64,000 bases of DNA, taken from NCBI GenBank assembly GCA_043826355.1, contig JBDRQI010000001.1:1-64000 (forward strand), in the 5' to 3' direction. The stretch is from Candidatus Omnitrophota bacterium. GTDB lineage: Bacteria > Ratteibacteria > UBA8468 > MWAK01. Of the stretch, positions 1 to 64,000 are shown piece after piece. A program made the translations under genes and the position numbers. A model generated the notes under the pieces. That model was given only the letters and a program-made list of their open reading frames with translations. It was not told where the DNA came from and did not search any database. Position 1 is the first letter of the stretch; every line of letters begins with the position of its first letter.

Positions 1-354
1 CCCGATGAAATCCTGGCCACCTATCCGGACGGTTCAACGGCCGTAGCCCTGCGCCGACTGCCTTCCGGCGTCTCAATCTTCGTCGGCGTGCCGGGGTTCA
101 GCACCGACCTGATCCGGCTGGCGGCCCGCGAGGCGGGAGTGCACCTCTTCACGGATGTGAACTGCAACGTCTACGGGAACGGGCCGTACCTCTCGCTGCA
201 CGCATCGCAAGATGGACCGGTCACGCTGGACACCGGCAGAGCTGACGCGGTGAGGGACGTGCTGACCGGCGAGACGCTCGGCCGGGGACCGAAACTCGTC
301 CTGCCGATGAAGCTGGGACAGACGAGGGTGCTCCGGATTGGTGTGAAGCGCTGA
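1..354 (+). CDS. 3' end of a GC-rich gene, truncated by the window edge; resembles the C-terminal domain of beta-galactosidase-like/glycoside hydrolase proteins
   Basis: Frame is open from base 1 (PDEILATYPDGSTAVALRR...AREAGVHLFT...) to TGA at 352-354; visibly more GC-rich than the rest of the window. Confidence 0.5.
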   Translation, partial: PDEILATYPDGSTAVALRRLPSGVSIFVGVPGFSTDLIRLAAREAGVHLFTDVNCNVYGNGPYLSLHASQDGPVTLDTGRADAVRDVLTGETLGRGPKLVLPMKLGQTRVLRIGVKR

Positions 355-474
355 ATCGGATGGTGGGTAATTATAAAGACCGCCCTACATTCCTCGAAGC
401 CCTTACCGCCTGGCCCCCACCACGCCTCGGGTCGGCCAGTCGCCCCGTAGAAGGCAACGGCCGCCTATGCGGGG

Positions 475-520
475 CCCGCTGGTATTGCTTCTTAATCAGT
501 CGCAATTCCTGACTTCGCAC
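475..520 (+). repeat. ~46-bp direct repeat, copy 1 (copy 2 at 2776-2822)
   Basis: cccgctggtattgcttcttaatcagtcgcaattcctgacttcgc vs cccgctggtattgctccttaatcagtcgcaacaccttacttcgc. Confidence 0.85.
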
Positions 521-542
521 TCCTTAAATCCTTATGAACATA

Positions 543-577
543 AGGATTCAAGCCTGTCACACCCGACTTAAAAGGGC
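543..577 (-). mobile_element. Degenerate copy of the tRNA-Lys 3' half (att site of an island)
   Basis: aggattcaagcctgtcacacccgacttaaaagggc matches tRNA positions 2865-2899 at 30/35 bases and ends at the anticodon arm; tandem tttggcacaaa repeats at 601-622 resemble integrase arm sites. Confidence 0.75.
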
Positions 578-710
578 TTTCGGACCTATTTTCCTTTTGG
601 TTTGGCACAAATTTGGCACAAACTACCTTTTGTCTTGCGGATACATATTTTTAGAGGAAATGGTTTTCAGGGAGAAAGTCAACCCCCCCATAGCAACATT
701 AAAAATATGG

Positions 711-2039
711 TTAATTCGAGATAGAAAGTTCCAACCATTCCCTCACTTCCTGAGGGGTGGCAATGTCCCGCTTGGCCGCCGAGGCATAGTTTAAAACAAG
801 GTTAATTAAATCGAGATTGGTTGCCAATTGATTTGTTTGCTGGTCCAAATAAATATTGTCTTCCAAACCAACCCTGATTCCTCCTCTACTGATTGCCATT
901 TTGTGGACTATTTGCTGAAAATGACCGATACCAGCGGCTGTCCAGTAAGTATGCGGAGGTAAGGATTTCAACAGAAAGTGAAAATTCTGTTCAGAGGCAT
1001 GCATTGTGCCCAATGAACCTAAGATAAGATTTGAGTACAACGGCAATTTTAAAAAGCCTTTCCGGAAAAGATATTTTGTATAATCAAGCATCCCTATCTC
1101 AAATATCTCCAATTCCGGTTTTATGTCGTTTTTTAACATTTTTTCGGCTAATCCCATAATAGTTGATGGTTGGTTTACGCTGCTTTGTTGAGGAAAGTTC
1201 ATGGAACCCATGGTCAGTGAGGCCATGTCTGGTTTTACGGAACCCAACATATTTAAAACCGCCGATCTTTTACTGAAATCAGAATAATTGCGGCCGCTGG
1301 TAGTTACGCAAATTATTAAATCAGGACATTTATCCCGTATACGAGATATAGTCTCGGCAAAGACTGTTGGGTCCGGAGTCGGTTCTTCATTGTCATCTCG
1401 AGCATGCAAATGAACAATAGAAGCTCCTTTTTCTGCTGCTTTGAAAACATCATCAGCTATTTCGATAGGTGTCGTGGGAAGATTGTGATTATCTTTTTTT
1501 CGAGGGATCATTCCGGTCGGCGCAAAGTTGATTATGATTTTCTTGGGTTGTTCTTTCCGCCAAGAAATTTTAGTAAGATCCGCCTCAAGAGTTGTCCACT
1601 TCGGTATATCTTTATGGCCGAAGGAGTGTATCTTTGGTACCTTACCTACCTCTTTGTAATTAAAATGCTTTTTATACCAGGCAATAATTTCAGGTCTGTC
1701 GGCGTTAGTAATTATTTTAGTACAACCAAGTCCGGCAAGAATCTCCATCCGCATCCGCTGAAGTTTTTTCCCTATACCGCAATGGATAAATTCCGGATGA
1801 ACAGCCATTAAGGTGGTCTTCCCTGTTTCGGCTGACAGGAATGTAAATCCTGCCGCTCCCACCGGCTTGCCTTTCGATTCGGCAATTAAAAAAAACTTAT
1901 AATTCAATTTGTCCATCTCCGGAGATGGGATATGGTGCATATTGTAAGGTTCCATCAGCGAAATAACGGATGTAATATCGGTTGAACGGGCAAAGCGAAT
2001 TTTATAAAAAGACATAATTTTTATGCTTCCAGTATTCAT
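711..2039 (-). CDS. GNAT acetyltransferase fused to a 3-keto-5-aminohexanoate cleavage enzyme-like domain (BKACE/DUF849)
   Basis: N-terminal GNAT motif (LMAVHPEFIHCGIGKKL); C-terminal BKACE motifs IIINFAPTG, VHLHAR, PELEIF, RVGLEDN; AT-rich. Confidence 0.8.
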   Translation of the reverse strand: MNTGSIKIMSFYKIRFARSTDITSVISLMEPYNMHHIPSPEMDKLNYKFFLIAESKGKPVGAAGFTFLSAETGKTTLMAVHPEFIHCGIGKKLQRMRMEILAGLGCTKIITNADRPEIIAWYKKHFNYKEVGKVPKIHSFGHKDIPKWTTLEADLTKISWRKEQPKKIIINFAPTGMIPRKKDNHNLPTTPIEIADDVFKAAEKGASIVHLHARDDNEEPTPDPTVFAETISRIRDKCPDLIICVTTSGRNYSDFSKRSAVLNMLGSVKPDMASLTMGSMNFPQQSSVNQPSTIMGLAEKMLKNDIKPELEIFEIGMLDYTKYLFRKGFLKLPLYSNLILGSLGTMHASEQNFHFLLKSLPPHTYWTAAGIGHFQQIVHKMAISRGGIRVGLEDNIYLDQQTNQLATNLDLINLVLNYASAAKRDIATPQEVREWLELSISN

Positions 2040-2370
2040 GAACTAATTTCCATTTCGAACCCAACTCAAAATCATGCGACACCGGAGTAAATGAAGTTCT
2101 TCCGCTCTCAGGATAATTTGTCAGTGCGCCAAAATATATCCGGCCATTTACCAGGTATAGGTCAACCCGAATGAAGTCAAAAGGTGTTCCTAAGAGTTCG
2201 GCCAGGGATATCATGGAATCAAGCTGTACCGGCTTTTCCATATACTCAGCTGTTTTCTTCCTTTTTTCGGCGGCGTTTCCTTTATTCCAAAATATACAAG
2301 TAATATTTTTGAAATAATCGCTAACAATTTTGAATCCCTGTTCGCCAAAATTTTGGTCTCCTACAAACAA
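2002..2370 (-). pseudogene. Truncated or chimeric TupA-like ATP-grasp fragment
   Basis: Only the C-terminal motif FDFIRVDLY...IYFGALTNYPESG is present; the nearest upstream ATG (~2387) is out of frame. Confidence 0.5.
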
Positions 2371-2647
2371 TAGGGTAATTTTCCCATTTTTTTATTATCA
2401 GATTTGTACATTTATACCCTTTTTTCGTAGGTTGTATGAATCTGTTCCATTCGTCTAGACAGAAATCGGTAGTTTTTAGGTGTGAAAAAGTAGTTTCGGT
2501 GCTCGCAATTTATTTTTTTTGCCAACCTATATTAAACTATTCCAAATATTTATTGTCAACTGATCGCGGTTTGGTATTAGTCCGGAATTTGTACAAAAAA
2601 ACCACAATGCAAAAACGCTTGAAAGCATTGTGGCCCTGAGGTTTACG

Positions 2648-2668
2648 AAGTAGGCCGCGCAGAACTCG
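2648..2668 (-). repeat. Second duplication of the tRNA-Lys 3' end (att-like)
   Basis: aagtaggccgcgcagaactcg vs aagtaggccgcgcaggactcg at 2852-2872. Confidence 0.75.
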
Positions 2669-2775
2669 GTGGCAAAACCCGACACCCAACTTTCCACCGA
2701 GAGTCAAAGATAAACCCTAAACTATACTACTTGACAACTCGGCTGTCTCGACTTCACTGCGTCTCGACTAGGCCA

Positions 2776-2822
2776 CCCGCTGGTATTGCTCCTTAATCAG
2801 TCGCAACACCTTACTTCGCTCC
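2776..2822 (+). repeat. ~46-bp direct repeat, copy 2
   Basis: Near-identical to 475-520. Confidence 0.85.
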
Positions 2823-2854
2823 CATCGAGTCCTGCTTTCAGGTGGGCTTAAAAG

Positions 2855-2927
2855 TAGGCCGCGCAGGACTCGAACCTGCCACACCCGCCTTAAAAGGGCG
2901 GTGCTCTACCTGATGAGCTAGCGGCCC
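2855..2927 (-). tRNA. tRNA-Lys (TTT)
   Basis: Reverse complement GGGCCGCTAGCTCATCAGGTAGAGCACCGCC-CTTTTAA-GGCGGGTGTGGCAGGTTCGAGTCCTGCGCGGCCTA folds as a cloverleaf; CCA not encoded. Confidence 0.95.
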
Positions 2928-3003
2928 AAACAAAAGATTGGATTCCCGCCTGAAATGTGCGGGAATACGGGTTCCCTATCCAAAGCTCTGGATAGGGCAG
3001 CGT

Positions 3004-4355
<1,352 letters not shown>

Positions 4356-4372
4356 AATATTTTTGTGACGGC

Positions 4373-5446
4373 TTATTTTAATTTGCTCTTTATCGCTTCA
4401 CCCATCTCCCGGGTACCGACCACGCCTTCGGTTTTGCCGGGTTTCAGGTCGTAGGTTACCGCTTTGCCTTCACGGATGACTTCCGCAATCGCTTTATCCA
4501 GTTTTTCCGCAGCTGCCTGTTCACCCAGGTAGTCAAGCATCAGGCCGGCTGCCAGGAGCAGGGCGGTCGGGTTGACTTTATTTTGTCCTTTATATTTAGG
4601 CGCACTGCCGTGGACCGCTTCAAAGAGCGCCACGTCTTCGCCGATATTGGCGCCGGCTGCCATGCCCAGGCCGCCGACCAGGCCGGCACAGAGGTCGGAT
4701 AAAATGTCTCCGTAAAGGTTCGGCAGCACCATCACGTCGTATAGTTCCGGTTTCTGGACCAGCTGCATGCACATATTATCGACGATGCGGTCTTCAAAGG
4801 TAATAGCCGGAAATTTCAACGCCACCCTCCGGCAGCATTCCAGAAAAAGCCCGTCGGAATATTTTAGAATATTGGCTTTATGGACTGCAGTCACCTTTTT
4901 ACGTCCGTTTTTAACCGCGTAAGCAAAAGCAAAACGGGCAATCCGTTCGGAAGCGGTAACCGAATTGGGCTTCAGGCTGATGCCGGAATCCGGAATGATT
5001 TTCCGTTTCTTTTTTTCTTCCACAAACTTAATCAGCTCAAGGGTCTCTTCCTTGTTTTTCTGAAATTCTATCCCGCAGTAAAGGTCCTCGGTATTTTCCC
5101 GCACGATGACCAGGTCAATCTTCGGGTATCGGCTGGGAGCGCCTGCGTAGAGCTTAATCGGACGCAGGTTTGCGTATAGTTTAAAATGCTGTCTTAAGGC
5201 GACGTTGATACTGCGATACCCTTTTCCGATCGGAGTGGTGACGGGTCCTTTAAGACAAATTTTATTTTGGCTGATGGAAGCGAGAAGTTCTTCCGGCATC
5301 GGCGAGCCGTATTTCGCCATCGCCTCTTCGCCGGCCGGCATCTCTTCCCACTCAATCGGAACGTCTAACCGGTCAACGATTTCCCGCGTGACCCGGGTAA
5401 TTTCCGGTCCGATACCGTCGCCCGGCACCAGGGTTATTTTATGCAT
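4373..5446 (-). CDS. Isocitrate/isopropylmalate dehydrogenase family protein (probably NAD-dependent isocitrate dehydrogenase)
   Basis: [38 protein letters not shown]. Confidence 0.9.
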
Positions 5447-5450
5447 TAAT

Positions 5451-5756
5451 TTATTTTTCCTTTATTTTTGCTTGCGCCTTTACTTCCGGTGTTTTTGTCT
5501 CCGCTGTCTTTTTTTCGGTTGGCGCCGCCGCTGTCGTTGTCCCCCGGTCTTCTTTTTCCCGTTTTTTATATGATTCGCTCCGGTACTCGGTGGTGTAAAA
5601 GCCAGCCCCCTTATAGATGACGCCGGAACCGGTTCCCACCAGCCGGCGTACCTTTCCCTTGCATTTCGGGCAATCTTTTAAGTATTCTTCGGTCATCTTC
5701 TGAAAGACCTCGAACCGGTTGGGGCAGTCACAACATTCGTATTCATAAGTCGGCAT
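5451..5756 (-). CDS. FmdB-family zinc-ribbon protein
   Basis: MPTYEYECCDC...CPKC...KGAGFYTTEY. Confidence 0.9.
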   Translation of the reverse strand: MPTYEYECCDCPNRFEVFQKMTEEYLKDCPKCKGKVRRLVGTGSGVIYKGAGFYTTEYRSESYKKREKEDRGTTTAAAPTEKKTAETKTPEVKAQAKIKEK

Positions 5757-5939
5757 AGAAATTTCTCCTTAAAACTGATTATTTTAGCCGAAAACGACAA
5801 AAACGTCAACCTTGCCAGAAGTTGCACTCCCTTCGTTCCTTCGGCGTATGGCAAGGACGAGTGTCATTCTCAACCTTCCGGTAACTAACCTGTTTATTTT
5901 TTTCTGAATGGCGGGAACAAGCGGTTTTTTAAAAAACGT

Positions 5940-6608
5940 TTAAAGAGATGCCCAGAGCATGCCGCGTTTGACTATTTCCAAGGCCTCAGGTACTTTAAAA
6001 TCGCTCGATACGTGACCCAGGGAGGTGTAAAAGACCCGGCCCTTGCCGTACCTGCGTTTCCAGACCACCGGCATAACACAACCCTTGATCCAAGGAGCAT
6101 CACCACATTTTCCGCTGAAAGTGGTGGTGGCCAGTACTTCGTTGGATGGGTCGACGTGCATGTAGTATTGTTCGGAGCGCATCCGGAAATCGCGCAGACC
6201 GGCCGTAATCGGATCGGCGTGATTAATAATATTAACCTCATAATCTATTATACCGCCGGGATGCGCCACCCACTGCCCGCCGGTCATCCATTGATATTCG
6301 GTGTTGTTGCGGAAGGAATCCGCCATCCCGCCGTGCCACCCGGCGATGCCGATGCCGGTTTTAAGCGTGGTGAGCAATCCCTGTTCCTGTTCGTCGGTGA
6401 TGACTCCCATGGTCCAAACCGGCACAATTAAACTGAGCGAAGCCATCTTCTTGCGGTCCAGGTAGGTATCCAGAGTATCGGAAATTTCCACTTGGTAATC
6501 CTGACTTTGAAGGAAAGGTAGGAAAATATTCACGCACTGTTCGGGTTCGTGACCTTTCCAGCCGCCCCACACTATCAGCGCTTTTTTTTGGTTCATTAGA
6601 ATCTTCAT
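5940..6608 (-). CDS. ThuA-like domain protein
   Basis: [37 protein letters not shown]; start placed at the ATGA overlap with the upstream gene (6596 is an alternative). Confidence 0.85.
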
Positions 6609-7702
6609 GAAAATAAGTTTACCGGCAAAACTTCCGGCTGTTCGCAACTGCTGGTGATCTTAACGTGTTTTCCTGATTCGGAGGCAACATGGAAACCCTG
6701 CATTATATCCAGTACGTGATACGCCATCTTTCCGTTTGCCCGGTGTTTACCGCCGGAAATGATGGCTTGAGCCATATCCGCCACGCCTAAGCCCCGGCTG
6801 TTGTCCGCGTACCGGTTAATTAGCGGAACATCAACCCATTCTTTTTCTCTTGCCCGGAGAAGACGGATTGGCCCGCCAAAGCCGTTGGGGTCAGGGGTGC
6901 TCAAGGTTCCCTCTGAGCCATAAATTTCAATCCTGGGCAGTTGAGCGCCCCAGACATCAAAACTGGTCGTTATCGTTCCGATGGCGCTGTTGGCAAAATC
7001 CATAATTCCGGCGATATGGGTTGGGGTGTTTACCCTGATTGTCTTTCCGTAATTCGGTTGGCTGGTAATAATCCTTTCCGGAAAGGTAACTTTATCCGAG
7101 CCGGTGACCCGGCGTACCGGACCCATCAGCGATATCAGGGCGGTAAGGTAATACGGCCCCATATCAAACATCGGTCCAGCCCCGGGTTGGTAGTAAAAAT
7201 CCGGGTTTGGATGCCAGGACTCATGGCCGTGACAAACCATAAAAGCGGCCGCGGCCAATGGTTTTCCGATAGCGCCGTCATCAATTAATCTGCGGCAGGT
7301 TTGAAAACCGGCCCCTAAAAACGTATCGGGAGCGCAGCCCACAAGCAGGCCTTTTTTGTCAGCGGCTTTAAGAACCTTAAGACCGTCTTTACGGTTTATT
7401 GCCAGCGGTTTTTCGCAATACACATGTTTACCGGCCGCAAGCGCAGTCAGGTTTATCTCGGTGTGGGTGTTGGGAATAGTCAGGTTTACCACGATATCAA
7501 CATCCGGGTTAGAAAGAAGTTCTTTTACGGTGCAGGCCGCGGGAATGCCAAATTCATCGGCTCTGGCTCTGGATTTGGCCGGATTAAGGTCAGCGCAGGC
7601 AACAACCTTCAGAAAACCGAAAAGTTTTCTGAAATTTTCTAAATATATCCCGCTGATGTTGCCGCAGCCAATTATGCCTATTTTTATCTGTTTTGTGCTC
7701 AT
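6605..7702 (-). CDS. Gfo/Idh/MocA-family oxidoreductase
   Basis: [11 protein letters not shown]ossmann motif, [22 protein letters not shown]. Confidence 0.92.
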
Positions 7703-8871
7703 TATCCACTTCTTTTTAGATTAGCGGCGAGATATTGGGAGAAAATTTCCAGAACCTGGTCCGGCGAAAAGAACTCGCCTTTGGGTTCAGACCGTTTTTT
7801 CAATTCAACCTTTCCTTCTTTTAAATTCTTGCCGATGGTTATCCGGAAAGGAATTCCGGTCAGGTCTGCGTCTTTGAACTTTTCGCCGGCCTGCCTGGCT
7901 CGGTCGTCCATCAGAACCAAAACCCCCTTTTCCTGCGCGGCGGAGTAGAGACGGTCCGCAGCTTCTTTAACAGTCGGGTCCGCATAATTGACCGGCAGGA
8001 TGAGCAGGTGAAAAGGCGCGACCGAAAGGGGCCAGACGATTCCGGACTGGTCGTAGTTATTTTCAATGACGGCCGAGACCAGCCGGGAGACGCCGATGCC
8101 GTAACAGCCCATGACGTAAGGCCGCTGTTGGCCGGTTTTGTCCAAAAAAAGTCCTTTCATCTTTTCGCTATAGGGCGTGCCGAGTTTAAAGATGTGGCCG
8201 ATTTCCAGTTCCGGACACGCTCCTTCCGCGACGAATTCTTCGGAGAATTTTCCACCCATGGCGCCGCTGTCCGCGCCGGTTACCTTATATTTGATGCCCA
8301 GGCGATTGAAGATGCGGTGGTAGGCGGCCAGCATTTTCTGGTAACTGACTTCAAGCCCTTGTTCGTCAGCGTCAAAACTGTAGGCGTCTTTCATCAGGAA
8401 TTCCCGGCAACGGACCAGGCCGAAACGCGGTCTCATCTCATCCCGAAACTTAGTTTGAATCTGGTAGAGGATTAAGGGTAACTGCTTGTAGGAGTTTATT
8501 TCCCGCCGGACCACTTCCATGATCACTTCTTCATGAGTGGGGCCAAGCAGGAGTTCCCTTTCGTGCCGGTCCTTAAACACAAAAGAGACGATGTCTTTGC
8601 CCAGGAGTTTGTAGCGGTCAGATTCTTTCCAGAGACTGGTCGGCTGGAGAGCCGGCATCAGGAGTTCCACTGCGCCGGTCGCATTCATTTCTTCCCGGAT
8701 AACCCGCTCAATGTTGCGCAGGGCCGCCAGGCCGAAGGGAAGGTAGGTATAGATGCCACTGCTTAACTGCCGTACCATCCCGGATTGCAGGATAAGGCGC
8801 TGGGAAGGCGTATCGTCGCCTTCAATTGAGGCTTCTTTCAAAGTCGGTAATAAATATTGGCTCCAACGCAT
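7702..8871 (-). CDS. proS: Proline--tRNA ligase, short form without the INS editing domain
   Basis: LGPTHEE, KFRDEMRPRFGLVRCREFLMKDAYSF, GHIFKLG, MGCYGIGVSR. Confidence 0.95.
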   Translation of the reverse strand: MRWSQYLLPTLKEASIEGDDTPSQRLILQSGMVRQLSSGIYTYLPFGLAALRNIERVIREEMNATGAVELLMPALQPTSLWKESDRYKLLGKDIVSFVFKDRHERELLLGPTHEEVIMEVVRREINSYKQLPLILYQIQTKFRDEMRPRFGLVRCREFLMKDAYSFDADEQGLEVSYQKMLAAYHRIFNRLGIKYKVTGADSGAMGGKFSEEFVAEGACPELEIGHIFKLGTPYSEKMKGLFLDKTGQQRPYVMGCYGIGVSRLVSAVIENNYDQSGIVWPLSVAPFHLLILPVNYADPTVKEAADRLYSAAQEKGVLVLMDDRARQAGEKFKDADLTGIPFRITIGKNLKEGKVELKKRSEPKGEFFSPDQVLEIFSQYLAANLKRSG

Positions 8872-8948
8872 AGTAAACTCCTTTGGGTTGATTTCAGTGA
8901 TTTAATCACTGAAATTGTTCTCTTTATAATCTCCAAAAATCATCTTGT

Positions 8949-10157
8949 TCATATCCATGATCGTTCTTTCATCGCCGCTACCAGTTCTGACACGGAAAGG
9001 ATGTAAGCGGCATTACGGAAATCGGCCTTGCGCTCTTTGGTCAGATATAGTACTTCGCCGAAGGCCGGTTCCACCTTGGAATCGATAAACTGGTAAACCT
9101 CTTCCGCAGACGTCTGGTTACCGCTTTTAGCGTTGCGCCATTCCACGTAAGAGGCAACCACACCTCCGCTGTTGGCCAGGATGTCCGGTATCACCACAAT
9201 CCCCTTTCGGCCGAAGATTTCATCGGCTTCCACGGTGGTTGGTCCGTTGGCGGCTTCCACGATCAGTTTGGCGGAGATTTTTTCGGCATTTTCTTTGTTC
9301 AGGACGTTTTCCACGGCCGCCGGAATCAGAATTTCCACCGGCAGTTCCAGGAGTGCTTTGTTCTCTATTTTTTGCAGGTTGCCGGCCGGGTACTCCGAGA
9401 TGAGTTTGCCCTGCCGGATAAAGTCCAGAATTTGGAGGACAGGCAGACCTTTTGGTGAGTATAATCCGCCGGATACGTCGCTGAGCGCCACGATGTTAGC
9501 GCCTTTTTCAAAAAGAAACGAAGCGGTATAACTGCCTACGTTACCGCAGCCCTGGATGGCGATTGCGGCATTCTTGACCTCTTTTCCCAGAATCTGGCGG
9601 CAGGCAGAGGCGGCAATGGTTGAAACGCCTCTTCCGGTTGCTTCCCTGCGGCCGGGCAGGCCTCCTAATCGGGGCGGTTTTCCGGTTACCGATTCCGGGT
9701 GGTGGGTCTCCCCGTAAATTATCGCCATATCCGAGGGGGTGGAACCCAAATCCGGCGCCGGTATGTAGGCGCCGGCTGTCAATTCATCCCGGAGCATGTG
9801 GGCGTATTCTTTGATGAGGGTGCGCCTTTCAAATTCCGAGATGCTTTTCGGGTCAAAGGCGATGGCTGATTTTCCGCCTCCGAACGGCAAGCCCATCAGC
9901 GCGCATTTATGGGTCATCAGTTCTGCCAGGGTTCGGGTTTCCGCCAGGGTAACGTTGGCGGCAAAGCGCACTCCGCCTTTGGCCGGGCCCAGCACGGAAT
10001 TATGATAGACCACGTACCCGCTGTAGATGAGCATCTTGTTCGGACCGATTTTGAGGTTTACCGAAAGGGTGGTTTCTTTTTCCGGACGCTTCAACAACAT
10101 CTCGGCGGCCTCCGGTATTTCCATAAACTGCTTCAGTTTTGGGAAATCAATACCCAT
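8949..10157 (-). CDS. Glu/Leu/Phe/Val dehydrogenase (probably glutamate dehydrogenase)
   Basis: AKGGVRF, PFGGGKS, PAPD, TGKP, QGCGNVG, EAANGP, NSGGV. Confidence 0.9.
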   Translation of the reverse strand: MGIDFPKLKQFMEIPEAAEMLLKRPEKETTLSVNLKIGPNKMLIYSGYVVYHNSVLGPAKGGVRFAANVTLAETRTLAELMTHKCALMGLPFGGGKSAIAFDPKSISEFERRTLIKEYAHMLRDELTAGAYIPAPDLGSTPSDMAIIYGETHHPESVTGKPPRLGGLPGRREATGRGVSTIAASACRQILGKEVKNAAIAIQGCGNVGSYTASFLFEKGANIVALSDVSGGLYSPKGLPVLQILDFIRQGKLISEYPAGNLQKIENKALLELPVEILIPAAVENVLNKENAEKISAKLIVEAANGPTTVEADEIFGRKGIVVIPDILANSGGVVASYVEWRNAKSGNQTSAEEVYQFIDSKVEPAFGEVLYLTKERKADFRNAAYILSVSELVAAMKERSWI

Positions 10158-10242
10158 AGTTTTCTCCCGCGTTTATTTCCCGTACTGTCAAAAAATCTGT
10201 CCATTTTTAAGGGTAGCCGCAGTTTTAGCCTGCGGCTCTACC

Positions 10243-11241
10243 TTAGATACGGTCCAGCGGCCAGATAAAAATATTGAACGGGCTCTCCGAAAGAGTGCCG
10301 AAGAGTGCGGAAACCTGTTCTACTTCCGTCAGAGTTTTCAGGGAAGCGCTATCCGGAATTTTTCCTTTTTCGGATTGCGGCGCAAAGAGGTAAACGGTCT
10401 TTTCCGGGTCAACAATTTTTAACATCGTTGAGGAGGTGATGTTCCATTCCGAGGCTGTCTGCAAAATCGGTTCCGGGATAACCGATTTTTCCGGAAAGAA
10501 AAAAGTTAAAGAAGAAAGGCTGAAACGTTCCATCACGTATCCGGCGATTCCCATGATGGTCCGGGCAGATCCGCCGAACTCCACGCAGCCGTTACGGCCA
10601 GACTCGCCGGAAAGGGCAAGATAACCAAAATCAGTGTCTTCACCCGCAGAGAAGAGCAGAAGACCGGGTTTTTGATAAAGCAGAGCATATTCTTCTTTTG
10701 TCCTTATTTTCCGGTAATAATTTTTCTCGTACGCAGCGATTATTTTAACCAGGAGGCCTTCTTGTCCGGAATAGCGTTGAGGAAAAACGGGCTTTACGCC
10801 GGTTTTTCGGAGACCGCGCTGGTTTATGGTGAAGTTCAGGGTTTTTCCGGCATTTTCATAACCAAAGGCTTGGTAGCGGTGTCGGTCTCCCCCAAGGATG
10901 GAGATGGGAAAACTTTCTTCTTTCATTCTGGCTATAGCGTGTTCCATCAGTCGGTTCATAAGGCCCTTGCCGCGCACCGAAGGTGAGGTGGAAACACTAC
11001 CGATGCCGGCCACCTTTACCGAAACCGGTCCCAGGGCTAAGTCAAGCGGAAAGAGGCGGACCAGGCTGACAATTTTTCCTTCATCCCTGATCAGGCAGAC
11101 GTGTTGATAATTGGTCGTATCCCCCTGCCAAACAGCAGGATAGGTATTTGGAAAGAAGTTGCGACTATGGCCGTAAGCGTCTTCCAAGAAACGCTGAATC
11201 TCTTCGTAATCTTTTGTTTCCGCGCCGACTATTTTTTCCAA
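10243..11241 (-). CDS. GNAT-family N-acetyltransferase (Eis-like N-terminus)
   Basis: GIGSVSTSPSVRGKGLM, RYQAFGYE. Confidence 0.8.
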   Translation of the reverse strand: MEKIVGAETKDYEEIQRFLEDAYGHSRNFFPNTYPAVWQGDTTNYQHVCLIRDEGKIVSLVRLFPLDLALGPVSVKVAGIGSVSTSPSVRGKGLMNRLMEHAIARMKEESFPISILGGDRHRYQAFGYENAGKTLNFTINQRGLRKTGVKPVFPQRYSGQEGLLVKIIAAYEKNYYRKIRTKEEYALLYQKPGLLLFSAGEDTDFGYLALSGESGRNGCVEFGGSARTIMGIAGYVMERFSLSSLTFFFPEKSVIPEPILQTASEWNITSSTMLKIVDPEKTVYLFAPQSEKGKIPDSASLKTLTEVEQVSALFGTLSESPFNIFIWPLDRI

Positions 11242-11261
11242 TTTACACCCGGATATGTTAT

Positions 11262-13733
11262 TTATATTGTAATTTTACCATAATCCTTCAATAAACAGTG
11301 GTTTTTTGCTGTATTTTCAAATTTACCCGGACCGTTCAAAAATAAGCATTTTATTTGATTTCCGGAACTTTCAAATACGTACCTGCCGGGTTTCTTGAGT
11401 ACAAAGGTGGATTTCGACAATATGAACTCGACTGATTTTATCCCTTCCGGGATTGAAACCGCGTATCGGTATTTTTTTGACGATACCTTGTCATATTTAA
11501 CCGTAATTAAACCGGCAGGAGTCGGGACTTTGCCTTCTGCCCAGGCTAAACCGGCAGTTTGCGGTTTGATGATTACCTCGCTAAATCCGGGTTTTTGAGG
11601 CCTAATCCCCAGGATATATGCCGGCAAAAGATACGCCGGACCGCTGGACCAGGCGTGTGCCGAAATGGGCCAGCGGGAATCAGCGTCGTTCCAAGCAAAT
11701 TCCCAGAAAGTTTCAGCTCCTTTCCGGAGCATTGTGCCCCAGCAGCGGCGGATCAATTCCAAGCCGTCTTCCGGCCTGCCTTTCTCGAAATGGCCGGCTG
11801 CTTCGTAGGCGCACATTAAAGGAGAAATAACTTTTTTCCCCGCCAAATTTCCATCCCAGTCCATCTCCGCGTCAAAAAGCGTCGAACCGTAAGGCGACCA
11901 GAATTTCAATTTTAAAAGACTTAGTATTTTTCCGGTTTTTTCCTCGTCAGCCACGCCGAAAATTACGGCGAGAACATTACCGTCCTGGGGCGTGTACTGA
12001 TAAAGGGAATCAACGTAAGCGCTTTTTTCTTCAGACCAAAGTTTCCGGTTAATTGACTGCTTGACTTTTTCAGCCAATTTCGCGAAACGGATGGCGTGTT
12101 CATTTTTTCCGACCACCCGCGAAAGGAAGCTAATCTCTAATAGAATTTTATACCAGAGGCAATTTAGTGAAGTTTTATAACCGAGTCTATTTTTGGAACA
12201 GGTCCATTCATTGATGCCGAATCCGGTTTTTATCGGACGCTGGCAGATTAAAAGTTCAGAATCTGTTTTTTCCAGGTACCAATCTATTATTTTCAGCGCC
12301 GGAGGGTATTGTTGTTTCACGAAATCAGCGTCCTTTTTGTATAAGTAGTGTTCGGATAGACAGATTATATGCCAGGCAGGGTAGTCCCATAATTCTTTTT
12401 CCTGGTGGACGTCTTCCACGTAGCCGCCTGCATCCGAAGGCTGTTTTTGGCTGAGTGAAGATTTCATCAGGGAACCGTCGCCGAACAAATAGTAATCAAC
12501 CAGACCATCTATTCTGCCGTCACCGGAGAAGAAAAGCATCTCGTGGCGCGGGCAACTTTCGTATTCCTGGTGCATATTAACCTGAAGAGTATACCGGCTG
12601 ACCTGCCAGATTTTGTTGAGGAGCGGATCGGAAGAGTTAAACCAGCCTGTTTGCAATGCCGGATACATGCTTGGTTTGAGGTCAACGTTGTCTATTACTA
12701 CCGGTCCGTAATTCCCCGAGACCGTTATTTTTACATAGCGAAAAGCTCTTCGTCGGACATTAAACCAATCTTTTTTTCCGGCCAGCTGCGTTTCTATGGC
12801 CAATTTTTCAATAAGTTTTCTTCCGCAGGGGGCGTAATCCGTAAAATCAGCGCAACTTTCCGAATAATCAAACTCACACCTGAGTTGTCCGGTAGTTCCG
12901 GCGGCAAATCCGATGGCCAGGTAACCGACAACCAGACGACCGAAATCAAAAATGGCTGAATTTTCCTTTCCGGCCAGGGTAATATTTCCTTTTTGGTAAG
13001 GTTGTTGTTTTAATTTGAGGTCCGAAGGTTTTATGTGCACGGGATTTATATAATCGGGAGCACCGGCCTCCTTTTCCGGTAGTTTTGCTTTAACAATTTT
13101 AACGATTGACTTCGGCGCAATCTTCGCCGGACTCGATAAATTTTTCCACAAAGCGGCCGAAGACCAGAAACACGCATATTCTTCTCCGGTAACCCGTCCT
13201 GTTTCCCGCGCAGTCGGCCAGTTTTGGTCATTAAACGCCGGTTTCTGCCAGCCTGCCTTTGGCAGGGGAGAAGATTTCCAGGACCGGTCGGTAATAAAAG
13301 TAGATTTTTTTCTGCCGGTGAATGTATTAACTTGAAGGGCAACCCGTGAAAATAACCGGCCCTTTTTTTGGTAATCAGCCTTTATTTTCTTCTGAAAATA
13401 GTAATCGGCCAATGCCTCTTTCTGATTCTGAAAATAGAACGAACCGAGATGAAGGCTGATTACATTCTCGCCCTTTTTTAAATATCCGGTTATTTCGTGG
13501 CGATTGGTCCGGTCCGGCCAGCGGCTGGCGGCGCTTTCAACGAACCGTCCGTTGACGTATAGGGCGCAGACGCCGGTTGAAGTGAACAGAACCTCTGCGA
13601 AATCCGGCTTACGCGAAACGGCGATGATTTTGCGAAGATATTCCCATTCGCCGCCCTGTTTTTTTTCTACGGTAATCCAAAAAGGCATTTCCATTTTTTT
13701 ATCTCCAAAATTGCACCGTTTTTTTAGTTGCAT
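11262..13733 (-). CDS. Alpha-L-rhamnosidase-like (GH78-type) glycoside hydrolase
   Basis: IFDFG, RAFRY, SSDPLLNKIW, GAETFWE, SAHAWS, GKVPTPAG; start uncertain (Met near 13695 is possible). Confidence 0.75.
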   Translation of the reverse strand: MQLKKRCNFGDKKMEMPFWITVEKKQGGEWEYLRKIIAVSRKPDFAEVLFTSTGVCALYVNGRFVESAASRWPDRTNRHEITGYLKKGENVISLHLGSFYFQNQKEALADYYFQKKIKADYQKKGRLFSRVALQVNTFTGRKKSTFITDRSWKSSPLPKAGWQKPAFNDQNWPTARETGRVTGEEYACFWSSAALWKNLSSPAKIAPKSIVKIVKAKLPEKEAGAPDYINPVHIKPSDLKLKQQPYQKGNITLAGKENSAIFDFGRLVVGYLAIGFAAGTTGQLRCEFDYSESCADFTDYAPCGRKLIEKLAIETQLAGKKDWFNVRRRAFRYVKITVSGNYGPVVIDNVDLKPSMYPALQTGWFNSSDPLLNKIWQVSRYTLQVNMHQEYESCPRHEMLFFSGDGRIDGLVDYYLFGDGSLMKSSLSQKQPSDAGGYVEDVHQEKELWDYPAWHIICLSEHYLYKKDADFVKQQYPPALKIIDWYLEKTDSELLICQRPIKTGFGINEWTCSKNRLGYKTSLNCLWYKILLEISFLSRVVGKNEHAIRFAKLAEKVKQSINRKLWSEEKSAYVDSLYQYTPQDGNVLAVIFGVADEEKTGKILSLLKLKFWSPYGSTLFDAEMDWDGNLAGKKVISPLMCAYEAAGHFEKGRPEDGLELIRRCWGTMLRKGAETFWEFAWNDADSRWPISAHAWSSGPAYLLPAYILGIRPQKPGFSEVIIKPQTAGLAWAEGKVPTPAGLITVKYDKVSSKKYRYAVSIPEGIKSVEFILSKSTFVLKKPGRYVFESSGNQIKCLFLNGPGKFENTAKNHCLLKDYGKITI

Positions 13734-13790
13734 TATTAATTGTTTACGATGTAATGTTTTAAAATTTTCCGGAGAAAAAGAGAAAGAAGG

Positions 13791-14021
13791 TTATGATTTT
13801 TTCCGGATAATCGTAAGGGCGGCGTCCGGGCAGATTAGGGCGCAACGCAGGCAGCCGGTGCATTCGTTGCCGGAGAATTCTACGCCGTAGTAGCCCTTTT
13901 TGTTCTTCTTCTCCGAAACCTTGAGCTGTTTCTTCGGGCAAAAGTAAACGCACAGGCCGCAGCCCTTGCAGTACTTGCTGTCTACAATTACCCGAAATTT
14001 AGGTTTAGTTATGGCTGGCAT
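13791..14021 (-). CDS. 2x[4Fe-4S] ferredoxin (KorD/delta-subunit-like)
   Basis: CKGCGLCVYFCP and CTGCLRCALICPD. Confidence 0.9.
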   Translation of the reverse strand: MPAITKPKFRVIVDSKYCKGCGLCVYFCPKKQLKVSEKKNKKGYYGVEFSGNECTGCLRCALICPDAALTIIRKKS

Positions 14022-14023
14022 AT

Positions 14024-16321
14024 TTATGCGGTTATCGTTAATTTATACCGTTTACCGGGTTCAGTTTGCCACGTTAATTTATCAACGGCATTCTTCGATT
14101 TCATTATCAGCCTGTTTTTACAGGTGACGGTTACTTGACCGGGAACCGGTAGTTTTAGACGGCACGGTCCTCCAAGATTTGAAAAAACGCTGACTGTTCC
14201 CGGCATTCTTTTTTCCCACTCAATACCCACCTCGAATCCGTTATGCGCACAGAGTCCGGTTATTTTTCCTTTAGGCCATGAATTTGGAAGCGCAGGGAGA
14301 ATACGGATAATTTCGTCACGGGACTGAAGAAGCATTTCCGCAATGGCCGCCGTTCCTCCGAGATTGCCGTCTATTTGGAATATACGCGGAGGATGTAAAT
14401 CAAGAAGCGAATTTGTGGCGGATTTTGTTAAAAGATTAAACAAACTCTGGAGCGCCCGCTCTCCCTCGTAAAGTCTCGCAAAACAGCAGGCAAACCATGC
14501 GCTGCTCCAACCGGTGTATCCGCTTCCGTGCGCCAGACGCCGTTCCAGGGATATTTTTGAAGCGGCAGCAAGCCGGGGAGTTTTTTCCGGGGTAATCTGT
14601 TCTCCCGGGAATAGCGCAAAAAGATGTGAAATATGCCTGTGCCCGGGTTCGGCCTCTTCATAATCAACCAGCCATTCCTGTAATTGTCCGTATTTCCCAA
14701 TTTTGAGCGGAGGGAGTTTTTTTAGGATATCTGTCCATTGTTTTCTTTTTTTGGTGTCCGTGTTGAGAATTTTACTTGTGGCAATGGCGTGGGTAAGAAG
14801 GTCGTGGATAAGTTCTATGTCCATCGAAGACCCGATGCAGAGAGAGACAGGGCACGTTCCACCGATAAAGGTGTTTTCCGGGGATTGTGAGGGGACAGGA
14901 ACAAGATATCCTTCGTGGTCCGGAATAAGATATGTTTCATAAAAAGCAGCGACTTCTTTCAGAAAAGGGTAGCATCTCTTTTTCAGAAATTCCTTATCCC
15001 GCGTGTATTCGTAGTGCCACCAGAAATGCTGGGCGAGCCATGCGGCTGCTCCAATCCATGTGTCCCATCCTTTAGATTCGGGAGTGGAGCGTCCCCAGGG
15101 GTCAGTCTGAATGGGCAGCCAGACACCTTCGCAACCATAGAGTTTTTTGGCCGCAATCTTTCCGTGGGGAATAAACCGTTCCACATGGGCGAATAAGGGC
15201 TCGGCGCATTCAGAGAGGTTGCAAATTTCGGCGGGCCAGTAATTCATTTGAAGGTTGACATCATGGTGAAGGTCACATTCCCACGGGGGGTTGAGTTCTT
15301 CGTTCCACTTACCCTGAAGATTTGCCGGAAGGTCGGCTCCCCAGGAACTCGATATCAAAAGATACCGGCCAAAGTTAAAATAGAGGGCGTACAGGGATTC
15401 GTCGGCTTTTTGAACTCTAATATTTGTAAGACGTTGAAAGGTGGATATATCATCCCGGGGACTTCCGATGCTTAAACTTACCCGGTTGTAGCGTTTTTGG
15501 TGTTCGGCGGCATGAGTTTTGAATAACACATCAAAAGAAGAAGGAACTGAATCAAGTTGTTTTCGGCAATTTAAAAGCGGATTTTCATGGTCAAAAGATA
15601 CGGCAGCGGAAAGGATTAAAAGAGCTTCGGAGGAATTTTCAATGTTCATGCTCGCTATGTCTTTTGAAGGTGTGGTAAACATTCCGCCGGTAATGAAAAC
15701 CCTTGCTTCAACGGCAAATCTCAGTTTGTCAATGAATGCGCCGGAGTAACCGAAAGAACTTTTTTCCGCCCATGGCCGGATAGTACATTCCGGGTCGTCA
15801 ATTCTGGAGAGAATAAGGCCGGTATTTAATTTACCTTTGGTTGCAGTCATGCGGATAACGATTACCGGATAAGATGAATGGGCAAAAATTTCCCTGACGT
15901 GGCATGTTTCACCGTCGTTATACGACACCGAAACAAGCGCCTTTTCCATATCAAGCTGATATTTATAATGAGAAACGTTGTTGTGGGGAAAATTCAGAAA
16001 AAGGTCTCCGAGCGGCTGATAGGGGTCCACCCTGTTTTTTTGGTCGCTCATGCCGCCTCCGCCGCCAAGTAATTCGTTTGCGAGTGTGCCGGCTTCATAT
16101 ATTTTTCCCTTTAAAAAGAGGCGTCTGATTTTTTCGAGGTTCTGATATTTTGTTTCAATATCTCTCTTGCAATTTTTCCTTCGCCACAGCCATTCATGAT
16201 TCAACGCCACTCGTTCTTTCTGTATTCCACCCATAACCATCCCGGCTAAAACGCCGTTTCCGATGGGAAGGCCCTCTTTCCATTCCGGGGCGGGTTTTTC
16301 ATACCAGAGTATTGAATTCAT
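14024..16321 (-). CDS. GH95 alpha-L-fucosidase-like glycoside hydrolase
   Basis: LPIGNG, FGRYLLISSS, NLQGKW, NLQMNYW, SPEN, GQLQEW, HRHISHL, FQIDGN. Confidence 0.92.
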   Translation of the reverse strand: MNSILWYEKPAPEWKEGLPIGNGVLAGMVMGGIQKERVALNHEWLWRRKNCKRDIETKYQNLEKIRRLFLKGKIYEAGTLANELLGGGGGMSDQKNRVDPYQPLGDLFLNFPHNNVSHYKYQLDMEKALVSVSYNDGETCHVREIFAHSSYPVIVIRMTATKGKLNTGLILSRIDDPECTIRPWAEKSSFGYSGAFIDKLRFAVEARVFITGGMFTTPSKDIASMNIENSSEALLILSAAVSFDHENPLLNCRKQLDSVPSSFDVLFKTHAAEHQKRYNRVSLSIGSPRDDISTFQRLTNIRVQKADESLYALYFNFGRYLLISSSWGADLPANLQGKWNEELNPPWECDLHHDVNLQMNYWPAEICNLSECAEPLFAHVERFIPHGKIAAKKLYGCEGVWLPIQTDPWGRSTPESKGWDTWIGAAAWLAQHFWWHYEYTRDKEFLKKRCYPFLKEVAAFYETYLIPDHEGYLVPVPSQSPENTFIGGTCPVSLCIGSSMDIELIHDLLTHAIATSKILNTDTKKRKQWTDILKKLPPLKIGKYGQLQEWLVDYEEAEPGHRHISHLFALFPGEQITPEKTPRLAAASKISLERRLAHGSGYTGWSSAWFACCFARLYEGERALQSLFNLLTKSATNSLLDLHPPRIFQIDGNLGGTAAIAEMLLQSRDEIIRILPALPNSWPKGKITGLCAHNGFEVGIEWEKRMPGTVSVFSNLGGPCRLKLPVPGQVTVTCKNRLIMKSKNAVDKLTWQTEPGKRYKLTITA

Positions 16322-16390
16322 ATCATCTTTAAGGGAGAAAATATAAACTTACGTAAATTTGTCGTCAAAAACCGCGTAAAAGAGTAAACG

Positions 16391-18199
16391 TCAGGTAATT
16401 GCATTCTTAATCTGTCTGTAAATCCCATTCTCGTCCAGGCCAATTTCTGCCAATAGTTCCGGCCGGCTTCCGAAGGTGATGAACCGGTCCGGCACTCCGA
16501 TCATTTTTACGTTTTTTTGCCGGGTTTTTTCCGCGAGGTATTCCAGAACCGCACTGCCGAATCCACCCAAAAGACTGTTCTCTTCTATGGTCACCACCGT
16601 ATTTGCCGCTGCGGCTTTTTCGATAATTTTTTCGTCAAGGGGTTTGATGGATGAGGTCGGCCAAAAAGAGATAGAGACGTTGTCATTTTTCAGCCGGGAA
16701 ACGGCGCGGCGAGCGGTTTCGGCGATATTTCCCGAGGCCAAAACTGAAATTACGGCCTTTGGTTCCTCAATCGGCTCCAGATTTTCCGGTCCGGCGTCTT
16801 TCGGGAAAAGGATTACGGTTGGGGAAGATGCGTCCAGGGATTGAACCAATAAGCGCCGCAGTTCCTGATACGAAAAAGGCGCCAGAATGGAGAGGCCGGG
16901 TAAAGAACGCAGGTAAGAAAAAGAGTAGGGACTGTGGTGGGTGGAACCGTCAGAGCCAACCAAGCCGTTGTTGCACAATACAAAGGTAACGGGCAGCCCC
17001 TGCAGGCAGATTTCCTGAAAGACCTGGTCGAATGCCCTCTGGAAGAAGGTGGCGTAGATGGAGACCACCGGATGTTTACCGGATTTGGCGAGCCCGGCGG
17101 CAAAAGCGACCGCAGCCTGTTCCGCAATTCCAACGTCAAAAAAACGTTCCGGGTATAACTTTTGAAAATTTTGCAATCCAATGCCTTTGGTCATTGCCGC
17201 AGTGATGGCCACAACCTCCGGTCTTTTTTCCGTCTGTCGGACCAGTTCCTCCGCGAATGCTTCACGGTATTCCATTTCCGGCGCCGCAATTGGTTTACCG
17301 GTTGTTACCGAGAACCGGCTTACGGAGTGAAAATGTTCCGGGTCTGCCTCGGCCGGCGGGTAACCTTTTCCTTTTTTGGTGACTACGTGGATTAACCGCG
17401 GGGTTGAAAGTTTCAAAACTTTTTCCAGCGCTTCCGTAAGTTGGGAAAAGTTATGGCCGTTGAATGGTCCGAAATAACTAAAACCGATTCCCTCGAAGAG
17501 TTCCGCGGGGCCCAGGAGATTCTTGATGCCTTCCTCCATTGTTTTAAAGAAGTTAATCGTTTCCGGGCCCAGGAAAGGCATCTTCTGGATGAGCGCTCGG
17601 GTGTGCTGTCGAAAGTTTTCCAGACGCGGGTTGGTGATGACCCTGGTCAGGGAAAGGGCGAGTCCGCCGGTGGTTGGTGAAATAGCCATTTCGTTAGCGT
17701 TAAGGATAACGCACAGGTTTGCTTTGGCCGCCGCCGCCTGGTTCAATCCCTCAAAAGCCACCCCGCCGCCCAACGAAGCGTCTCCGATTACTACGACTGT
17801 TTTTCCTTCTTTTTTAGCGCAGGCGATGCCCGATCCGGTGGCGATGGAAGTGCTGGAATGCCCGGTCCGCAAAGGGTCGGTGGCGCTCTCGTTGGGTTCC
17901 GGAAAACCGGAAAGGCCGTGGTAGGTCCTGAGTTTTTCAAACCCGGTCTTCCGGCCGGTCAGAATTTTGTGGGTATAAGTTTGGTGGCCCACATCCCAGA
18001 TGAGAGTGTCTTTTTTCAAGTCCAGAAGGCGGTGGAGGGTGATGGTCATTTCTACCACGCCCAGGTTTGAGGAGAGATGGCCGCCGTTTTTGGCCACCAC
18101 CTCAATTATGAGCCGCCGGATTTCTTCTGCCAGGAGCGGAAGTTCCTCCGGCCCCAGTTTTTTGACATCTCCGGTTTGATTAACCTTATCCAGTATCAT
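16391..18199 (-). CDS. dxs: 1-deoxy-D-xylulose-5-phosphate synthase
   Basis: GGHLSSNLG, WDVGHQ, GHSSTS, DVGIAEQ, DGSTH. Confidence 0.97.
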   Translation of the reverse strand: MILDKVNQTGDVKKLGPEELPLLAEEIRRLIIEVVAKNGGHLSSNLGVVEMTITLHRLLDLKKDTLIWDVGHQTYTHKILTGRKTGFEKLRTYHGLSGFPEPNESATDPLRTGHSSTSIATGSGIACAKKEGKTVVVIGDASLGGGVAFEGLNQAAAAKANLCVILNANEMAISPTTGGLALSLTRVITNPRLENFRQHTRALIQKMPFLGPETINFFKTMEEGIKNLLGPAELFEGIGFSYFGPFNGHNFSQLTEALEKVLKLSTPRLIHVVTKKGKGYPPAEADPEHFHSVSRFSVTTGKPIAAPEMEYREAFAEELVRQTEKRPEVVAITAAMTKGIGLQNFQKLYPERFFDVGIAEQAAVAFAAGLAKSGKHPVVSIYATFFQRAFDQVFQEICLQGLPVTFVLCNNGLVGSDGSTHHSPYSFSYLRSLPGLSILAPFSYQELRRLLVQSLDASSPTVILFPKDAGPENLEPIEEPKAVISVLASGNIAETARRAVSRLKNDNVSISFWPTSSIKPLDEKIIEKAAAANTVVTIEENSLLGGFGSAVLEYLAEKTRQKNVKMIGVPDRFITFGSRPELLAEIGLDENGIYRQIKNAIT

Positions 18200-18290
18200 T
18201 TTTTTGGGTATGAAAATTAATTATATTTTACCTTTTTTTAGTTTTTTATGTCTAATGATAAATTCTGGTTTGGTTTTTTTATGTTAAAAT

Positions 18291-20180
18291 ATGAAAATAG
18301 TGGAAAAACATTTTGACGTTATCGTAGTTGGCGCCGGTCACTCCGGCATCGAAGCCGCCCTGGCCGCATCCAGGATGGGTTTTTCCGTTCTGCTTATGAC
18401 GATGAACCTGGATACGGTGGGCCAGATGTCCTGCAATCCGGCAATTGGCGGGGTGGCTAAAGGCCAGCTGGTTCGGGAGATAGACGCCCTGGGTGGTGAA
18501 ATGGGTCTGTGGGCTGATGCCACCGGTATTCAATTTCGGGTCCTTAACGCCGGCAAAGGTCCGGCTGCTTTCAGTCCCCGGGTCCAGAGCGACAAGAAGG
18601 CATATCAGAAATTGGTGAGAGAAACGCTGGAGAGAGTTCCGAATTTAATTATCCGCCAGGGTATGGTAGAAGAAGTTCTGATTAAGGGCGGTAAAGTATT
18701 TGGCATATACACCCGGGAAGGGCTTAAATATAAGGCCTGGGCTGTAATTATTACGACCGGAACTTTCCTTTCCGGGGTTTTACATCTCGGCCAGACCATT
18801 ATTTCCGGCGGCCGGATGGGTGAGGAATCTGCGGATAGGTTAAGCGGTTCGCTTAAAAAAAACGGTTTTGAAGTTAGCCGCTTTAAGACCGGAACACCAC
18901 CCAGGGTATCATTCCGTTCCCTGAATTTTGATAAGTTGAAGACTCAATCCGGGGATGAAACCCCCCGGCCGTTTTCTTTCAGAACGGAAAATTTTGCGCC
19001 GCAGCAAGTACCGTGTTATCTTACCCGTACAACCCCGGAAACGATTCGCATCGTGACCGGTAATCTACGTCGGGCGCCGCTCTATACCGGCCAGATTAAA
19101 GGGGTTGGACCGCGCTACTGTCCTTCCCTGGAAGTGAAGGTAAAAATCTTTCCGGATAAGACCGACCACCAGTTATTTTTGGAACCGGAAGGCCGGAATA
19201 CCGATGAGGCCTATGTCAGCGGTTTTGCAACCAGTTTACCGGCTGAAGTTCAGCGGGACGCCTTGAAAACGGTTATCGGTTTGGAGGACGTCGAAATCCT
19301 CCGGTTCGGCTATGCGGTAGAGTATGATTTTTTCCCGCCGCACCAGTTAAAACCTACTATGGAGACTAAACGGGTCGAAAACCTCTATTTCGCCGGACAG
19401 ATAAATGGAACCAGCGGATATGAAGAAGCAGCCGGCCAGGGTCTTCTGGCCGGAATCAACGCGGGGCTTAGGCTTAAGGACAGGGAACCGTTTATACCCC
19501 GGCGCGATGAGGCCTATCTGGGAGTAATGGCGAATGACTTAACCACGACGGAACTTTTTGAACCGTACCGGCTTTTTACTTCCCGGGCCGAGTACCGGCT
19601 TTTGCTGCGTAGTGACAACGCTGATTTTCGTTTGACGGATTACGGTTACCGGTTCGGCCTGATTCCGAAAAATATTTACGAGAAGATGCGTTTTCAGCGA
19701 GACGCGATTGCGGCGGAGATTAAGCGGCTTAAGACCACTTTTGTTTCCTTGCCGGAAGGTTCGCTGAACCTGGCCCGGTACCTCCGCCGCCCGGAAATCA
19801 GTTACCGCGATATAGAAAAAATAGAACGTATGGGTCGGATTCATCCGACCCGCGCAGGGGCGGGGTTGCGCCGTGTCCGACATAGCCTTTTGGCGAAGGC
19901 GGATCCCCGCCCGGCAGATACCCGGGTCAGAGATGCGGTTGAGGTTGAACTTAAGTACGAAGGATACCTGGAACAGGACAGGGTTCTGGCCGAAAGGTTG
20001 GCAAAGAACGCCGGAGCTTTAATTCCGAAAGGCTTTAACTATGACAAGGTTGTCGGCCTTTCCACGGAAGGAAGGGAGAAACTCAAGAAATTTCGGCCCG
20101 GTTCGCTGGACGAGGCGCGGCAGATAAGTGGGATTCGGGCCAGCGACCTCACCCTTTTGTTTTTACGGTTACATGGATAA
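18291..20180 (+). CDS. mnmG: tRNA uridine 5-carboxymethylaminomethyl modification enzyme MnmG, with an in-frame repeat insertion
   Basis: VVGAGHSG, MSCNPAIGG, RFKTGTPPR, GPRYCPS, GQINGTSGYEEAA, TSRAEYRL. Confidence 0.97.
   Translation: MKIVEKHFDVIVVGAGHSGIEAALAASRMGFSVLLMTMNLDTVGQMSCNPAIGGVAKGQLVREIDALGGEMGLWADATGIQFRVLNAGKGPAAFSPRVQSDKKAYQKLVRETLERVPNLIIRQGMVEEVLIKGGKVFGIYTREGLKYKAWAVIITTGTFLSGVLHLGQTIISGGRMGEESADRLSGSLKKNGFEVSRFKTGTPPRVSFRSLNFDKLKTQSGDETPRPFSFRTENFAPQQVPCYLTRTTPETIRIVTGNLRRAPLYTGQIKGVGPRYCPSLEVKVKIFPDKTDHQLFLEPEGRNTDEAYVSGFATSLPAEVQRDALKTVIGLEDVEILRFGYAVEYDFFPPHQLKPTMETKRVENLYFAGQINGTSGYEEAAGQGLLAGINAGLRLKDREPFIPRRDEAYLGVMANDLTTTELFEPYRLFTSRAEYRLLLRSDNADFRLTDYGYRFGLIPKNIYEKMRFQRDAIAAEIKRLKTTFVSLPEGSLNLARYLRRPEISYRDIEKIERMGRIHPTRAGAGLRRVRHSLLAKADPRPADTRVRDAVEVELKYEGYLEQDRVLAERLAKNAGALIPKGFNYDKVVGLSTEGREKLKKFRPGSLDEARQISGIRASDLTLLFLRLHG
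19828..19913 (+). repeat. Composite REP element inside mnmG
   Basis: gggtcggattcatccgaccc hairpin followed by gcaggggcggggttgcgccgtgtccgacatagccttttggcgaaggcggatccccgcccg; the latter matches 47628-47687 and the reverse complement of 54391-54441. Confidence 0.9.
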
Positions 20181-20694
20181 AAAGAAAAATGTGGGGGCGC
20201 CATTCCCGCCAAGGCGGGTCTGTCTCGGGCACGACATGGCGCCCGCGGGCTTGATGAATCAAACCCCTGCAAAAAGCAGGACAACAACTATTACGAATAG
20301 TTCTAAGGAGACCATGGTGGTTGCCGCCCTCTTTGCTAAAAAACTGAAGGGTGGGGAGATAATTGCGCTTACCGGTCCGCTGGGCGCCGGCAAAACGGTC
20401 TTCGTAAAAGGTCTGGCTCAGGGTTTGGGGATACCGGAAAGAGAGGTGCGAAGCCCTTCATTTGTTGTCTTGATTGAACATCGCCGGGGCCGGCTGCCTC
20501 TTTTTCATTTTGATTTCTACCGGTTTAAAAGGGGGGCTGAAATAGACACCACCCCTTTTGAGGATTGCTTGAAAGCTAAAGGTGTAATCGTGGTTGAATG
20601 GCCGGAGCGGATAGCAGACTACCTGCCGCCTGAAGCCAGAAAGGTGTCAATAGAGGTGTTGGAGAAGAAACAGAGAAGAATTAGAATTACGTAG
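20173..20694 (+). CDS. tsaE: tRNA threonylcarbamoyladenosine biosynthesis ATPase TsaE
   Basis: GPLGAGKT, SPSF, HFDFYR, VVEWPE; start uncertain because the N-terminus runs through a REP element (20190-20270). Confidence 0.92.
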   Translation: MDKKKNVGAPFPPRRVCLGHDMAPAGLMNQTPAKSRTTTITNSSKETMVVAALFAKKLKGGEIIALTGPLGAGKTVFVKGLAQGLGIPEREVRSPSFVVLIEHRRGRLPLFHFDFYRFKRGAEIDTTPFEDCLKAKGVIVVEWPERIADYLPPEARKVSIEVLEKKQRRIRIT

Positions 20695-20754
20695 GCCGCC
20701 TATCCGTGAGGTTGAAAGCCCCCTTGCCAATCCTATGGCAAGGGTACCCGTGCA

Positions 20755-21408
20755 CTACGATAGCAGGGACTGTACCGCTTCCCTAATGTTTTTTGCCCGA
20801 AACAAATAGGTTCCGGCCACCAGGATATCAACCCCGGCTTTCCGGCAGAGAGCGCCGGTTTTTGGATTGACTCCGCCGTCAACCTCAATCTCAAAACTCA
20901 GCCCTCTTTTCCGCCGTTCCGCATCAAGCGCCGCAATCTTATTCAGGGCGCCGGGAATAAATTCTTGCCCGCCGAACCCCGGATTTACCGACATAACCAA
21001 AACCTGGTCAATTGAATCTAAATAAGGTAGAAGGGTATTAACCGCGGTGGCCGGGTTAAGGACCAGGCCGGTCTTGACTCCTCCGGCTTTAATCTCTTTC
21101 AGCAATTTTTTCGGTTGGGGAACCGTTTCAATGTGAAAAAGAATAAGATTGCTGCCCGCTTTGATAAAAGGAGTGGAGAACTTTTCCGGGTTGGTAACCA
21201 TCAGGTGTGTTTCAAAAGGGAGCCGGGTATGGGACCGCAGACTTTTGACCACCTGGGGTCCGAGCGTCAGGTTGGGTACAAAATGACCGTCCATAATATC
21301 CAGGTGGAAGAGCTGGACGCCGGCTTCTTCCGCCCGCTTAATCTCCTGGCTGAGGTTTCCAAAATCCGCGTTCAGGATTGATGCGGCAATTTTAACCATA
21401 TCGCTCAT
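20755..21408 (-). CDS. rpe: Ribulose-phosphate 3-epimerase
   Basis: HLDIMDGHFVPN, MSVNPGFGGQ, EVDGG. Confidence 0.97.
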   Translation of the reverse strand: MSDMVKIAASILNADFGNLSQEIKRAEEAGVQLFHLDIMDGHFVPNLTLGPQVVKSLRSHTRLPFETHLMVTNPEKFSTPFIKAGSNLILFHIETVPQPKKLLKEIKAGGVKTGLVLNPATAVNTLLPYLDSIDQVLVMSVNPGFGGQEFIPGALNKIAALDAERRKRGLSFEIEVDGGVNPKTGALCRKAGVDILVAGTYLFRAKNIREAVQSLLS

Positions 21409-21453
21409 AGTGTGTCAGCTATGAAAGGACTACGTCAAACTGAGTAAATCCGA

Positions 21454-21572
21454 TGTCATTCTGAGCCGACCTTGCGAAGAATCCCGCAGTTAGCGGTTGA
21501 GATCCTTCGCTGCGCTCAGGATGACAGCGTATTAATGGCTCAGGATGACACCGTTGACGGTTCAGGATAACC
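21454..21572. repeat. tgtcattctgagc..gctcaggatgaca palindrome plus two extra tandem end copies
   Basis: Homologous to 4284-4355; gctcaggatgaca at 21514 and 21538, degenerate copy at 21560. Confidence 0.75.
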
Positions 21573-21621
21573 GCTTGAATTATGTTACTTTTTCTTCTGT
21601 TGCGATATAATATAACATATT

Positions 21622-22116
21622 ATGAAGCCGAAGCAAATAAAGCCGAAGCAGGAAAAAGCGGAGCCGGCGAAGCGGAAGCGGGTGATTGCGCCGGTCATTC
21701 AAAACCGCCGCGCCCGCTATGACTACGAAATTTTCCAAACTGTGGATGCCGGTTTGTCCCTGGCCGGACCTGAGGTAAAATCAATCAGGGGCGGCAATGC
21801 TTCCCTGGCGGATTCATTTGCCCGGCTTGACAAAAACGAACTTTTCCTGCATAATATGTATATCGCTCGGTACCCGTACAGCCGGGAGGAACTGGACTCA
21901 AGGCGTCCGAGAAAACTGCTCCTTCACAAACAGGAAATACTGAAGTTAAACCAGGCGGTTAGCCAGAAGGGCCTGACGCTGATACCTTTAAGGGTTCATT
22001 TCCGGCGCGGCTGGGCAAAGGTTGAGATAGCCATCGCCAAAAGCAAGAAGCAATTTGACAAAAGAGAGAAGATACGGCGCCGGGTATCGGATTTAGAGAT
22101 GTATAACCGTAGTTAA
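21622..22116 (+). CDS. smpB: SsrA-binding protein
   Basis: NRRARYDY, GPEVKSIR, RKLLLHK, KKQFDKRE; directly upstream of tmRNA. Confidence 0.96.
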   Translation: MKPKQIKPKQEKAEPAKRKRVIAPVIQNRRARYDYEIFQTVDAGLSLAGPEVKSIRGGNASLADSFARLDKNELFLHNMYIARYPYSREELDSRRPRKLLLHKQEILKLNQAVSQKGLTLIPLRVHFRRGWAKVEIAIAKSKKQFDKREKIRRRVSDLEMYNRS

Positions 22117-22117
22117 T

Positions 22118-22456
22118 GGGGGCGAACTGATTCGACTGGAACGGAAGCAACGGATTGGAGCATGCCGAGTTCGGGGAAGGGCTCGTTAAAATCCCCAAAA
22201 ACAAACTGCCAATACGGCAAACTATCTGGCGGCATAAGCCAGACTCCCCTCTGACTGCCTGTAGTTAGAGAGCGGAGCGGATAGCAGGCTGGCTCCTTTA
22301 TTCCGCCTTAAGATAAAGGAGTAAGAAACCTTGAGGCTACGGCCGGTTCATCCATTTCCCGAGAGGGCCCGGCAGGAAGACAAAACGGGGAAAAAGCATG
22401 TAGCGCCAACCGTTCTTTATTTCAGGACCGGAGCTCACTACTCCGCGCCTCCACCA
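22118..22456 (+). ncRNA. ssrA: tmRNA; tag peptide (A)ANTANYLAA* at 22208-22237
   Basis: 5' GGGGGCGAACTGATTCGAC; 3' CGCCTCCACCA with a G3-U pair; tag ends LAA-TAA; adjacent to smpB. Confidence 0.93.
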
Positions 22457-22488
22457 AAAGGGTCGGATTTTATCCGGCCCTTTTTTTT
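22457..22488 (+). terminator. Rho-independent terminator after tmRNA (stem resembles the REP hairpin)
   Basis: aaaagggtcggat-ttt-atccggccc followed by a T-tract. Confidence 0.8.
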
Positions 22489-22586
22489 GGAGCGACGGGC
22501 CGGCAAAGGGTGCGGGGGATCAAAGGTAAGTTCAGCAAAAAGATTTTACCGTCAGTTTAACTGTTACTGCAAACTGGAAAATCGCC

Positions 22587-24728
22587 TCATTTGTCCAATG
22601 GTTGCTGAAGATGCACATCAGGCGCAAAATGGTCCCCGACCAAATCTAAGACCTCAAAGGCGCGAGGAATTAGAGCGTAATGATCTCCGGGGTACCATTT
22701 AATCTTAACTTTTGGCAGGGATTTTTGGAGTTTTTCAGCCGCCGAAGCAGGAATAACTGTATCCGCTTCCATGTTGACCATTAAAACATCGGTCTGTGCC
22801 ATTCTGCCGGTATAGGTTGACGGGTCGAACGGTTCTAAAAATCTCTGCAAATCATCATCGGAGATGTTCTTTTCGGCGATTACCTGGCGTGCCTTTTTTG
22901 TCTCCTTAGAATCTTGTTTGATGATGGTGAACAAATCTCCACCGGCCAGTATGAAAGCGGCTTTGGGGAAGTTCCCGTCCACGCCGGCAGCAAGAGCCGC
23001 CGCGAGTCCGCCCAGACTGACTCCGCAAATTCCGATTTGGCTCGGGTCGTTCTCCGGTCTGGTCCCTAACCAGGTAGCCGCAACTCTAATATCCGAAACT
23101 GCCTGAATTAAACCCTGCCGGAGAACTTCAGGGTCGTCCAACAAACCAACGGATTTTTCCAAGTTTTTAGATGTTCTTTCTCCAAGATAAGGGAGGGTGA
23201 CGATTAAGGAGTTTACACTCCGGCTCGCTAATTGACAGGCGATTAATCGTGCCGCCTGAAGGTTGCTTGCGGTAATATCCAGCACCACAACTGCCGGCTT
23301 TTTCTCACCCTTTGCGAAATTCTGGTAATACTCGCAGGGCACCGTGTTGTTCTCCGGAAAAGGAGATTTTACCGGAGACGGAAAGGTTAGTTTCCAAACA
23401 TTAAAGTCTGTGGTTTTGGTGTTTAACTTTAAATGCCAGGATATGTTTTGTTCCGATACGGAAAAGAGGCCCAAGAATTCTTTTCTTTTTTTATCCTCTT
23501 CTCCTTTCATCGGGCGCAGGCTGGAACTTTTCAGTATTCCCTTCTCTTCCTCTCCGGGTTGCATCTGAACCGTTACAATGGAATTTTCGGCATAGGATTG
23601 GAGTTTTTTAAAATCATATTCAGTATAGGTTTGATAACAGGCTTGAAAATCGGGCTGGGTCGGGTCAGCGGCTACTGCCAGCCACATCTTACCTTCAGCC
23701 GGCGCGAAGATGGCGTTATGAAGGTTGCTTTGCATGGCAACCGGCCTTTTCATGATTTCAACTAAAAGATTCCTGTCTATTTTACCGTAATTTTCCTTTA
23801 TCCTCTGAAGCAGTTTAACGTAGCGGTCATCGCCTGAGGCAATAATAGTGTCTTGCGGCGGCGCTTCCGGCCAGCCTGGGTATGCTTCGCCCGGTTTAAA
23901 AACATCCACTCTTTCCGGAATGCAGTACAGGGTCCGGGCATCCGGAATCTTGCCATCCGAAATGACATAGTAGTATTCGCAGGTACGCGGGCTGTCTTGA
24001 AAGACCTTTACACTGGAATCCAGAGAGTCGGCCTCTTCCAGGACCCGACGCACCAGAAACGACATCGGCACTCCGGACCATTTTTCGGCTCCTCCTCCAC
24101 CCATTTCGCCGACGGCAATCTGCCGGTCGTTCATTCCGGTTACGCTGCCGATAAAGCCGGTAAAACCAGCGGTGATGAAAGCGTGATGTTTATCCGGTTG
24201 AAAAACCGTCACGGTTGCGAACTTCTGCATCCCGATTTCGGTCATGTAGTCAAGAATGCGGCCGTGCAACAATTCTCCGTTTTTGGTTGCCTTGCCGAAA
24301 ACGGCAATACCGCTGCAGTGGAAAAGTTCCGGGAAGAGATTGGCCAACTGCACCTTTTCCAGCGGGATTTCTGCTCCGTCGGCCAGCCCTTTCATTTCTT
24401 CCAAATAGCGGGACGGAATGAAGTTTTTCGTTGCCTGCCAGGCTCTTTCCAAAGAGCCTGGCTTCGTGGCATAAGATATCATTAACACGACCTCGGTCAG
24501 TTTTTTTATTTCCTCTTTCAGAAGAACACCGTGCTGATACCCCATTTCGTAAGGGTTCCCTTTTAGCACCAGAACCTTTTGGCCGTCCTTTTCCAAAAGG
24601 GCGCTCTTCCCGCACCGATTGAGCACCTTGACCTGAGCGCTGAGATTGGTTCCGGCCAGAAAAACGAAACAGAAGACGAGTTTTAGAAGAATCCGGAGCA
24701 AAAAATTTGCTTTACGCTGCTTATTCAT
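22587..24728 (-). CDS. Secreted C45-family Ntn hydrolase/acyltransferase fused to an alpha/beta hydrolase
   Basis: Signal peptide; YEMGYQHG, FH-CSG autocleavage Cys, GRILDY, VTGMN; C-terminal GVSLGG, D and GDH. Confidence 0.75.
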   Translation of the reverse strand: MNKQRKANFLLRILLKLVFCFVFLAGTNLSAQVKVLNRCGKSALLEKDGQKVLVLKGNPYEMGYQHGVLLKEEIKKLTEVVLMISYATKPGSLERAWQATKNFIPSRYLEEMKGLADGAEIPLEKVQLANLFPELFHCSGIAVFGKATKNGELLHGRILDYMTEIGMQKFATVTVFQPDKHHAFITAGFTGFIGSVTGMNDRQIAVGEMGGGGAEKWSGVPMSFLVRRVLEEADSLDSSVKVFQDSPRTCEYYYVISDGKIPDARTLYCIPERVDVFKPGEAYPGWPEAPPQDTIIASGDDRYVKLLQRIKENYGKIDRNLLVEIMKRPVAMQSNLHNAIFAPAEGKMWLAVAADPTQPDFQACYQTYTEYDFKKLQSYAENSIVTVQMQPGEEEKGILKSSSLRPMKGEEDKKRKEFLGLFSVSEQNISWHLKLNTKTTDFNVWKLTFPSPVKSPFPENNTVPCEYYQNFAKGEKKPAVVVLDITASNLQAARLIACQLASRSVNSLIVTLPYLGERTSKNLEKSVGLLDDPEVLRQGLIQAVSDIRVAATWLGTRPENDPSQIGICGVSLGGLAAALAAGVDGNFPKAAFILAGGDLFTIIKQDSKETKKARQVIAEKNISDDDLQRFLEPFDPSTYTGRMAQTDVLMVNMEADTVIPASAAEKLQKSLPKVKIKWYPGDHYALIPRAFEVLDLVGDHFAPDVHLQQPLDK

Positions 24729-24818
24729 TTGACATTCCTGTCTGTTTGCCTGGCAAAAAGAGATATTTCGTATCTTACGCCGCGGGTCTTATCACCGCTT
24801 CTTCCTTTTTCACGTGTT

Positions 24819-25778
24819 TTATAATATTTTTTTGATTTCTGCCAGAATTAAACGTTCGGATTCTTCCAGGCCGGTGTTGATAGTACAGCCGGCCGCATTA
24901 CGGTGCCCGCCGCCGCCGAATTCGGAGGCAACCTTCTGTACATCATAGTTATTCTTTGAACGCAGGTTAACCCGGGTTTTCCCATCGGACAGTTCCTTCA
25001 GGACAAAGGTAACGCGGTTGCCTTCAACTACCCTCAGGTAGTCGATAAAATTCTCGCTGTCGCATTCGGAAGTGCCGGTCTCCCGGTACATCTGCCGGCT
25101 TACCTTGCAGTAGACCACGTGTCCGTCCGGCGTCTGTTTGAGGGTGGAAAGAGCTTTGCCCAGCAAGAGCAGGGTGGCGAATAAGACCTGTTCGTAAATT
25201 CCTTCCACGATCCGGTTCGGTTCTGCGCCGCTGTCGATGAGGTCGGCGGTGATACGCAGGGTCTGGGCGTTGGTGTTAAAGCGGAACGAGGAGGTGTCGG
25301 TGAGGATGGCCGCATAGAGCGCCGAGGCGATTTCCGGGGTTATCTTTTCGCCGGACCGGATAATGACATCGTGAATAATTTCCCCGCACGCGGAAACCCC
25401 CGGTGAAACCAGGTTCACGTTTCCGTAAAGTCCATTGTCAAAATGGTGGTCAATGTTAAGGATTGGCACGTCCTCCGCCAGCCTGCCGGACTGGCCGGCG
25501 CGGTATTTGCTGCTGCACTCCAGAAATACGGCGGCTTCAAAAGAATCCCGGAAACGGGGCCGGCGTTTGAAATCGGCTACGGTCTGAATCGTTTCGCTTC
25601 CCTCCAGAAACCGGTAGTCGGGCGGCACCGGTTCGTCGTTGACGATTACCACTTTTTTACCCTTCGCCTTAAGGAAGAAATAAAGCGCTATTTCACTCCC
25701 GATTGCGTCTCCGTCCGGAGACAGGTGGCTGGTGATAAAAAAAGAGTGGTAAGTGTTCAAAAACTTCAGTTCATCCAT
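24819..25778 (-). CDS. nrnA: DHH-family phosphoesterase (NrnA-like oligoribonuclease/pAp phosphatase)
   Basis: HLSPDGDAIGS, IDHH, TDT, GGGGHRNAAG. Confidence 0.9.
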   Translation of the reverse strand: MDELKFLNTYHSFFITSHLSPDGDAIGSEIALYFFLKAKGKKVVIVNDEPVPPDYRFLEGSETIQTVADFKRRPRFRDSFEAAVFLECSSKYRAGQSGRLAEDVPILNIDHHFDNGLYGNVNLVSPGVSACGEIIHDVIIRSGEKITPEIASALYAAILTDTSSFRFNTNAQTLRITADLIDSGAEPNRIVEGIYEQVLFATLLLLGKALSTLKQTPDGHVVYCKVSRQMYRETGTSECDSENFIDYLRVVEGNRVTFVLKELSDGKTRVNLRSKNNYDVQKVASEFGGGGHRNAAGCTINTGLEESERLILAEIKKIL

Positions 25779-26842
25779 ATTCGGGCAGCAAGGCCTTTCT
25801 TCAGGTTAGAGAGGCCTTCTCCGGTGAGACTGGAAACAAAAAGCGCTTCCGGAAATTTGCGTCCGAACCGTTCTTTTTGTTCTACAGTCAAAAGGTCCAG
25901 TTTGTTAATTACGACCAGTTGCGGCAGGTTTCCCGCCGAAACCTGGTTTAAAACGTCTCTCGTTGTACGGTAATGCTCTGAAATCAGTCCGGAATTTCCA
26001 TCCAGGACTATCATAATCAGTTGCGCGGCGGATATTCCTTCCAGGGTCGCGTGGAACGCGGCGACCAGGGTGTGAGACAGGTTATGGAGGAACCCAACCG
26101 TATCGGTCGCCACCGCAATTTTGTTTTCACCGAAATAAATGCGCCGCGTAGTGGTATCAAGCGTGGCAAAAAGCTTGTCGGCTACCAGCGTCGCTTTTTT
26201 ACGGCACAGAGCATTAAGGAGCGCGCTCTTGCCGGCATTGGTGTATCCGACCAGCGCAATCTCCGGTACACCCCTGCCTTTGCGCAGGTCCCGGAGTTTT
26301 TGCCGCTGTTTTTCCAGGGCGGAAATCCGGGTTTCCAGGCGCTGAATATGTTCCCGGGCTCTCCGGCGCTCTTCCTCCAGTTTCATTTCGCCGGGACCGC
26401 GGGTACCGATGCCTCCGCCCAGACGGGAGAAAAGAATGCCTCTGCCGGTCATTCGGGAGAGGCGGTAATTCTCCCAGGCCAGCTCCACTTGAAGTTTTCC
26501 GGCGGCGCTGTGGGCGTGTTTGGAAAAGATTTGCAGGATCAGGCTGGTCCGGTCCAGTATCTCTACGCCCCAGCTCTCTTTTAAGTTCCGTTGTTGAATT
26601 CCGGAAAGGTCCAGATTTAAGACAGCCCGGGTAAAACCTTTTTCTTTAATCCGGCCGGTAATTTCCGCTACCTTTCCTTTTCCGAAATAGGTTGTTGCGT
26701 TCGGTTCCCTGACCTTAAGCGCTTCTATCTCTCCCGTCGTAATTCCGGCGGTCCGGCAGAGATTTTGCAGTTCCGCAATCGCCTCTTCGGCCGGAAAACC
26801 TTGCGGACCTTCGTCAACCACAATCAATAGTGATTTCAGCAA
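25766..26842 (-). CDS. hflX: GTPase HflX
   Basis: GIGTRGPGE, GYTNAGKS, LFATLD, DTVGF, NKLD. Confidence 0.96.
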   Translation of the reverse strand: MLKSLLIVVDEGPQGFPAEEAIAELQNLCRTAGITTGEIEALKVREPNATTYFGKGKVAEITGRIKEKGFTRAVLNLDLSGIQQRNLKESWGVEILDRTSLILQIFSKHAHSAAGKLQVELAWENYRLSRMTGRGILFSRLGGGIGTRGPGEMKLEEERRRAREHIQRLETRISALEKQRQKLRDLRKGRGVPEIALVGYTNAGKSALLNALCRKKATLVADKLFATLDTTTRRIYFGENKIAVATDTVGFLHNLSHTLVAAFHATLEGISAAQLIMIVLDGNSGLISEHYRTTRDVLNQVSAGNLPQLVVINKLDLLTVEQKERFGRKFPEALFVSSLTGEGLSNLKKGLAARIWMN

Positions 26843-26937
26843 TTTTATTTAAGATAATCACAGTGATTACGAATAAGGAAATTTCAATGATTGTAATTCC
26901 TGCAATCAGTTTTTAAATCGGTGCAGTCGACACAGTA

Positions 26938-27255
26938 TTACTGTGTCTTGATTTCCAGAATTTCCACCAGAGAATAAGACTGGCGGTGACCGAACGCCTT
27001 CTTATAGTCTTTTTTCGATTTTCGCTTGAAAACCAGAATCTTCCTATTCTTGCCTTCGGATATTACCTTTGCCTTCACCTTGATTTTGGATAGTTTCTTT
27101 TGGTCGGTTACCACCGTTCCCTCGTCAGAGGTGAAGAGCAGCACCTGGCCGAAGGCAACCTCATTCTTTTTTTGTTCGGGCAGTTTTTCCACTTTCAATT
27201 TCATGCCCGGGGACACGATGTACTGCTTTCCGCCGGTTTCGATTACGGCTTGCAT
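26938..27255 (-). CDS. rplU: 50S ribosomal protein L21
   Basis: MQAVIETGGKQY, GHRQ. Confidence 0.96.
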   Translation of the reverse strand: MQAVIETGGKQYIVSPGMKLKVEKLPEQKKNEVAFGQVLLFTSDEGTVVTDQKKLSKIKVKAKVISEGKNRKILVFKRKSKKDYKKAFGHRQSYSLVEILEIKTQ

Positions 27256-27324
27256 TATGGCCTCCGTTTTTGTTTTTTAACCCTAAAACGTTATATAATA
27301 TCACAAACTTGGGGAAAATACACT

Positions 27325-27627
27325 ATGAAACGGCAGGATGTTACCAAAAAAATTTCTGAAAAGACCGGGCTGGAGCAGAAAGCGATTGCTGAAGTTCTTA
27401 AAATTTTTCTGGTTGAAATCGAAGCCGGTGTTTTAGAAAGAAGGTCCATCCAACTGCGGCCGCTTGGAACATTCGTGGTAAAGAAACGTCGGGCAAAGAT
27501 GGGCCGGAATCCCTTTACCAACGAACCGGTCCCGGTGCCCGAGCATTTCACCCTCACCTTTCGGCCCAGCCGCCGTTTTAAGACAAAACTCAACCAGAAA
27601 CAACCCGGTCAATCTTTCCTTTTTTAA
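27325..27627 (+). CDS. HU/IHF-family DNA-binding protein
   Basis: LGTF, RAKMGRNPFT, FRPS; start moved to ATG 27325. Confidence 0.9.
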   Translation: MKRQDVTKKISEKTGLEQKAIAEVLKIFLVEIEAGVLERRSIQLRPLGTFVVKKRRAKMGRNPFTNEPVPVPEHFTLTFRPSRRFKTKLNQKQPGQSFLF

Positions 27628-27657
27628 CGGGGGTATTTTTTACGCCGCCCGCGGGAC

Positions 27658-28461
27658 ATGTTGAAAATTATAATTTTAGCGCTGGTTCAGGGGTTGGCGG
27701 AATTTCTACCTGTTTCCAGTTCCGGACACCTGGCGCTTATCAATCATTTTTTTCCACGGACCCCGGATGATTTTTTTCTGACGGTTTTTCTGCACGGCGG
27801 GACGCTGTTAGCAACAATAATCTACTTCTGGCCGGATATCGTCCGGCTTTTTGCCGGTCTCCGTCCACAGTCTGAGAAAGGCAGGGAAAGCCGAAAATAT
27901 CTGACGGCCATCATAGCGGGCAGTATTCCGATCGCCACTCTGGGCCTGTTCCTGGAAAAATGGGCGAAAGGTATTTTTATTTCCTTGCCTCTTCTGGCGG
28001 TAATGTTCCTGGTTACCGGGCTGGCGCTGGCGAGCGCCAGTTTAAAACTCCCCCCCCACCCATCCCTCTCCCCCGAGGGGGGAGGTAAGGTGGGGAGGGT
28101 AAATCTTTTTCACGCTTTTATTATCGGCTGCGCGCAACTGGTGGCGGTTTTGCCCGGTATTTCACGCAGCGGCGGTACTATCTCTGCCGGACTCATTTCC
28201 GGCCTTTCCCGGCAGGAGGCATTCCGCTTCTCTTTCCTGCTTTCTCTGCCGGCGGTGGCCGGCGCTTTCGTTATTGAAGGCGTTAAAAGCCTGAAGGCCG
28301 GAATCGCAATTCCCCTGCCGCAGATTGTGATTGGTTTTATGTTAAGTTTTATGTTCGGACTCCTGGCGCTCCATCTTTTACGCCGCCTGGTCCTGGCCGG
28401 CCGCCTGGCCTGGTTCAGCGTCTACCTTCTTGTTTTGGGTCTTTTCACAATGTTTCTTTGA
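27658..28461 (+). CDS. uppP: Undecaprenyl-diphosphate phosphatase, with an in-frame repeat insertion
   Basis: QGLAEFLPVSSSGH, PGISRSG, FSFLLS. Confidence 0.95.
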   Translation: MLKIIILALVQGLAEFLPVSSSGHLALINHFFPRTPDDFFLTVFLHGGTLLATIIYFWPDIVRLFAGLRPQSEKGRESRKYLTAIIAGSIPIATLGLFLEKWAKGIFISLPLLAVMFLVTGLALASASLKLPPHPSLSPEGGGKVGRVNLFHAFIIGCAQLVAVLPGISRSGGTISAGLISGLSRQEAFRFSFLLSLPAVAGAFVIEGVKSLKAGIAIPLPQIVIGFMLSFMFGLLALHLLRRLVLAGRLAWFSVYLLVLGLFTMFL

Positions 28462-28496
28462 TTTAGAAAAATAATTATTCGTAGGCAAATGCCATT

Positions 28497-29759
28497 ATGG
28501 AATTGAAGACCGTTCTTGCTTCCCTTGGAGAGATGGAATTCTATGATGACCTGGTTCCCTGGTGGGATGAAGGAATAATGACGCTGCCTTCGCACCGCCC
28601 ATCATTTTTGAATCCTCCGGAAGTCAAAATATGCCGGGAATGGTGCGGTTTCGAAGCCGCCCTGGATCCCCTGCTGGAAAATGTGGCGAACCGTATTGCC
28701 GGCGACCCGTATTTGTTGCGTCTCGCCTGGTACTTTTATTGGAATATTTTCGAATGTGCGGGACGTTTCTGGAAACGGAGTCCTTCTTTCCAAAGTTCAC
28801 TCGGCGGGGACGGGGGCATTTTATATCTTCTGGTGGCGCTGGGCCTGGTGCCGCGGCTGAGGAATTACCACCAGACGCTCGGCGTGCCGGAGAACGTTAC
28901 CCGTGAAACGTGTCAACAAGTCCGTTGGGTTTGCGGCAACTATGAGCGCGTTCACCAAGGCCGTCGCGGCCTCTTCATACGTCAGCTTACCTGGCTGCAG
29001 CTTTACCTGCGCGGCAACCTATTTTTTCGCCTCGGGCGTTTTGAGTACTGGTTGAATTTTTTCCCGGGCGGACTCCACGTTTTTCGCAACCGCCAGACGG
29101 ACGAAGTTGTTGTTTTGGCTGATGCCGGCAGCGTTTTTACCCGCGAGGGATTCGCGGAACCCGCCGGGCAGGAGAATTCACCGCCGGAGTGCTGGAAGTC
29201 GTCGTTCGTCATGGACGCCGCGGCTGTTAAGGGTTATCCAATCTCACCGTGGGGTAAGGCCATTCGGAACGAAATTTCGTTACCGCTTGATTTGTGGCAA
29301 CCGGCGCTGGTGAAGGGCGACCCGGTTTTATCCCTGCACATTCCTCCCGGCGGCAAGATGGGGATCAACGAATGTGGTGAATCTTTGAATCGCGCGGTGG
29401 AGTTCTTTCGCCGCAATTTTCCTGAAAAACCGCCGGTGGCCATTACCTGTTCTTCCTGGATGTTCAGCCCGCTGCTGGAACAGATTCTGCCGCCCGCTTC
29501 AAATCTGGTGTTGTTCGAGCGAGAACTCTATCTCTATTCCTGTGCGAGCACGGAACTGTCATGGTTATGGTTTGTTTTTCTGCAGGAAAAGCTGGACTTC
29601 AAAACGGCGCCGCGCGAAACCAGTCTGCAGCGTGCAATTCTGGGTTTTCTGGAAGCAGGGCATACCTGGCGTAACGGCAACATGTTTTTTCTCATTGATG
29701 ATTTGAAGCATTTCGGCAAGCAGTATTACCGCAGCAAATGGACGTTAGGGACACCGTGA
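28497..29759 (+). CDS. Acyltransferase-domain / GNAT-like C-terminal domain protein (DUF5596-like)
   Basis: FRLGRFEY, LSLHIPPGG, CSSWMF, ETSLQR. Confidence 0.65.
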   Translation: MELKTVLASLGEMEFYDDLVPWWDEGIMTLPSHRPSFLNPPEVKICREWCGFEAALDPLLENVANRIAGDPYLLRLAWYFYWNIFECAGRFWKRSPSFQSSLGGDGGILYLLVALGLVPRLRNYHQTLGVPENVTRETCQQVRWVCGNYERVHQGRRGLFIRQLTWLQLYLRGNLFFRLGRFEYWLNFFPGGLHVFRNRQTDEVVVLADAGSVFTREGFAEPAGQENSPPECWKSSFVMDAAAVKGYPISPWGKAIRNEISLPLDLWQPALVKGDPVLSLHIPPGGKMGINECGESLNRAVEFFRRNFPEKPPVAITCSSWMFSPLLEQILPPASNLVLFERELYLYSCASTELSWLWFVFLQEKLDFKTAPRETSLQRAILGFLEAGHTWRNGNMFFLIDDLKHFGKQYYRSKWTLGTP

Positions 29760-29826
29760 CGGGAAAACGTCAGGAAACAAGTTTTCGGAGTCGTTTTTAA
29801 AATCCGTTTTTAAGGGAGACAATGAG

Positions 29827-30651
29827 ATGGAAAACACAGCGGAATTATTCAGTTTGAAAGATAAAACCGCGGTAATTACCGGCGGCGCCGGGGTACTTGG
29901 TTTTCAGATGGCGCAGGGTTTAGGCCGGGCCGGCGCCGGCATCATAATCTGCGACGTTAAAAACGCCGAAGCGAAAGCAGGTGAACTGAAAGCGGAAGGG
30001 ATAGCCGCGAAGGGATATTTCATTGATGTTCTCAAGAAGGATGAAATCAAAAAATGCTGTGATGGGGTAAGGAAAGATTTTCCGACCATAGACATCCTGG
30101 TTAATGCGGCCGGCGGAAACATGAAAGAAGCCACCACCTCAAAAGAACTGAGTTTTTTTGACCTACCCCTGACCGCGCTGGAAAAGGTTGTCTCCCTTAA
30201 CCTTTTCGGCGGGGCAATCCTGCCGTCCCAGGTTTTCGGTAAATTTATGGCGGAGAACAAGACCGGCGGTTCCATTATCAATATCTCCTCAATGAACGCT
30301 TTTCGGCCCTTAACCAGGATTCCCGGTTATTCAGCCGCCAAGGCAGCGGTTAACAACTTTACCCAGTGGCTGGCGGTTCATCTGGCGCAGGAATATAACA
30401 AAAATCTCCGGGTCAACGCCATTGCGCCGGGATTTTTTTCCACGGAACAGAACCGTTTTCTTCTTTTTGACGATAAAGGGGAATTGACGGAAAGGGGCAG
30501 GTTAATTATCGCGCATACGCCGATGGGGAAGTTTGGAGAACCGAAAGAGCTGATTGGCGCGCTAATCTACCTGGCTTCCGATGCTTCAAAGTTTGTAACC
30601 GGCGTGGTACTGCCGATAGACGGCGGCTTCAGCGCGTTCTCGGGTGTTTGA
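29827..30651 (+). CDS. SDR oxidoreductase, D-mannonate/fructuronate oxidoreductase-like
   Basis: TGGAGVLG, NAAGGN, SSMNAFRPLTRIPGYSAAK, APGFF. Confidence 0.85.
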   Translation: MENTAELFSLKDKTAVITGGAGVLGFQMAQGLGRAGAGIIICDVKNAEAKAGELKAEGIAAKGYFIDVLKKDEIKKCCDGVRKDFPTIDILVNAAGGNMKEATTSKELSFFDLPLTALEKVVSLNLFGGAILPSQVFGKFMAENKTGGSIINISSMNAFRPLTRIPGYSAAKAAVNNFTQWLAVHLAQEYNKNLRVNAIAPGFFSTEQNRFLLFDDKGELTERGRLIIAHTPMGKFGEPKELIGALIYLASDASKFVTGVVLPIDGGFSAFSGV

Positions 30652-30676
30652 TAAAGTAAAACGCCCCTTTGTGTCA

Positions 30677-30845
30677 GACAAAACTACGCAACTCGTAAGC
30701 GAGCCCCCTTTCCAGAGCTTTGGAAAGGGTACCCGTGCCGTGTTCTCACTTGGAACGCAGGTGAGAACACGGCCACTCACTTCTTCGTTCTGCTTGTTTT
30801 GTGACTGATACTCCGTGAAGTTTTAATTTATCAAACATCCTCGTT
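30677..30845 (+). repeat. ~140-bp dispersed repeat, copy 1 (contains a nested hairpin module)
   Basis: gacaaaactacgcaactc...ccgtgttctca...tgcttgttttgt...atcctcgtt, shared with 41303-41442 and the reverse complement of 38806-38944. Confidence 0.8.
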
Positions 30846-30874
30846 CGCTTAAGTTTATTTTAGGAGGAGATAAA

Positions 30875-32392
30875 ATGCAGAAAGCGGATATTGGATTAAT
30901 TGGCGTGGAGGTAATGGGAAGAAGCCTTGTTCTTAATATGGAGGACAAGGGTTATACGGTAGCGGTCTTCAACCGGACCGCCGAAAAGACCAAGGCGTTT
31001 GCCGAAGGCCCGGCCAAAGGAAGAAAGATTATCCCGACCTATGACCTGAAAGATTTCGTTGCCGCGCTGGAAACTCCGCGGAAGATAATGCTGATGGTCA
31101 AAGAAGGCGCGCCGGTGGATAGCTTCATCGAAAAACTTCTGCCTTTGTTGGACAAAGGCGACCTGATTATTGACGGCGGCAACTCCTTTTTTAAGGACAC
31201 AATTAGACGGAATGCTTATCTAACCGAAAAAGGAATTTTCTTTATCGGCACCGGTGTTTCCGGCGGCGAGGAAGGCGCGCTGAAAGGGCCGGCCATCATC
31301 CCGGGAGGACAACGGGAGGCGTATGCCCTGGTTGAAAAAATATTCATTGATATTTCCGCCAAGGCCTATGATGGCGCGCCCTGCGTCGCCTACATGGGTC
31401 CCGACGGCGCCGGCCATTTCGTGAAGATGGTGCACAACGGAATTGAGTATGGTGACATGGAGATGATCGGCGAGTGCGCCTGGGTCTTCCGGAACGCCCT
31501 GGGTATGAGTTCCGGGGAGATAGCCGATATGCTGGGCGAATGGAACGGCAATAAAGACATCCTGCGTTCGTACCTTGTGGAAATTACGGCCGACAGCATG
31601 AAGGAGAAACACAAAGAGGCCGGTGAATATCTGGTGGACCGGGTGGCTGATATCACGCGGATGAAAGGCACCGGCACCTGGACCATTCAGAGCGCTTTGG
31701 AGCTGTTGGTTCCGATACCCTCGATTGCGGCCGCGGTCTTTTCCCGGGAGATGTCCCAGGATAAGGATTTAAGGTTGAAGATGTCCCGGATATTAACCCT
31801 GCCTGCCCAAAAAAGCAGCGGTAATGCAGGGGAGGGGTTACATCCCCTCCCGCGGGAAGAAATTATTGACCTTGGCCATGATGCACTTTACATCGCCAAG
31901 ATTGCGTCTTATGCCCAGGGCATGGCTTTGCTGCAGGCCGCTTCAAGGGAGTACAAGTTTAATCTGAACTTGGGAAAAATCGCCAAAATTTGGCGCGCCG
32001 GTTGCATCATACGGGCCCAGTTCCTGGACGAAATCAGCAAGGCATACCAGGAGAATCAGAATTTGCCCAACCTTTTGGCCGCCCCGAAATTCGCCGGATT
32101 CGTAAGCCAAAATCTTATGAAACTGGCCCGGTTTATCGGGATTGCCCACAGCGCCGGGTTGCCGGTGATGGCTTTGACCAGCGCTTACGACTATATCGCC
32201 CAGCTGGCCAGCCCGGCCATGTTTTCCGCCCAGGTGGCGGCGCTTCAGCGCGACTATTTCGGCGCCCACGGCTATTTCAAGATTGGCGGTCCAAAAGACC
32301 CGAAACTTGTTACCAACGTTGACGGGAAGGTTCGGGAATACCACACGGAATGGTTATTTGAAGGCCGTCCGGAAAAGGAGATAACCAAATGA
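30875..32392 (+). CDS. gnd: 6-phosphogluconate dehydrogenase (decarboxylating, NADP-type), with an in-frame REP
   Basis: FNRT, DGGNS, SGGEEGA, KMVHNGIEY, KGTG, QRDYFGAH. Confidence 0.95.
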   Translation: MQKADIGLIGVEVMGRSLVLNMEDKGYTVAVFNRTAEKTKAFAEGPAKGRKIIPTYDLKDFVAALETPRKIMLMVKEGAPVDSFIEKLLPLLDKGDLIIDGGNSFFKDTIRRNAYLTEKGIFFIGTGVSGGEEGALKGPAIIPGGQREAYALVEKIFIDISAKAYDGAPCVAYMGPDGAGHFVKMVHNGIEYGDMEMIGECAWVFRNALGMSSGEIADMLGEWNGNKDILRSYLVEITADSMKEKHKEAGEYLVDRVADITRMKGTGTWTIQSALELLVPIPSIAAAVFSREMSQDKDLRLKMSRILTLPAQKSSGNAGEGLHPLPREEIIDLGHDALYIAKIASYAQGMALLQAASREYKFNLNLGKIAKIWRAGCIIRAQFLDEISKAYQENQNLPNLLAAPKFAGFVSQNLMKLARFIGIAHSAGLPVMALTSAYDYIAQLASPAMFSAQVAALQRDYFGAHGYFKIGGPKDPKLVTNVDGKVREYHTEWLFEGRPEKEITK

Positions 32393-33699
32393 AAAATGCG
32401 GTTATCGCCCAGTCCGGAGGACCCACCGCGGTCATCAACAACAGCATCCGCGGCGCAGTTGACGTCCTGAAAGCATCCGGCAAAGTCAGCCGGTTGTACG
32501 GCGCCCGGATGGGTATTATCGGCGTCTTGCAGGAAGAATTACTGGATATTACCGAACAGAGCTCCGACCAGGTAGCCCTTTTGGAACAGACCCCTTCGGC
32601 CGGAGTCTTTGGCAGTTGCCGGTACAAGATAAGGAGCGAAAAGGACCTGAACCGGGTAGTGGCGGTTTTCGCAAAACACGACGTGGGTTATTTCTTTTAC
32701 TGCGGCGGAAATGATTCCATGGACACCGCGGATAAGATTAATAACCTGGCAAAGGAAAAGGGTCTGGACCTGGTTTGCGCCGGGATTGCCAAAACGATTG
32801 ATAATGACGTAGGCGGCGGTTTACAGCCGGACGGCACCTTTGCGATTTGCGACCACAACCCGGGCTACGGCAGCACCATCAGGAGTTTGGCGGTCAATAT
32901 CCTGGAAGCGAACCAGGAGAATAAAGCCAGTTATACCAGCGACCCGGTCCTGGTAATCGGCGTGATGGGCAGGAAGATCGGTTTTATTACCGCCGGCGCC
33001 CGGCTGGCTGACCCGGAACGAAAGATGCCCCTGGTGCTTGTTCTGCCGGAAGCGTTCGGAAAAACAAAGCCGGAAGAGAACCTGGAATATATTACCCGGA
33101 AAGTTAACGAGAAACTGGAAGCGTTCGGGCGCTGCATCGTAGTTGTCAGCGAAGGCGCAAACCTGGGAGATTTGGATATTCTGCGCGACAGTTTCGGCCA
33201 CGAACAGTTCAGCGGTTCCGGCAAAACTACCGAGGGAGTTTTAACCAACTATTTCAACGGTCTGGACCGGAAAGACAGCCGGGGCAGGGCGGAAAGCCGG
33301 CTTAAAATCAGGGGTATTGCCCGCTCGGAAAGACCCGGCACCAAACAGCGCCGTGAAATCGGGACCGTATCCGAAGTAGACCTGTTTGAGGCCTATCAGG
33401 TGGGCGCTGAAGCCGCCCGGATTGCCCTGGAAGGAGAAGGTGGTTTTATGGCTACTATTATCCGGGCGCCCGGCTCAAAGTACCAGGTATCTTTTGACAA
33501 GGTTCTTTTGAAGACGGTGGCTAACGCCGAAAGAAAGTTTCCGGCGGAATGGATTTCCGGAGACAGGATAGACGTAACCGAAGATTTCGTAAGATGGGCC
33601 CTGCCCCTGTTAGGCGGGCCTTTGCCGGTCTTTGCTGATTTCAAGAATGTTTTTGCTCCGAATCTGTGCGGGAAGTACGTTCCTTTTGCCTATCGTTAG
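32389..33699 (+). CDS. Phosphofructokinase-family kinase with a PPi-type signature
   Basis: QSGGPTAVIN, GGNDS, KTIDND, MGR. Confidence 0.85.
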   Translation: MKNAVIAQSGGPTAVINNSIRGAVDVLKASGKVSRLYGARMGIIGVLQEELLDITEQSSDQVALLEQTPSAGVFGSCRYKIRSEKDLNRVVAVFAKHDVGYFFYCGGNDSMDTADKINNLAKEKGLDLVCAGIAKTIDNDVGGGLQPDGTFAICDHNPGYGSTIRSLAVNILEANQENKASYTSDPVLVIGVMGRKIGFITAGARLADPERKMPLVLVLPEAFGKTKPEENLEYITRKVNEKLEAFGRCIVVVSEGANLGDLDILRDSFGHEQFSGSGKTTEGVLTNYFNGLDRKDSRGRAESRLKIRGIARSERPGTKQRREIGTVSEVDLFEAYQVGAEAARIALEGEGGFMATIIRAPGSKYQVSFDKVLLKTVANAERKFPAEWISGDRIDVTEDFVRWALPLLGGPLPVFADFKNVFAPNLCGKYVPFAYR

Positions 33700-33729
33700 G
33701 AAATTAGGGACAACCCCCTAATTTCCTAA
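33696..33729. repeat. aaattagggacaaccccctaattt palindrome (inverted pair at 34786-34857)
   Basis: Hairpin; the same motif occurs twice in inverted orientation at 34786-34857. Confidence 0.8.
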
Positions 33730-33740
33730 TAGGAGAATCT

Positions 33741-34784
33741 ATGCTTTTAACCAAACTTGCCCAGAGAGAGATTAAGGAAGACCCGGAACAGCAATTGAGA
33801 AATTTTAAGCGGACCAAGGATTTTCTGGTGGCCATCGATACCGATGGCTGCGTGACCGACAACATGAACGGAAAGCAAATCCTTATCTTCCATCCCCAGT
33901 ATCTGGAATTTTACCAACTATGGGGGATTGAATCTTATTTCCGGGAAGTGGCCGAGTATTACAACCTTTTTTCCGTCCATCGGGGCTGCAACCGGTTTCT
34001 GGCCGTCCAATTTACCCTAAAAGCGCTGGCGGCCAGAGAAGATGTTGCCGGTGCCGCGGAAGAAAAGGGGGTTTTGCTGCCGGACATAAAACCACTTGAT
34101 GATTACATCGCCTGTTGCAGTCAGAATAATCTGGGTTTGGGAAACCCGAGCCTGGAAAAATTTCTGGCTACCCGGCCCCTGGACCTTGCTATTTATAAAC
34201 TGCTGGGCTGGAGCGAAGCGGTAAACCGGACTTTCCCCTTCGTTAATACCAAAATCCCGCCCTTTGATAACGTAAGCGAGTCCCTGAAACTGATGGCGGA
34301 GAATGCGGATGTCCTGGTAGTTTCCCAGACTCCGTATGAAGACCTGGTCAATTACTGGGATGCCCAGGGGATTTCGGAGCATATCCGTTTTATCGCCGGC
34401 CAGGAAATGGGCAACAAGACACACCACATCCAGGTTGTTAAAGCGGCCGGCGGGTATGAGGACAGCAAGGTGCTGATGCTCGGCGACGGCGACGGTGATT
34501 ACCGGGCGGTTAATAAGAATAACGGACTTTTTTACCCGATACCGGCCGGGCTTGAACAGGAAGCCTGGCGCAAATTTCCGGAAAGGTTTGAACTGTTCTT
34601 AAAAGGGGAATATAAAGGAGAGATTGAAGACAAACTTTTTTCCGAATTTTCCAAAGTTTTACTCAACACGCCGCCCTGGGAAGAACCGGGCTACGACCAC
34701 AAAAAGGCATACCGGGCAAAACAGGAAATCAGAAAGACACTGTACGCAAAACTCAATCCCGGCGGCCGTCTGCTGACACTTTGA
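33741..34784 (+). CDS. HAD-superfamily hydrolase
   Basis: AIDTDGC, VVSQT, MLGDGDGD. Confidence 0.8.
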   Translation: MLLTKLAQREIKEDPEQQLRNFKRTKDFLVAIDTDGCVTDNMNGKQILIFHPQYLEFYQLWGIESYFREVAEYYNLFSVHRGCNRFLAVQFTLKALAAREDVAGAAEEKGVLLPDIKPLDDYIACCSQNNLGLGNPSLEKFLATRPLDLAIYKLLGWSEAVNRTFPFVNTKIPPFDNVSESLKLMAENADVLVVSQTPYEDLVNYWDAQGISEHIRFIAGQEMGNKTHHIQVVKAAGGYEDSKVLMLGDGDGDYRAVNKNNGLFYPIPAGLEQEAWRKFPERFELFLKGEYKGEIEDKLFSEFSKVLLNTPPWEEPGYDHKKAYRAKQEIRKTLYAKLNPGGRLLTL

Positions 34785-34868
34785 GGAAATTAGGGACAGC
34801 CCCCTAATTTTCGCTATTTCGCCTAAATTAAAAAATTAGGGGGCTGTCCCTAATTTCAAAAGGATAAA

Positions 34869-36176
34869 ATGCTATTTGGCAAAGGTAATTCTGAAACCTT
34901 TTTCTCCGACGCAGAGTTGGCATCTCTCTGTGTCGAAGGACTGAAGAAAGGTAATTTCAGCGGTAAAAAAGTTCTGGTAATCATCCCGGATGCCACCCGG
35001 TCCGGCCCGATTAAACTGATCTTCCGGGCAATCTGCGAAGCCCTGCAGCCGCAAGCCGGAAAGGTTGATTTTATCGTTGCCCTGGGAACACATCCGGAGA
35101 TGTCTGAAGAAAAGATAAATGCTCATCTGGGACTGACGGCCGCGGAGAGAAGCGGCAAATTCCGTAATGTTGGAATATTTCAGCACCGTTGGTCTCATTC
35201 TGAGGAATTAAAACAGATAGGTGTTATTGCTGCGGCCCGGGTGGCGGAGATTTCCGCCGGTCTTTTGCGCGAAGATATTCCGGTGACGATAAACAAAAAA
35301 GTTTTTGATTACCAGGAACTTATCCTGGTCGGACCGGTCTTCCCCCACGAAGTAGTCGGATTTTCCGGCGGCTATAAATACCTTTTCCCCGGTATCGCCG
35401 GTCCCCAATTCCTCCATAAATTTCACTGGCTGGGCGCGCTCATCACCAATCCCAAGATAAACGGAACCAAAGATACCCCGGTCAGGCGAGCGCTCAACGA
35501 AGCCGCCTCGTTCCTTAACCTCCCCATTACAAACATTTCTTATGTCGTTAAGGAAAAGAAGGCCTACGGCCTGTACATCGGCGGACAGGGGGCGTGGTCA
35601 ATTGCCGCCGACCTTTCCAGCCGTCTCAATATTCGATATGTTGCAAAGAGTTTCCACACCGTTTTATCAATGGCTCCGGAGATGTACGAAGATATCTGGA
35701 CCGCCGGAAAGTGTATGTATAAACTGGAACCGGTTGTGGCGGACAAAGGAACCCTGATAATTTACGCGCCTCACATTACTGAGGTTTCCTATACTCACGG
35801 AGACGATATCAAGAAGGTGGGTTATCACACCCGCGATTTTTTCTTAAAGCAATGGGATAAATTTAAAGATATTTCAGGGGCCATCCTGGCACATTCTACC
35901 CACGTTAAGGGAATCGGCACCTACACTTTCCTCCCCCCCGGTGGGGGAGGAGGCGTGGTGGGGGGGTATGAAAATCCCCGCGTCAACGTAGTCTTGGCGA
36001 CCGGAATTCCTGAGGAGGAATGCCGGAGAATCAATCTCGGCTACCTGGATTTTCGGAAGATAAGGATTGAAGATTATACCGGCAAGGAGGACCAGGGAAT
36101 TCTGAAAGTGGAAAATGCCGGAGAGATACTTTTCCGCCTGGCCAGTGACATTGTTCCGGACATAGACAAACTATAA
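34869..36176 (+). CDS. Lactate racemase (LarA) homolog; candidate nickel-pincer 2-hydroxyacid/sugar-acid epimerase
   Basis: PDATRS, ALGTH, PHEVVGFSGGYK, FHW, AGKCMYK. Confidence 0.85.
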   Translation: MLFGKGNSETFFSDAELASLCVEGLKKGNFSGKKVLVIIPDATRSGPIKLIFRAICEALQPQAGKVDFIVALGTHPEMSEEKINAHLGLTAAERSGKFRNVGIFQHRWSHSEELKQIGVIAAARVAEISAGLLREDIPVTINKKVFDYQELILVGPVFPHEVVGFSGGYKYLFPGIAGPQFLHKFHWLGALITNPKINGTKDTPVRRALNEAASFLNLPITNISYVVKEKKAYGLYIGGQGAWSIAADLSSRLNIRYVAKSFHTVLSMAPEMYEDIWTAGKCMYKLEPVVADKGTLIIYAPHITEVSYTHGDDIKKVGYHTRDFFLKQWDKFKDISGAILAHSTHVKGIGTYTFLPPGGGGGVVGGYENPRVNVVLATGIPEEECRRINLGYLDFRKIRIEDYTGKEDQGILKVENAGEILFRLASDIVPDIDKL

Positions 36177-36179
36177 AAG

Positions 36180-37598
36180 ATGATAATTAAGCAAAACCAG
36201 GATGAAATTCAAAGTTACCTGGAAGATGCGTCCAATTTCCGGGCCGGCAGCGCGGAAGCGCTCTACGTCCCGGAAAACGAGGCGGAGATAGTTCAGGCGG
36301 TTTTGGAGTGCAGCCGGGAGAAGATTCCCTTAACTATCAACGGCGGCGGCACCGGAACCGTAGCGGGTCGCATTCCGGTGGGCGGCCGTATCCTTACCGT
36401 GGAGAAACTTGACCGTATTCTCTCTGTTGAACCGGAGCGCAGGCGGGCATCGCTGCAGGCCGGAGTGATTGTCGATAACTTCCTGAACTTGCTGGAAAAG
36501 GATAATCTTTTCTACCCCCCCTTCCCTACCGAAAGGACCGCCTTTATTTCGGGAAACGCTTCCACCAACGCCTCCGGCGAGTACAGTTATTATTTCGGGC
36601 CGACCCGCCGATACGTGGAACGGCTGAAAGTTGTTCTTTCCGACGGCGAGATTGTGGAGATAAAAAGAGGCGAGTCATTTGCCGGCCGCGGCGGTTTTTT
36701 AAAAATAGGGTCTAAAAAGGTCAAGACACCTTCCTATGTAACCCCGGACATCAAATGTTCCGCCGGATATTTCTGCCGGCCCGGCATGGACGCCATCGAC
36801 CTTTTTATCGGTTCGGAGGGTACCCTGGGTATTTTTACCGAGGTGGACGTGTCGCTCATACCGTCGCTTTCCAACCGGGTGATTATGGTCTTTTTCTTTT
36901 CCGAAAAAGAACGTCTCCTTGATTTCCTGTCCGTAGTTAAAAGTGATAAGGCCCTTTCCGCTCTTACCCTGGAATATTTTGACAGCCACAGTCTGGATTT
37001 TTTACGGCCGGACTTTCCCAAAATACCGGAGTGCAAATTCGCTTTATACGTTGAAGCGCTGGAAAGCAGTTTGGAAAAATGGCTGGACCTTCTGGAAGGG
37101 TATCCGATTATCGATACCTGGGTGGGCCAGGATGCAAAATCCTATCAGACCCTGATCGATTTCCGGCATCGCCTGCCGGAAAATATTAATGCCTACTTTA
37201 AAAAAATCGGTTCCACCAAGGTTTCCCTTGATTTTGCGGTTCCGGCGGACCGGTTCGCAGAACTCTATACCTATTACCAAAATGTCCGGGAGGCAAATAG
37301 CGACGTAGAAACTATCCTTTTCGGCCACATCGGCGAAAACCATCTTCATTTTAACTATTTTCCCAAAGACCAGAAGGAAAAAGAGCGGGTCAGCCGTCTT
37401 TACGAAGAGGCCGCGGGTAAAGTCATTTCCATGGGCGGGACGATTGCCGCGGAACACGGCATCGGTAAATTGAAACATAAATATCTGGAAATGATGTACG
37501 GCAAGGAAGGAATCTCGCAGATGGCAGCAGTGAAAAAGACGCTGGACCCGGCCGGCATACTTGGGCTTGACAATATTTTTCCCCGCACTTTACTGTAG
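36180..37598 (+). CDS. FAD-linked oxidoreductase, GlcD / D-2-hydroxyacid dehydrogenase-like
   Basis: GGGTG, GNASTNASG, GSEGTLG, GHIGENHLH, AEHGIG. Confidence 0.88.
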   Translation: MIIKQNQDEIQSYLEDASNFRAGSAEALYVPENEAEIVQAVLECSREKIPLTINGGGTGTVAGRIPVGGRILTVEKLDRILSVEPERRRASLQAGVIVDNFLNLLEKDNLFYPPFPTERTAFISGNASTNASGEYSYYFGPTRRYVERLKVVLSDGEIVEIKRGESFAGRGGFLKIGSKKVKTPSYVTPDIKCSAGYFCRPGMDAIDLFIGSEGTLGIFTEVDVSLIPSLSNRVIMVFFFSEKERLLDFLSVVKSDKALSALTLEYFDSHSLDFLRPDFPKIPECKFALYVEALESSLEKWLDLLEGYPIIDTWVGQDAKSYQTLIDFRHRLPENINAYFKKIGSTKVSLDFAVPADRFAELYTYYQNVREANSDVETILFGHIGENHLHFNYFPKDQKEKERVSRLYEEAAGKVISMGGTIAAEHGIGKLKHKYLEMMYGKEGISQMAAVKKTLDPAGILGLDNIFPRTLL

Positions 37599-37672
37599 AG
37601 AGATTTTAATCATCCTTGATTTTCCTCCCCATAGATACGGGGGGGTGGGGCGGGAGTGGAAAAGGGGCTAAA

Positions 37673-38767
37673 ATGTTAAAGGTACCTTTGGCAAAGCCGA
37701 AGCCGGATATTGGAAAATTTCTCAGGGTTATCCGGGGCGAAGAGATACCGGAAAGGCCTCCTCTGGTAGAACTCTTTCTTGACCACGAAATAGTGCGGGA
37801 AATTTCCCGCACCTGCCTTAGCCGTAATTGGACTGAGCCATCCGCAGATTGGGAATCGCAAACCGCCTATTTAAAGAACTGGATAGAGGTATACTATCGG
37901 ATGGGTTACGACTACGTGCGCATGTCCGGCGGTCTTGATTTTTCCGGTAAGAGTCGATTAAGCAAAAACACGGCTGCTCTTTCAACGGGGAATCGGAACT
38001 GGGCCGAAGAAGGCAAAGGCCCGATAAGTACCTGGCAGGAGTTTGAAAATTACCCCTGGCCTAACCCGGGGAAACAAAACTTGCGCGAGTATGAATTTGT
38101 AGCGCAGAACCTGCCGGAAGGGATGGGTCTTTTTGTCTGTCCGGCCAGTGGTTTTCTGGAAATACCCCTGGACAACCTTTTTGGTTATCAGAATCTTTGT
38201 TATCTTCTTTACGACAATCCGAAATTGGTATCCGCCGTCTTTGATAAAGTCGGTCGGATAATATACGAATTTTACGAGCGGCTGCTGGGCCTGCCTAACC
38301 TCTGTGGGTTCTTCCAGGGAGACGACATGGGTTACAAGACCGGCACCTTGATTGCGCCGGACGAAATTCGCAAACATGTATTGCCCTGGCACAAAAAACT
38401 GGCCGCTCTTGCGCACCAGCAGAAACTGGTTTATCTCCTCCACACCTGCGGCAATCTGGAACAGATAACCGGGGATTTGATTGACGACGTGAAGATAGAC
38501 GGCCGTCATTCTTTTGAAGATGAAGGCAATCCGGTCGTAGATTTTAAGAGAAAATACGGCAGCAGGACAGCGGTTCTCGGCGGTGTTGATGTTGACAAGT
38601 TATGCCGCCTGCCGGAGGATGCTTTGCGCACTCATGTGCGGCAGATTATCAAGACCTGTCTGCCTGGCGGCCGCTTTGCTCTGGGCTCCGGAAATACGGT
38701 GGCAAATTACGTACCCATCTCCAACTATTTGGCGATGGTGGAAGAAGGCTTGAACTTTAGAGGGTGA
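37673..38767 (+). CDS. Uroporphyrinogen decarboxylase/MtaA-family protein
   Basis: GDDMG, LHTCG, GGVDVD, GSGNTVANY; start moved to ATG 37673, past a hairpin repeat. Confidence 0.8.
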   Translation: MLKVPLAKPKPDIGKFLRVIRGEEIPERPPLVELFLDHEIVREISRTCLSRNWTEPSADWESQTAYLKNWIEVYYRMGYDYVRMSGGLDFSGKSRLSKNTAALSTGNRNWAEEGKGPISTWQEFENYPWPNPGKQNLREYEFVAQNLPEGMGLFVCPASGFLEIPLDNLFGYQNLCYLLYDNPKLVSAVFDKVGRIIYEFYERLLGLPNLCGFFQGDDMGYKTGTLIAPDEIRKHVLPWHKKLAALAHQQKLVYLLHTCGNLEQITGDLIDDVKIDGRHSFEDEGNPVVDFKRKYGSRTAVLGGVDVDKLCRLPEDALRTHVRQIIKTCLPGGRFALGSGNTVANYVPISNYLAMVEEGLNFRG

Positions 38768-38805
38768 AAACAATCCAAAAGAATTAAAGGATTTTGTATT
38801 TCTTC

Positions 38806-38944
38806 AAGAGAGGTTCGTCTCTTTTGCGGCACTTGCGAAGCGGTAGTGTAAGACAAGCAGAACGAAGGGATGAGTATCCGTGGCTCATACGGAGTAGTAT
38901 TGAGAACACGGAGAGTCTCGTTCCTGAGTTGCGTAGATTTTACC
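38806..38944 (-). repeat. ~140-bp dispersed repeat, copy 2 (inverted)
   Basis: Reverse complement ctacgcaactcaggaacgagactctccgtgttctca...ggatactcatcccttcgttctgcttg matches copy 3. Confidence 0.8.
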
Positions 38945-38986
38945 TGATGCGCAGCGCGTGCAGAAAAAGAGACAACCGAACGCTCT

Positions 38987-39913
38987 ATGATTATTCTGGG
39001 AATTGAAAGTTCCTGCGACGAAACCGCAGCCGCCCTGGTAGCGGACGGCACTAAAATATTGTCTTCCGAGGTTGCCAGCCAGGAGGATATTCACTCTCTT
39101 TACGGCGGAGTGGTTCCGGAACTGGCCAGCCGGCAGCACCTGGAAGTAATCGTGCCCATTTTTAAACGCTGCTTGCAGAAAGCCGGCATCAAAATATCGG
39201 CGGTAAATGCGGTGGCAGCCACCACCGCACCGGGCCTTTCCGGTTCCCTGCTTGTCGGAGACAATTTTGGCCGTGCCGTTGCCCTTGCCCTGGAAGTTCC
39301 GTTTGTACCGGTTAATCATCTTGAAGCGCATCTGGCCGCAAACTTTTTTCCTCAATTGCCGGAATTTCCGGCTCTCGGACTGGTTGTTTCCGGCGGTCAC
39401 TCCTCACTTTTTCTCCTTTCCGGTCCGAACGATTTTCAAGTTTTAGGTGAAACCAGGGATGATGCCGCCGGTGAGACATTTGATAAAATAGCCCGGGTTC
39501 TTTCTTTGTGCTATCCCGGCGGCCCGCCCCTGGAAAGGTTGGCGGCGACCGCGGAAAGCGCAATCCGTTTTCCGCTGCCCGGCGTAAAGAATTCGTACGA
39601 TTTTAGTTTCAGCGGCTTAAAGACCGCAGTTGTTTATTATCTGAAAGAACATCCGGAGGCTGATAAGGCGGCGGTGGCTGCCGGTTTCCAGAATTCGGTG
39701 GTGGAAGGTCTGATACGAAAACTTGAGTATGCCCGTAACCGGCATAAGGTTCGTTCCATCCTGACCGGCGGCGGGGTTCTGGCAAACAATTTTTTGAGGT
39801 CTAAACTCAAAATCTGGGCAGAAGAGAAAGGGATAGGACTGCGGATACCTTCAGTCGCTTTTTCGCTGGATAATGCGGGTATGGTTGCGGTTAGGGCTTT
39901 CTACCTTCTGTAA
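38987..39913 (+). CDS. tsaD: tRNA N6-adenosine threonylcarbamoyltransferase
   Basis: GIESSCDET, GGVVPE, HLEAH, VSGGH, DDAAGETFDK, FSFSGLKT, DNAGM. Confidence 0.97.
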   Translation: MIILGIESSCDETAAALVADGTKILSSEVASQEDIHSLYGGVVPELASRQHLEVIVPIFKRCLQKAGIKISAVNAVAATTAPGLSGSLLVGDNFGRAVALALEVPFVPVNHLEAHLAANFFPQLPEFPALGLVVSGGHSSLFLLSGPNDFQVLGETRDDAAGETFDKIARVLSLCYPGGPPLERLAATAESAIRFPLPGVKNSYDFSFSGLKTAVVYYLKEHPEADKAAVAAGFQNSVVEGLIRKLEYARNRHKVRSILTGGGVLANNFLRSKLKIWAEEKGIGLRIPSVAFSLDNAGMVAVRAFYLL

Positions 39914-40384
39914 AAATTCCTTCAGTAGTTCCAGCGCCTTGATGCAGGCGGACTGCCTGATTTCCTGCCGGTTTCCGGAAAAGTTAAACTGACGGACTAA
40001 TCTTGTTTTGCGCGCTTCCAGGCCGATGTAAACCAGTCCGATTGACTTACCGGTTGTTTCTCCGGAAGGTCCGGCAATCCCCGTTATTGACAGGCCAACC
40101 CTGGCGGTCGTCGCTTTCCGGGCGCCCCGGGCCATGGCAACCGCGGTTTCTGCGCTTACGGCACCGAACTTGCGCAGACAGGGTGCTGTTACTTTTAACA
40201 CCTTTTTTTTAACTTTATTACGATACGCCACGATACTGCCGTTAAAATACCCGGAACTGCCCGGAATATCGGTTATCGCGGCGGCCAAAAGCCCGCCGGT
40301 GCAGGATTCGGCAAGTCCCAGAGTTAAGTTTTTGGCAAGTAAAAGCCCGCCGATTTTTTCCGCTAAACTCGTCAATTCTTCCAT
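39851..40384 (-). CDS. CinA C-terminal domain protein (NMN deamidase PncC-like)
   Basis: AESCTGG, PGSS, GAVS, TGIAGP; 3' end overlaps tsaD convergently. Confidence 0.88.
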   Translation of the reverse strand: MEELTSLAEKIGGLLLAKNLTLGLAESCTGGLLAAAITDIPGSSGYFNGSIVAYRNKVKKKVLKVTAPCLRKFGAVSAETAVAMARGARKATTARVGLSITGIAGPSGETTGKSIGLVYIGLEARKTRLVRQFNFSGNRQEIRQSACIKALELLKEFLQKVESPNRNHTRIIQRKSD

Positions 40385-40446
40385 AGGAAATTTTATCCAC
40401 AACGTATCCTTATTATCTAATTTAATCGTGGGTGAGGTCAAATATC

Positions 40447-40476
40447 TTGCCTTTTTTCTCTATTTTGGGTTATAAT
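40447..40476 (+). promoter_or_regulatory. Sigma70-type promoter
   Basis: TTGCCT-18 nt-TATAAT upstream of the gene at 40545. Confidence 0.5.
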
Positions 40477-40544
40477 TTCCCGGTAAGAAGAGTATATTTG
40501 GTATAATTTTTGCTTGTGTGGAATAAAGAATTATAGGAGGCGGT

Positions 40545-40973
40545 ATGAAAATAATGGCGCGGGTTTTAGGTGTTTTGGGTCTTTTGGTTCTGGTGGTGGC
40601 GATAATCGCCTGCCTGATGGCCCGTCAATACAAAAGGGCATACCTGAATGAAAAGTCGGCCCGGGCCACCGATATAGCAGAGACCGCAGGCCTGTTTCTC
40701 ACCTTTGCCCAGGAGAATCTGTTGAAAGCAAGTCTCGCGGTAAACCGGGGTAATTTTGAAGAAGCCAAGGATGAGATAGCGTCAGCCAAAAAAAGTTTGG
40801 GCGTCTTTGCCAGCCGGCCGCTTCCGGAAGAGATGAAGGGAACCGGTGATTTCAGCGCTTCCGTAGCCGAAATTGAAACCGATTTGGTTAAGGTTAATCC
40901 GGATGTCCAAAAGAAGATTCTGGTTTTAGCGGGTACGATTACAGACCTGCTTAATTCCGCAAACAAAAAGTAA
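40545..40973 (+). CDS. Hypothetical membrane-anchored helical protein
   Basis: Good RBS (aggagg) and an N-terminal hydrophobic helix. Confidence 0.7.
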   Translation: MKIMARVLGVLGLLVLVVAIIACLMARQYKRAYLNEKSARATDIAETAGLFLTFAQENLLKASLAVNRGNFEEAKDEIASAKKSLGVFASRPLPEEMKGTGDFSASVAEIETDLVKVNPDVQKKILVLAGTITDLLNSANKK

Positions 40974-41010
40974 TATTAATACAAACGAATTAAATATTTT
41001 GACGCAGTAA

Positions 41011-41097
41011 TGTAGGTGAGAGGATTCCTCCCCTTCCGCGGGCGGGGATTCGCCTTCGCCAAGGTTGGGGAGGACACAGCGTAACCCCATCCCTACA
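41011..41097. repeat. Composite GTAG...CTAC REP doublet
   Basis: tgtaggtgagagg...cgccttcgccaagg...gtaaccccatccctaca; related to 47627-47740. Confidence 0.75.
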
Positions 41098-41186
41098 ATT
41101 TTTTGATGTAAATTTACGAAAACGCCAGAATGCCCCGCCCTGTGGGCGGGGTTCTGCGCTTATTGCGTTTGTACTAGTGGTATATT

Positions 41187-41259
41187 GGGGCGTTGGTCCA
41201 GTGGCCCAAGATAACGGCCTTTCACGCCGTCGACACGGGTTCGATTCCCGTACGCCCCG
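41187..41259 (+). tRNA. tRNA-Glu (TTC)
   Basis: GGGGCGT...ACGGC-CTTTCAC-GCCGT...GGGTTCGATTCCC-GTACGCCCCG cloverleaf. Confidence 0.92.
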
Positions 41260-41302
41260 CACGGCACTCGGTTGTCTGGTCCGCGGAACACTCTACGTGA
41301 CG

Positions 41303-41442
41303 GACAAAACTACGCAACTCGGGAACGAGGCTCTCCGTGTTCTCACCTACACTTCAAGGCGAGCCCCGGATACTCATTCCCTCGTATTGCTTGTTTTGTT
41401 CCCGTCACTCCGCGAAGTTCCGCTTGCCAGACGATCCTCGTT
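41303..41442 (+). repeat. ~140-bp dispersed repeat, copy 3
   Basis: Matches 30677-30845 and the reverse complement of 38806-38944. Confidence 0.8.
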
Positions 41443-41462
41443 TAGAGAAAAACTATAAAATT

Positions 41463-42251
41463 ATGGATATTTTTATGTCTATCTTCGCGTTTGTGCTGGG
41501 CGCGGTATTTGGCAGTTTTCTTAATGTCTGCATCTACCGGCTACCCAGAAGTTTTTCCATCGTAAAGCCGGGTTCTTATTGTCCCAGCTGCCGCAAACCG
41601 ATTGAGTGGTTTGATAATATCCCTTTCTTCGGTTATCTGGTTTTGCGCGGCCGCTGCCGGCGCTGTCACAAAAAAATAAGCCCGCGGTACGTCCTGGTAG
41701 AACTATTGACCGCGTCCCTTTTTCTGGCCCTTTACCTCCGATTCGGGCTTTCGGCTTCCTTCTTTATCTTCGGGCTTTTTATTCTGGGGCTGATTCTGGT
41801 TACCTTCATTGACTTGGAGCATTATCTGATTCCGGACCTGGTGGTCTATCCCGGCATCGTGCTGGGTCTCCTCTTTAATTTCTTTTTTCCGCAGATGGCA
41901 TTATCCGCCAGCCCGTTATTTGCCTTGAAAGAAGCGGCTATCGGTGTTTTAGTGGGCGGCGGTTCTCTTTACCTTATTGCCCTGGTTGGCCAACTTGTGC
42001 TCAAAAAGGAAGCGATGGGCGGCGGCGACATTAAACTGCTGGCGATGATCGGCGCATTCTTAGGCTGGAAAGCCGTTTTGGTGAGCATCTTTTTCGGCTC
42101 GCTTATCGGCGCCGTCGTCAGCATTCTGTTGATCTTTATCGGCCTGAAGAAAAGAACCGATTACATTCCTTTTGGTCCTTACCTTTCGCTGGGAGGGGTA
42201 ATCGCGCTTTTTTATAAGGGCAGCATCTTCTTAGGCTATTATCAAATTTAA
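41463..42251 (+). CDS. pilD: Prepilin peptidase (A24)
   Basis: GSFLNVCIYRLP, CPSC/CRRC, FIDLEH, MGGGDIKL, PFGPYL; start moved to 41463. Confidence 0.93.
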   Translation: MDIFMSIFAFVLGAVFGSFLNVCIYRLPRSFSIVKPGSYCPSCRKPIEWFDNIPFFGYLVLRGRCRRCHKKISPRYVLVELLTASLFLALYLRFGLSASFFIFGLFILGLILVTFIDLEHYLIPDLVVYPGIVLGLLFNFFFPQMALSASPLFALKEAAIGVLVGGGSLYLIALVGQLVLKKEAMGGGDIKLLAMIGAFLGWKAVLVSIFFGSLIGAVVSILLIFIGLKKRTDYIPFGPYLSLGGVIALFYKGSIFLGYYQI

Positions 42252-42392
42252 TACATTAATTGCTTTTTTGGGACGCAGATGTGCGCAGAAACAACTGGAG
42301 AATGCAAAATCATAATTTTAAATATTTTTCTAAAAAATTTTAAGTTATTTTTATCGGCGGTAATCTGCGAAAATTCGCGTCCTATTTAATTT

Positions 42393-44438
42393 ATGTCAGG
42401 CTGGAACCTGTCGGTACGCTACATCAAGGGTGTCGGCCAGAAGAGAGCCGAAATTCTCCAGAAAGTCGGCATTGAAAACTTTTTTGACCTTCTTTATTAT
42501 TTTCCCCGCCGTTACGAAGACCGTAACCGGATCGGCAAAATTTCCCAGGCAGTGCCCGGCGAGAACGTAACCGTGCGGGCCGAAGTTCTTACTGCCGGGC
42601 AGAAAAACGGTTACCGGGGGAAACGTATCTTTACCGTGGCTGTAAACGACGGCACCGGGATTCTTTTCGCCACCTTTTTTAACCAGCCCTATCTTCAGGA
42701 TACCTTTAAACCCGGGAAGGAAGTTATGCTTTTCGGGCGGTTGGAAATTTACAAGGGTGAGAGGCAGATGATCCATCCGGCATTTGAAATTATCGGCGGC
42801 GAGGAATCCGGGCCAGGGGAAACCGGCCGAATCGTCGCCCTTTACCGGGTTCCCGAAGGTTTGAGCCAGCGCAGTTTTCACCAGATTATCTGGACGGCCC
42901 TGGAGAAGACTGGTGATTATCCCAAAGAGGTTGTTCCGTTTTTAATCAGGGAAAATCTGAATTTGGGTAATTTGTGCTATGCTCTTAAGAATATTCATTT
43001 TCCCGCCAGTTTCGTTGACCTGAAGAAAGCGCGGGAATATTTGATATTCGAAGAGTTTTTCCTGCTGACTGCGGCTATGTTTAGACACCGCATGCAGACC
43101 GCCCGCTTAAAGAAAAATGCAGGGGAGGGGCTGTGTCCCCTCCCGGATTTTTTAACCCGTTTTCAGAATCTCCTTCCTTTTTCCCTGAGCGAAAGCCAGC
43201 AGACTGCTCTGGGTGAAATTATAACCGACCTGCAAAAACCGTTTCCGATGCAGCGGCTGTTGACCGGCGAAGTTGGTTCCGGCAAGACGGCCTGTGCCGC
43301 CGGCGCCATCTTTTATACGATACTTTCCGGCGGCCAGGCCGCGCTTCTGGCGCCGACGGAAATCCTGGCCGAGCAGCACTTCCTGACTTTTCAGCGCATT
43401 TTTGCCCGGGCCGGTTGCGAGGTTGCGCTTCTGGTGAACGCAGTCACTAAAAAAGATAAGGATAGAATCAAAAAAGAGCTGGCGGCCGGGAAGATATCGC
43501 TGGTAATCGGTACCCACAGCCTTCTTTCGGAGAAACTGAACTTTACTTCCCTTTCGCTTGCGGTTATCGACGAAGAGCATAAATTCGGCGTTAACCAGCG
43601 GGACCTCCTCGGCGAAAAAGGGAAGGGCGTCCACGTTCTGCTGATGAGCGCCACGCCCATTCCCCGGACCCTCGCGCTTACCCTTTACGGCGGACTTTCC
43701 CTGAGCAATCTTTCGGAACGGGGTCAGCGCAAGGTAGCCACCTATCTCTTTCAAAAAGATGAGCGGGACTCTGCCTATCGGCTCTTTGACACGCTTGTGC
43801 AGCAGGGAAAGTCCGGCTATGTCGTTACCAGCCGTTTGAAAAAGAGCGAGGGATTAATCGGCGCCCAACCGCTCTTCGAAGAGATATCCGACCGATTTCC
43901 GCACTGGAACCCGGCCTTGATCTACGGAGGCCTCTCCCTGCCGGAGAAGGAGAAGGCGATTGATGGATTCCGCAGCGGCAAATATAGGGTGTTGGTAGCC
44001 ACCTCGGTGGTGGAGGTGGGGCTTGATCTGCCGGAGGCAGACATCCTGATGGTGGAAGACGCCGAGCGTTTCGGCCTGTCGCAACTGCACCAGATGCGCG
44101 GCCGCATCGGTCGTAAGTTCCAGGACGCCCTTTGCCTGGTTATCGGAGACGCAGAGTCTGAAACAGGCGCGGAAAGGTTAAATCTTTTCGCTTCTATTAA
44201 TCAGGGAGAGCAGTTGGCGGAAGACGACCTGGTCTTGCGGGGCGAGGGCGAGGTCTTGGGCGAGCGCCAGCACGGTCTGCCGCCGCTGCGCATCGCAAAC
44301 TTACGGAGAGACCTGAAGTTACTGCAGGTTGCGCGCGATTCCGTCCAGGAAATACTTTCAAAAGACCCGAATCTCGTTTCCCATCCGGAGCTTTCTCTTC
44401 GTCTCCAGATGCAGGATATGCGGAATAATAAAACGTAG
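42393..44438 (+). CDS. recG: ATP-dependent DNA helicase RecG, with an in-frame REP
   Basis: GEVGSGKT, APTEILAEQH, DEEHKFG, SATPIPRT, AERFGLSQLHQMRGR. Confidence 0.96.
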   Translation: MSGWNLSVRYIKGVGQKRAEILQKVGIENFFDLLYYFPRRYEDRNRIGKISQAVPGENVTVRAEVLTAGQKNGYRGKRIFTVAVNDGTGILFATFFNQPYLQDTFKPGKEVMLFGRLEIYKGERQMIHPAFEIIGGEESGPGETGRIVALYRVPEGLSQRSFHQIIWTALEKTGDYPKEVVPFLIRENLNLGNLCYALKNIHFPASFVDLKKAREYLIFEEFFLLTAAMFRHRMQTARLKKNAGEGLCPLPDFLTRFQNLLPFSLSESQQTALGEIITDLQKPFPMQRLLTGEVGSGKTACAAGAIFYTILSGGQAALLAPTEILAEQHFLTFQRIFARAGCEVALLVNAVTKKDKDRIKKELAAGKISLVIGTHSLLSEKLNFTSLSLAVIDEEHKFGVNQRDLLGEKGKGVHVLLMSATPIPRTLALTLYGGLSLSNLSERGQRKVATYLFQKDERDSAYRLFDTLVQQGKSGYVVTSRLKKSEGLIGAQPLFEEISDRFPHWNPALIYGGLSLPEKEKAIDGFRSGKYRVLVATSVVEVGLDLPEADILMVEDAERFGLSQLHQMRGRIGRKFQDALCLVIGDAESETGAERLNLFASINQGEQLAEDDLVLRGEGEVLGERQHGLPPLRIANLRRDLKLLQVARDSVQEILSKDPNLVSHPELSLRLQMQDMRNNKT

Positions 44439-44484
44439 GGGCGCCATTTATGGCGCCCGCGGATCGGATAAATCCGACCCCTAC
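44435..44484. repeat. GTAG...CTAC REP doublet
   Basis: gtaggggcgccatttatggcgccc-gc-ggatcggataaatccgacccctac; its TAG is the recG stop codon. Confidence 0.9.
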
Positions 44485-44491
44485 ATAAAAC

Positions 44492-45166
44492 ATGAACCCT
44501 AAAAAAGATTTGCTAATCCTGATTCCGGCCTGCAATGAAGCCCGGTTTATCGCAGAGGTAGTTAAAGGGTCTGCGCCGTACGCGGCTGAGGTGGCGGTGG
44601 TTGACGACGGGTCCACTGACGCTACCGGAGAGGTTGCCGGGTCAGCCGGCGCTACGGTTATCCGGCATCCAGTGAATAAGGGTAAGGGCGCTGCACTTCA
44701 GGCGGGTTTCAACTACGCTTTTGACCGGGGGTATCAGACGGTCCTGACCATGGACGGGGACGGCCAGCACCGGTCGGAAGATATTCCTTTGCTTCTGGAG
44801 CGTTACCAAAAATCCGGCGTCGGTATGGTGGTCGGCTGCCGGCCGCGGAGCCTTAAAAATATGCCGCTGGACCGATTTGTCACCAACTGGTTTACATCGG
44901 CGCTGGTCTCTTTCCTGGCCCGGCAGAGGGTACAGGACAGCCAGAGCGGTTTTCGGGTTATGGATGTAAGAATTGTACCGTCGCTCTTGTTTTCCACCAG
45001 CCATTTTGACACCGAATCGGAGATTCTGGTTGATGCAAGCCGCGCCGGATTTAAGATTACAGAAGCGCCGATTCAAACCGTTTACGGTAGCGAAAAGAGC
45101 AAACAGAATCCCGTGCGCGACACCATCCGGTTCTTCCGTTTCTTCTTCCGCCGGCTTTTTAAATAG
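44492..45166 (+). CDS. GT2 glycosyltransferase (DPM-synthase-like)
   Basis: IPACNE, VDDGSTD, NKGKG, DGDGQH, DSQSGFR. Confidence 0.9.
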   Translation: MNPKKDLLILIPACNEARFIAEVVKGSAPYAAEVAVVDDGSTDATGEVAGSAGATVIRHPVNKGKGAALQAGFNYAFDRGYQTVLTMDGDGQHRSEDIPLLLERYQKSGVGMVVGCRPRSLKNMPLDRFVTNWFTSALVSFLARQRVQDSQSGFRVMDVRIVPSLLFSTSHFDTESEILVDASRAGFKITEAPIQTVYGSEKSKQNPVRDTIRFFRFFFRRLFK

Positions 45167-45269
45167 AAATGTTCCTAATGCAGGGGAGGGGTTACGCCCC
45201 CCTTCCGCCAGAGGCGGACTTTCAGCCTGTGGGCGGGGTTCTTCGCTTATTGCGTTTGCATCAAGTTCT

Positions 45270-46223
45270 ATGTCTCAATTAGATTTCAGCAAAGCCCGCG
45301 AGCAAATGGTTAAAGAGCACCTTGCCGGCCGGGAGATAAAAGACCCGGCGGTTCTCTCTGCGTTTCGCCGTGTTCCCCGGGAAAGGTTTGTGCCGCCGGA
45401 ATATCAGAACGATGCTTACGGAGATTTTCCGCTGCCCATCGGCTTTGACCAGACCATCAGCCAGCCCTATATCGTCGCCCTGATGATAGAGGCGCTTTCG
45501 CTGACAAAGAGCGGTAAGGTTCTGGAAATCGGTACCGGGAGCGGCTACCAGACCGCACTTCTGGCGGAAATCGCCTCTGCTGTCTATTCCGTTGAACGGA
45601 TATCGGAACTGGCGCAGCGGGCAAGGGAAATTTTGAAGGAACTCGGTTATAATAATGTCAGAGTTAAAATAGATGACGGGACACAGGGTTTGCCGGAACA
45701 CCAACCCTATGATGCGATTATCGTCAGCGCGGCTGCAGAGGAGGTTCCGCCGGGTCTTTTGAGACAGTTGGCTTTTAACGGCCGGATGGTCATTCCGGTC
45801 GGCAGTCTCTGGGAACAGGAATTGATTCTTTACCGGAAGACGAAATCCGGCATCGTTTCCCAAAATCTGGGCGGTGTCCGGTTTGTCCCCCTTATACCCT
45901 CAACCCGTCGGGGAGAGGGTATAAGGGGGACAGAAATGGTTAAACAATTAAAGCGTCTGCATCTTTATATCTCCGGTTATGTCCAGGGGGTCGGTTTTCG
46001 CTGGCACGCGGAGAGAATTGCCCGGCGCATCAGCGGTGTTACCGGTTTTGTGCGCAACCTGGACGACGGTCGGGTTGAGGTTGTGGTTGAGGGCGACGAG
46101 GCGCTTCTGCATCAGTTCAAAAAAGGGCTGGAAGAAGGTGTTTTGAGCCGGAACATTGAACACGTTGAAACTATTGACGAACCATACACCGGCAAATTTT
46201 CCGATTTTTCCATCACTTTTTAA
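45270..46223 (+). CDS. pcm: Protein-L-isoaspartate O-methyltransferase fused in frame to acylphosphatase
   Basis: QTISQP, LEIGTGSGY, RFVPL, then a palindrome-encoded linker, then from ATG 45936 the acylphosphatase motifs VQGVGFR and GFVRN. Confidence 0.9.
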   Translation: MSQLDFSKAREQMVKEHLAGREIKDPAVLSAFRRVPRERFVPPEYQNDAYGDFPLPIGFDQTISQPYIVALMIEALSLTKSGKVLEIGTGSGYQTALLAEIASAVYSVERISELAQRAREILKELGYNNVRVKIDDGTQGLPEHQPYDAIIVSAAAEEVPPGLLRQLAFNGRMVIPVGSLWEQELILYRKTKSGIVSQNLGGVRFVPLIPSTRRGEGIRGTEMVKQLKRLHLYISGYVQGVGFRWHAERIARRISGVTGFVRNLDDGRVEVVVEGDEALLHQFKKGLEEGVLSRNIEHVETIDEPYTGKFSDFSITF

Positions 46224-46225
46224 CT

Positions 46226-46345
46226 GTAGGGGTCGGATTTATCCGACCCGGCACCGAAATTATAGGCGGGTTCCCTTTCCAACGCTCTGGAAAGGGGCGC
46301 GATTCATCGCGCCCGAAAAAGCTTGTAGGGGATTTATCGAACCCG
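46226..46345. repeat. REP cluster left of the RAYT
   Basis: gtaggggtcggatttatccgacccg; ggggcgcgattcatcgcgccc preceded by a ccctttcca..tggaaaggg module; gtaggggatttatcgaaccc. Confidence 0.9.
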
Positions 46346-46367
46346 AAAAAAACGTGTTGAACTGTAT

Positions 46368-46799
46368 ATGAACAATTTGCCCAAACGCAAGGAAATTCGT
46401 TTGAAAAACTACGATTATTCTTCAAACGGCTACTATTTTGTGACCATTTGTACTAATAACAAGCAGCCCTTTATAGAGAAACACAGAAAAGTAATTGAGA
46501 AAACTTTGCTAAGTCTTCCCGTAAGATTTCCCGGTGTAACTCTTGATTACTATTGCCTGATGTCCACCCATCTTCATATGATTTTAATTCTTGATAAGGT
46601 TAAAGTTACTTTATCCCAGATAGTGCGAACTTTCAAAGCCTTGGTGACCAAAATCACCGAAGAAAAATCCCTTTGGCAGCGGAATTATTATGAACACGTG
46701 GTAAGGACAGAAAAAGCATTATCCAAAATTCAGGAATATATTCAGAACAATCCTTTGGTAGAACGAATAAAGTTTGAGCAGTTTTATGAAGCGGGTTGA
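46368..46799 (+). mobile_element. REP-associated tyrosine transposase (RAYT / TnpA-REP, Y1 HUH)
   Basis: RLKNYDYS..GYYFVTICT, HLH (HUH motif), WQRNYYEHVVR, EYIQNNP; flanked by inverted GTAG-REPs. Confidence 0.9.
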
Positions 46800-46854
46800 G
46801 AACGACACTCGTCCCTGCCATACGCCGAAGAATAGAAGTGGGTTAATTACTGGC

Positions 46855-46879
46855 CGGGTTCGATAAATCGAACCCCTAC
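46855..46879 (-). repeat. REP right of the RAYT (inverted)
   Basis: cgggttcgataaatcgaacccctac. Confidence 0.9.
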
Positions 46880-46893
46880 AATTATAGAATAAT

Positions 46894-47301
46894 ATGGAAA
46901 CGATACAGGTCAGGACCAGAAGCAGGCAGGAGTTCGTGGATATTACCCGGGAGGTCAGGGAAAAGGTCCGGAAGATGGGCTGGCAGGACGGCGCACTCTT
47001 TATCTTTGTGCCGCACACTACCGCCGGCATCTTTATCAACGAGCACGCAGACCCGGACGTGGCGGAAGACGTTTTGGCTCTCGCTGGCCGGATTGTCCCG
47101 GACCAATTTCCCTATCGGCACTCGGAAGGCAACAGCCCGGCGCACGTCAAGTCGGTCCTGTTTAACAATTCGCTTTACGTAATTTTGGAAAAAGGCGACC
47201 TGGTCCTGGGGACCTGGCAGGGCATATTTTTTGCGGAGTTTGACGGCCCAAGGAACAGAGAGGTGTATTTGAAGTTTATTTCCGGCGGAGGACAAGGATG
47301 A
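46894..47301 (+). CDS. yjbQ: YjbQ/UPF0047 family protein
   Basis: PHTTAG, INE, HSEGNSPAH, LGTWQGIFF..EFDGPR. Confidence 0.92.
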   Translation: METIQVRTRSRQEFVDITREVREKVRKMGWQDGALFIFVPHTTAGIFINEHADPDVAEDVLALAGRIVPDQFPYRHSEGNSPAHVKSVLFNNSLYVILEKGDLVLGTWQGIFFAEFDGPRNREVYLKFISGGGQG

Positions 47302-47603
47302 AAGCAGAAAACATTGACTTAAACAAGAAGATTAAATTTTCCAAAGGCGGGATTGTAAGCAAAGTCATTGCCGAAGGAAAGGAATCAGAAATTTCTCTCT
47401 TCTGTATGGCCAGGGGAACCGTTATGTCCGAGCACACCTCCGGCCGGGAGGCAACGGTTCTGGTTTTGAAAGGGAAAGGCACTTTTAATCTTGCCGGTAA
47501 AGACCTGGCGCTTGCGCCCGGGGTTCTTGTTTTCATGCCGGCCAAGACCAGGCACAGCCTGGCGGCCGAAGAAAACCTGGCATTTTTGCTGTATCTGGCA
47601 TAA
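47298..47603 (+). CDS. Cupin-domain protein
   Basis: SEHTS..EATVLVLKG, MPAKTRHSL. Confidence 0.85.
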   Translation: MKAENIDLNKKIKFSKGGIVSKVIAEGKESEISLFCMARGTVMSEHTSGREATVLVLKGKGTFNLAGKDLALAPGVLVFMPAKTRHSLAAEENLAFLLYLA

Positions 47604-47610
47604 GCGATAA

Positions 47611-49746
<2,136 letters not shown>

Positions 49747-49821
49747 AATTTCTCCCCCTTTTGCGCCGGAGGCGCACTCGCCTCTGGCGAGGAGGAGGGA
49801 GGTGTAGGTGGGGGTGGTAAC

Positions 49822-50433
49822 ATGCTGAAAGTAAAGACGATAGCAGTAGGTTTTTTGGGCACAAACTGTTATCTGGCAGTAGACCCGGAGACCAACCAGG
49901 GTATTATCATTGACCCGGGCGCCGACAGGGAGAAGATATTGAAGGCGGTTGACCGCAGCGGCGCGGTATTTACCGCTGTAATCAATACGCACGGCCATTT
50001 TGACCATATCGCCGCCGATATCATAAAGACAGAACTGGGAGTTCCTCTCTTAATCCACAAATTGGATATGCCCAGGTTTAAGAACGGGTTGGCCGACCAG
50101 ATGCTGCTGCTTGGTTTCGGCCCGCCCGAAGAGATGCCGGAGCCGGATAAGTTCCTGAAGGAAGGCGACGAAATCAGGGTAGGAAACGAAAAACTCGTTG
50201 TTTGGCATACGCCCGGTCACACGCCCGGCGGAATCTCTCTTTTGGGAAAAGGTCTGGTCTTTACCGGGGACACACTCTTCTGCGAGGGTGTGGGCCGGAC
50301 CGATTTGGACGGCGGCAGCGACGAGGATTTAAACAGGTCTCTGGAGCGTCTTCTCCGTCTGCCCGGTGAGATAGTTGTCTATCCGGGACACGGAACGGCT
50401 TCCACCATAGAGCACGAAAGACCCACGATTTAA
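49822..50433 (+). CDS. MBL-fold metallo-hydrolase (glyoxalase II-like)
   Basis: THGHFDH, PGHTPG, GDTLF, PGHG. Confidence 0.92.
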   Translation: MLKVKTIAVGFLGTNCYLAVDPETNQGIIIDPGADREKILKAVDRSGAVFTAVINTHGHFDHIAADIIKTELGVPLLIHKLDMPRFKNGLADQMLLLGFGPPEEMPEPDKFLKEGDEIRVGNEKLVVWHTPGHTPGGISLLGKGLVFTGDTLFCEGVGRTDLDGGSDEDLNRSLERLLRLPGEIVVYPGHGTASTIEHERPTI

Positions 50434-50437
50434 TCAC

Positions 50438-51310
50438 ATGACAAACACCCATCTTACAAAAATAGAAAAATTTTCAGGTTACCTGCTGACCGAACGCGGC
50501 CTGAGCAAAAATACGGTTATGGCTTACCGCCGCGACCTGGAGAAACTTTACGCATTTCTGGAAAAGGAGAATCTAAAAATTTCCGGCCTGACCTACCCGA
50601 TCTTTACTTCATTCCTGATGGAGATGCGCCGGACCCTTTCGCCTGTTTCCTGCGCCCGGACGATGGCGGCGATATCCACCTTTCTGAAGTTCCAACTCCA
50701 GGAGGGGAATTTAAAGAAACATCCCTTGCCTGACCTGGAAAGTCCCCGGCTGGAGAAGAACCTGCCGGAGGTTCTATCCGTCAAAGAAATGGAAGCGCTC
50801 CTGTCTGCGCCCGGCGACTCACCCGCTGGAATCAGAGATAAGGCAATTCTGGAACTTCTCTACGCCACCGGAATGCGGGTCAGCGAACTGGCCGGCTTGA
50901 AAACAGAGGACGTAAATTTGGAAGAAAAACTGCTGCGGGTGAAAGGAAAGGGGAATAAAGAGCGTCTTATTCCCTTCGGCGAACCGGCAGCAAGGGCTGT
51001 CCGGAAGTACCTGGAAATCCGTCCGGCGGTTTGCGAAAACCTGTTTTTGAGCCGGCAGAAAAAGTTGTTGAGCCGGCAGTCGGTCTGGAAGGTTATCCGC
51101 AAGGCGGCCCTGACCGCCGGCCTGTCTAAAAATATCTATCCGCACATCCTGCGCCATTCGTTTGCGACGCACCTTCTGGAAGCCGGCGCCGGTATCCGCA
51201 CCGTTCAGGAACTGTTGGGCCACCAGAGTTTGGCCACCACCCAGATTTACACGCATCTGGACCAAAGCCGGCTCAAAGAGATACATACCAAATATCATCC
51301 GAGACCCTGA
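50438..51310 (+). CDS. xerD: Tyrosine recombinase XerD
   Basis: YATGMRVSE, GKGNKER, PHILRHSFATH, LGH, TTQIY. Confidence 0.88.
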   Translation: MTNTHLTKIEKFSGYLLTERGLSKNTVMAYRRDLEKLYAFLEKENLKISGLTYPIFTSFLMEMRRTLSPVSCARTMAAISTFLKFQLQEGNLKKHPLPDLESPRLEKNLPEVLSVKEMEALLSAPGDSPAGIRDKAILELLYATGMRVSELAGLKTEDVNLEEKLLRVKGKGNKERLIPFGEPAARAVRKYLEIRPAVCENLFLSRQKKLLSRQSVWKVIRKAALTAGLSKNIYPHILRHSFATHLLEAGAGIRTVQELLGHQSLATTQIYTHLDQSRLKEIHTKYHPRP

Positions 51311-52194
51311 TGCGAAAATTATTACTGATATCGCTATTTTGGATTTTATTGGCGCTGCCCGTTTCGGCCGAGACCTGGTACTTTGCGGTGGTGGGCGATA
51401 CGCAGGGGACGAACCTTGCCGAGCCGGTATCTCCCGTCTTCGATAAAATAATCGAGAAGGTGAACGAACTTAAACCTGATTTTCTGGTTCACCTGGGCGA
51501 TAAGGTTTCCGGTTCCGGTAACCCGGAAATTTTAAAGAAGCAGTTTTTAATCTATCGGCAGAAAACGGCAGCGCTTGCCCTGCCTCTTTACGAGGTTCCG
51601 GGCAACCACGACCTGCCGAATAAAGATTGTTATCCGATTTACCGGGAGGTTATTTCTCCGCAGCGCTACTACTCTTTTAACCATAAAGGCTGTCACTTCG
51701 TGGTCTTGAGCAGCGAGGAGAATCCTGGAGTGAACGGTGGTTTGGGTAAAGAGCAGTTGACCTGGCTGGAGGAAGACCTTAAGGAACACGCCGGTCAGCC
51801 CGTATTTACTTTTATGCACCGGCCTCTTTATCGGGGAATAATCCATCCGTATAATTTGGCGGACGCCGGAAACCTGGAGCGGGTTTTGCAGCGTTATAAA
51901 GTCAAGTATCTGTTTGCCGGGCACGAACACCGCTTTGGCATCAGCCACCAGGGCGGAATGGTGGAGTACATCAGCGGCGGCGGCGGAGCGCCTCTGCTCA
52001 ATTTTTCCGAAGAGAGCGGCGGTTTTTACCACTTTCTGCTGGTCAAGGTTGAAGACGGTAAGCCGGAAGTGGATTTCATCAAGATTGACCATCCCAAGAC
52101 CTATCAAGATTTCCGCGGCCTCTGGAAGGCTTTTCAATACCTTCGCGACGTTTCTGAACAGGACAAGAAGGGGGAAGGCGGAGAATTTCCGTAA
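51310..52194 (+). CDS. Secreted calcineurin-like metallophosphoesterase
   Basis: Signal peptide; GDTQ, LGD, GNHD, H, GHEH. Confidence 0.88.
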   Translation: MRKLLLISLFWILLALPVSAETWYFAVVGDTQGTNLAEPVSPVFDKIIEKVNELKPDFLVHLGDKVSGSGNPEILKKQFLIYRQKTAALALPLYEVPGNHDLPNKDCYPIYREVISPQRYYSFNHKGCHFVVLSSEENPGVNGGLGKEQLTWLEEDLKEHAGQPVFTFMHRPLYRGIIHPYNLADAGNLERVLQRYKVKYLFAGHEHRFGISHQGGMVEYISGGGGAPLLNFSEESGGFYHFLLVKVEDGKPEVDFIKIDHPKTYQDFRGLWKAFQYLRDVSEQDKKGEGGEFP

Positions 52195-52205
52195 AATCAG
52201 GGAGA

Positions 52206-52235
52206 TTGAATTAGTTGTTAGATTTGAAGTATAAT
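52206..52235 (+). promoter_or_regulatory. Sigma70-type promoter for eno
   Basis: TTGAAT-18 nt-TATAAT. Confidence 0.55.
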
Positions 52236-52254
52236 AATGATATGGGGCGGATAA

Positions 52255-53547
<1,293 letters not shown>

Positions 53548-53583
53548 ACGTTAATCCGTTGCGTATATTTTATAGGGCAGGGG

Positions 53584-54387
53584 CTATGTCCCCTCCCGCC
53601 ACTCACCCGTATTTCTCACCAACCGGATATATTCTTCCAGATTGATCGTTTCCGGGCGCCGGAGAGGGTCAATCCCGCTTCCGGTCAGAATTGATTTGGT
53701 TTGAATTTTGCTTATATCCAGGTATTTTGCCAGTTGGTTGAGGATAGTTTTCCGGCGCTGGCCGAAGACCGAATGGACCAATTTAGAAAATTCCCGGGTC
53801 TCTGCCGGCTCAAGCAGCGGTTTTAAGTGGGGGGAAATCCTTACCACCGCCGATTCCACCCTGGGCGGCGGCCGGAACGCGCCCTTTTTGATGATTTTAA
53901 CCAGTTCCACCCGGGCCAGTATACCTACCGACAGGGTAAGCGCTCCGTATTCTCTGGTGTCTGGTTTTGCGGCCAGCCGCTCCGCCACCTCCCGCTGGAT
54001 GGTCAGGACCATCATCTCCATTCTGGGAATAAGACCCAGGAGCAGGAAGATAAGGGGTGTCGTAAGATAATAGGGAATGTTGGCCACCACCTTGAAGTTT
54101 TCCAGTTTCTCCAGGCATTCCGGACCGACCTTCAGAAAATCGCCAACTACGATTTCCACGTTGGGAGCGGCGGAAAACTTTTTTCGGAGAGCGGGAATCA
54201 AATCGGTGTCAATCTCAAAAGCGACCACTTTCTTCGCTTTTTTTGCCAGTTCTTCCGTCAGGATGCCGGTTCCGGCTCCAATTTCCACCACAATATCCGC
54301 GGGTGTGACGGCGGCGAATTCGGCAACCCGGATGCCAATCTCCGGCCGGGTTAAAAAGTGTTGCCCCCACCTCTTTTTTGGTCTCAT
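53584..54387 (-). CDS. rsmA: 16S rRNA dimethyladenosine transferase RsmA/KsgA
   Basis: KKRWGQHFL, EIGAGTG, ANIPYY, QRRKT; start set at MRPKK. Confidence 0.95.
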   Translation of the reverse strand: MRPKKRWGQHFLTRPEIGIRVAEFAAVTPADIVVEIGAGTGILTEELAKKAKKVVAFEIDTDLIPALRKKFSAAPNVEIVVGDFLKVGPECLEKLENFKVVANIPYYLTTPLIFLLLGLIPRMEMMVLTIQREVAERLAAKPDTREYGALTLSVGILARVELVKIIKKGAFRPPPRVESAVVRISPHLKPLLEPAETREFSKLVHSVFGQRRKTILNQLAKYLDISKIQTKSILTGSGIDPLRRPETINLEEYIRLVRNTGEWREGT

Positions 54388-54494
54388 CCCATCCGTTTTC
54401 GCCAAAAGACTATGGCAGACACGGTGTAACCCCGCCCCTACATTTTCAGTTGGTAGGCGCAGATTTGTCAAATCAGGTTATAATAGAGACCGAT

Positions 54495-55184
54495 ATGAAA
54501 CTTAACCTTTATCTGGCCCGGTCCGGCGTCGCCTCCCGGCGGAAGTCTGCGGAACTGGTCAAGGGCGGCCGCGTGAGCGTGAACGGCAAAACGGTACTGG
54601 TTCCTTCCCGGGAAGTTGCCGGCAAGGACAATGTAAGCATTGACGGAAAGAAGGTCGTCCCGGAAAGGTTCGTCTATCTCGCCGTAAACAAGCCGGTCGG
54701 TTTCACCTGCACCCTGAAAGACCCCTTTGCCGAAAAGAAGGTGGTTGACCTTGTGCCGCGCTCCATGGGCCGGCTCTATCCGGTCGGCCGGCTGGACCGG
54801 GATTCCTCCGGCCTGGTCATCCTCACCAACGACGGCGATTTCAGCCAGCGGTTGAGCCACCCCAGGTATGAAGCGGAAAAAGAATACCTGGTTGTCGTTA
54901 CCCCGCCGGTCAGCCGCAAAGAAGCCGCTGTTTTAAAAGCGGGAGTGCTTTACGAAAACGAAAAACTGAGCGCTTCCGAGGTGATAATTCTAAAAAAAGA
55001 TTCGGGAAAAAGTACGCTTCGAATTATCCTCAAGGAAGGTAAAAAGCGTGAAATCCGCAGAATGTTCGGATGCCTCGGCCATCACGTATTAACCCTGCAG
55101 AGGGTGAGAATCGGAAACATAATGCTGGGTAAACTTGAACCGGGGAAATGCCGCTTCCTTACCGAGAAGGAAATAATTACTTAA
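54495..55184 (+). CDS. RluB/RsuA-family pseudouridine synthase
   Basis: S4 domain (SRRKS), GRLDRDSSG, EGKKREIRRM. Confidence 0.92.
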   Translation: MKLNLYLARSGVASRRKSAELVKGGRVSVNGKTVLVPSREVAGKDNVSIDGKKVVPERFVYLAVNKPVGFTCTLKDPFAEKKVVDLVPRSMGRLYPVGRLDRDSSGLVILTNDGDFSQRLSHPRYEAEKEYLVVVTPPVSRKEAAVLKAGVLYENEKLSASEVIILKKDSGKSTLRIILKEGKKREIRRMFGCLGHHVLTLQRVRIGNIMLGKLEPGKCRFLTEKEIIT

Positions 55185-55191
55185 CTGATTT

Positions 55192-55236
55192 CCCCTCACT
55201 ATACCTCTCCCCGTCGGGGAGAGGTATAGTGAGGGG
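55192..55236. repeat. Perfect hairpin of the cccctca..tctcccc..ggggaga..gagggg family; probable bidirectional terminator
   Basis: Lies between convergent genes and contains the larC stop; related to 45884-45932. Confidence 0.8.
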
Positions 55237-56365
55237 GTAAACACGCCGTCCTGACTTCATCCATAACCTGCGACAACGGCAGGTCTTCTGCGTCGGCAAT
55301 ACGCTTAATGTCGTCGTATTCCGGGTTCACTTTAATAACTTTACCCCGGTAACGTCCGACCTTAACGGCTACGCGGTGGCTGCGCACTTTCACCTTCTTC
55401 ATTTCCCGTTCCAGCACGATGCGGTCTGTCTCTCTCACTCTTACGCCGAAGGTTGAGGTTTCCCGAAAAAGAACTTTCAGCACCTGGTCCAGGTTTTCTC
55501 TTTTTGTAATGACTTCCAATTTTTGTCCGGGTCGGTTTTTCTTCATCAAGCCCGGCGTGAGTATAAAATCCAGGGTGCCGGCTCTCTGCAGGTTTTGAAA
55601 TACCTTTTCGTAAGCAAAGGGCGGCATATCATCAAGGTTTGTCTCTATGACGAATACCCGGTCCTTTTTTGCGGCCGAAATAGCCTCACCCAGGAAAAAG
55701 GCGAGGATATTGGGCGTGGGTTCGTTTCGGCTGCCGGTTCCGTATCCGACGGATAAAAGGTTAAAAGCCGGAACCGGTTGAAAGTGAGCCAGTTCTGTTA
55801 GAAGAGCGGCTGCGGTAGGGGTGGTGCATTCCGGTTGGTCGGCATCTATCCTGACCGGAAGGTTTTTCAGGATAAGAGATGTGGCCGGCGCCGGAGAACC
55901 GAGGTTGGGGACGGAGCAGTAGAGTTTTTCCACGCCCAGAAGGCGCAAACCGGTCACTGCGGCAACGACGTCAACGATACTGTCTATTTCGCCGATCTGA
56001 TGAAAATGGTCCGGGAGCGTGCCGTGGACTTTTGTTTCGGCTGCGGCCAGCCGTTGAAAGACCGCCAGGATTTTTTTCTTATCCGAAACGTCAAGGCCGC
56101 TCTTTTTAATTAAAGAAAAGATTTCCCGGAGAGGGCGGCCGTGCTCTTTTTGGGAGAGTTCAACCAAAAACCGGCGGGCTGGCCGGGGGTGGCCGATGCC
56201 CGGGTCGTCCCGTTCCTCAACCTTTTCCGAGATGCGGTATCCGGACAGCGGAACTTTTTTCAGTTCCTTTTTGAGGCGGTTAATGGGAAGGCCGGCGTCC
56301 AGCAGTCCGGCGACAATCATATCGCCGGATGCCCCGTTTGTGGTATCGAAATACCCTATCTTCAT
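55199..56365 (-). CDS. larC: Nickel insertion protein LarC
   Basis: GASGDM, HFH, DSIVD, TPTAAA, ETNLDD, MKKNRPG, ETSTFGVR, PEYDD. Confidence 0.88.
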   Translation of the reverse strand: MKIGYFDTTNGASGDMIVAGLLDAGLPINRLKKELKKVPLSGYRISEKVEERDDPGIGHPRPARRFLVELSQKEHGRPLREIFSLIKKSGLDVSDKKKILAVFQRLAAAETKVHGTLPDHFHQIGEIDSIVDVVAAVTGLRLLGVEKLYCSVPNLGSPAPATSLILKNLPVRIDADQPECTTPTAAALLTELAHFQPVPAFNLLSVGYGTGSRNEPTPNILAFFLGEAISAAKKDRVFVIETNLDDMPPFAYEKVFQNLQRAGTLDFILTPGLMKKNRPGQKLEVITKRENLDQVLKVLFRETSTFGVRVRETDRIVLEREMKKVKVRSHRVAVKVGRYRGKVIKVNPEYDDIKRIADAEDLPLSQVMDEVRTACLPPHYTSPRRGEV

Positions 56366-56376
56366 AAAACGGGTTG

Positions 56377-56426
56377 GTAGGGGCACGATTTATCGCGCCC
56401 GCGGGCTTGATGAATCAAGCCCCTAC
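56377..56426. repeat. GTAG...CTAC REP doublet overlapping the yajC stop
   Basis: gtaggggcacgatttatcgcgccc-gc-gggcttgatgaatcaagcccctac. Confidence 0.9.
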
Positions 56427-56729
56427 CTTATGACTGATTGCGGCGCGGCTTATTTTCACCCTGGTGTTGCTCGCGATTTCAAGCACGAAGGTTTCGGCCT
56501 TTACGTCGACAATCTTTCCGAAGAGGCCGCCCAGAGTTACAATCTCATCACCGGGCTTCAGGCTGTCGATCATCGCCTGCTGTTTTTTCTGTTTTCGTTG
56601 CTGGGGCAGAATCAGCAGGAAATAGAAGATAACAAAGATTAAGATAAGAGGCATAAAACCCAAAAGGGTGCTTTGGGGTGCGGCCGGCGCTGCTCCTGTG
56701 GTTGGTGCCTGAGTTTGTCCGAATGCCAT
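56415..56729 (-). CDS. yajC: Preprotein translocase subunit YajC
   Basis: FYFLLILPQQRK, LKPGDEIVTLGGL. Confidence 0.93.
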   Translation of the reverse strand: MAFGQTQAPTTGAAPAAPQSTLLGFMPLILIFVIFYFLLILPQQRKQKKQQAMIDSLKPGDEIVTLGGLFGKIVDVKAETFVLEIASNTRVKISRAAISHKVGA

Positions 56730-56746
56730 ATTCCCCTCCATTGAAT

Positions 56747-56856
56747 GTAGGGGTCGGATTTATCCGACCCGACTTCGGCGAGCTCAATCGAGCCGCGGGC
56801 CCCGTATAGGCGGCTGTTGCCTTCTACGGGGCGGGCGCGATAAATCGCGCCCCTAC
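56747..56856. repeat. REP doublet with nested modules
   Basis: gtaggggtcggatttatccgaccc ... gggcgcgataaatcgcgcccctac; the inner module is the reverse complement of 441-479. Confidence 0.9.
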
Positions 56857-56874
56857 TATTATTATATTATTTTC

Positions 56875-57909
56875 TTACTTCCGGCGCAAGAAACAATCGT
56901 CCGGGATATTCAATTTTTTCCGCAATCCTTCGGTCTCCCGGATGAACCGTCTGGTCAAGGGGTCCCGGTATCCGCTGGCGTGATACCTGCTGTCTCCCCT
57001 TTGACGGGGACGGGTGCCCTTTCCAAAGCTCTGGAAAGGGGGTGCTTGAGGTGGGGGTGAAGGTAGTAATTCCTCCAAGTACGTGCGTGTTTTTTTCCAG
57101 AATAATTCCCGGGTATATTTGCCGAACAAGGAAGCCAGAGCGATTAAAAAAGAGTTATCCTCTCCGTCCCGGAGGTAGGTTATCGTTCCGGCGGTTTTAT
57201 TGGCTCTGCTCAATTGATAAGCGGAATTATTCTTTTCTTCCCGGGTCGGCGTTACGGTACATTGCGGGCCAAAGAGCGCTGAAATAGGTTCCCGGTAATA
57301 CCGCAGGCCCCCTACTTTACCCAGGCAGGCGTGGAATTGGCCGTCTTTCACGCACCGGCGGATGAGGCTCAAGCCGGATTCAATGACCAGGTCTGATTTA
57401 TTCCTGCTTTTCAGTCCTTCATTAAACCGGAATGGACAAAAAAGGAAACAGCGCGGTTTTTCCAGGACAACGCCGCTTTTATCCGTTCTTTTCCTTAACC
57501 GGTCCGCAGTTTTCCGGATATTTTTGCGGCGTTCCGCATTCAACTGCAGGCTAAGGTCATTTTTCCAGCAAAAACAAAACGGGTTATACGTTGTGGTTGA
57601 GGGGTCGATTACTACATTCAAGAATTGGTCTGCGGATTCCGGCAGGAAGCCAAAAGAAAGATAAAAAAAGGCGAGCACGGTCGCCTCAGCCGCCAGTTCC
57701 TTTTTCCGGCTGGCGTTAAAGACCGTTTTACTGTCGCAGACGAGCAATTCGTTTGAATTTGAATGCGGGTCCTTTTTTATCCCGAGTAACTTCCACAGGT
57801 CAGGAACCGGCGCCAAACTTCTGTTTTGCAGTTTCAGCGAGGTGGAAGTGACTACCAGCGGTCCCAGGACAGGCCCGTATCCGTTTTCGTCTATCCCTAT
57901 CAGTCTCAA
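56875..57909 (-). CDS. RNase HII-like protein (divergent), with an in-frame repeat insertion
   Basis: GIDENGYGPVLGPLVV, CDSK, ALASLFGKYTRE, SGY. Confidence 0.7.
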   Translation of the reverse strand: MRLIGIDENGYGPVLGPLVVTSTSLKLQNRSLAPVPDLWKLLGIKKDPHSNSNELLVCDSKTVFNASRKKELAAEATVLAFFYLSFGFLPESADQFLNVVIDPSTTTYNPFCFCWKNDLSLQLNAERRKNIRKTADRLRKRTDKSGVVLEKPRCFLFCPFRFNEGLKSRNKSDLVIESGLSLIRRCVKDGQFHACLGKVGGLRYYREPISALFGPQCTVTPTREEKNNSAYQLSRANKTAGTITYLRDGEDNSFLIALASLFGKYTRELFWKKTRTYLEELLPSPPPQAPPFQSFGKGTRPRQRGDSRYHASGYRDPLTRRFIRETEGLRKKLNIPDDCFLRRK

Positions 57910-57950
57910 TTTTGTTAATGTAGGGGAGGGGCTGTGTCCCCTCCCATTTC

Positions 57951-58535
57951 TTACTTAATCAGGAAGAGGCTGAAGTTGGCCAGAAGGTTTGGAAAGAGAC
58001 GAATGCGGCGTTCGCCGGCAAGGTGATAACTGGCCAGTACCTTAATCTTCTTCTCCCGACAGAAGACTGCAAAATCTTTAATGCTCAAAAAATGAAGGTT
58101 GGGCGTGTTGTACCACTGGTGCGGCAGGGACCGCGTAACCGGGGCCCGGCCTAAAATACCGAACTGGAACCGCGCTCTCGAATTGCAGAAATTGGGGAAA
58201 CCGACCAGGACCTGCCGGCCCACCCGCAGGGCCTCGGCGAGGATGGTCTCCGGGTGCCGGACTTCAGGCAGGCTGTCGTTGAGGATAACGTAGTCAAAAC
58301 TTTTGTCCGGATATTCGGAAAGCCCCTGGTCCAGGTCACCGTGGAGGACATTAACGCCCCGCCGCAGGCATTCGGCGATGGCATTCTGGTCTATTTCAAT
58401 ACCCTGGCCCCGGATGTGCCGTTTTTCAGCCAGGATGCTTAAAAGTTCTCCCTTGCCGCAGCCCAGGTCCAGCACCGTGGAGCCATTCTTGATAATCTCC
58501 AGAATAATCTTATGGTCAGTCCTGATTTTTTCCAT
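57951..58535 (-). CDS. metW: Methionine biosynthesis protein MetW
   Basis: VLDLGCG, GFPNF, WYNTPNLH; directly downstream of metX. Confidence 0.92.
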   Translation of the reverse strand: MEKIRTDHKIILEIIKNGSTVLDLGCGKGELLSILAEKRHIRGQGIEIDQNAIAECLRRGVNVLHGDLDQGLSEYPDKSFDYVILNDSLPEVRHPETILAEALRVGRQVLVGFPNFCNSRARFQFGILGRAPVTRSLPHQWYNTPNLHFLSIKDFAVFCREKKIKVLASYHLAGERRIRLFPNLLANFSLFLIK

Positions 58536-58581
58536 TTATGTCATTGCGAGTCCGCCTCTGGCGGACGTGGCAATCTCGTAT

Positions 58582-59700
58582 TTACGGTTTCTGCGCCGCC
58601 AGAAAATTCCTGATTAAAAATGTCTCTTCCTCAAATTCCACCAGGAACGAATCGTGTCCGTAATTGGAGTCAATTTCGCAGCAAGAGACTTCTGCCCCGT
58701 GACGTTTCAGGGCGCGCACAATCTCCTTGGAGTTTGCCGGCGGATAGAGCCAGTCGGAACTGAAGCTCAAGACCAGAAAACGGGTTTTCGTCCCCCGAAA
58801 AAGGTCGGTTTTGTAATCGCTGATCAGATCAAAGTAGTCCATCGCCTTGGTTATGTAAAGATATGAATTGGCGTCAAAACGCTGGACGAAACTATCGCCC
58901 CGGTATCGCAGGTATCCCTCAACTTCAAAATCCTGGGTGAAGAAAAAGCCGTATTTTTCCTTGCTCTTCAGCCGCCGTCCGAACTTTTCCGCCATGGAAA
59001 ATTCGCTCATATAGGTAATGTGGCCCATCATCCTGGCTAAGGCAAGGCCCCGGGCCGGCGCCTTCTTTCCGTAATAGTCGCCGTTGTTCCATTCCGGGTC
59101 GGACATAATCGCCTGCCGGCCAACTTCGTCAAAGGCGATCTGCTGAGCCGAGTGGCGCAAAGTAGTGGCAATTGGGATGGCGTGCCGCACCATCTCCGGA
59201 TAGGCGGCCGCCCACTGGAGAACCTGCATACCGCCCATGGACCCGCCGGCGATTGCATAAAGTTTTTTGATTCCCATGAAATCAAGCAGCAATTTCTGAC
59301 AGTTGACCATATCACCGATGGTAATAATCGGAAAGTTAAGTCCGTATGGTTTATCCGTTGCCGGGTCGATGGAAGAAGGCCCTGTGCTCCCACGGCATCC
59401 GCCCAAAATGTTGGAGCAGATTACATGATAAATATCTGTATCAAATGCTTTGCCCGGTCCGACCATCGCGTCCCACCAGCCCGGTTTGGTTTCGCCCTCG
59501 TGGTGTCCGGCCGCGTGGCTGTCTCCGGATAAGGCGTGGAGGATAAGGATGGCGTTTGTGCGTTCCTTGTTTACGCGTCCGTAAGTTTCGTAGGCGATGG
59601 TAACCGGCCCGAACCGCCGGCCGTTTTCCAGCCGGAGGTCGGCTGGCGGCTTTGCCAGGGTAACCTGTTTGGTTTCCACAATCCCAACGCTCTTTTCCAT
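58582..59700 (-). CDS. metX: Homoserine O-acetyltransferase
   Basis: HALSGD, GGSMGG, RFDANSY, DWLYP, GHDSFL; start set at MEKSV. Confidence 0.95.
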
Positions 59701-60099
59701 CCTTGACATTATACCATAATTTAATTGCATAGGAATTCCCTTTTTAAATCCTTGAATAAATCTGCAGTTGCCGAGATTGCTCGGCGTTTTTATCTTGCGC
59801 AGGGAAGGGAACCGCACCCTTTAGGGTGCAAAAGCACTCTCCTTGCGTAGTTGCCGGGAGAGGACGGATGTCCTTACCCCCAAAATCGCAGGTTGCCGTG
59901 ACATTTTGTCACACTTTTCATGATAGAATAAACATGATAAAACAGCAGTCAATTCCTTCTTGGAAACCGCGTTTCACCATACACAATCCTTTAACTGGCA
60001 GAAGGTGAAGATAGGTATTCCGGGTAGGGTTAAATTATGTTTTAGCACACAAGCGATAAATTTTCCGGTTCAGAATTTAACCCGCCCATTCAGGCATTT

Positions 60100-60129
60100 T
60101 TGACCTTCTTCCTGAAAACGCGTTATAAT
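60100..60129 (+). promoter_or_regulatory. Sigma70-type promoter for the mscS operon
   Basis: TTGACC-18 nt-TATAAT. Confidence 0.6.
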
Positions 60130-60182
60130 ACACATTATAATACAATTATTTACAATGAGAGAGATTTTGAAAATCGATCCGT

Positions 60183-60238
60183 CAAGGGTTCGGGAATAAA
60201 ATTATATTCCCGGAGGACTTCGTTGGTCGGGCCGCCAA
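60183..60238 (+). promoter_or_regulatory. Candidate Na+-I (DUF1646 motif) riboswitch aptamer
   Basis: gggtt..[cgggaat/attcccg]..gactt stem rich in G-U pairs, then a ttggtcgggccgccaa hairpin; lies upstream of mscS; motif match is from memory, not computed. Confidence 0.7.
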
Positions 60239-60271
60239 CTGATTGATAAAATCAGTCAGGCGGTTTTTTTT
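60232..60271 (+). terminator. Intrinsic terminator overlapping the aptamer 3' end
   Basis: ccgcc..ctgatt-gataa-aatcag..ggcgg followed by a T-tract. Confidence 0.8.
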
Positions 60272-60288
60272 GTAAGGGAAAATAACAT

Positions 60289-61356
60289 ATGAATTTTCTA
60301 AACTTTACCAATCTTTCCAGAGTTGCCCGGGAAAGTGTCAATTCCATTCTGATTGTGGCCGGCGCCGTTCTTCTTTCCTTTATATGCCGGCTTGTCTGGT
60401 TGAAGGTGCTCATTCCCGTTGCGTATAAAACAAGAACCAACCTGGACCGGATTATTCTGGAAGCAACCGCTGCGCCGGTATCACTCTTGATATTAACCGC
60501 CGGTTTCAGTTTTTCCGTAAACCGGCTTTTTGCCCTGGAAGAATTCAGCCGGTTTTCGGCAATGAATATGCTGCGCGGCGTCGCGTATATCCTGCTGGTC
60601 GTAAACGTTACTTTTCTTGTATCCAAAATCCTTAGGGCAATTTCGGAATGGTATTTAAAAGACATTGCCCATAAAACCCAGACATCTTTCAATGAAGAGT
60701 TTGTGCCGCTTTTAAGTAAAATAATCAATATTACAATATATTTTATTGCGGCCACAATTATTTTATCGCATTTTGAGGTAAATATAAGCGGTTTTCTGGC
60801 CACGGCGGGCGTTGCCTCGCTGGCAATCGCCCTGGCGGCCCAGGAAACACTTTCCAATACGATATCCGGTTTTACGCTCATTCTTGATAAACCTTTTCGC
60901 AAGGGTGATTGGATTCAGTTAGATTCGGGTGAAGCGGGTTTCATTCAGGAGGTTGGTCTGCGAACCACCAAGATTCTTACCTTTGATAATACCGTAATGA
61001 TTATTCCTAACGCCGTGATTGCCAAGAGCAAAGTGGTCAACCGTAATTATCCCGACACTAAAGTTAAAACTCGCCAGAAGATTGGAGTGGCATATGGGTC
61101 GGATTTGGTCGGGGTTAAGAAGACCCTGCTGGAAATTTGTCGGGAGCACCCGGATGTAATGAAAGACCCGCCTTCCCTGGTTTTCTTTACCGAATTCGGG
61201 GAATCTTCACTCGGCCTGCTTTTGGTGTACTGGGTTGCCGATTTAAGGGAACAATTCAGAATTGGCGATCAGGTCAATATGGAAATAAAAAGAAGGTTCG
61301 AAGAAGAGGGTATTGAAATTCCTTTTCCGCAACGCACTGTTCACATGGGAAAATAG
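60289..61356 (+). CDS. mscS: Small-conductance mechanosensitive channel
   Basis: TM helices, ALAAQETLSN, PFRKGDWI, GLRTT, IPN, IEIPFPQ. Confidence 0.93.
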   Translation: MNFLNFTNLSRVARESVNSILIVAGAVLLSFICRLVWLKVLIPVAYKTRTNLDRIILEATAAPVSLLILTAGFSFSVNRLFALEEFSRFSAMNMLRGVAYILLVVNVTFLVSKILRAISEWYLKDIAHKTQTSFNEEFVPLLSKIINITIYFIAATIILSHFEVNISGFLATAGVASLAIALAAQETLSNTISGFTLILDKPFRKGDWIQLDSGEAGFIQEVGLRTTKILTFDNTVMIIPNAVIAKSKVVNRNYPDTKVKTRQKIGVAYGSDLVGVKKTLLEICREHPDVMKDPPSLVFFTEFGESSLGLLLVYWVADLREQFRIGDQVNMEIKRRFEEEGIEIPFPQRTVHMGK

Positions 61357-61357
61357 G

Positions 61358-62779
61358 ATGACGAGGATTGCTGGAGTATTCGGGAAAAGAAACAAAAGCG
61401 CCGTACAAGATATGTTTAAAGTATCAGCACGGTCAAGGCGCGACGCGTACCGGGTGCGGTTGCTGGAGGGAAGCAATTATTCCCTGGGCGTGTCCGGGCG
61501 GTCTGGGGATATCCGGGCGCATCTTTTGGATACAGATTCAACCGGAAGCGTCTGGGATGGTTTGGGCGGGCCGTCAGCGGAAGTTTGCTTCAGCAAGAAT
61601 GGTAAAGTCCCGTTCGGATTCAACCCGCTTGCCCTCGCGGCGGTTAAGAAGAACAAAGAACTTGTTCTTTTCCGTGATTTGTTGGGAATCAAACCGCTCT
61701 ATTATGTCCGGAAAAAAGCGGAAATATTTTTTGCTTCCGAAGTGAAGATGCTGACCGGAATCGGCGGCGAGGTTAAAGAATTTCCGCCCGGCTACCTTTA
61801 TTCTTCCTTAAAAGGATGGCGGGCGCCGTCCCGAAAATCTTATCCGGCGCTTAAACTTAAGCCGGATAGGATTGCGGAGAGATTAAAGGATGTACTGGAA
61901 AAGGCCGTACTTTCCCGAAGACCGGCCGGGGAGTGCGGCGCCTGGCTTTCCGGGGGTCTTGATTCCAGCGCCATTGCCGGCCTTCTTCGCCGGCACTGTA
62001 AAAAATTACATACGTTTTCCATCGGGCTGCCGGATTCTCCGGACCTTTTCTTTGCCCGGCGGACCGCGAAATATCTGAAAACGGTTCACCACGAGCAAAG
62101 GGTAACTTTCCAGAATTTACTTTCGGTTTTGCCAGAGGTAATCTATTGTTTGGAATCTTTTGATGCGTCCCTGGTGCGCTCTATGCTGACAAACTATCTC
62201 CTGGCGCATTTTTCGGCGGAATACGTGGAAGAAGTATTTTCCGGCGAAGGCGGCGATGAACTCTTCGCCGGTTATTCTTACCTCAAACAGCTTTCCGGAA
62301 AAACGCTGGCGTCGGAAGTAAGTTCTTTGCCTTTTAAACTTCACAATACCGCTCTCCAGCGGATTGACCGGTCAGCGGCTTCCGCGGGAATCACGGTTCA
62401 TCTGCCGTTTCTTGATTCCGGGGTTATTCAATATGCCGGTCGGATTCCCTTAAAGTTCAAGTTATGCCGGGAAAAAGGAGCCCCTGCAGTGGAAAAATGG
62501 GTTTTGCGAAAGGCCGTGAACGGAATTTTGCCCGAAGAAATTATCTGGCGGCCAAAGGCGAAGTTCTGGGAAGGCAGCGGCCTGGGAGACCTGTTCCTGC
62601 GGTATGCGGAAAAGAGGATAACCGACGAAGAGTTTGCCGGAGAAAAAATGCTGCCCGACCGGACGGAACTCCGGTCAAAAGAAGAGTTGCTTTATTACCG
62701 TATTTTCCTCCGGAAATTCGGAATCGCGGACCTCTCCTTCGTGGGAAGGACAGGGGATATCGGAGAGGCAAAGAGATGA
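61358..62779 (+). CDS. Asparagine synthase-related amide ligase lacking the N-terminal Cys
   Basis: RDLLGIKPLY, FASEVK, LSGGLDSS, SGEGGDELFAGY, EKWVLR; N-terminus MTRIAG. Confidence 0.88.
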   Translation: MTRIAGVFGKRNKSAVQDMFKVSARSRRDAYRVRLLEGSNYSLGVSGRSGDIRAHLLDTDSTGSVWDGLGGPSAEVCFSKNGKVPFGFNPLALAAVKKNKELVLFRDLLGIKPLYYVRKKAEIFFASEVKMLTGIGGEVKEFPPGYLYSSLKGWRAPSRKSYPALKLKPDRIAERLKDVLEKAVLSRRPAGECGAWLSGGLDSSAIAGLLRRHCKKLHTFSIGLPDSPDLFFARRTAKYLKTVHHEQRVTFQNLLSVLPEVIYCLESFDASLVRSMLTNYLLAHFSAEYVEEVFSGEGGDELFAGYSYLKQLSGKTLASEVSSLPFKLHNTALQRIDRSAASAGITVHLPFLDSGVIQYAGRIPLKFKLCREKGAPAVEKWVLRKAVNGILPEEIIWRPKAKFWEGSGLGDLFLRYAEKRITDEEFAGEKMLPDRTELRSKEELLYYRIFLRKFGIADLSFVGRTGDIGEAKR

Positions 62780-64000
62780 AGATTATGGGAGCCACTATCG
62801 GGAACTGCGTCCATACCGCCGGAATTTTAAATTTTCTCAAATACGCGGAGGGTTTTGGACATAAAACCGTTTTTCTGGGAATGTGCCTAACACCCGAAAA
62901 CCTGGTTGCCGAAATTAAGACGGCGAAACCGGCGGCGGTCGCATTGAGTTACCGGCTGACGCCCGAAGTGGCAAAACGCATTTTCCGGGAACTGGAGCAG
63001 TCCCTGACTAAAAATGCGGTGCGAGACGTGAAATTCCTTTTCGGCGGAACGGAAAGCGTTTGCAAGGTTGCCCGGACGTTCAAATTCTTTGATTTTGTAG
63101 TTTCCGGTGCCGGTGATGGGGAAATGAAAAAGATAGCGTCGTTCCTCACGGGTAAAAATACCGGAAAGGTTGCGCCGGCAACTTATCCCCAGGACCTGGT
63201 GAGCAGAATAAATTGTTCGCATCCCTATCCCCTCATCCGGCATCACTTCGGGCAGCCCTCCCTGGCTGCAACGGTGGCCGGGGCCAGAAAGATTGCCGAA
63301 GCGCAGGTGCTGGACATCCTTTCCATCGCCCCGGACCAAAACGCACAGGAATATTTTTTTAATCCTGAAAAGATGAACCGGGACAGGGACGGGGCGGGTG
63401 GCGTGCCCGTCAGAAAAAAGACGGATTTAAAAAAGATTTACCGGGCTTCCCGCTGCGGCAATTATCCGCTGATAAGATGTTATGCGGGCACCAACCGCCT
63501 GAAAAAATGGGCAAAGATGTTGTCCGAAACAATCAACAACGCCTGGGGCGCTATTCCCATCTTCTGGTACAGCGTTCTGGACGGCCGGTCCAAACGGCCG
63601 CTGGAAAGAGCCATCCGGGAAAACCAGGAGGCGATAAGGTGGCACGCGGAGCGGGGAATACCCGTAGAGATAAATGATTCGCACCAGTGGGGATTGAGGC
63701 AGGCCCACGATAGTTTGGAGACGGCAACCGCGTTTCTCGCTGCAATCAATGCCAAAAAATTTGGCGTGAAGAATTATGTTTTTCAGTATATGTTCAATAC
63801 TCCTTCGGGCTTAAGCTCTACAATGGACCTGGCCAAGATGCTCGCGAAGAAGGAGATGGTAGAGAGTCTGGTTGACAAAAATTTCACCGTTTTCACCCTG
63901 GTTCGCGCCGGGCTGGCAAGTCTCGATTCCGATCCGGATGTCGCCAAGGGTCAGCTATCTTCTTCTATCCTGCTGTCTCTTGCGCTAAAACCGCATATCG
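62776..64000 (+). CDS. Cobalamin-binding domain protein with a large C-terminal domain (partial, runs off the window; absent from the ORF track)
   Basis: ATGA overlap with the upstream stop; open to the window end: MKIMGATIGNCVHTAG...SYRL...FGGT...RHHFGQP...GAGGVPVR...GNYPL...HQW. Confidence 0.85.
   Translation, partial: MKIMGATIGNCVHTAGILNFLKYAEGFGHKTVFLGMCLTPENLVAEIKTAKPAAVALSYRLTPEVAKRIFRELEQSLTKNAVRDVKFLFGGTESVCKVARTFKFFDFVVSGAGDGEMKKIASFLTGKNTGKVAPATYPQDLVSRINCSHPYPLIRHHFGQPSLAATVAGARKIAEAQVLDILSIAPDQNAQEYFFNPEKMNRDRDGAGGVPVRKKTDLKKIYRASRCGNYPLIRCYAGTNRLKKWAKMLSETINNAWGAIPIFWYSVLDGRSKRPLERAIRENQEAIRWHAERGIPVEINDSHQWGLRQAHDSLETATAFLAAINAKKFGVKNYVFQYMFNTPSGLSSTMDLAKMLAKKEMVESLVDKNFTVFTLVRAGLASLDSDPDVAKGQLSSSILLSLALKPHI

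Follow-up and report, generated by a model that had tools for sequence, protein, structure and literature searches.

The closest described counterpart of the locus examined here is the GntE route of Thermotoga maritima, reportedly proposed by Rodionova et al. 2012, in which UxaE, a fructuronate reductase, an NPN-dependent hexonate 2-epimerase and Gnd are clustered and UxuA is bypassed. The T. maritima operon has the gene order gnd-uxaR-uxaE-uxaD-gntE-gntK. PMC7583248 and PMC6978723 credit the route to Rodionova et al. 2012, and the first of these, by Desguin et al. 2020, showed D-mannonate/D-gluconate 2-epimerase activity of GntE2/LarAH20 among the LarA homologs. A second route, in Lactobacillus suebicus, links mannonate to 6-phosphogluconate and the pentose/phosphoketolase pathway in a redox-neutral manner; there phosphorylation precedes epimerisation, and the epimerase activity is an orphan without a gene.

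Here we describe a sugar-acid operon in a 64,000-nucleotide stretch (the window) of a Candidatus Omnitrophota genome that is 85.7% complete (GCA_043826355.1, JBDRQI010000001.1:1-64000). The window probably encodes the second half of a catabolic pathway that takes keto-uronates to pentose phosphate. This is the known Thermotoga GntE route and not a new pathway.

Gene content of the locus

The initial annotation described six co-oriented genes (SDR, gnd, PFK, HAD, LarA homolog and GlcD-like), all of which were recovered at the same coordinates on the plus strand. The operon continues with a URO-D/MtaA-like gene, absent from that description, 17 nt past the GlcD-like gene. These seven genes and two others of the window are as follows.

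29827..30651, plus strand: SDR of the D-mannonate oxidoreductase/fructuronate reductase type (PRK08277 subfamily; NF006132, 355 bits against a cut-off of 281)
30875..32392, plus strand: gnd, decarboxylating 6-phosphogluconate dehydrogenase, 505 aa (TIGR00873, 561 bits against 426.7; NF006765, 581 against 413)
32389..33699, plus strand: PFK(c), a PFK-family paralog with a PPi-type signature (PF00365, 102.9 bits against 30.9; NF010675/PRK14072, 332 against 273)
33741..34784, plus strand: HAD-fold protein, 347 aa (motifs I-IV and a fold match of its AlphaFold model)
34869..36176, plus strand: LarA homolog, candidate NPN-dependent hexonate 2-epimerase (Lar_N PF09861, 81.2 bits against 23.3)
36180..37598, plus strand: GlcD/LctD-like FAD-dependent D-2-hydroxyacid dehydrogenase (PF01565, FAD_binding_4, and PF02913, FAD-oxidase_C)
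37616..38767, plus strand: URO-D/MtaA-like protein (PF01208, 50 bits over residues 190-376)
55199..56386, minus strand: larC, nickel insertion step of NPN cofactor synthesis (PF01969, 336.5 bits)
20755..21408, minus strand: rpe, ribulose-phosphate 3-epimerase (PF00834, 238 bits)

The SDR gene and gnd are separated by 223 nt, and the ATG of PFK(c) overlaps the gnd stop by 4 nt, as previously remarked. This gnd is the sole one detected in the genome. The earlier placement of larC at 55199 was confirmed, as was the lack of uxuA, gluconokinase and zwf from the window: the 50 large ORFs scanned for domains (17 + 18 + 15) gave no match to UxuA, gluconokinase or G6PD.

The LarA homolog is a predicted hexonate 2-epimerase

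The LarA homolog of the operon is the sole Lar_N gene in the genome and has the features of the LarA superfamily, namely the Lar_N domain, the NPN-binding Arg, the tethering Lys, the Ni-ligand His, and the catalytic Asp, two His and Lys. Its closest solved relative is GntE2 of T. maritima (4NAR, E 2.5e-59), whereas the lactate racemase 5HUQ is matched at E 4e-4, which places it among the hexonate epimerases, in line with the initial annotation. The top NCBIfam model is 'NPN_18_hexonate'. The score against the LarAH18 equivalog model NF052594 is 170 bits, under the 500 cut-off, and identity to GntE2-type proteins, themselves true 4NAR orthologs (E 8e-164), is 33-35%; by sequence model and orthology, the protein is thus not a member of LarAH18 or of GntE LarAH19/20. 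By these comparisons it is the closest relative of the GntE/hexonate-epimerase group yet a separate clade.

The key GntE2 residues, as named in PMC7583248, are R41, K164, H180, the catalytic Asp/His/His/Lys, a loop Glu after the second His and a Gly before the Lys; these align to R44, K170, H186, D41, H75, H160, K281, E161 and G280 of the LarA homolog. Among 16 aligned sequences covering both clades, D41, R44, H75, H160, K170, H186 and K281 are invariant, and E161 and G280 likewise. In the GntE pocket signature given in PMC7583248, the catalytic His is followed by Glu and then a small residue, helix 11 carries W-T-A-G-K, and the helix-14 position is small; E161-V162 and W277-T-A-G-K281 are present in the LarA homolog, and a His is aligned to GntE2 N348. 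With the same catalytic and cofactor residues as GntE2 all retained, the protein is a candidate hexonate 2-epimerase. NPN synthesis genes are found in the genome, with larB (275 bits against 175, contig C2) and larE (324 against 150, contig C34) both above their cut-offs in addition to the larC of the window.

Racemases are commonly coupled to stereospecific dehydrogenases, and the GlcD-like gene follows the LarA homolog at a distance of 3 nt and has LctD (7QH2, E 1.2e-40) as its best solved relative. The LarA homolog could on these grounds be a racemase of lactate or a small 2-hydroxyacid, paired with a GlcD/LctD-like D-lactate dehydrogenase and only coincidentally close to gnd, and we regard this as very improbable. 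Similarity to lactate racemase is marginal both to 5HUQ and to NF033504 (61 bits against a cut-off of 460), and in the pocket the catalytic His is followed by Glu-Val and the Lys is preceded by Gly, a pattern shared with GntE2; LarA lactate racemase has Phe-Phe and Val at these sites (PMC7583248). Moreover, the GlcD-like neighbour occurs in one genus, whereas SDR, gnd and UxaE are linked to the LarA homolog across phyla.

Conservation of the cluster within the class and across phyla

Of 61 related genomes, 53 have an ortholog of the LarA homolog at E<=0.001 (48 at E<=1e-60). Twenty loci from the class contain LarAH (20), gnd (16), SDR (14, at 66-86% identity), HAD (14), UxaE (12), KduI/IolB (10), Tkt (8) and PFK(c) (6). 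Across phyla, 80 HAD loci contain PFK(c) (57), LarAH (57), gnd (52), SDR (44) and UxaE (30), many of the loci without a given partner being short contigs. Conservation, on which the initial reading depended, is thus borne out: records with at least eight different phylum-level labels share the core cluster, which is again accompanied by UxaE, by IolB-like or UxaC, and by transketolase. UxaC is added in Atribacterota loci, and Creatininase-, GFO/IDH/MocA- and Zn-ADH-family genes and a DeoR regulator are added in Thermotogota loci. The Creatininase, GFO and Zn-ADH genes presumably resemble the inositol genes of T. maritima.

The clustering of fructuronate reductase, epimerase and Gnd is that of Thermotoga-type GntE pathways. 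The locus departs from these in several respects: the epimerase belongs to its separate clade, the reductase is of the PRK08277 type and not PRK08213-like, PFK(c) and HAD occupy the place of an FGGY gluconokinase, an IolB-type isomerase replaces UxaC in many class members, and uxaE and iolB are located on other contigs in the source genome.

The last two genes of the operon are tied to the cluster within the same genus only. The GlcD-like and URO-D-like genes occur in 1 of the 20 class loci, and in 3 and 2, respectively, of the 80 HAD loci; they appear to be recent additions at the genus level. The GlcD-like gene, previously listed as an operon member, is indeed present and co-oriented, but it lies outside the conserved cluster set. 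The URO-D/MtaA-like protein has at least 12 paralogs in the genome and no PDB relative detectable by sequence.

Alternative branches and upstream supply

As for alternative branches, UxuA was found in 0/61 related genomes, Eda was not found in the source genome, and zwf occurs in 1/61; gnd occurs in 58/61. These counts uphold the bypass of the UxuA/KDG branch postulated in the initial annotation. With zwf so rare and the UxuA/KDG branch not found in the lineage, a GntE-type route is the sole supply of Gnd substrate that can be seen.

On the supply side, UxaE (contig C22) and an IolB equivalog (contig C8; 241.6 bits against 205) are present. UxaC, GH28 and GH88 were not found in the source genome, at its 85.7% completeness, and no uronate source is visible there. 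UxaC does occur in 1 of 4 same-genus genomes and in 19 of 61 relatives, so that its absence from the source genome may be an assembly gap.

The same genes could in principle run in the anabolic direction, HAD dephosphorylating 6-phosphogluconate and the epimerase and SDR carrying gluconate through mannonate to fructuronate for biosynthesis; HAD does have a phosphatase-typical Asp+2, and the steps other than the phosphatase step are reversible in principle. We give this reading almost no weight. Given the rarity of zwf, 6-phosphogluconate would need to come from reductive carboxylation by Gnd, and the free uronate would be without an evident consumer. The linked UxaC, inositol-type Creatininase/GFO/Zn-ADH genes, ABC importers and DeoR regulators are typical of catabolic clusters.

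PFK(c) is distinct from the housekeeping enzymes

PFK(c) belongs to the same family as the PRK14072 PPi-PFKs and exceeds the subfamily cut-off. Among solved structures it is closest to the PPi-PFKs 3K2Q and 3HNO, and it has KTIDND, GG-x-D and MGR motifs, the first two being PPi-type determinants. Compared with PPi-PFKs of the PRK14072/3K2Q-3HNO type, it carries insertions of 10 residues following TIDND and of 13 residues ahead of the QR motif, has Pro186 in place of their Lys, and is confined to the sugar-acid cluster.

In a MAFFT alignment with the genome's own PfkA-like genes, and in E. coli numbering, the equivalents of R243 and R252 are retained and those of R162 and H249 are lost, a Pro following an invariant Asp at the R162 position and nothing occupying that of H249. 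R243 and R252 bind the 6-phosphate; since PFK(c) keeps them, activity on F6P or S7P could still be possible.

Two more PfkA-like genes (about 330 bits) are located on contig C28 of the genome. Among the related genomes, PFK(c) was seen only inside the sugar-acid cluster, 22 of 23 PFK(c)-type matches share a contig with gnd, and all 22 genomes with PFK(c) also carry HAD. PFK(c) thus appears distinct from the housekeeping PFK and is a candidate pathway kinase.

The 347-aa HAD protein

The Pfam HAD_2 match of the HAD protein is weak (E 0.0038; 17.8 bits, below the 23.8 cut-off), and the protein had no NCBIfam match, no PDB relative by sequence or profile search, and only generic HAD clusters in the ESM Atlas, so that no characterised HAD subfamily or substrate could be assigned from these four resources. 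Sixteen aligned homologs share HAD motifs I-IV (D33-x-D35, S195/T197, K226 and G-D249-x-x-x-D253) without variation. Its AlphaFold (AF2) model (pLDDT 88.8) matches HAD IA phosphatases across residues 26-291 (VIA Z 15.9, 191-198 residues aligned), with a Foldseek probability of 1.00 and a query TM-score of at most 0.41. Among 324 homologs, the best 120 show 64-100% identity, and almost all of these measure 345-348 aa. By motifs and predicted model, this is a highly conserved family with the HAD core.

The protein shares the core fold, four motifs and Asp+2 general acid/base with subfamily IA phosphatases and phosphomutases (phosphoglycolate-phosphatase-like and beta-phosphoglucomutase-like). 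Unlike these, it has about 150 extra residues, in an enlarged cap and terminal extensions, without a match in solved structures. HAD was not found in 21 of the 61 relatives, including genera that retain LarAH and gnd. A kinase beside a phosphatase-type enzyme has no obvious logic, which counts against the pair as a phosphorylation step.

Phosphorylation of the sugar acid

No match to an SKI-type gluconokinase above cut-off was found in the 61 genomes. For each of the four FGGY kinases of the source genome, the best-scoring family is XylB, AraB or RhaB, and a Thermotoga-type GntK used as query retrieved only XylB in this genome (85.7% complete); the GntK of Thermotoga-type pathways was thus not found there.

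The gntK position was compared in 28 Thermotogota GntE2-type loci. PFK(c)-HAD lies directly downstream in 12, an FGGY kinase, with gluconokinase as its top family, in 9, neither in 6, and both in 0, one locus being too short. In Thermotogota, PFK(c)-HAD therefore sits exactly at the gntK position and never together with GntK. Five of the genomes with neither nearby had no HAD and no close GntK. These six loci, together with the relatives in which HAD was not found, indicate that the PFK(c)-HAD pair is not indispensable.

The role that we infer for PFK(c) and HAD, most likely, is to supply the phosphorylation step in place of a recognisable gluconokinase. A more specific proposal, which we put forward as speculative and doubtful, is that they form an undescribed PPi-driven phosphorylation module for six-carbon sugar acids. 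HAD would in this module be a phosphoryl-transfer partner or editor and not a simple phosphatase. In the boldest version, fructuronate, as the carboxylate analogue of fructose-6-phosphate, would be phosphorylated by PFK(c) at its C1 hydroxyl, and the SDR and the LarA homolog would then act on phosphorylated intermediates.

A further reading keeps the sugar-acid route and makes PFK(c) a PPi-dependent S7P or F6P kinase for the non-oxidative pentose pathway after Gnd, HAD a sugar-(bis)phosphate phosphatase, and the hexonate kinase a protein encoded elsewhere, such as one of two rhamnulokinase-like FGGY paralogs. We consider it rather unlikely. The PRK14072 score and the PPi-PFK annotation of the best solved relatives agree with it, as do the MGR motif and the two retained Arg positions; transaldolase was not found in the source genome (15/61 relatives have it), transketolase follows the cluster in 8/20 class and 9/80 HAD loci, and two of the four FGGY kinases fall below every equivalog cut-off. 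However, canonical PFK is already encoded twice in the genome, PFK(c) is found inside the cluster only, and the loss of the R162 and H249 equivalents (E. coli numbering) argues against such an activity. PFK(c) and transaldolase occur together in some relatives (e.g., G011 and G029) and so are not complementary, and the position-for-position exclusion of GntK in Thermotogota would be left unexplained.

Discussion

Comparison, by gene identity, conserved residues, gene order and gene presence or absence, supports the route set out in the initial annotation, from fructuronate through mannonate and C2 epimerisation to 6-phosphogluconate and Gnd; the substrates and the direction of flux are those that we infer. 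Glucuronate or galacturonate would be converted to D-fructuronate, with the IolB-type isomerase and UxaE as candidates, and the SDR would reduce fructuronate to D-mannonate. The LarA homolog, loaded with NPN via LarB, LarC and LarE, would invert C2 to give D-gluconate, or catalyse the same reaction on the 6-phosphates. PFK(c) and HAD, at the gntK slot of Thermotoga-type operons, would supply the phosphorylation step, and Gnd would convert 6-phosphogluconate to ribulose-5-phosphate and CO2, with Rpe and transketolase acting onward.

Three points stand out: the separate epimerase clade, the PFK(c)-HAD pair in the gntK slot with no gluconokinase found, and the genus-confined GlcD-like and URO-D-like genes. 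As in L. suebicus, the route would join mannonate to 6-phosphogluconate and pentose metabolism. Should the LarA clade use the 6-phosphate as substrate, it would become a candidate source of the orphan epimerase activity of that organism; in the boldest version of the PPi-driven module, this clade would supply the gene that is missing for the 6-phosphomannonate 2-epimerase activity of L. suebicus extracts.

Organization of the gene cluster

Gene calls and family scans confirmed the co-oriented run of sugar-acid genes and the distant larC described in the initial annotation, and added a URO-D/MtaA-like gene that it had not listed. The genes are:

29827–30651, forward strand: SDR (274 aa)
30875–32392, forward strand: gnd (505 aa)
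32389–33699, forward strand: cluster-specific PFK-family gene, PFK(c) (436 aa)
33741–34784, forward strand: HAD-fold protein, HAD (347-aa ORF)
34869–36176, forward strand: LarA homolog (LarAH), candidate hexonate 2-epimerase using the nickel-pincer (NPN) cofactor (435 aa)
36180–37598, forward strand: GlcD-like gene (472 aa)
37616–38767, forward strand: URO-D/MtaA-like gene (383 aa)
38987 onward, forward strand: tsaD, the next gene
55199–56386, reverse strand: larC, from the family scan

The family scan assigned the SDR to the D-mannonate oxidoreductase subfamily (355 bits vs. a cut-off of 281), placed gnd above the cut-off of both Gnd equivalogs, and placed PFK(c) above that of the PRK14072 PPi-PFK subfamily (332 vs. 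273 bits). The reported absence of UxuA, gluconokinase, and Zwf from the window held across the 50 large ORFs that were scanned. In the proposed route, fructuronate would be reduced to mannonate by the SDR, epimerized to gluconate by the LarA homolog, and phosphorylated to 6-phosphogluconate, the substrate of Gnd; PFK(c) and HAD are candidates for the phosphorylation.

The spacers from SDR to tsaD are, in order, 223, –4 (an ATGA overlap), 41, 84, 3, 17, and 219 nt. Scanning 27200–39200 returned 5 promoter-like sites (9.3 expected) and 23 terminator-like sites (20.0 expected); as these counts are not above chance, operon boundaries are based on gene spacing only. The SDR–gnd spacer (30652–30874, 223 nt) contains two GC-rich hairpins (approximately 30707–30730 and 30741–30771) that lack T-tracts, have no Rfam match, and may be regulatory. 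A REP-like palindromic element with the core AATTAGGGACAGCCCCCTAATT occurs on both sides of the HAD gene (33702–33723, 34786–34811, and 34832–34857), forming a perfect 26-nt inverted repeat in the HAD–LarA spacer; 12 copies with at most two mismatches are found in the genome (contigs C1, C6, C9, C23, C28, and C30). We rejected a riboswitch in the cluster, since the two CopA-like Rfam matches (35 and 32 bits, below the gathering score of 60) both lie on this palindrome, which explains them.

The epimerase and its cofactor

The nearest solved relative of the LarA homolog is 4NAR (E = 2.5e-59), while lactate racemase matches at merely 4e-4. 4NAR is GntE2/LarAH20 of Thermotoga maritima, which Desguin et al. 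2020 (PMC7583248) report to epimerize D-mannonate to D-gluconate. In the window protein, the residues that they list for cofactor binding and catalysis correspond to R44, K170, H186, D41, H75, H160, and K281, and none of these varied when eight window-type sequences were aligned with eight of the GntE2 type. The pocket resembles the hexonate type in having a Glu following the second His and a W-T-A-G-K motif, and it has a His at the position aligned to N348 of GntE2. A single-histidine LarA subfamily is described in a recent preprint (bioRxiv 10.1101/2025.08.19.671153); it is not applicable here, as both His residues are present.

The characterized comparators were PDB entries, and the numbered LarAH groups are those of PMC11770544. 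The top family model, "nickel-dependent putative hexonate epimerase, LarAH18", gave 170 bits, far under its cut-off of 500. Window-type and GntE2-type proteins share only 33–35% identity, and true orthology to 4NAR is seen in a protein from a Pseudothermotoga cluster (E = 8e-164); sequence comparison thus places the window protein in a sister clade of the GntE2 type and shows that it is not a GntE ortholog. The kinship with gluconate 2-epimerases raised in the initial annotation is supported by the 4NAR match and does not extend to GntE orthology.

The genome (1.87 Mb, 38 contigs, 85.7% complete) has one Lar_N gene, and both larB and larE were found in it above their cut-offs. By gene content, the organism should be able to make the NPN cofactor, with the LarA homolog as its only visible user.

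Conservation of the cluster

Orthologs of the LarA homolog are present in 53 of 61 related genomes of the class (own included) at E ≤ 0.001 and in 48 at E ≤ 1e-60, with 88–90% identity inside the genus and 54–75% outside. We fetched 20 class loci, choosing long contigs, and compared them by local BLAST and clustering, with Pfam on representatives. The cluster proved to be conserved, both across these loci and beyond the class. The recurrent order in the class is SBP5, DUF2344, RNase G, KduI/IolB, SDR, Gnd, PFK (in some loci), HAD, LarAH, UxaE, and Tkt, and the 20 loci contain LarAH (20), Gnd (16), SDR (14), HAD (14), UxaE (12), IolB-like (10), Tkt (8), and PFK (6). Only one of them, from the same genus, has GlcD-like and URO-D-like genes after the epimerase.

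The ancestral array is split in the genome under study. An IolB equivalog lies on contig C8 behind SBP5, DUF2344, and RNase G (TIGR04378, 241.6 vs. 205 bits), and UxaE lies on C22 behind a GFO/IDH/MocA gene. Also on C8 (7558–9466; fetched locus L065:4556–6431), a 286-aa HAD paralog, ~41% identical to HAD and without its C-terminal extension, directly adjoins the IolB-type isomerase, at the site occupied by the SDR–gnd part of the cluster in other genera. Another genome of the genus, G002, carries two gnd–PFK(c)–HAD–LarA copies (contigs C24 and C36), each 88–89% identical to the window, reflecting either duplication or a strain mix in the bin.

Homologs of HAD number 324 at E ≤ 0.001; the best 120 of the 324 are 64–100% identical and nearly all 345–348 aa long. 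With one genome per species, we took the best 80 of 86 relatives, many loci being short contigs; among these 80, PFK(c) and a LarA homolog each occur in 57, followed by Gnd (52), SDR (44), UxaE (30), IolB-like (15), and Tkt (9). Public labels of the HAD relatives are Omnitrophota, Ratteibacteria, Firestonebacteria, Aerophobetes, Atribacterota, Latescibacterota, Thermotogota, Actinomycetota, and TA06. Identity to the window proteins is 51–94% for SDR, Gnd, PFK(c), and HAD across records with eight or more phylum-level labels, and the epimerase in these loci falls into two clades. The Atribacterota order is UxaC, UxaE, SDR, Gnd, GntE2-type LarAH, PFK(c), HAD, then an ABC importer and a PfkB kinase. 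Upstream of the Thermotogota loci are a DeoR regulator and members of the Creatininase, GFO/IDH/MocA, and Zn-ADH families; we take these three families to be those of the T. maritima inositol-to-tagaturonate enzymes.

Substrate supply to Gnd

Among the 61 related genomes, gnd is present in 58 (54 over the cut-off), zwf in one, and UxuA, the branch that the initial annotation supposed to be bypassed, in none. Eda was searched for in the genome under study and not found, nor was transaldolase, which occurs in 15 of the 61. The cluster is the only visible substrate source for Gnd, and the epimerase the only visible fate of mannonate. As to the hexuronate origin initially proposed for mannonate, UxaC was found in 19 of 61 relatives and not in this genome, where its absence may be an assembly gap, since one of four same-genus genomes has it. 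Searches of the genome for GH28 and GH88 found neither, and the Thermotogota Creatininase-, GFO/IDH/MocA-, and Zn-ADH-family queries gave weak family-level matches only.

The window also contains rpe, as well as GH78-type and GH95 glycosidases; the GH78-type gene, alpha-L-rhamnosidase-like, adjoins the GH95 gene at 11262–16321 (reverse strand). The FGGY kinases of the genome are xylulo-, ribulo-, and two rhamnulokinase-like enzymes, a set that fits a sugar-degrading lifestyle. Together with the two rhamnulokinase-like genes, the GH78-type and GH95 genes point to the use of rhamnose-/fucose-containing glycans.

The kinase slot

SKI-type gluconokinase had no match above cut-off in the 61 genomes. 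The gntK_FGGY cut-off is unfit as an absence test, because the Thermotoga-type GntK adjoining GntE2 scores merely 369.5 vs. 648.55; we used top-family ranking instead, by which all four FGGY genes in this genome have a family other than gluconokinase in first place. A GHMP kinase was rejected as the missing hexonate kinase of this genome; the gene adjoins a GalE-like gene and exceeds the galactokinase equivalog cut-off (298.6 vs. 226.65 bits).

A GntE2-type gene is present in 29 of 151 Thermotogota genomes, and 28 of these loci were fetched and compared for directly downstream genes. PFK(c)–HAD occupies this position in 12 of the 28, an FGGY kinase (with gluconokinase as its top family, at 369.5 bits) in 9, neither in 6, and both in none, one locus being too short to tell. 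PFK(c)–HAD and gluconokinase thus exclude each other position for position, and the reductase co-varies: PRK08277-type with PFK(c)–HAD, PRK08213-like with GntK. Strict replacement of GntK by the pair is nonetheless disfavoured, since five of the six "neither" genomes have no HAD and no close GntK, and 21 of the 61 class genomes yielded no HAD, some from genera retaining LarAH and gnd.

PFK(c)-type matches in relatives lie on the gnd contig in 22 of 23 cases, the exception starting 140 nt from a contig end. HAD is present in all 22 PFK(c)-bearing genomes, and the sets are nested among the 61 (PFK(c) 22, HAD 40, LarAH 53). PFK(c) is not the housekeeping PFK; two further PfkA-like genes in tandem (C28:16879–18853, ~330 bits) bring the PFK-family genes of the genome to three. 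By motif, the tandem genes are one PPi-type (GGED/PKTMDND) and one ATP-type (GGDG/PASIDND). PFK(c) itself reads GG-x-D-S and K-T-I-D-N-D, with Asp and Lys at what we take to be the PPi-determinant positions. It keeps the MGR motif, carries two family-specific insertions, and has an invariant Asp-Pro at the position of a Lys in its PPi-PFK relatives. A role as transaldolase substitute was not supported, the two distributions lacking a complementary pattern.

Because fructuronate resembles fructose-6-phosphate, with a carboxylate as its analogue of the phosphate, PFK(c) as a fructuronate 1-kinase is chemically attractive. In that case, 6-phospho intermediates would be the substrates of the SDR and the epimerase. 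The literature searched yielded neither a fructuronate or tagaturonate kinase nor their 1-phosphates.

HAD has a weak HAD_2 match alone in Pfam and no PDB relative by sequence or profile; Foldseek with VIA gave generic HAD IA matches only, and the ESM Atlas generic HAD clusters. Its AlphaFold model (pLDDT 88.8) aligns with HAD IA phosphatases over residues 26–291 (Z 15.9), with about 150 residues unmatched. Across 16 homologs the four HAD motifs do not vary, and the Asp+2 residue of phosphatases/mutases is retained. In the large cap, numerous Arg, Lys, and Asn residues are invariant, suggesting an anionic substrate. HAD may be a phosphatase, a transferase, or an editor.

Genus-specific neighbours

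The GlcD-like protein is nearest to the lactate dehydrogenase subunit LctD. In three loci of one class genus (L041, L044, and L047), a window-type LarA has a D-isomer 2-hydroxyacid dehydrogenase and a galactokinase-like GHMP kinase as its neighbours, in place of SDR, gnd, and HAD. A C2 oxidoreductase thus stands beside a C2 epimerase twice, in non-homologous forms. Of the 11 genomes in this genus, 10 have transaldolase and none has HAD; five of the 10 transaldolase matches (G025, G032, G033, G036, and G039) contain one or two in-frame TGA codons, which could reflect recoding, frameshift, or decay.

The URO-D/MtaA-like gene (37616–38767) belongs to a family of at least 12 paralogs here, its nearest copy lying at C9:28768–29913; such an expansion is unusual for a genome of 1.87 Mb. 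Elsewhere in the window, one ORF (711–2039, reverse strand) fuses a GNAT acetyltransferase to a beta-keto acid cleavage enzyme (BKACE) domain.

Discussion

The route is in outline the one already known from Thermotoga, where the GntE epimerase is characterized. What the window contributes is an epimerase clade that is new, a reductase from another subfamily, an IolB-type isomerase, a lineage almost wholly without zwf, and PFK(c)–HAD at the position of the kinase. Literature searches found 6-phosphomannonate in one paper only, no mention of TM0442, and nothing relevant on Omnitrophota and 6-phosphogluconate dehydrogenase.

If the proposal is true, a whole class of small-genome uncultured bacteria, labelled Omnitrophota/Ratteibacteria, has Gnd without glucose-6-phosphate dehydrogenase, and feeds it through a nickel-pincer epimerase, which would put a rare cofactor within core carbon metabolism. 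The PFK(c)–HAD pair offers a testable lead to a new, possibly PPi-dependent, sugar-acid kinase activity, and the cluster may lead to the gene of the orphan 6-phosphomannonate 2-epimerase of Lactobacillus suebicus extracts. Both activities would be of interest for engineering redox-neutral pectin/uronate conversion.

Follow-up and report, generated by a model that had tools for sequence, protein, structure and literature searches.

Small repeats that extend genes, remove their stop codons or sit inside proteins have already been published, as the parts of three accounts available to us describe (PMC3184786, PMC2759123, PMC3733652). For example, the normal stop of ECA3499 was taken away by a copy of the RU-1 repeat, according to the portions consulted of two of these sources (PMC3184786, PMC2759123). 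A separate line of work, likewise represented by partial texts, describes how template switching perfects imperfect inverted repeats (PMC5941160), and quasi-palindrome correction by the same route appears in a second study (PMC8604942). Here we describe a locus in an uncultured Candidatus Omnitrophota bacterium of groundwater (assembly GCA_043826355.1) at which the genes for the isoaspartate methyltransferase Pcm and the acylphosphatase AcyP share one reading frame across a GC-rich hairpin; the window, by which we mean the whole stretch of DNA analysed, is 64,000 nucleotides long. The fusion in the DNA is real, being a frame of 317 codons without an internal stop that joins two complete domains (Table 1). 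We favour, with reasonable though far from full confidence, an origin by accident, in three steps and within this lineage only; the cell probably tolerates the outcome, which would be mainly a two-domain product.

Table 1. Features of the fused locus and of a second repeat copy, in positions of the window.
Feature	Position	Strand	Remarks
Pcm-AcyP fusion ORF	45270..46223	+	single frame, 317 aa; same sequence in the contig of run X1
pcm part (protein-L-isoaspartate O-methyltransferase)	45270..45895	+	through the FVPL motif; native tail and stop gone
Hairpin	45884..45932	.	13-base centre with an inner stem, enclosed by perfect arms of 18 bp (45884-45901, 45915-45932)
Repeat-derived linker	45896..45935	+	residues 209-222, first codon at 45894; right arm without GTG block
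Shine-Dalgarno-like AGGGGG	45924..45929	+	6 bases 5' of the acyP ATG; in the stem
acyP part (acylphosphatase)	45936..46223	+	own in-frame ATG; PF00708
TAA in the +2 frame	45941..45943	+	overlaps the acyP start region; putative former pcm stop, now out of frame
Second repeat copy	55192..55236	.	perfect 21-bp arms; between two convergent genes

Each half of the fused protein matches its family. PCMT (PF01135) covers residues 10-209 with 202.5 bits, against a curated cut-off of 20.3, and spans positions 3-206 of the 210 in the profile; Acylphosphatase (PF00708) covers residues 231-315 with 78.4 bits, against a cut-off of 22.5, and spans positions 2-85 of 85. The Pcm half, which is 81-88% identical to Pcm of unfused relatives, retains GTGSGY, SQP, ER, DG and FVPL in invariant or near-invariant columns, and we take these to be its SAM-binding and substrate motifs; its residue 135 is Asp, where 23 relatives have Ala, Val or Gly. 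The AcyP half carries a QGVGFR loop and a downstream Asn, presumably the functional motifs of an acylphosphatase. Ratios of dN/dS are 0.13-0.20 for the pcm half (four relatives) and 0.13-0.26 for the acyP half (six relatives), similar to those of the flanking genes (0.10-0.17) and of one unfused pair. As a sequence comparison these values show purifying selection on both halves; taken against relatives at a dS of 0.4-0.7, they cannot date the fusion or prove selection on the fusion itself. The protein collection holds the 317-aa form and lacks a 95-aa AcyP form.

The two domains meet at the hairpin. The initial annotation had seen the hairpin read through from the end of Pcm into AcyP, and indeed IPSTRRGEGIRGTE runs free of stops into the ATG at 45936. 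The predicted minimum free energy of positions 45876-45945 is -46.1 kcal/mol, and the inner stem has two mismatches. The hairpin spans 49 bp, but only about 37 of these bases are foreign DNA, since positions 45884-45895 are pcm codons: these first 12 bases of the left arm are identical in the hairpin-less relative L039, and the strains of runs X4 and X5 track the window up to 45895 and diverge after it. With this segment being native pcm sequence, the right arm pairs with codons of the host gene; the derived right arm is the exact complement of the left at 18/18 bases, 12 of them host codons. Model confidence is low over residues 212-227, as would suit a flexible linker, in a predicted structure (mean pLDDT 67, pTM 0.56) whose AcyP half is weak because the alignment behind it held no AcyP rows; an Atlas model of the fusion protein has a pLDDT of 0.86 and a pTM of 0.70.

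Among relatives with a name, the closest go under Candidatus Ratteibacteria or Omnitrophota, and the order recG, glycosyltransferase, pcm, acyP, UPF0047, cupin, ligA is common to the genome of this window (G000) and to two relatives (G001 and G002). In keeping with the earlier expectation for this comparison, relatives without the hairpin keep two genes, and no fusion was seen in them. In G002, L039, L041 and the X4/X5 strains, all lacking the hairpin, the pcm stop lies 4-8 codons past FVPL and overlaps the acyP start. In G001 and L038, a hairpin of a related subtype follows the pcm stop and precedes the acyP ATG; a candidate frameshift or decay of pcm in G001 was rejected, the apparent break being an assembly gap of Ns. 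Further out, in other genera of the family (G005-G008), some 500-800 bases with another reading frame separate the genes, and in G004 acyP lies directly 3' of the glycosyltransferase gene, pcm being cleanly missing from the locus (L031, G004:C90). No pcm match occurs in the G004 genome (90% complete), and neither a pcm nor an acyP match in G003 (83% complete). Because pcm is absent or not found in G004 and the genome of this window has a second pcm-like gene on contig C31, pcm looks dispensable in this lineage. A search of 65 genomes from the phylum matched acyP in 55, and an open frame of more than 135 aa surrounds acyP in G000 alone. The 19 closest Pcm clusters, for which lengths of 174-555 aa were allowed, measure 201-228 aa; none is fused (0/19), and four carry repeat-like tails. 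As a separate observation, AcyP proteins of the genus have two start types, of about 92 and 95 aa (P0151, P0152, P0155, P0157, P0163, P0166, P0167, P0176), and the longer start is preceded by a hairpin in all three loci known as DNA (G000, G001 and L038).

The starting state is the normal layout of the genus, in which pcm runs only a few codons past FVPL and its stop codon overlaps the acyP start (ATGA). Such an overlap of stop and start is a layout typical of translational coupling. In a second step, a GC-rich repeat copy of about 45 bases, usually open in frame, would replace the Pcm tail and leave a longer one that still stops just inside acyP; this step is shown for the repeat family, and we infer it for the present allele. 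The initial annotation had the insertion itself create the fusion. The repeat does replace the native Pcm tail and stop, but two relatives' proteins with such tails, P0002 and P0011, still stop: they end in ISSPHRGEGKGEGDRNG and VPSSWRGEGMGEEDGDG, respectively, and in each the stop overlaps the AcyP start (for P0011, with AcyP P0157 as its presumed partner, the two being paired by contigs of equal length). Each tail matches the in-frame linker of the window at 6/9 first positions. The +2 frame of the window, for its part, ends in GDRNG and a stop, with which P0002 is identical at the last five residues and the stop, and P0011 at two residues. Since the tails match the junction in two different frames, it was most likely a later loss of four bases in the right arm that set the frame, as judged from these alignments. 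The distance from FVPL to the acyP ATG is 42 bases here against the 46 that we infer from the peptides of P0002 and P0011. In this third step, four bases bulging from the right arm would have been lost, most likely by template switching, so that the arm came to complement the last codons of pcm exactly, the distance fell from 46 to 42 bases and the genes came into frame. The two mismatches in the inner stem count against a template switch, which would have erased them had it copied the full arm; simple slippage could be an alternative route to the deletion.

Other members of the repeat family bear on what the junction may have looked like before. Several other copies in the same genome have translations that resemble the tail of P0002. 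A GTG block closes 24 of the 52 arm readings made for the family, in six cases after a 9-base spacer. The junction has a 5-base spacer and no GTG block, and perfect arms of at least 18 bp are found in only 4/65 copies. A simpler account, in which the repeat arrived in its present form, removed the stop and joined the frames at once, while the tails of P0002 and P0011 are separate insertions at a hot spot, seems to us unlikely. In its favour, hairpin-tailed Pcm proteins are scattered: in a 27-row Pcm tree, of which 15/23 inner branches are unresolved, they do not form one group and require five changes, at least two of which well-supported branches make unavoidable, and the sister of P0002 is a protein that lacks a repeat tail. 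If the junctions of P0002 and G000 had one origin, losses or recombination would have to be assumed. Furthermore, the junction is clearly a hot spot, where Pcm tails of several types and two subtypes of hairpin occur, and a copy at C36:75793 also combines a 5-base spacer with perfect arms. A single step nonetheless leaves unexplained the five P0002-like residues and stop in the +2 frame of the window, a match that lies partly beyond the end of the repeat, in sequence missing from the hairpin-less alleles.

The fusion was initially taken to be new, which holds for this lineage but not in general, as unrelated Pcm-AcyP fusions exist. Among the best 150 hits from 1.84 billion representatives, four have both domains (P0269, P0270, P0273 and a degenerate P0280). 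The first three share the domain order and a length of 312-337 aa; their identity to the present protein is 49-53% in Pcm and 35-45% in AcyP, and their linkers are unrelated to it. Such low identity, compared with the 81-88% of unfused relatives, together with the unrelated linkers points to independent origins. All four members of the P0269 cluster (with P0418-P0420) carry the fusion at a length of 312 aa; identity among them goes as low as 91%, and no Met precedes the AcyP domain. The candidate claim that the fusion is unique in nature was dropped; the 21 longer AcyP hits included no Pcm fusion, but an exhaustive search found some. On this sequence record the Pcm-AcyP architecture is viable and not unique, and that it arose independently elsewhere, and was in one case retained down to 91% identity, speaks against a join wholly devoid of meaning.

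As evidence for a shared function, however, the other fusions are weak. A rival reading is that selection favoured the fusion, with Pcm and acylphosphatase cooperating in the control of protein damage and tethering being of help; for instance, acyl-phosphate groups that promote the formation of isoaspartate might be removed and the isoaspartate then repaired. That four unrelated representatives at 50% identity carry both domains among those best 150 hits would fit this idea, as would the retention of the fusion in the four P0269 cluster members without a Met ahead of AcyP, and the purifying selection on both halves. We nevertheless consider it quite improbable. The C-terminus of Pcm is also joined to unrelated domains, at least six in number, namely archease, DUF421, YkuD, nitroreductase, GNAT and periplasmic binding domains (16 proteins scanned), acyP lies nearby in 0/78 unrelated pcm loci (flanks of up to 3 kb, some shorter), no Pcm-AcyP cluster appears among the Atlas hits, and G004 has acyP without pcm; the dN/dS values, at a dS of 0.4-0.7, neither date the fusion nor show selection on it. 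A literature search on isoaspartate with acylphosphatase, conducted mostly outside the subscription journals, returned no paper on this fusion.

The accident favoured above is expected to act on translation as well. A 16S 3'-end motif was located on contig C28, and the AGGGGG of the repeat, proposed at first as a ribosome-binding site for independent AcyP, is a good Shine-Dalgarno match; it is, however, fully paired in the folding model, with an unpaired probability of 0.0. Opening the acyP start region is predicted to cost 35.8 kcal/mol; four unfused relatives need 13.8-24.5, and nine other genes of the window 3.5-10.5. Under this model separate translation of AcyP is probably weak. The overlap in relatives allows a ribosome that has just terminated to start again; here, no ribosome would terminate at the AcyP start any longer, the binding site is paired, free AcyP would be scarce, and only an opening driven by translation would remain. 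With the restart route lost, mostly fusion protein is to be expected, and the predicted product is likely to be mainly a two-domain protein, in which a flexible linker of 14 residues connects two intact enzymes.

It might be supposed instead that the DNA is fused while the proteins are mostly separate, pcm ribosomes melting the hairpin to permit a start at 45936 or slipping into a frame that stops at once. The ATG and the good Shine-Dalgarno match at its 6-base spacing are kept, both other frames stop within 9-15 codons, and upstream translation can open a buried start, as the consulted part of one study reports (PMC6728339). Against this stand the opening cost, which exceeds that of the four unfused relatives, and codons 191-222, in which no slippery heptamer of the form X XXY YYZ was found; moreover, the route could yield free AcyP but not Pcm of native length. 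We therefore regard mostly separate products as very unlikely.

GC-rich hairpins are hard to sequence. A 1100-base contig of run X1 spans positions 45198-46297 with no differing letter and no gap; its depth is 46.3, and its neighbours have 47.6 and 45.6. The genome itself may come from X1, and the comparison is with assembled contigs, not raw reads, so that it is not independent support. Among four runs compared, of nine listed, X1 alone covers the fused junction, X2 giving no cover and X4/X5 representing related unfused strains. An assembly error is unlikely, and the specific idea that one at the strong hairpin conceals a stop is hardly credible: one sample, possibly the source of the genome, covers the junction, but its separately built contig is identical and has the usual depth, and the entries for X1 include neither another joint nor an indel.

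The hairpin belongs to a family that is spread over the genome. Its core pattern occurs at 65 places in the 1.87-Mb G000 genome against 1, 3, 2, 1 and 3 in five shuffles, an excess that argues for a family and not chance. As was noted at first, a second copy lies in the window itself. This copy has a 15-base exact core in common with the junction hairpin, and a larC-like gene on the minus strand (55199-56386) takes its final codons from it. Copies within Pfam-matched ORFs number 44 of the 65, of which 33 are interior (the junction included), eight C-terminal and three N-terminal, the last with gene starts that are possibly miscalled; 38 of 42 scanned copy-bearing ORFs match a Pfam family. The genes concerned include polA (three copies), gatB, ispG, mfd, mnmE, queA, aroA, alr, hom and hypD, and from a reading of their Pfam architectures none of these ORFs, besides the junction, appears to join two normally separate genes at the repeat. 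The intragenic share of so small a palindrome seems very high, and many of its hosts are housekeeping genes. In the three cases compared, pcm-acyP, polA (four relatives) and recG (two relatives), the inserts are missing from orthologues of relatives. In PolA (L150, G000:C26:3440-6139 compared with L162-L165) and RecG (L032, L033), differing repeat peptides occupy the same loops in different congeners, which in these alignments suggests repeated gain at permissive sites. A candidate likeness of the family to the BoxC repeat of E. coli was taken up as a lead; the best blastn matches fall in unannotated sequence, with E values of 1-5 at 78-80% identity, and no DUF559 gene was found in G000 (86% complete). 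A search of Rfam over positions 44000-57000 returned sub-threshold hairpin matches only.

Other repeats and mobile sequences surround the locus. A Y1 (RAYT-like) transposase gene (46368-46799) directly follows acyP, with inverted GTAG-headed repeats on both sides (46226-46877); it is present in L038 (87% identity) and absent from this place in G001, G002 and G004. Another GC-rich repeat lies at about 45180-45240, between the glycosyltransferase gene and pcm, where the X1 contigs break and the summed depth is 206. The ORF at 56875-57909 has a proline/glycine-rich stretch near its C-terminus that looks derived from a repeat.

Taken at its plainest, what happened here was probably an accident that a single genome tolerates. 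Its added value lies in the allele series that relatives display and in a route that probably took two steps, the repeat-in-frame kind of fusion being known already. Likely intermediates survive in relatives, from coupled genes through an intergenic hairpin and a repeat-extended tail to the fusion, so that the idea of small repeats building proteins can be tested at one junction. For annotation, the locus is a warning that an acylphosphatase can be concealed within a Pcm call. The Pcm-AcyP fusions that arose separately hint, though weakly, at a link in function. A bolder reading, to which we give little credence, is that in this lineage the repeat serves to switch frames where genes overlap: insertion would extend the upstream protein, self-correction of the hairpin would flip the pair to and fro between the coupled and the fused state, and a Pcm-AcyP fusion reached separately by unrelated bacteria, and kept in one of their lineages, would have been recreated here. 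Were it true, it would suggest that the removal of acyl-phosphates and the repair of isoaspartate are partners in a way so far unrecognised.

Comparison with known systems places the two enzymes, the hairpin and the route in turn. The Pcm half matches solved Pcm/PIMT structures over its full length (PF01135; PDB 3lbf, 4l7v, 1jg1), as the AcyP half does acylphosphatases (PF00708; PDB 2bjd, 2gv1), while none of the 39 matched chains holds both domains; Pcm/PIMT has a short native tail, in place of which the fusion has the repeat-encoded linker. The GTAG/CGTC REPs associated with RAYT are likewise short, GC-rich, multicopy hairpins, some of them intragenic or overlapping gene ends, in the part of the literature available to us (PMC3733652). 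Unlike them, the present family has no GTAG tag, and neither 45884-45932 nor 55192-55236 bears a GTAG or CGTC tag at either end, and unlike in RAYT-flanking REPs, the repeat flanking the Y1 transposase gene differs from the junction hairpin. In quasi-palindrome correction, a clustered change in one arm perfects an inverted repeat, as may have happened here; the published cases, in the excerpts at hand, concern repeats outside coding sequence in Proteobacteria and, in yeast, changes of amino acids (PMC5941160, PMC8604942), whereas the change proposed here would be one of frame that joins two genes, with one arm partly host coding sequence. A search for repeats that bridge two genes, again mostly outside the subscription journals, returned no paper on this fusion. 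The repeat is also akin to RPE of Rickettsia, RU/ERIC of enterobacteria and BRE, which are palindromes open in frame, inside genes or extending their 3' ends, as the consulted portions of two accounts relate (PMC3184786, PMC2759123). The present repeat behaves like RPE in being a multicopy palindrome in frame within known genes (44/65 copies), although RPE measure 105-146 bases in the part available of one source (PMC3184786) and this repeat only about 45. Finally, what those partial accounts of RPE, RU/ERIC and BRE describe are extensions and internal inserts, whereas at this junction the repeat bridges two complete enzymes.
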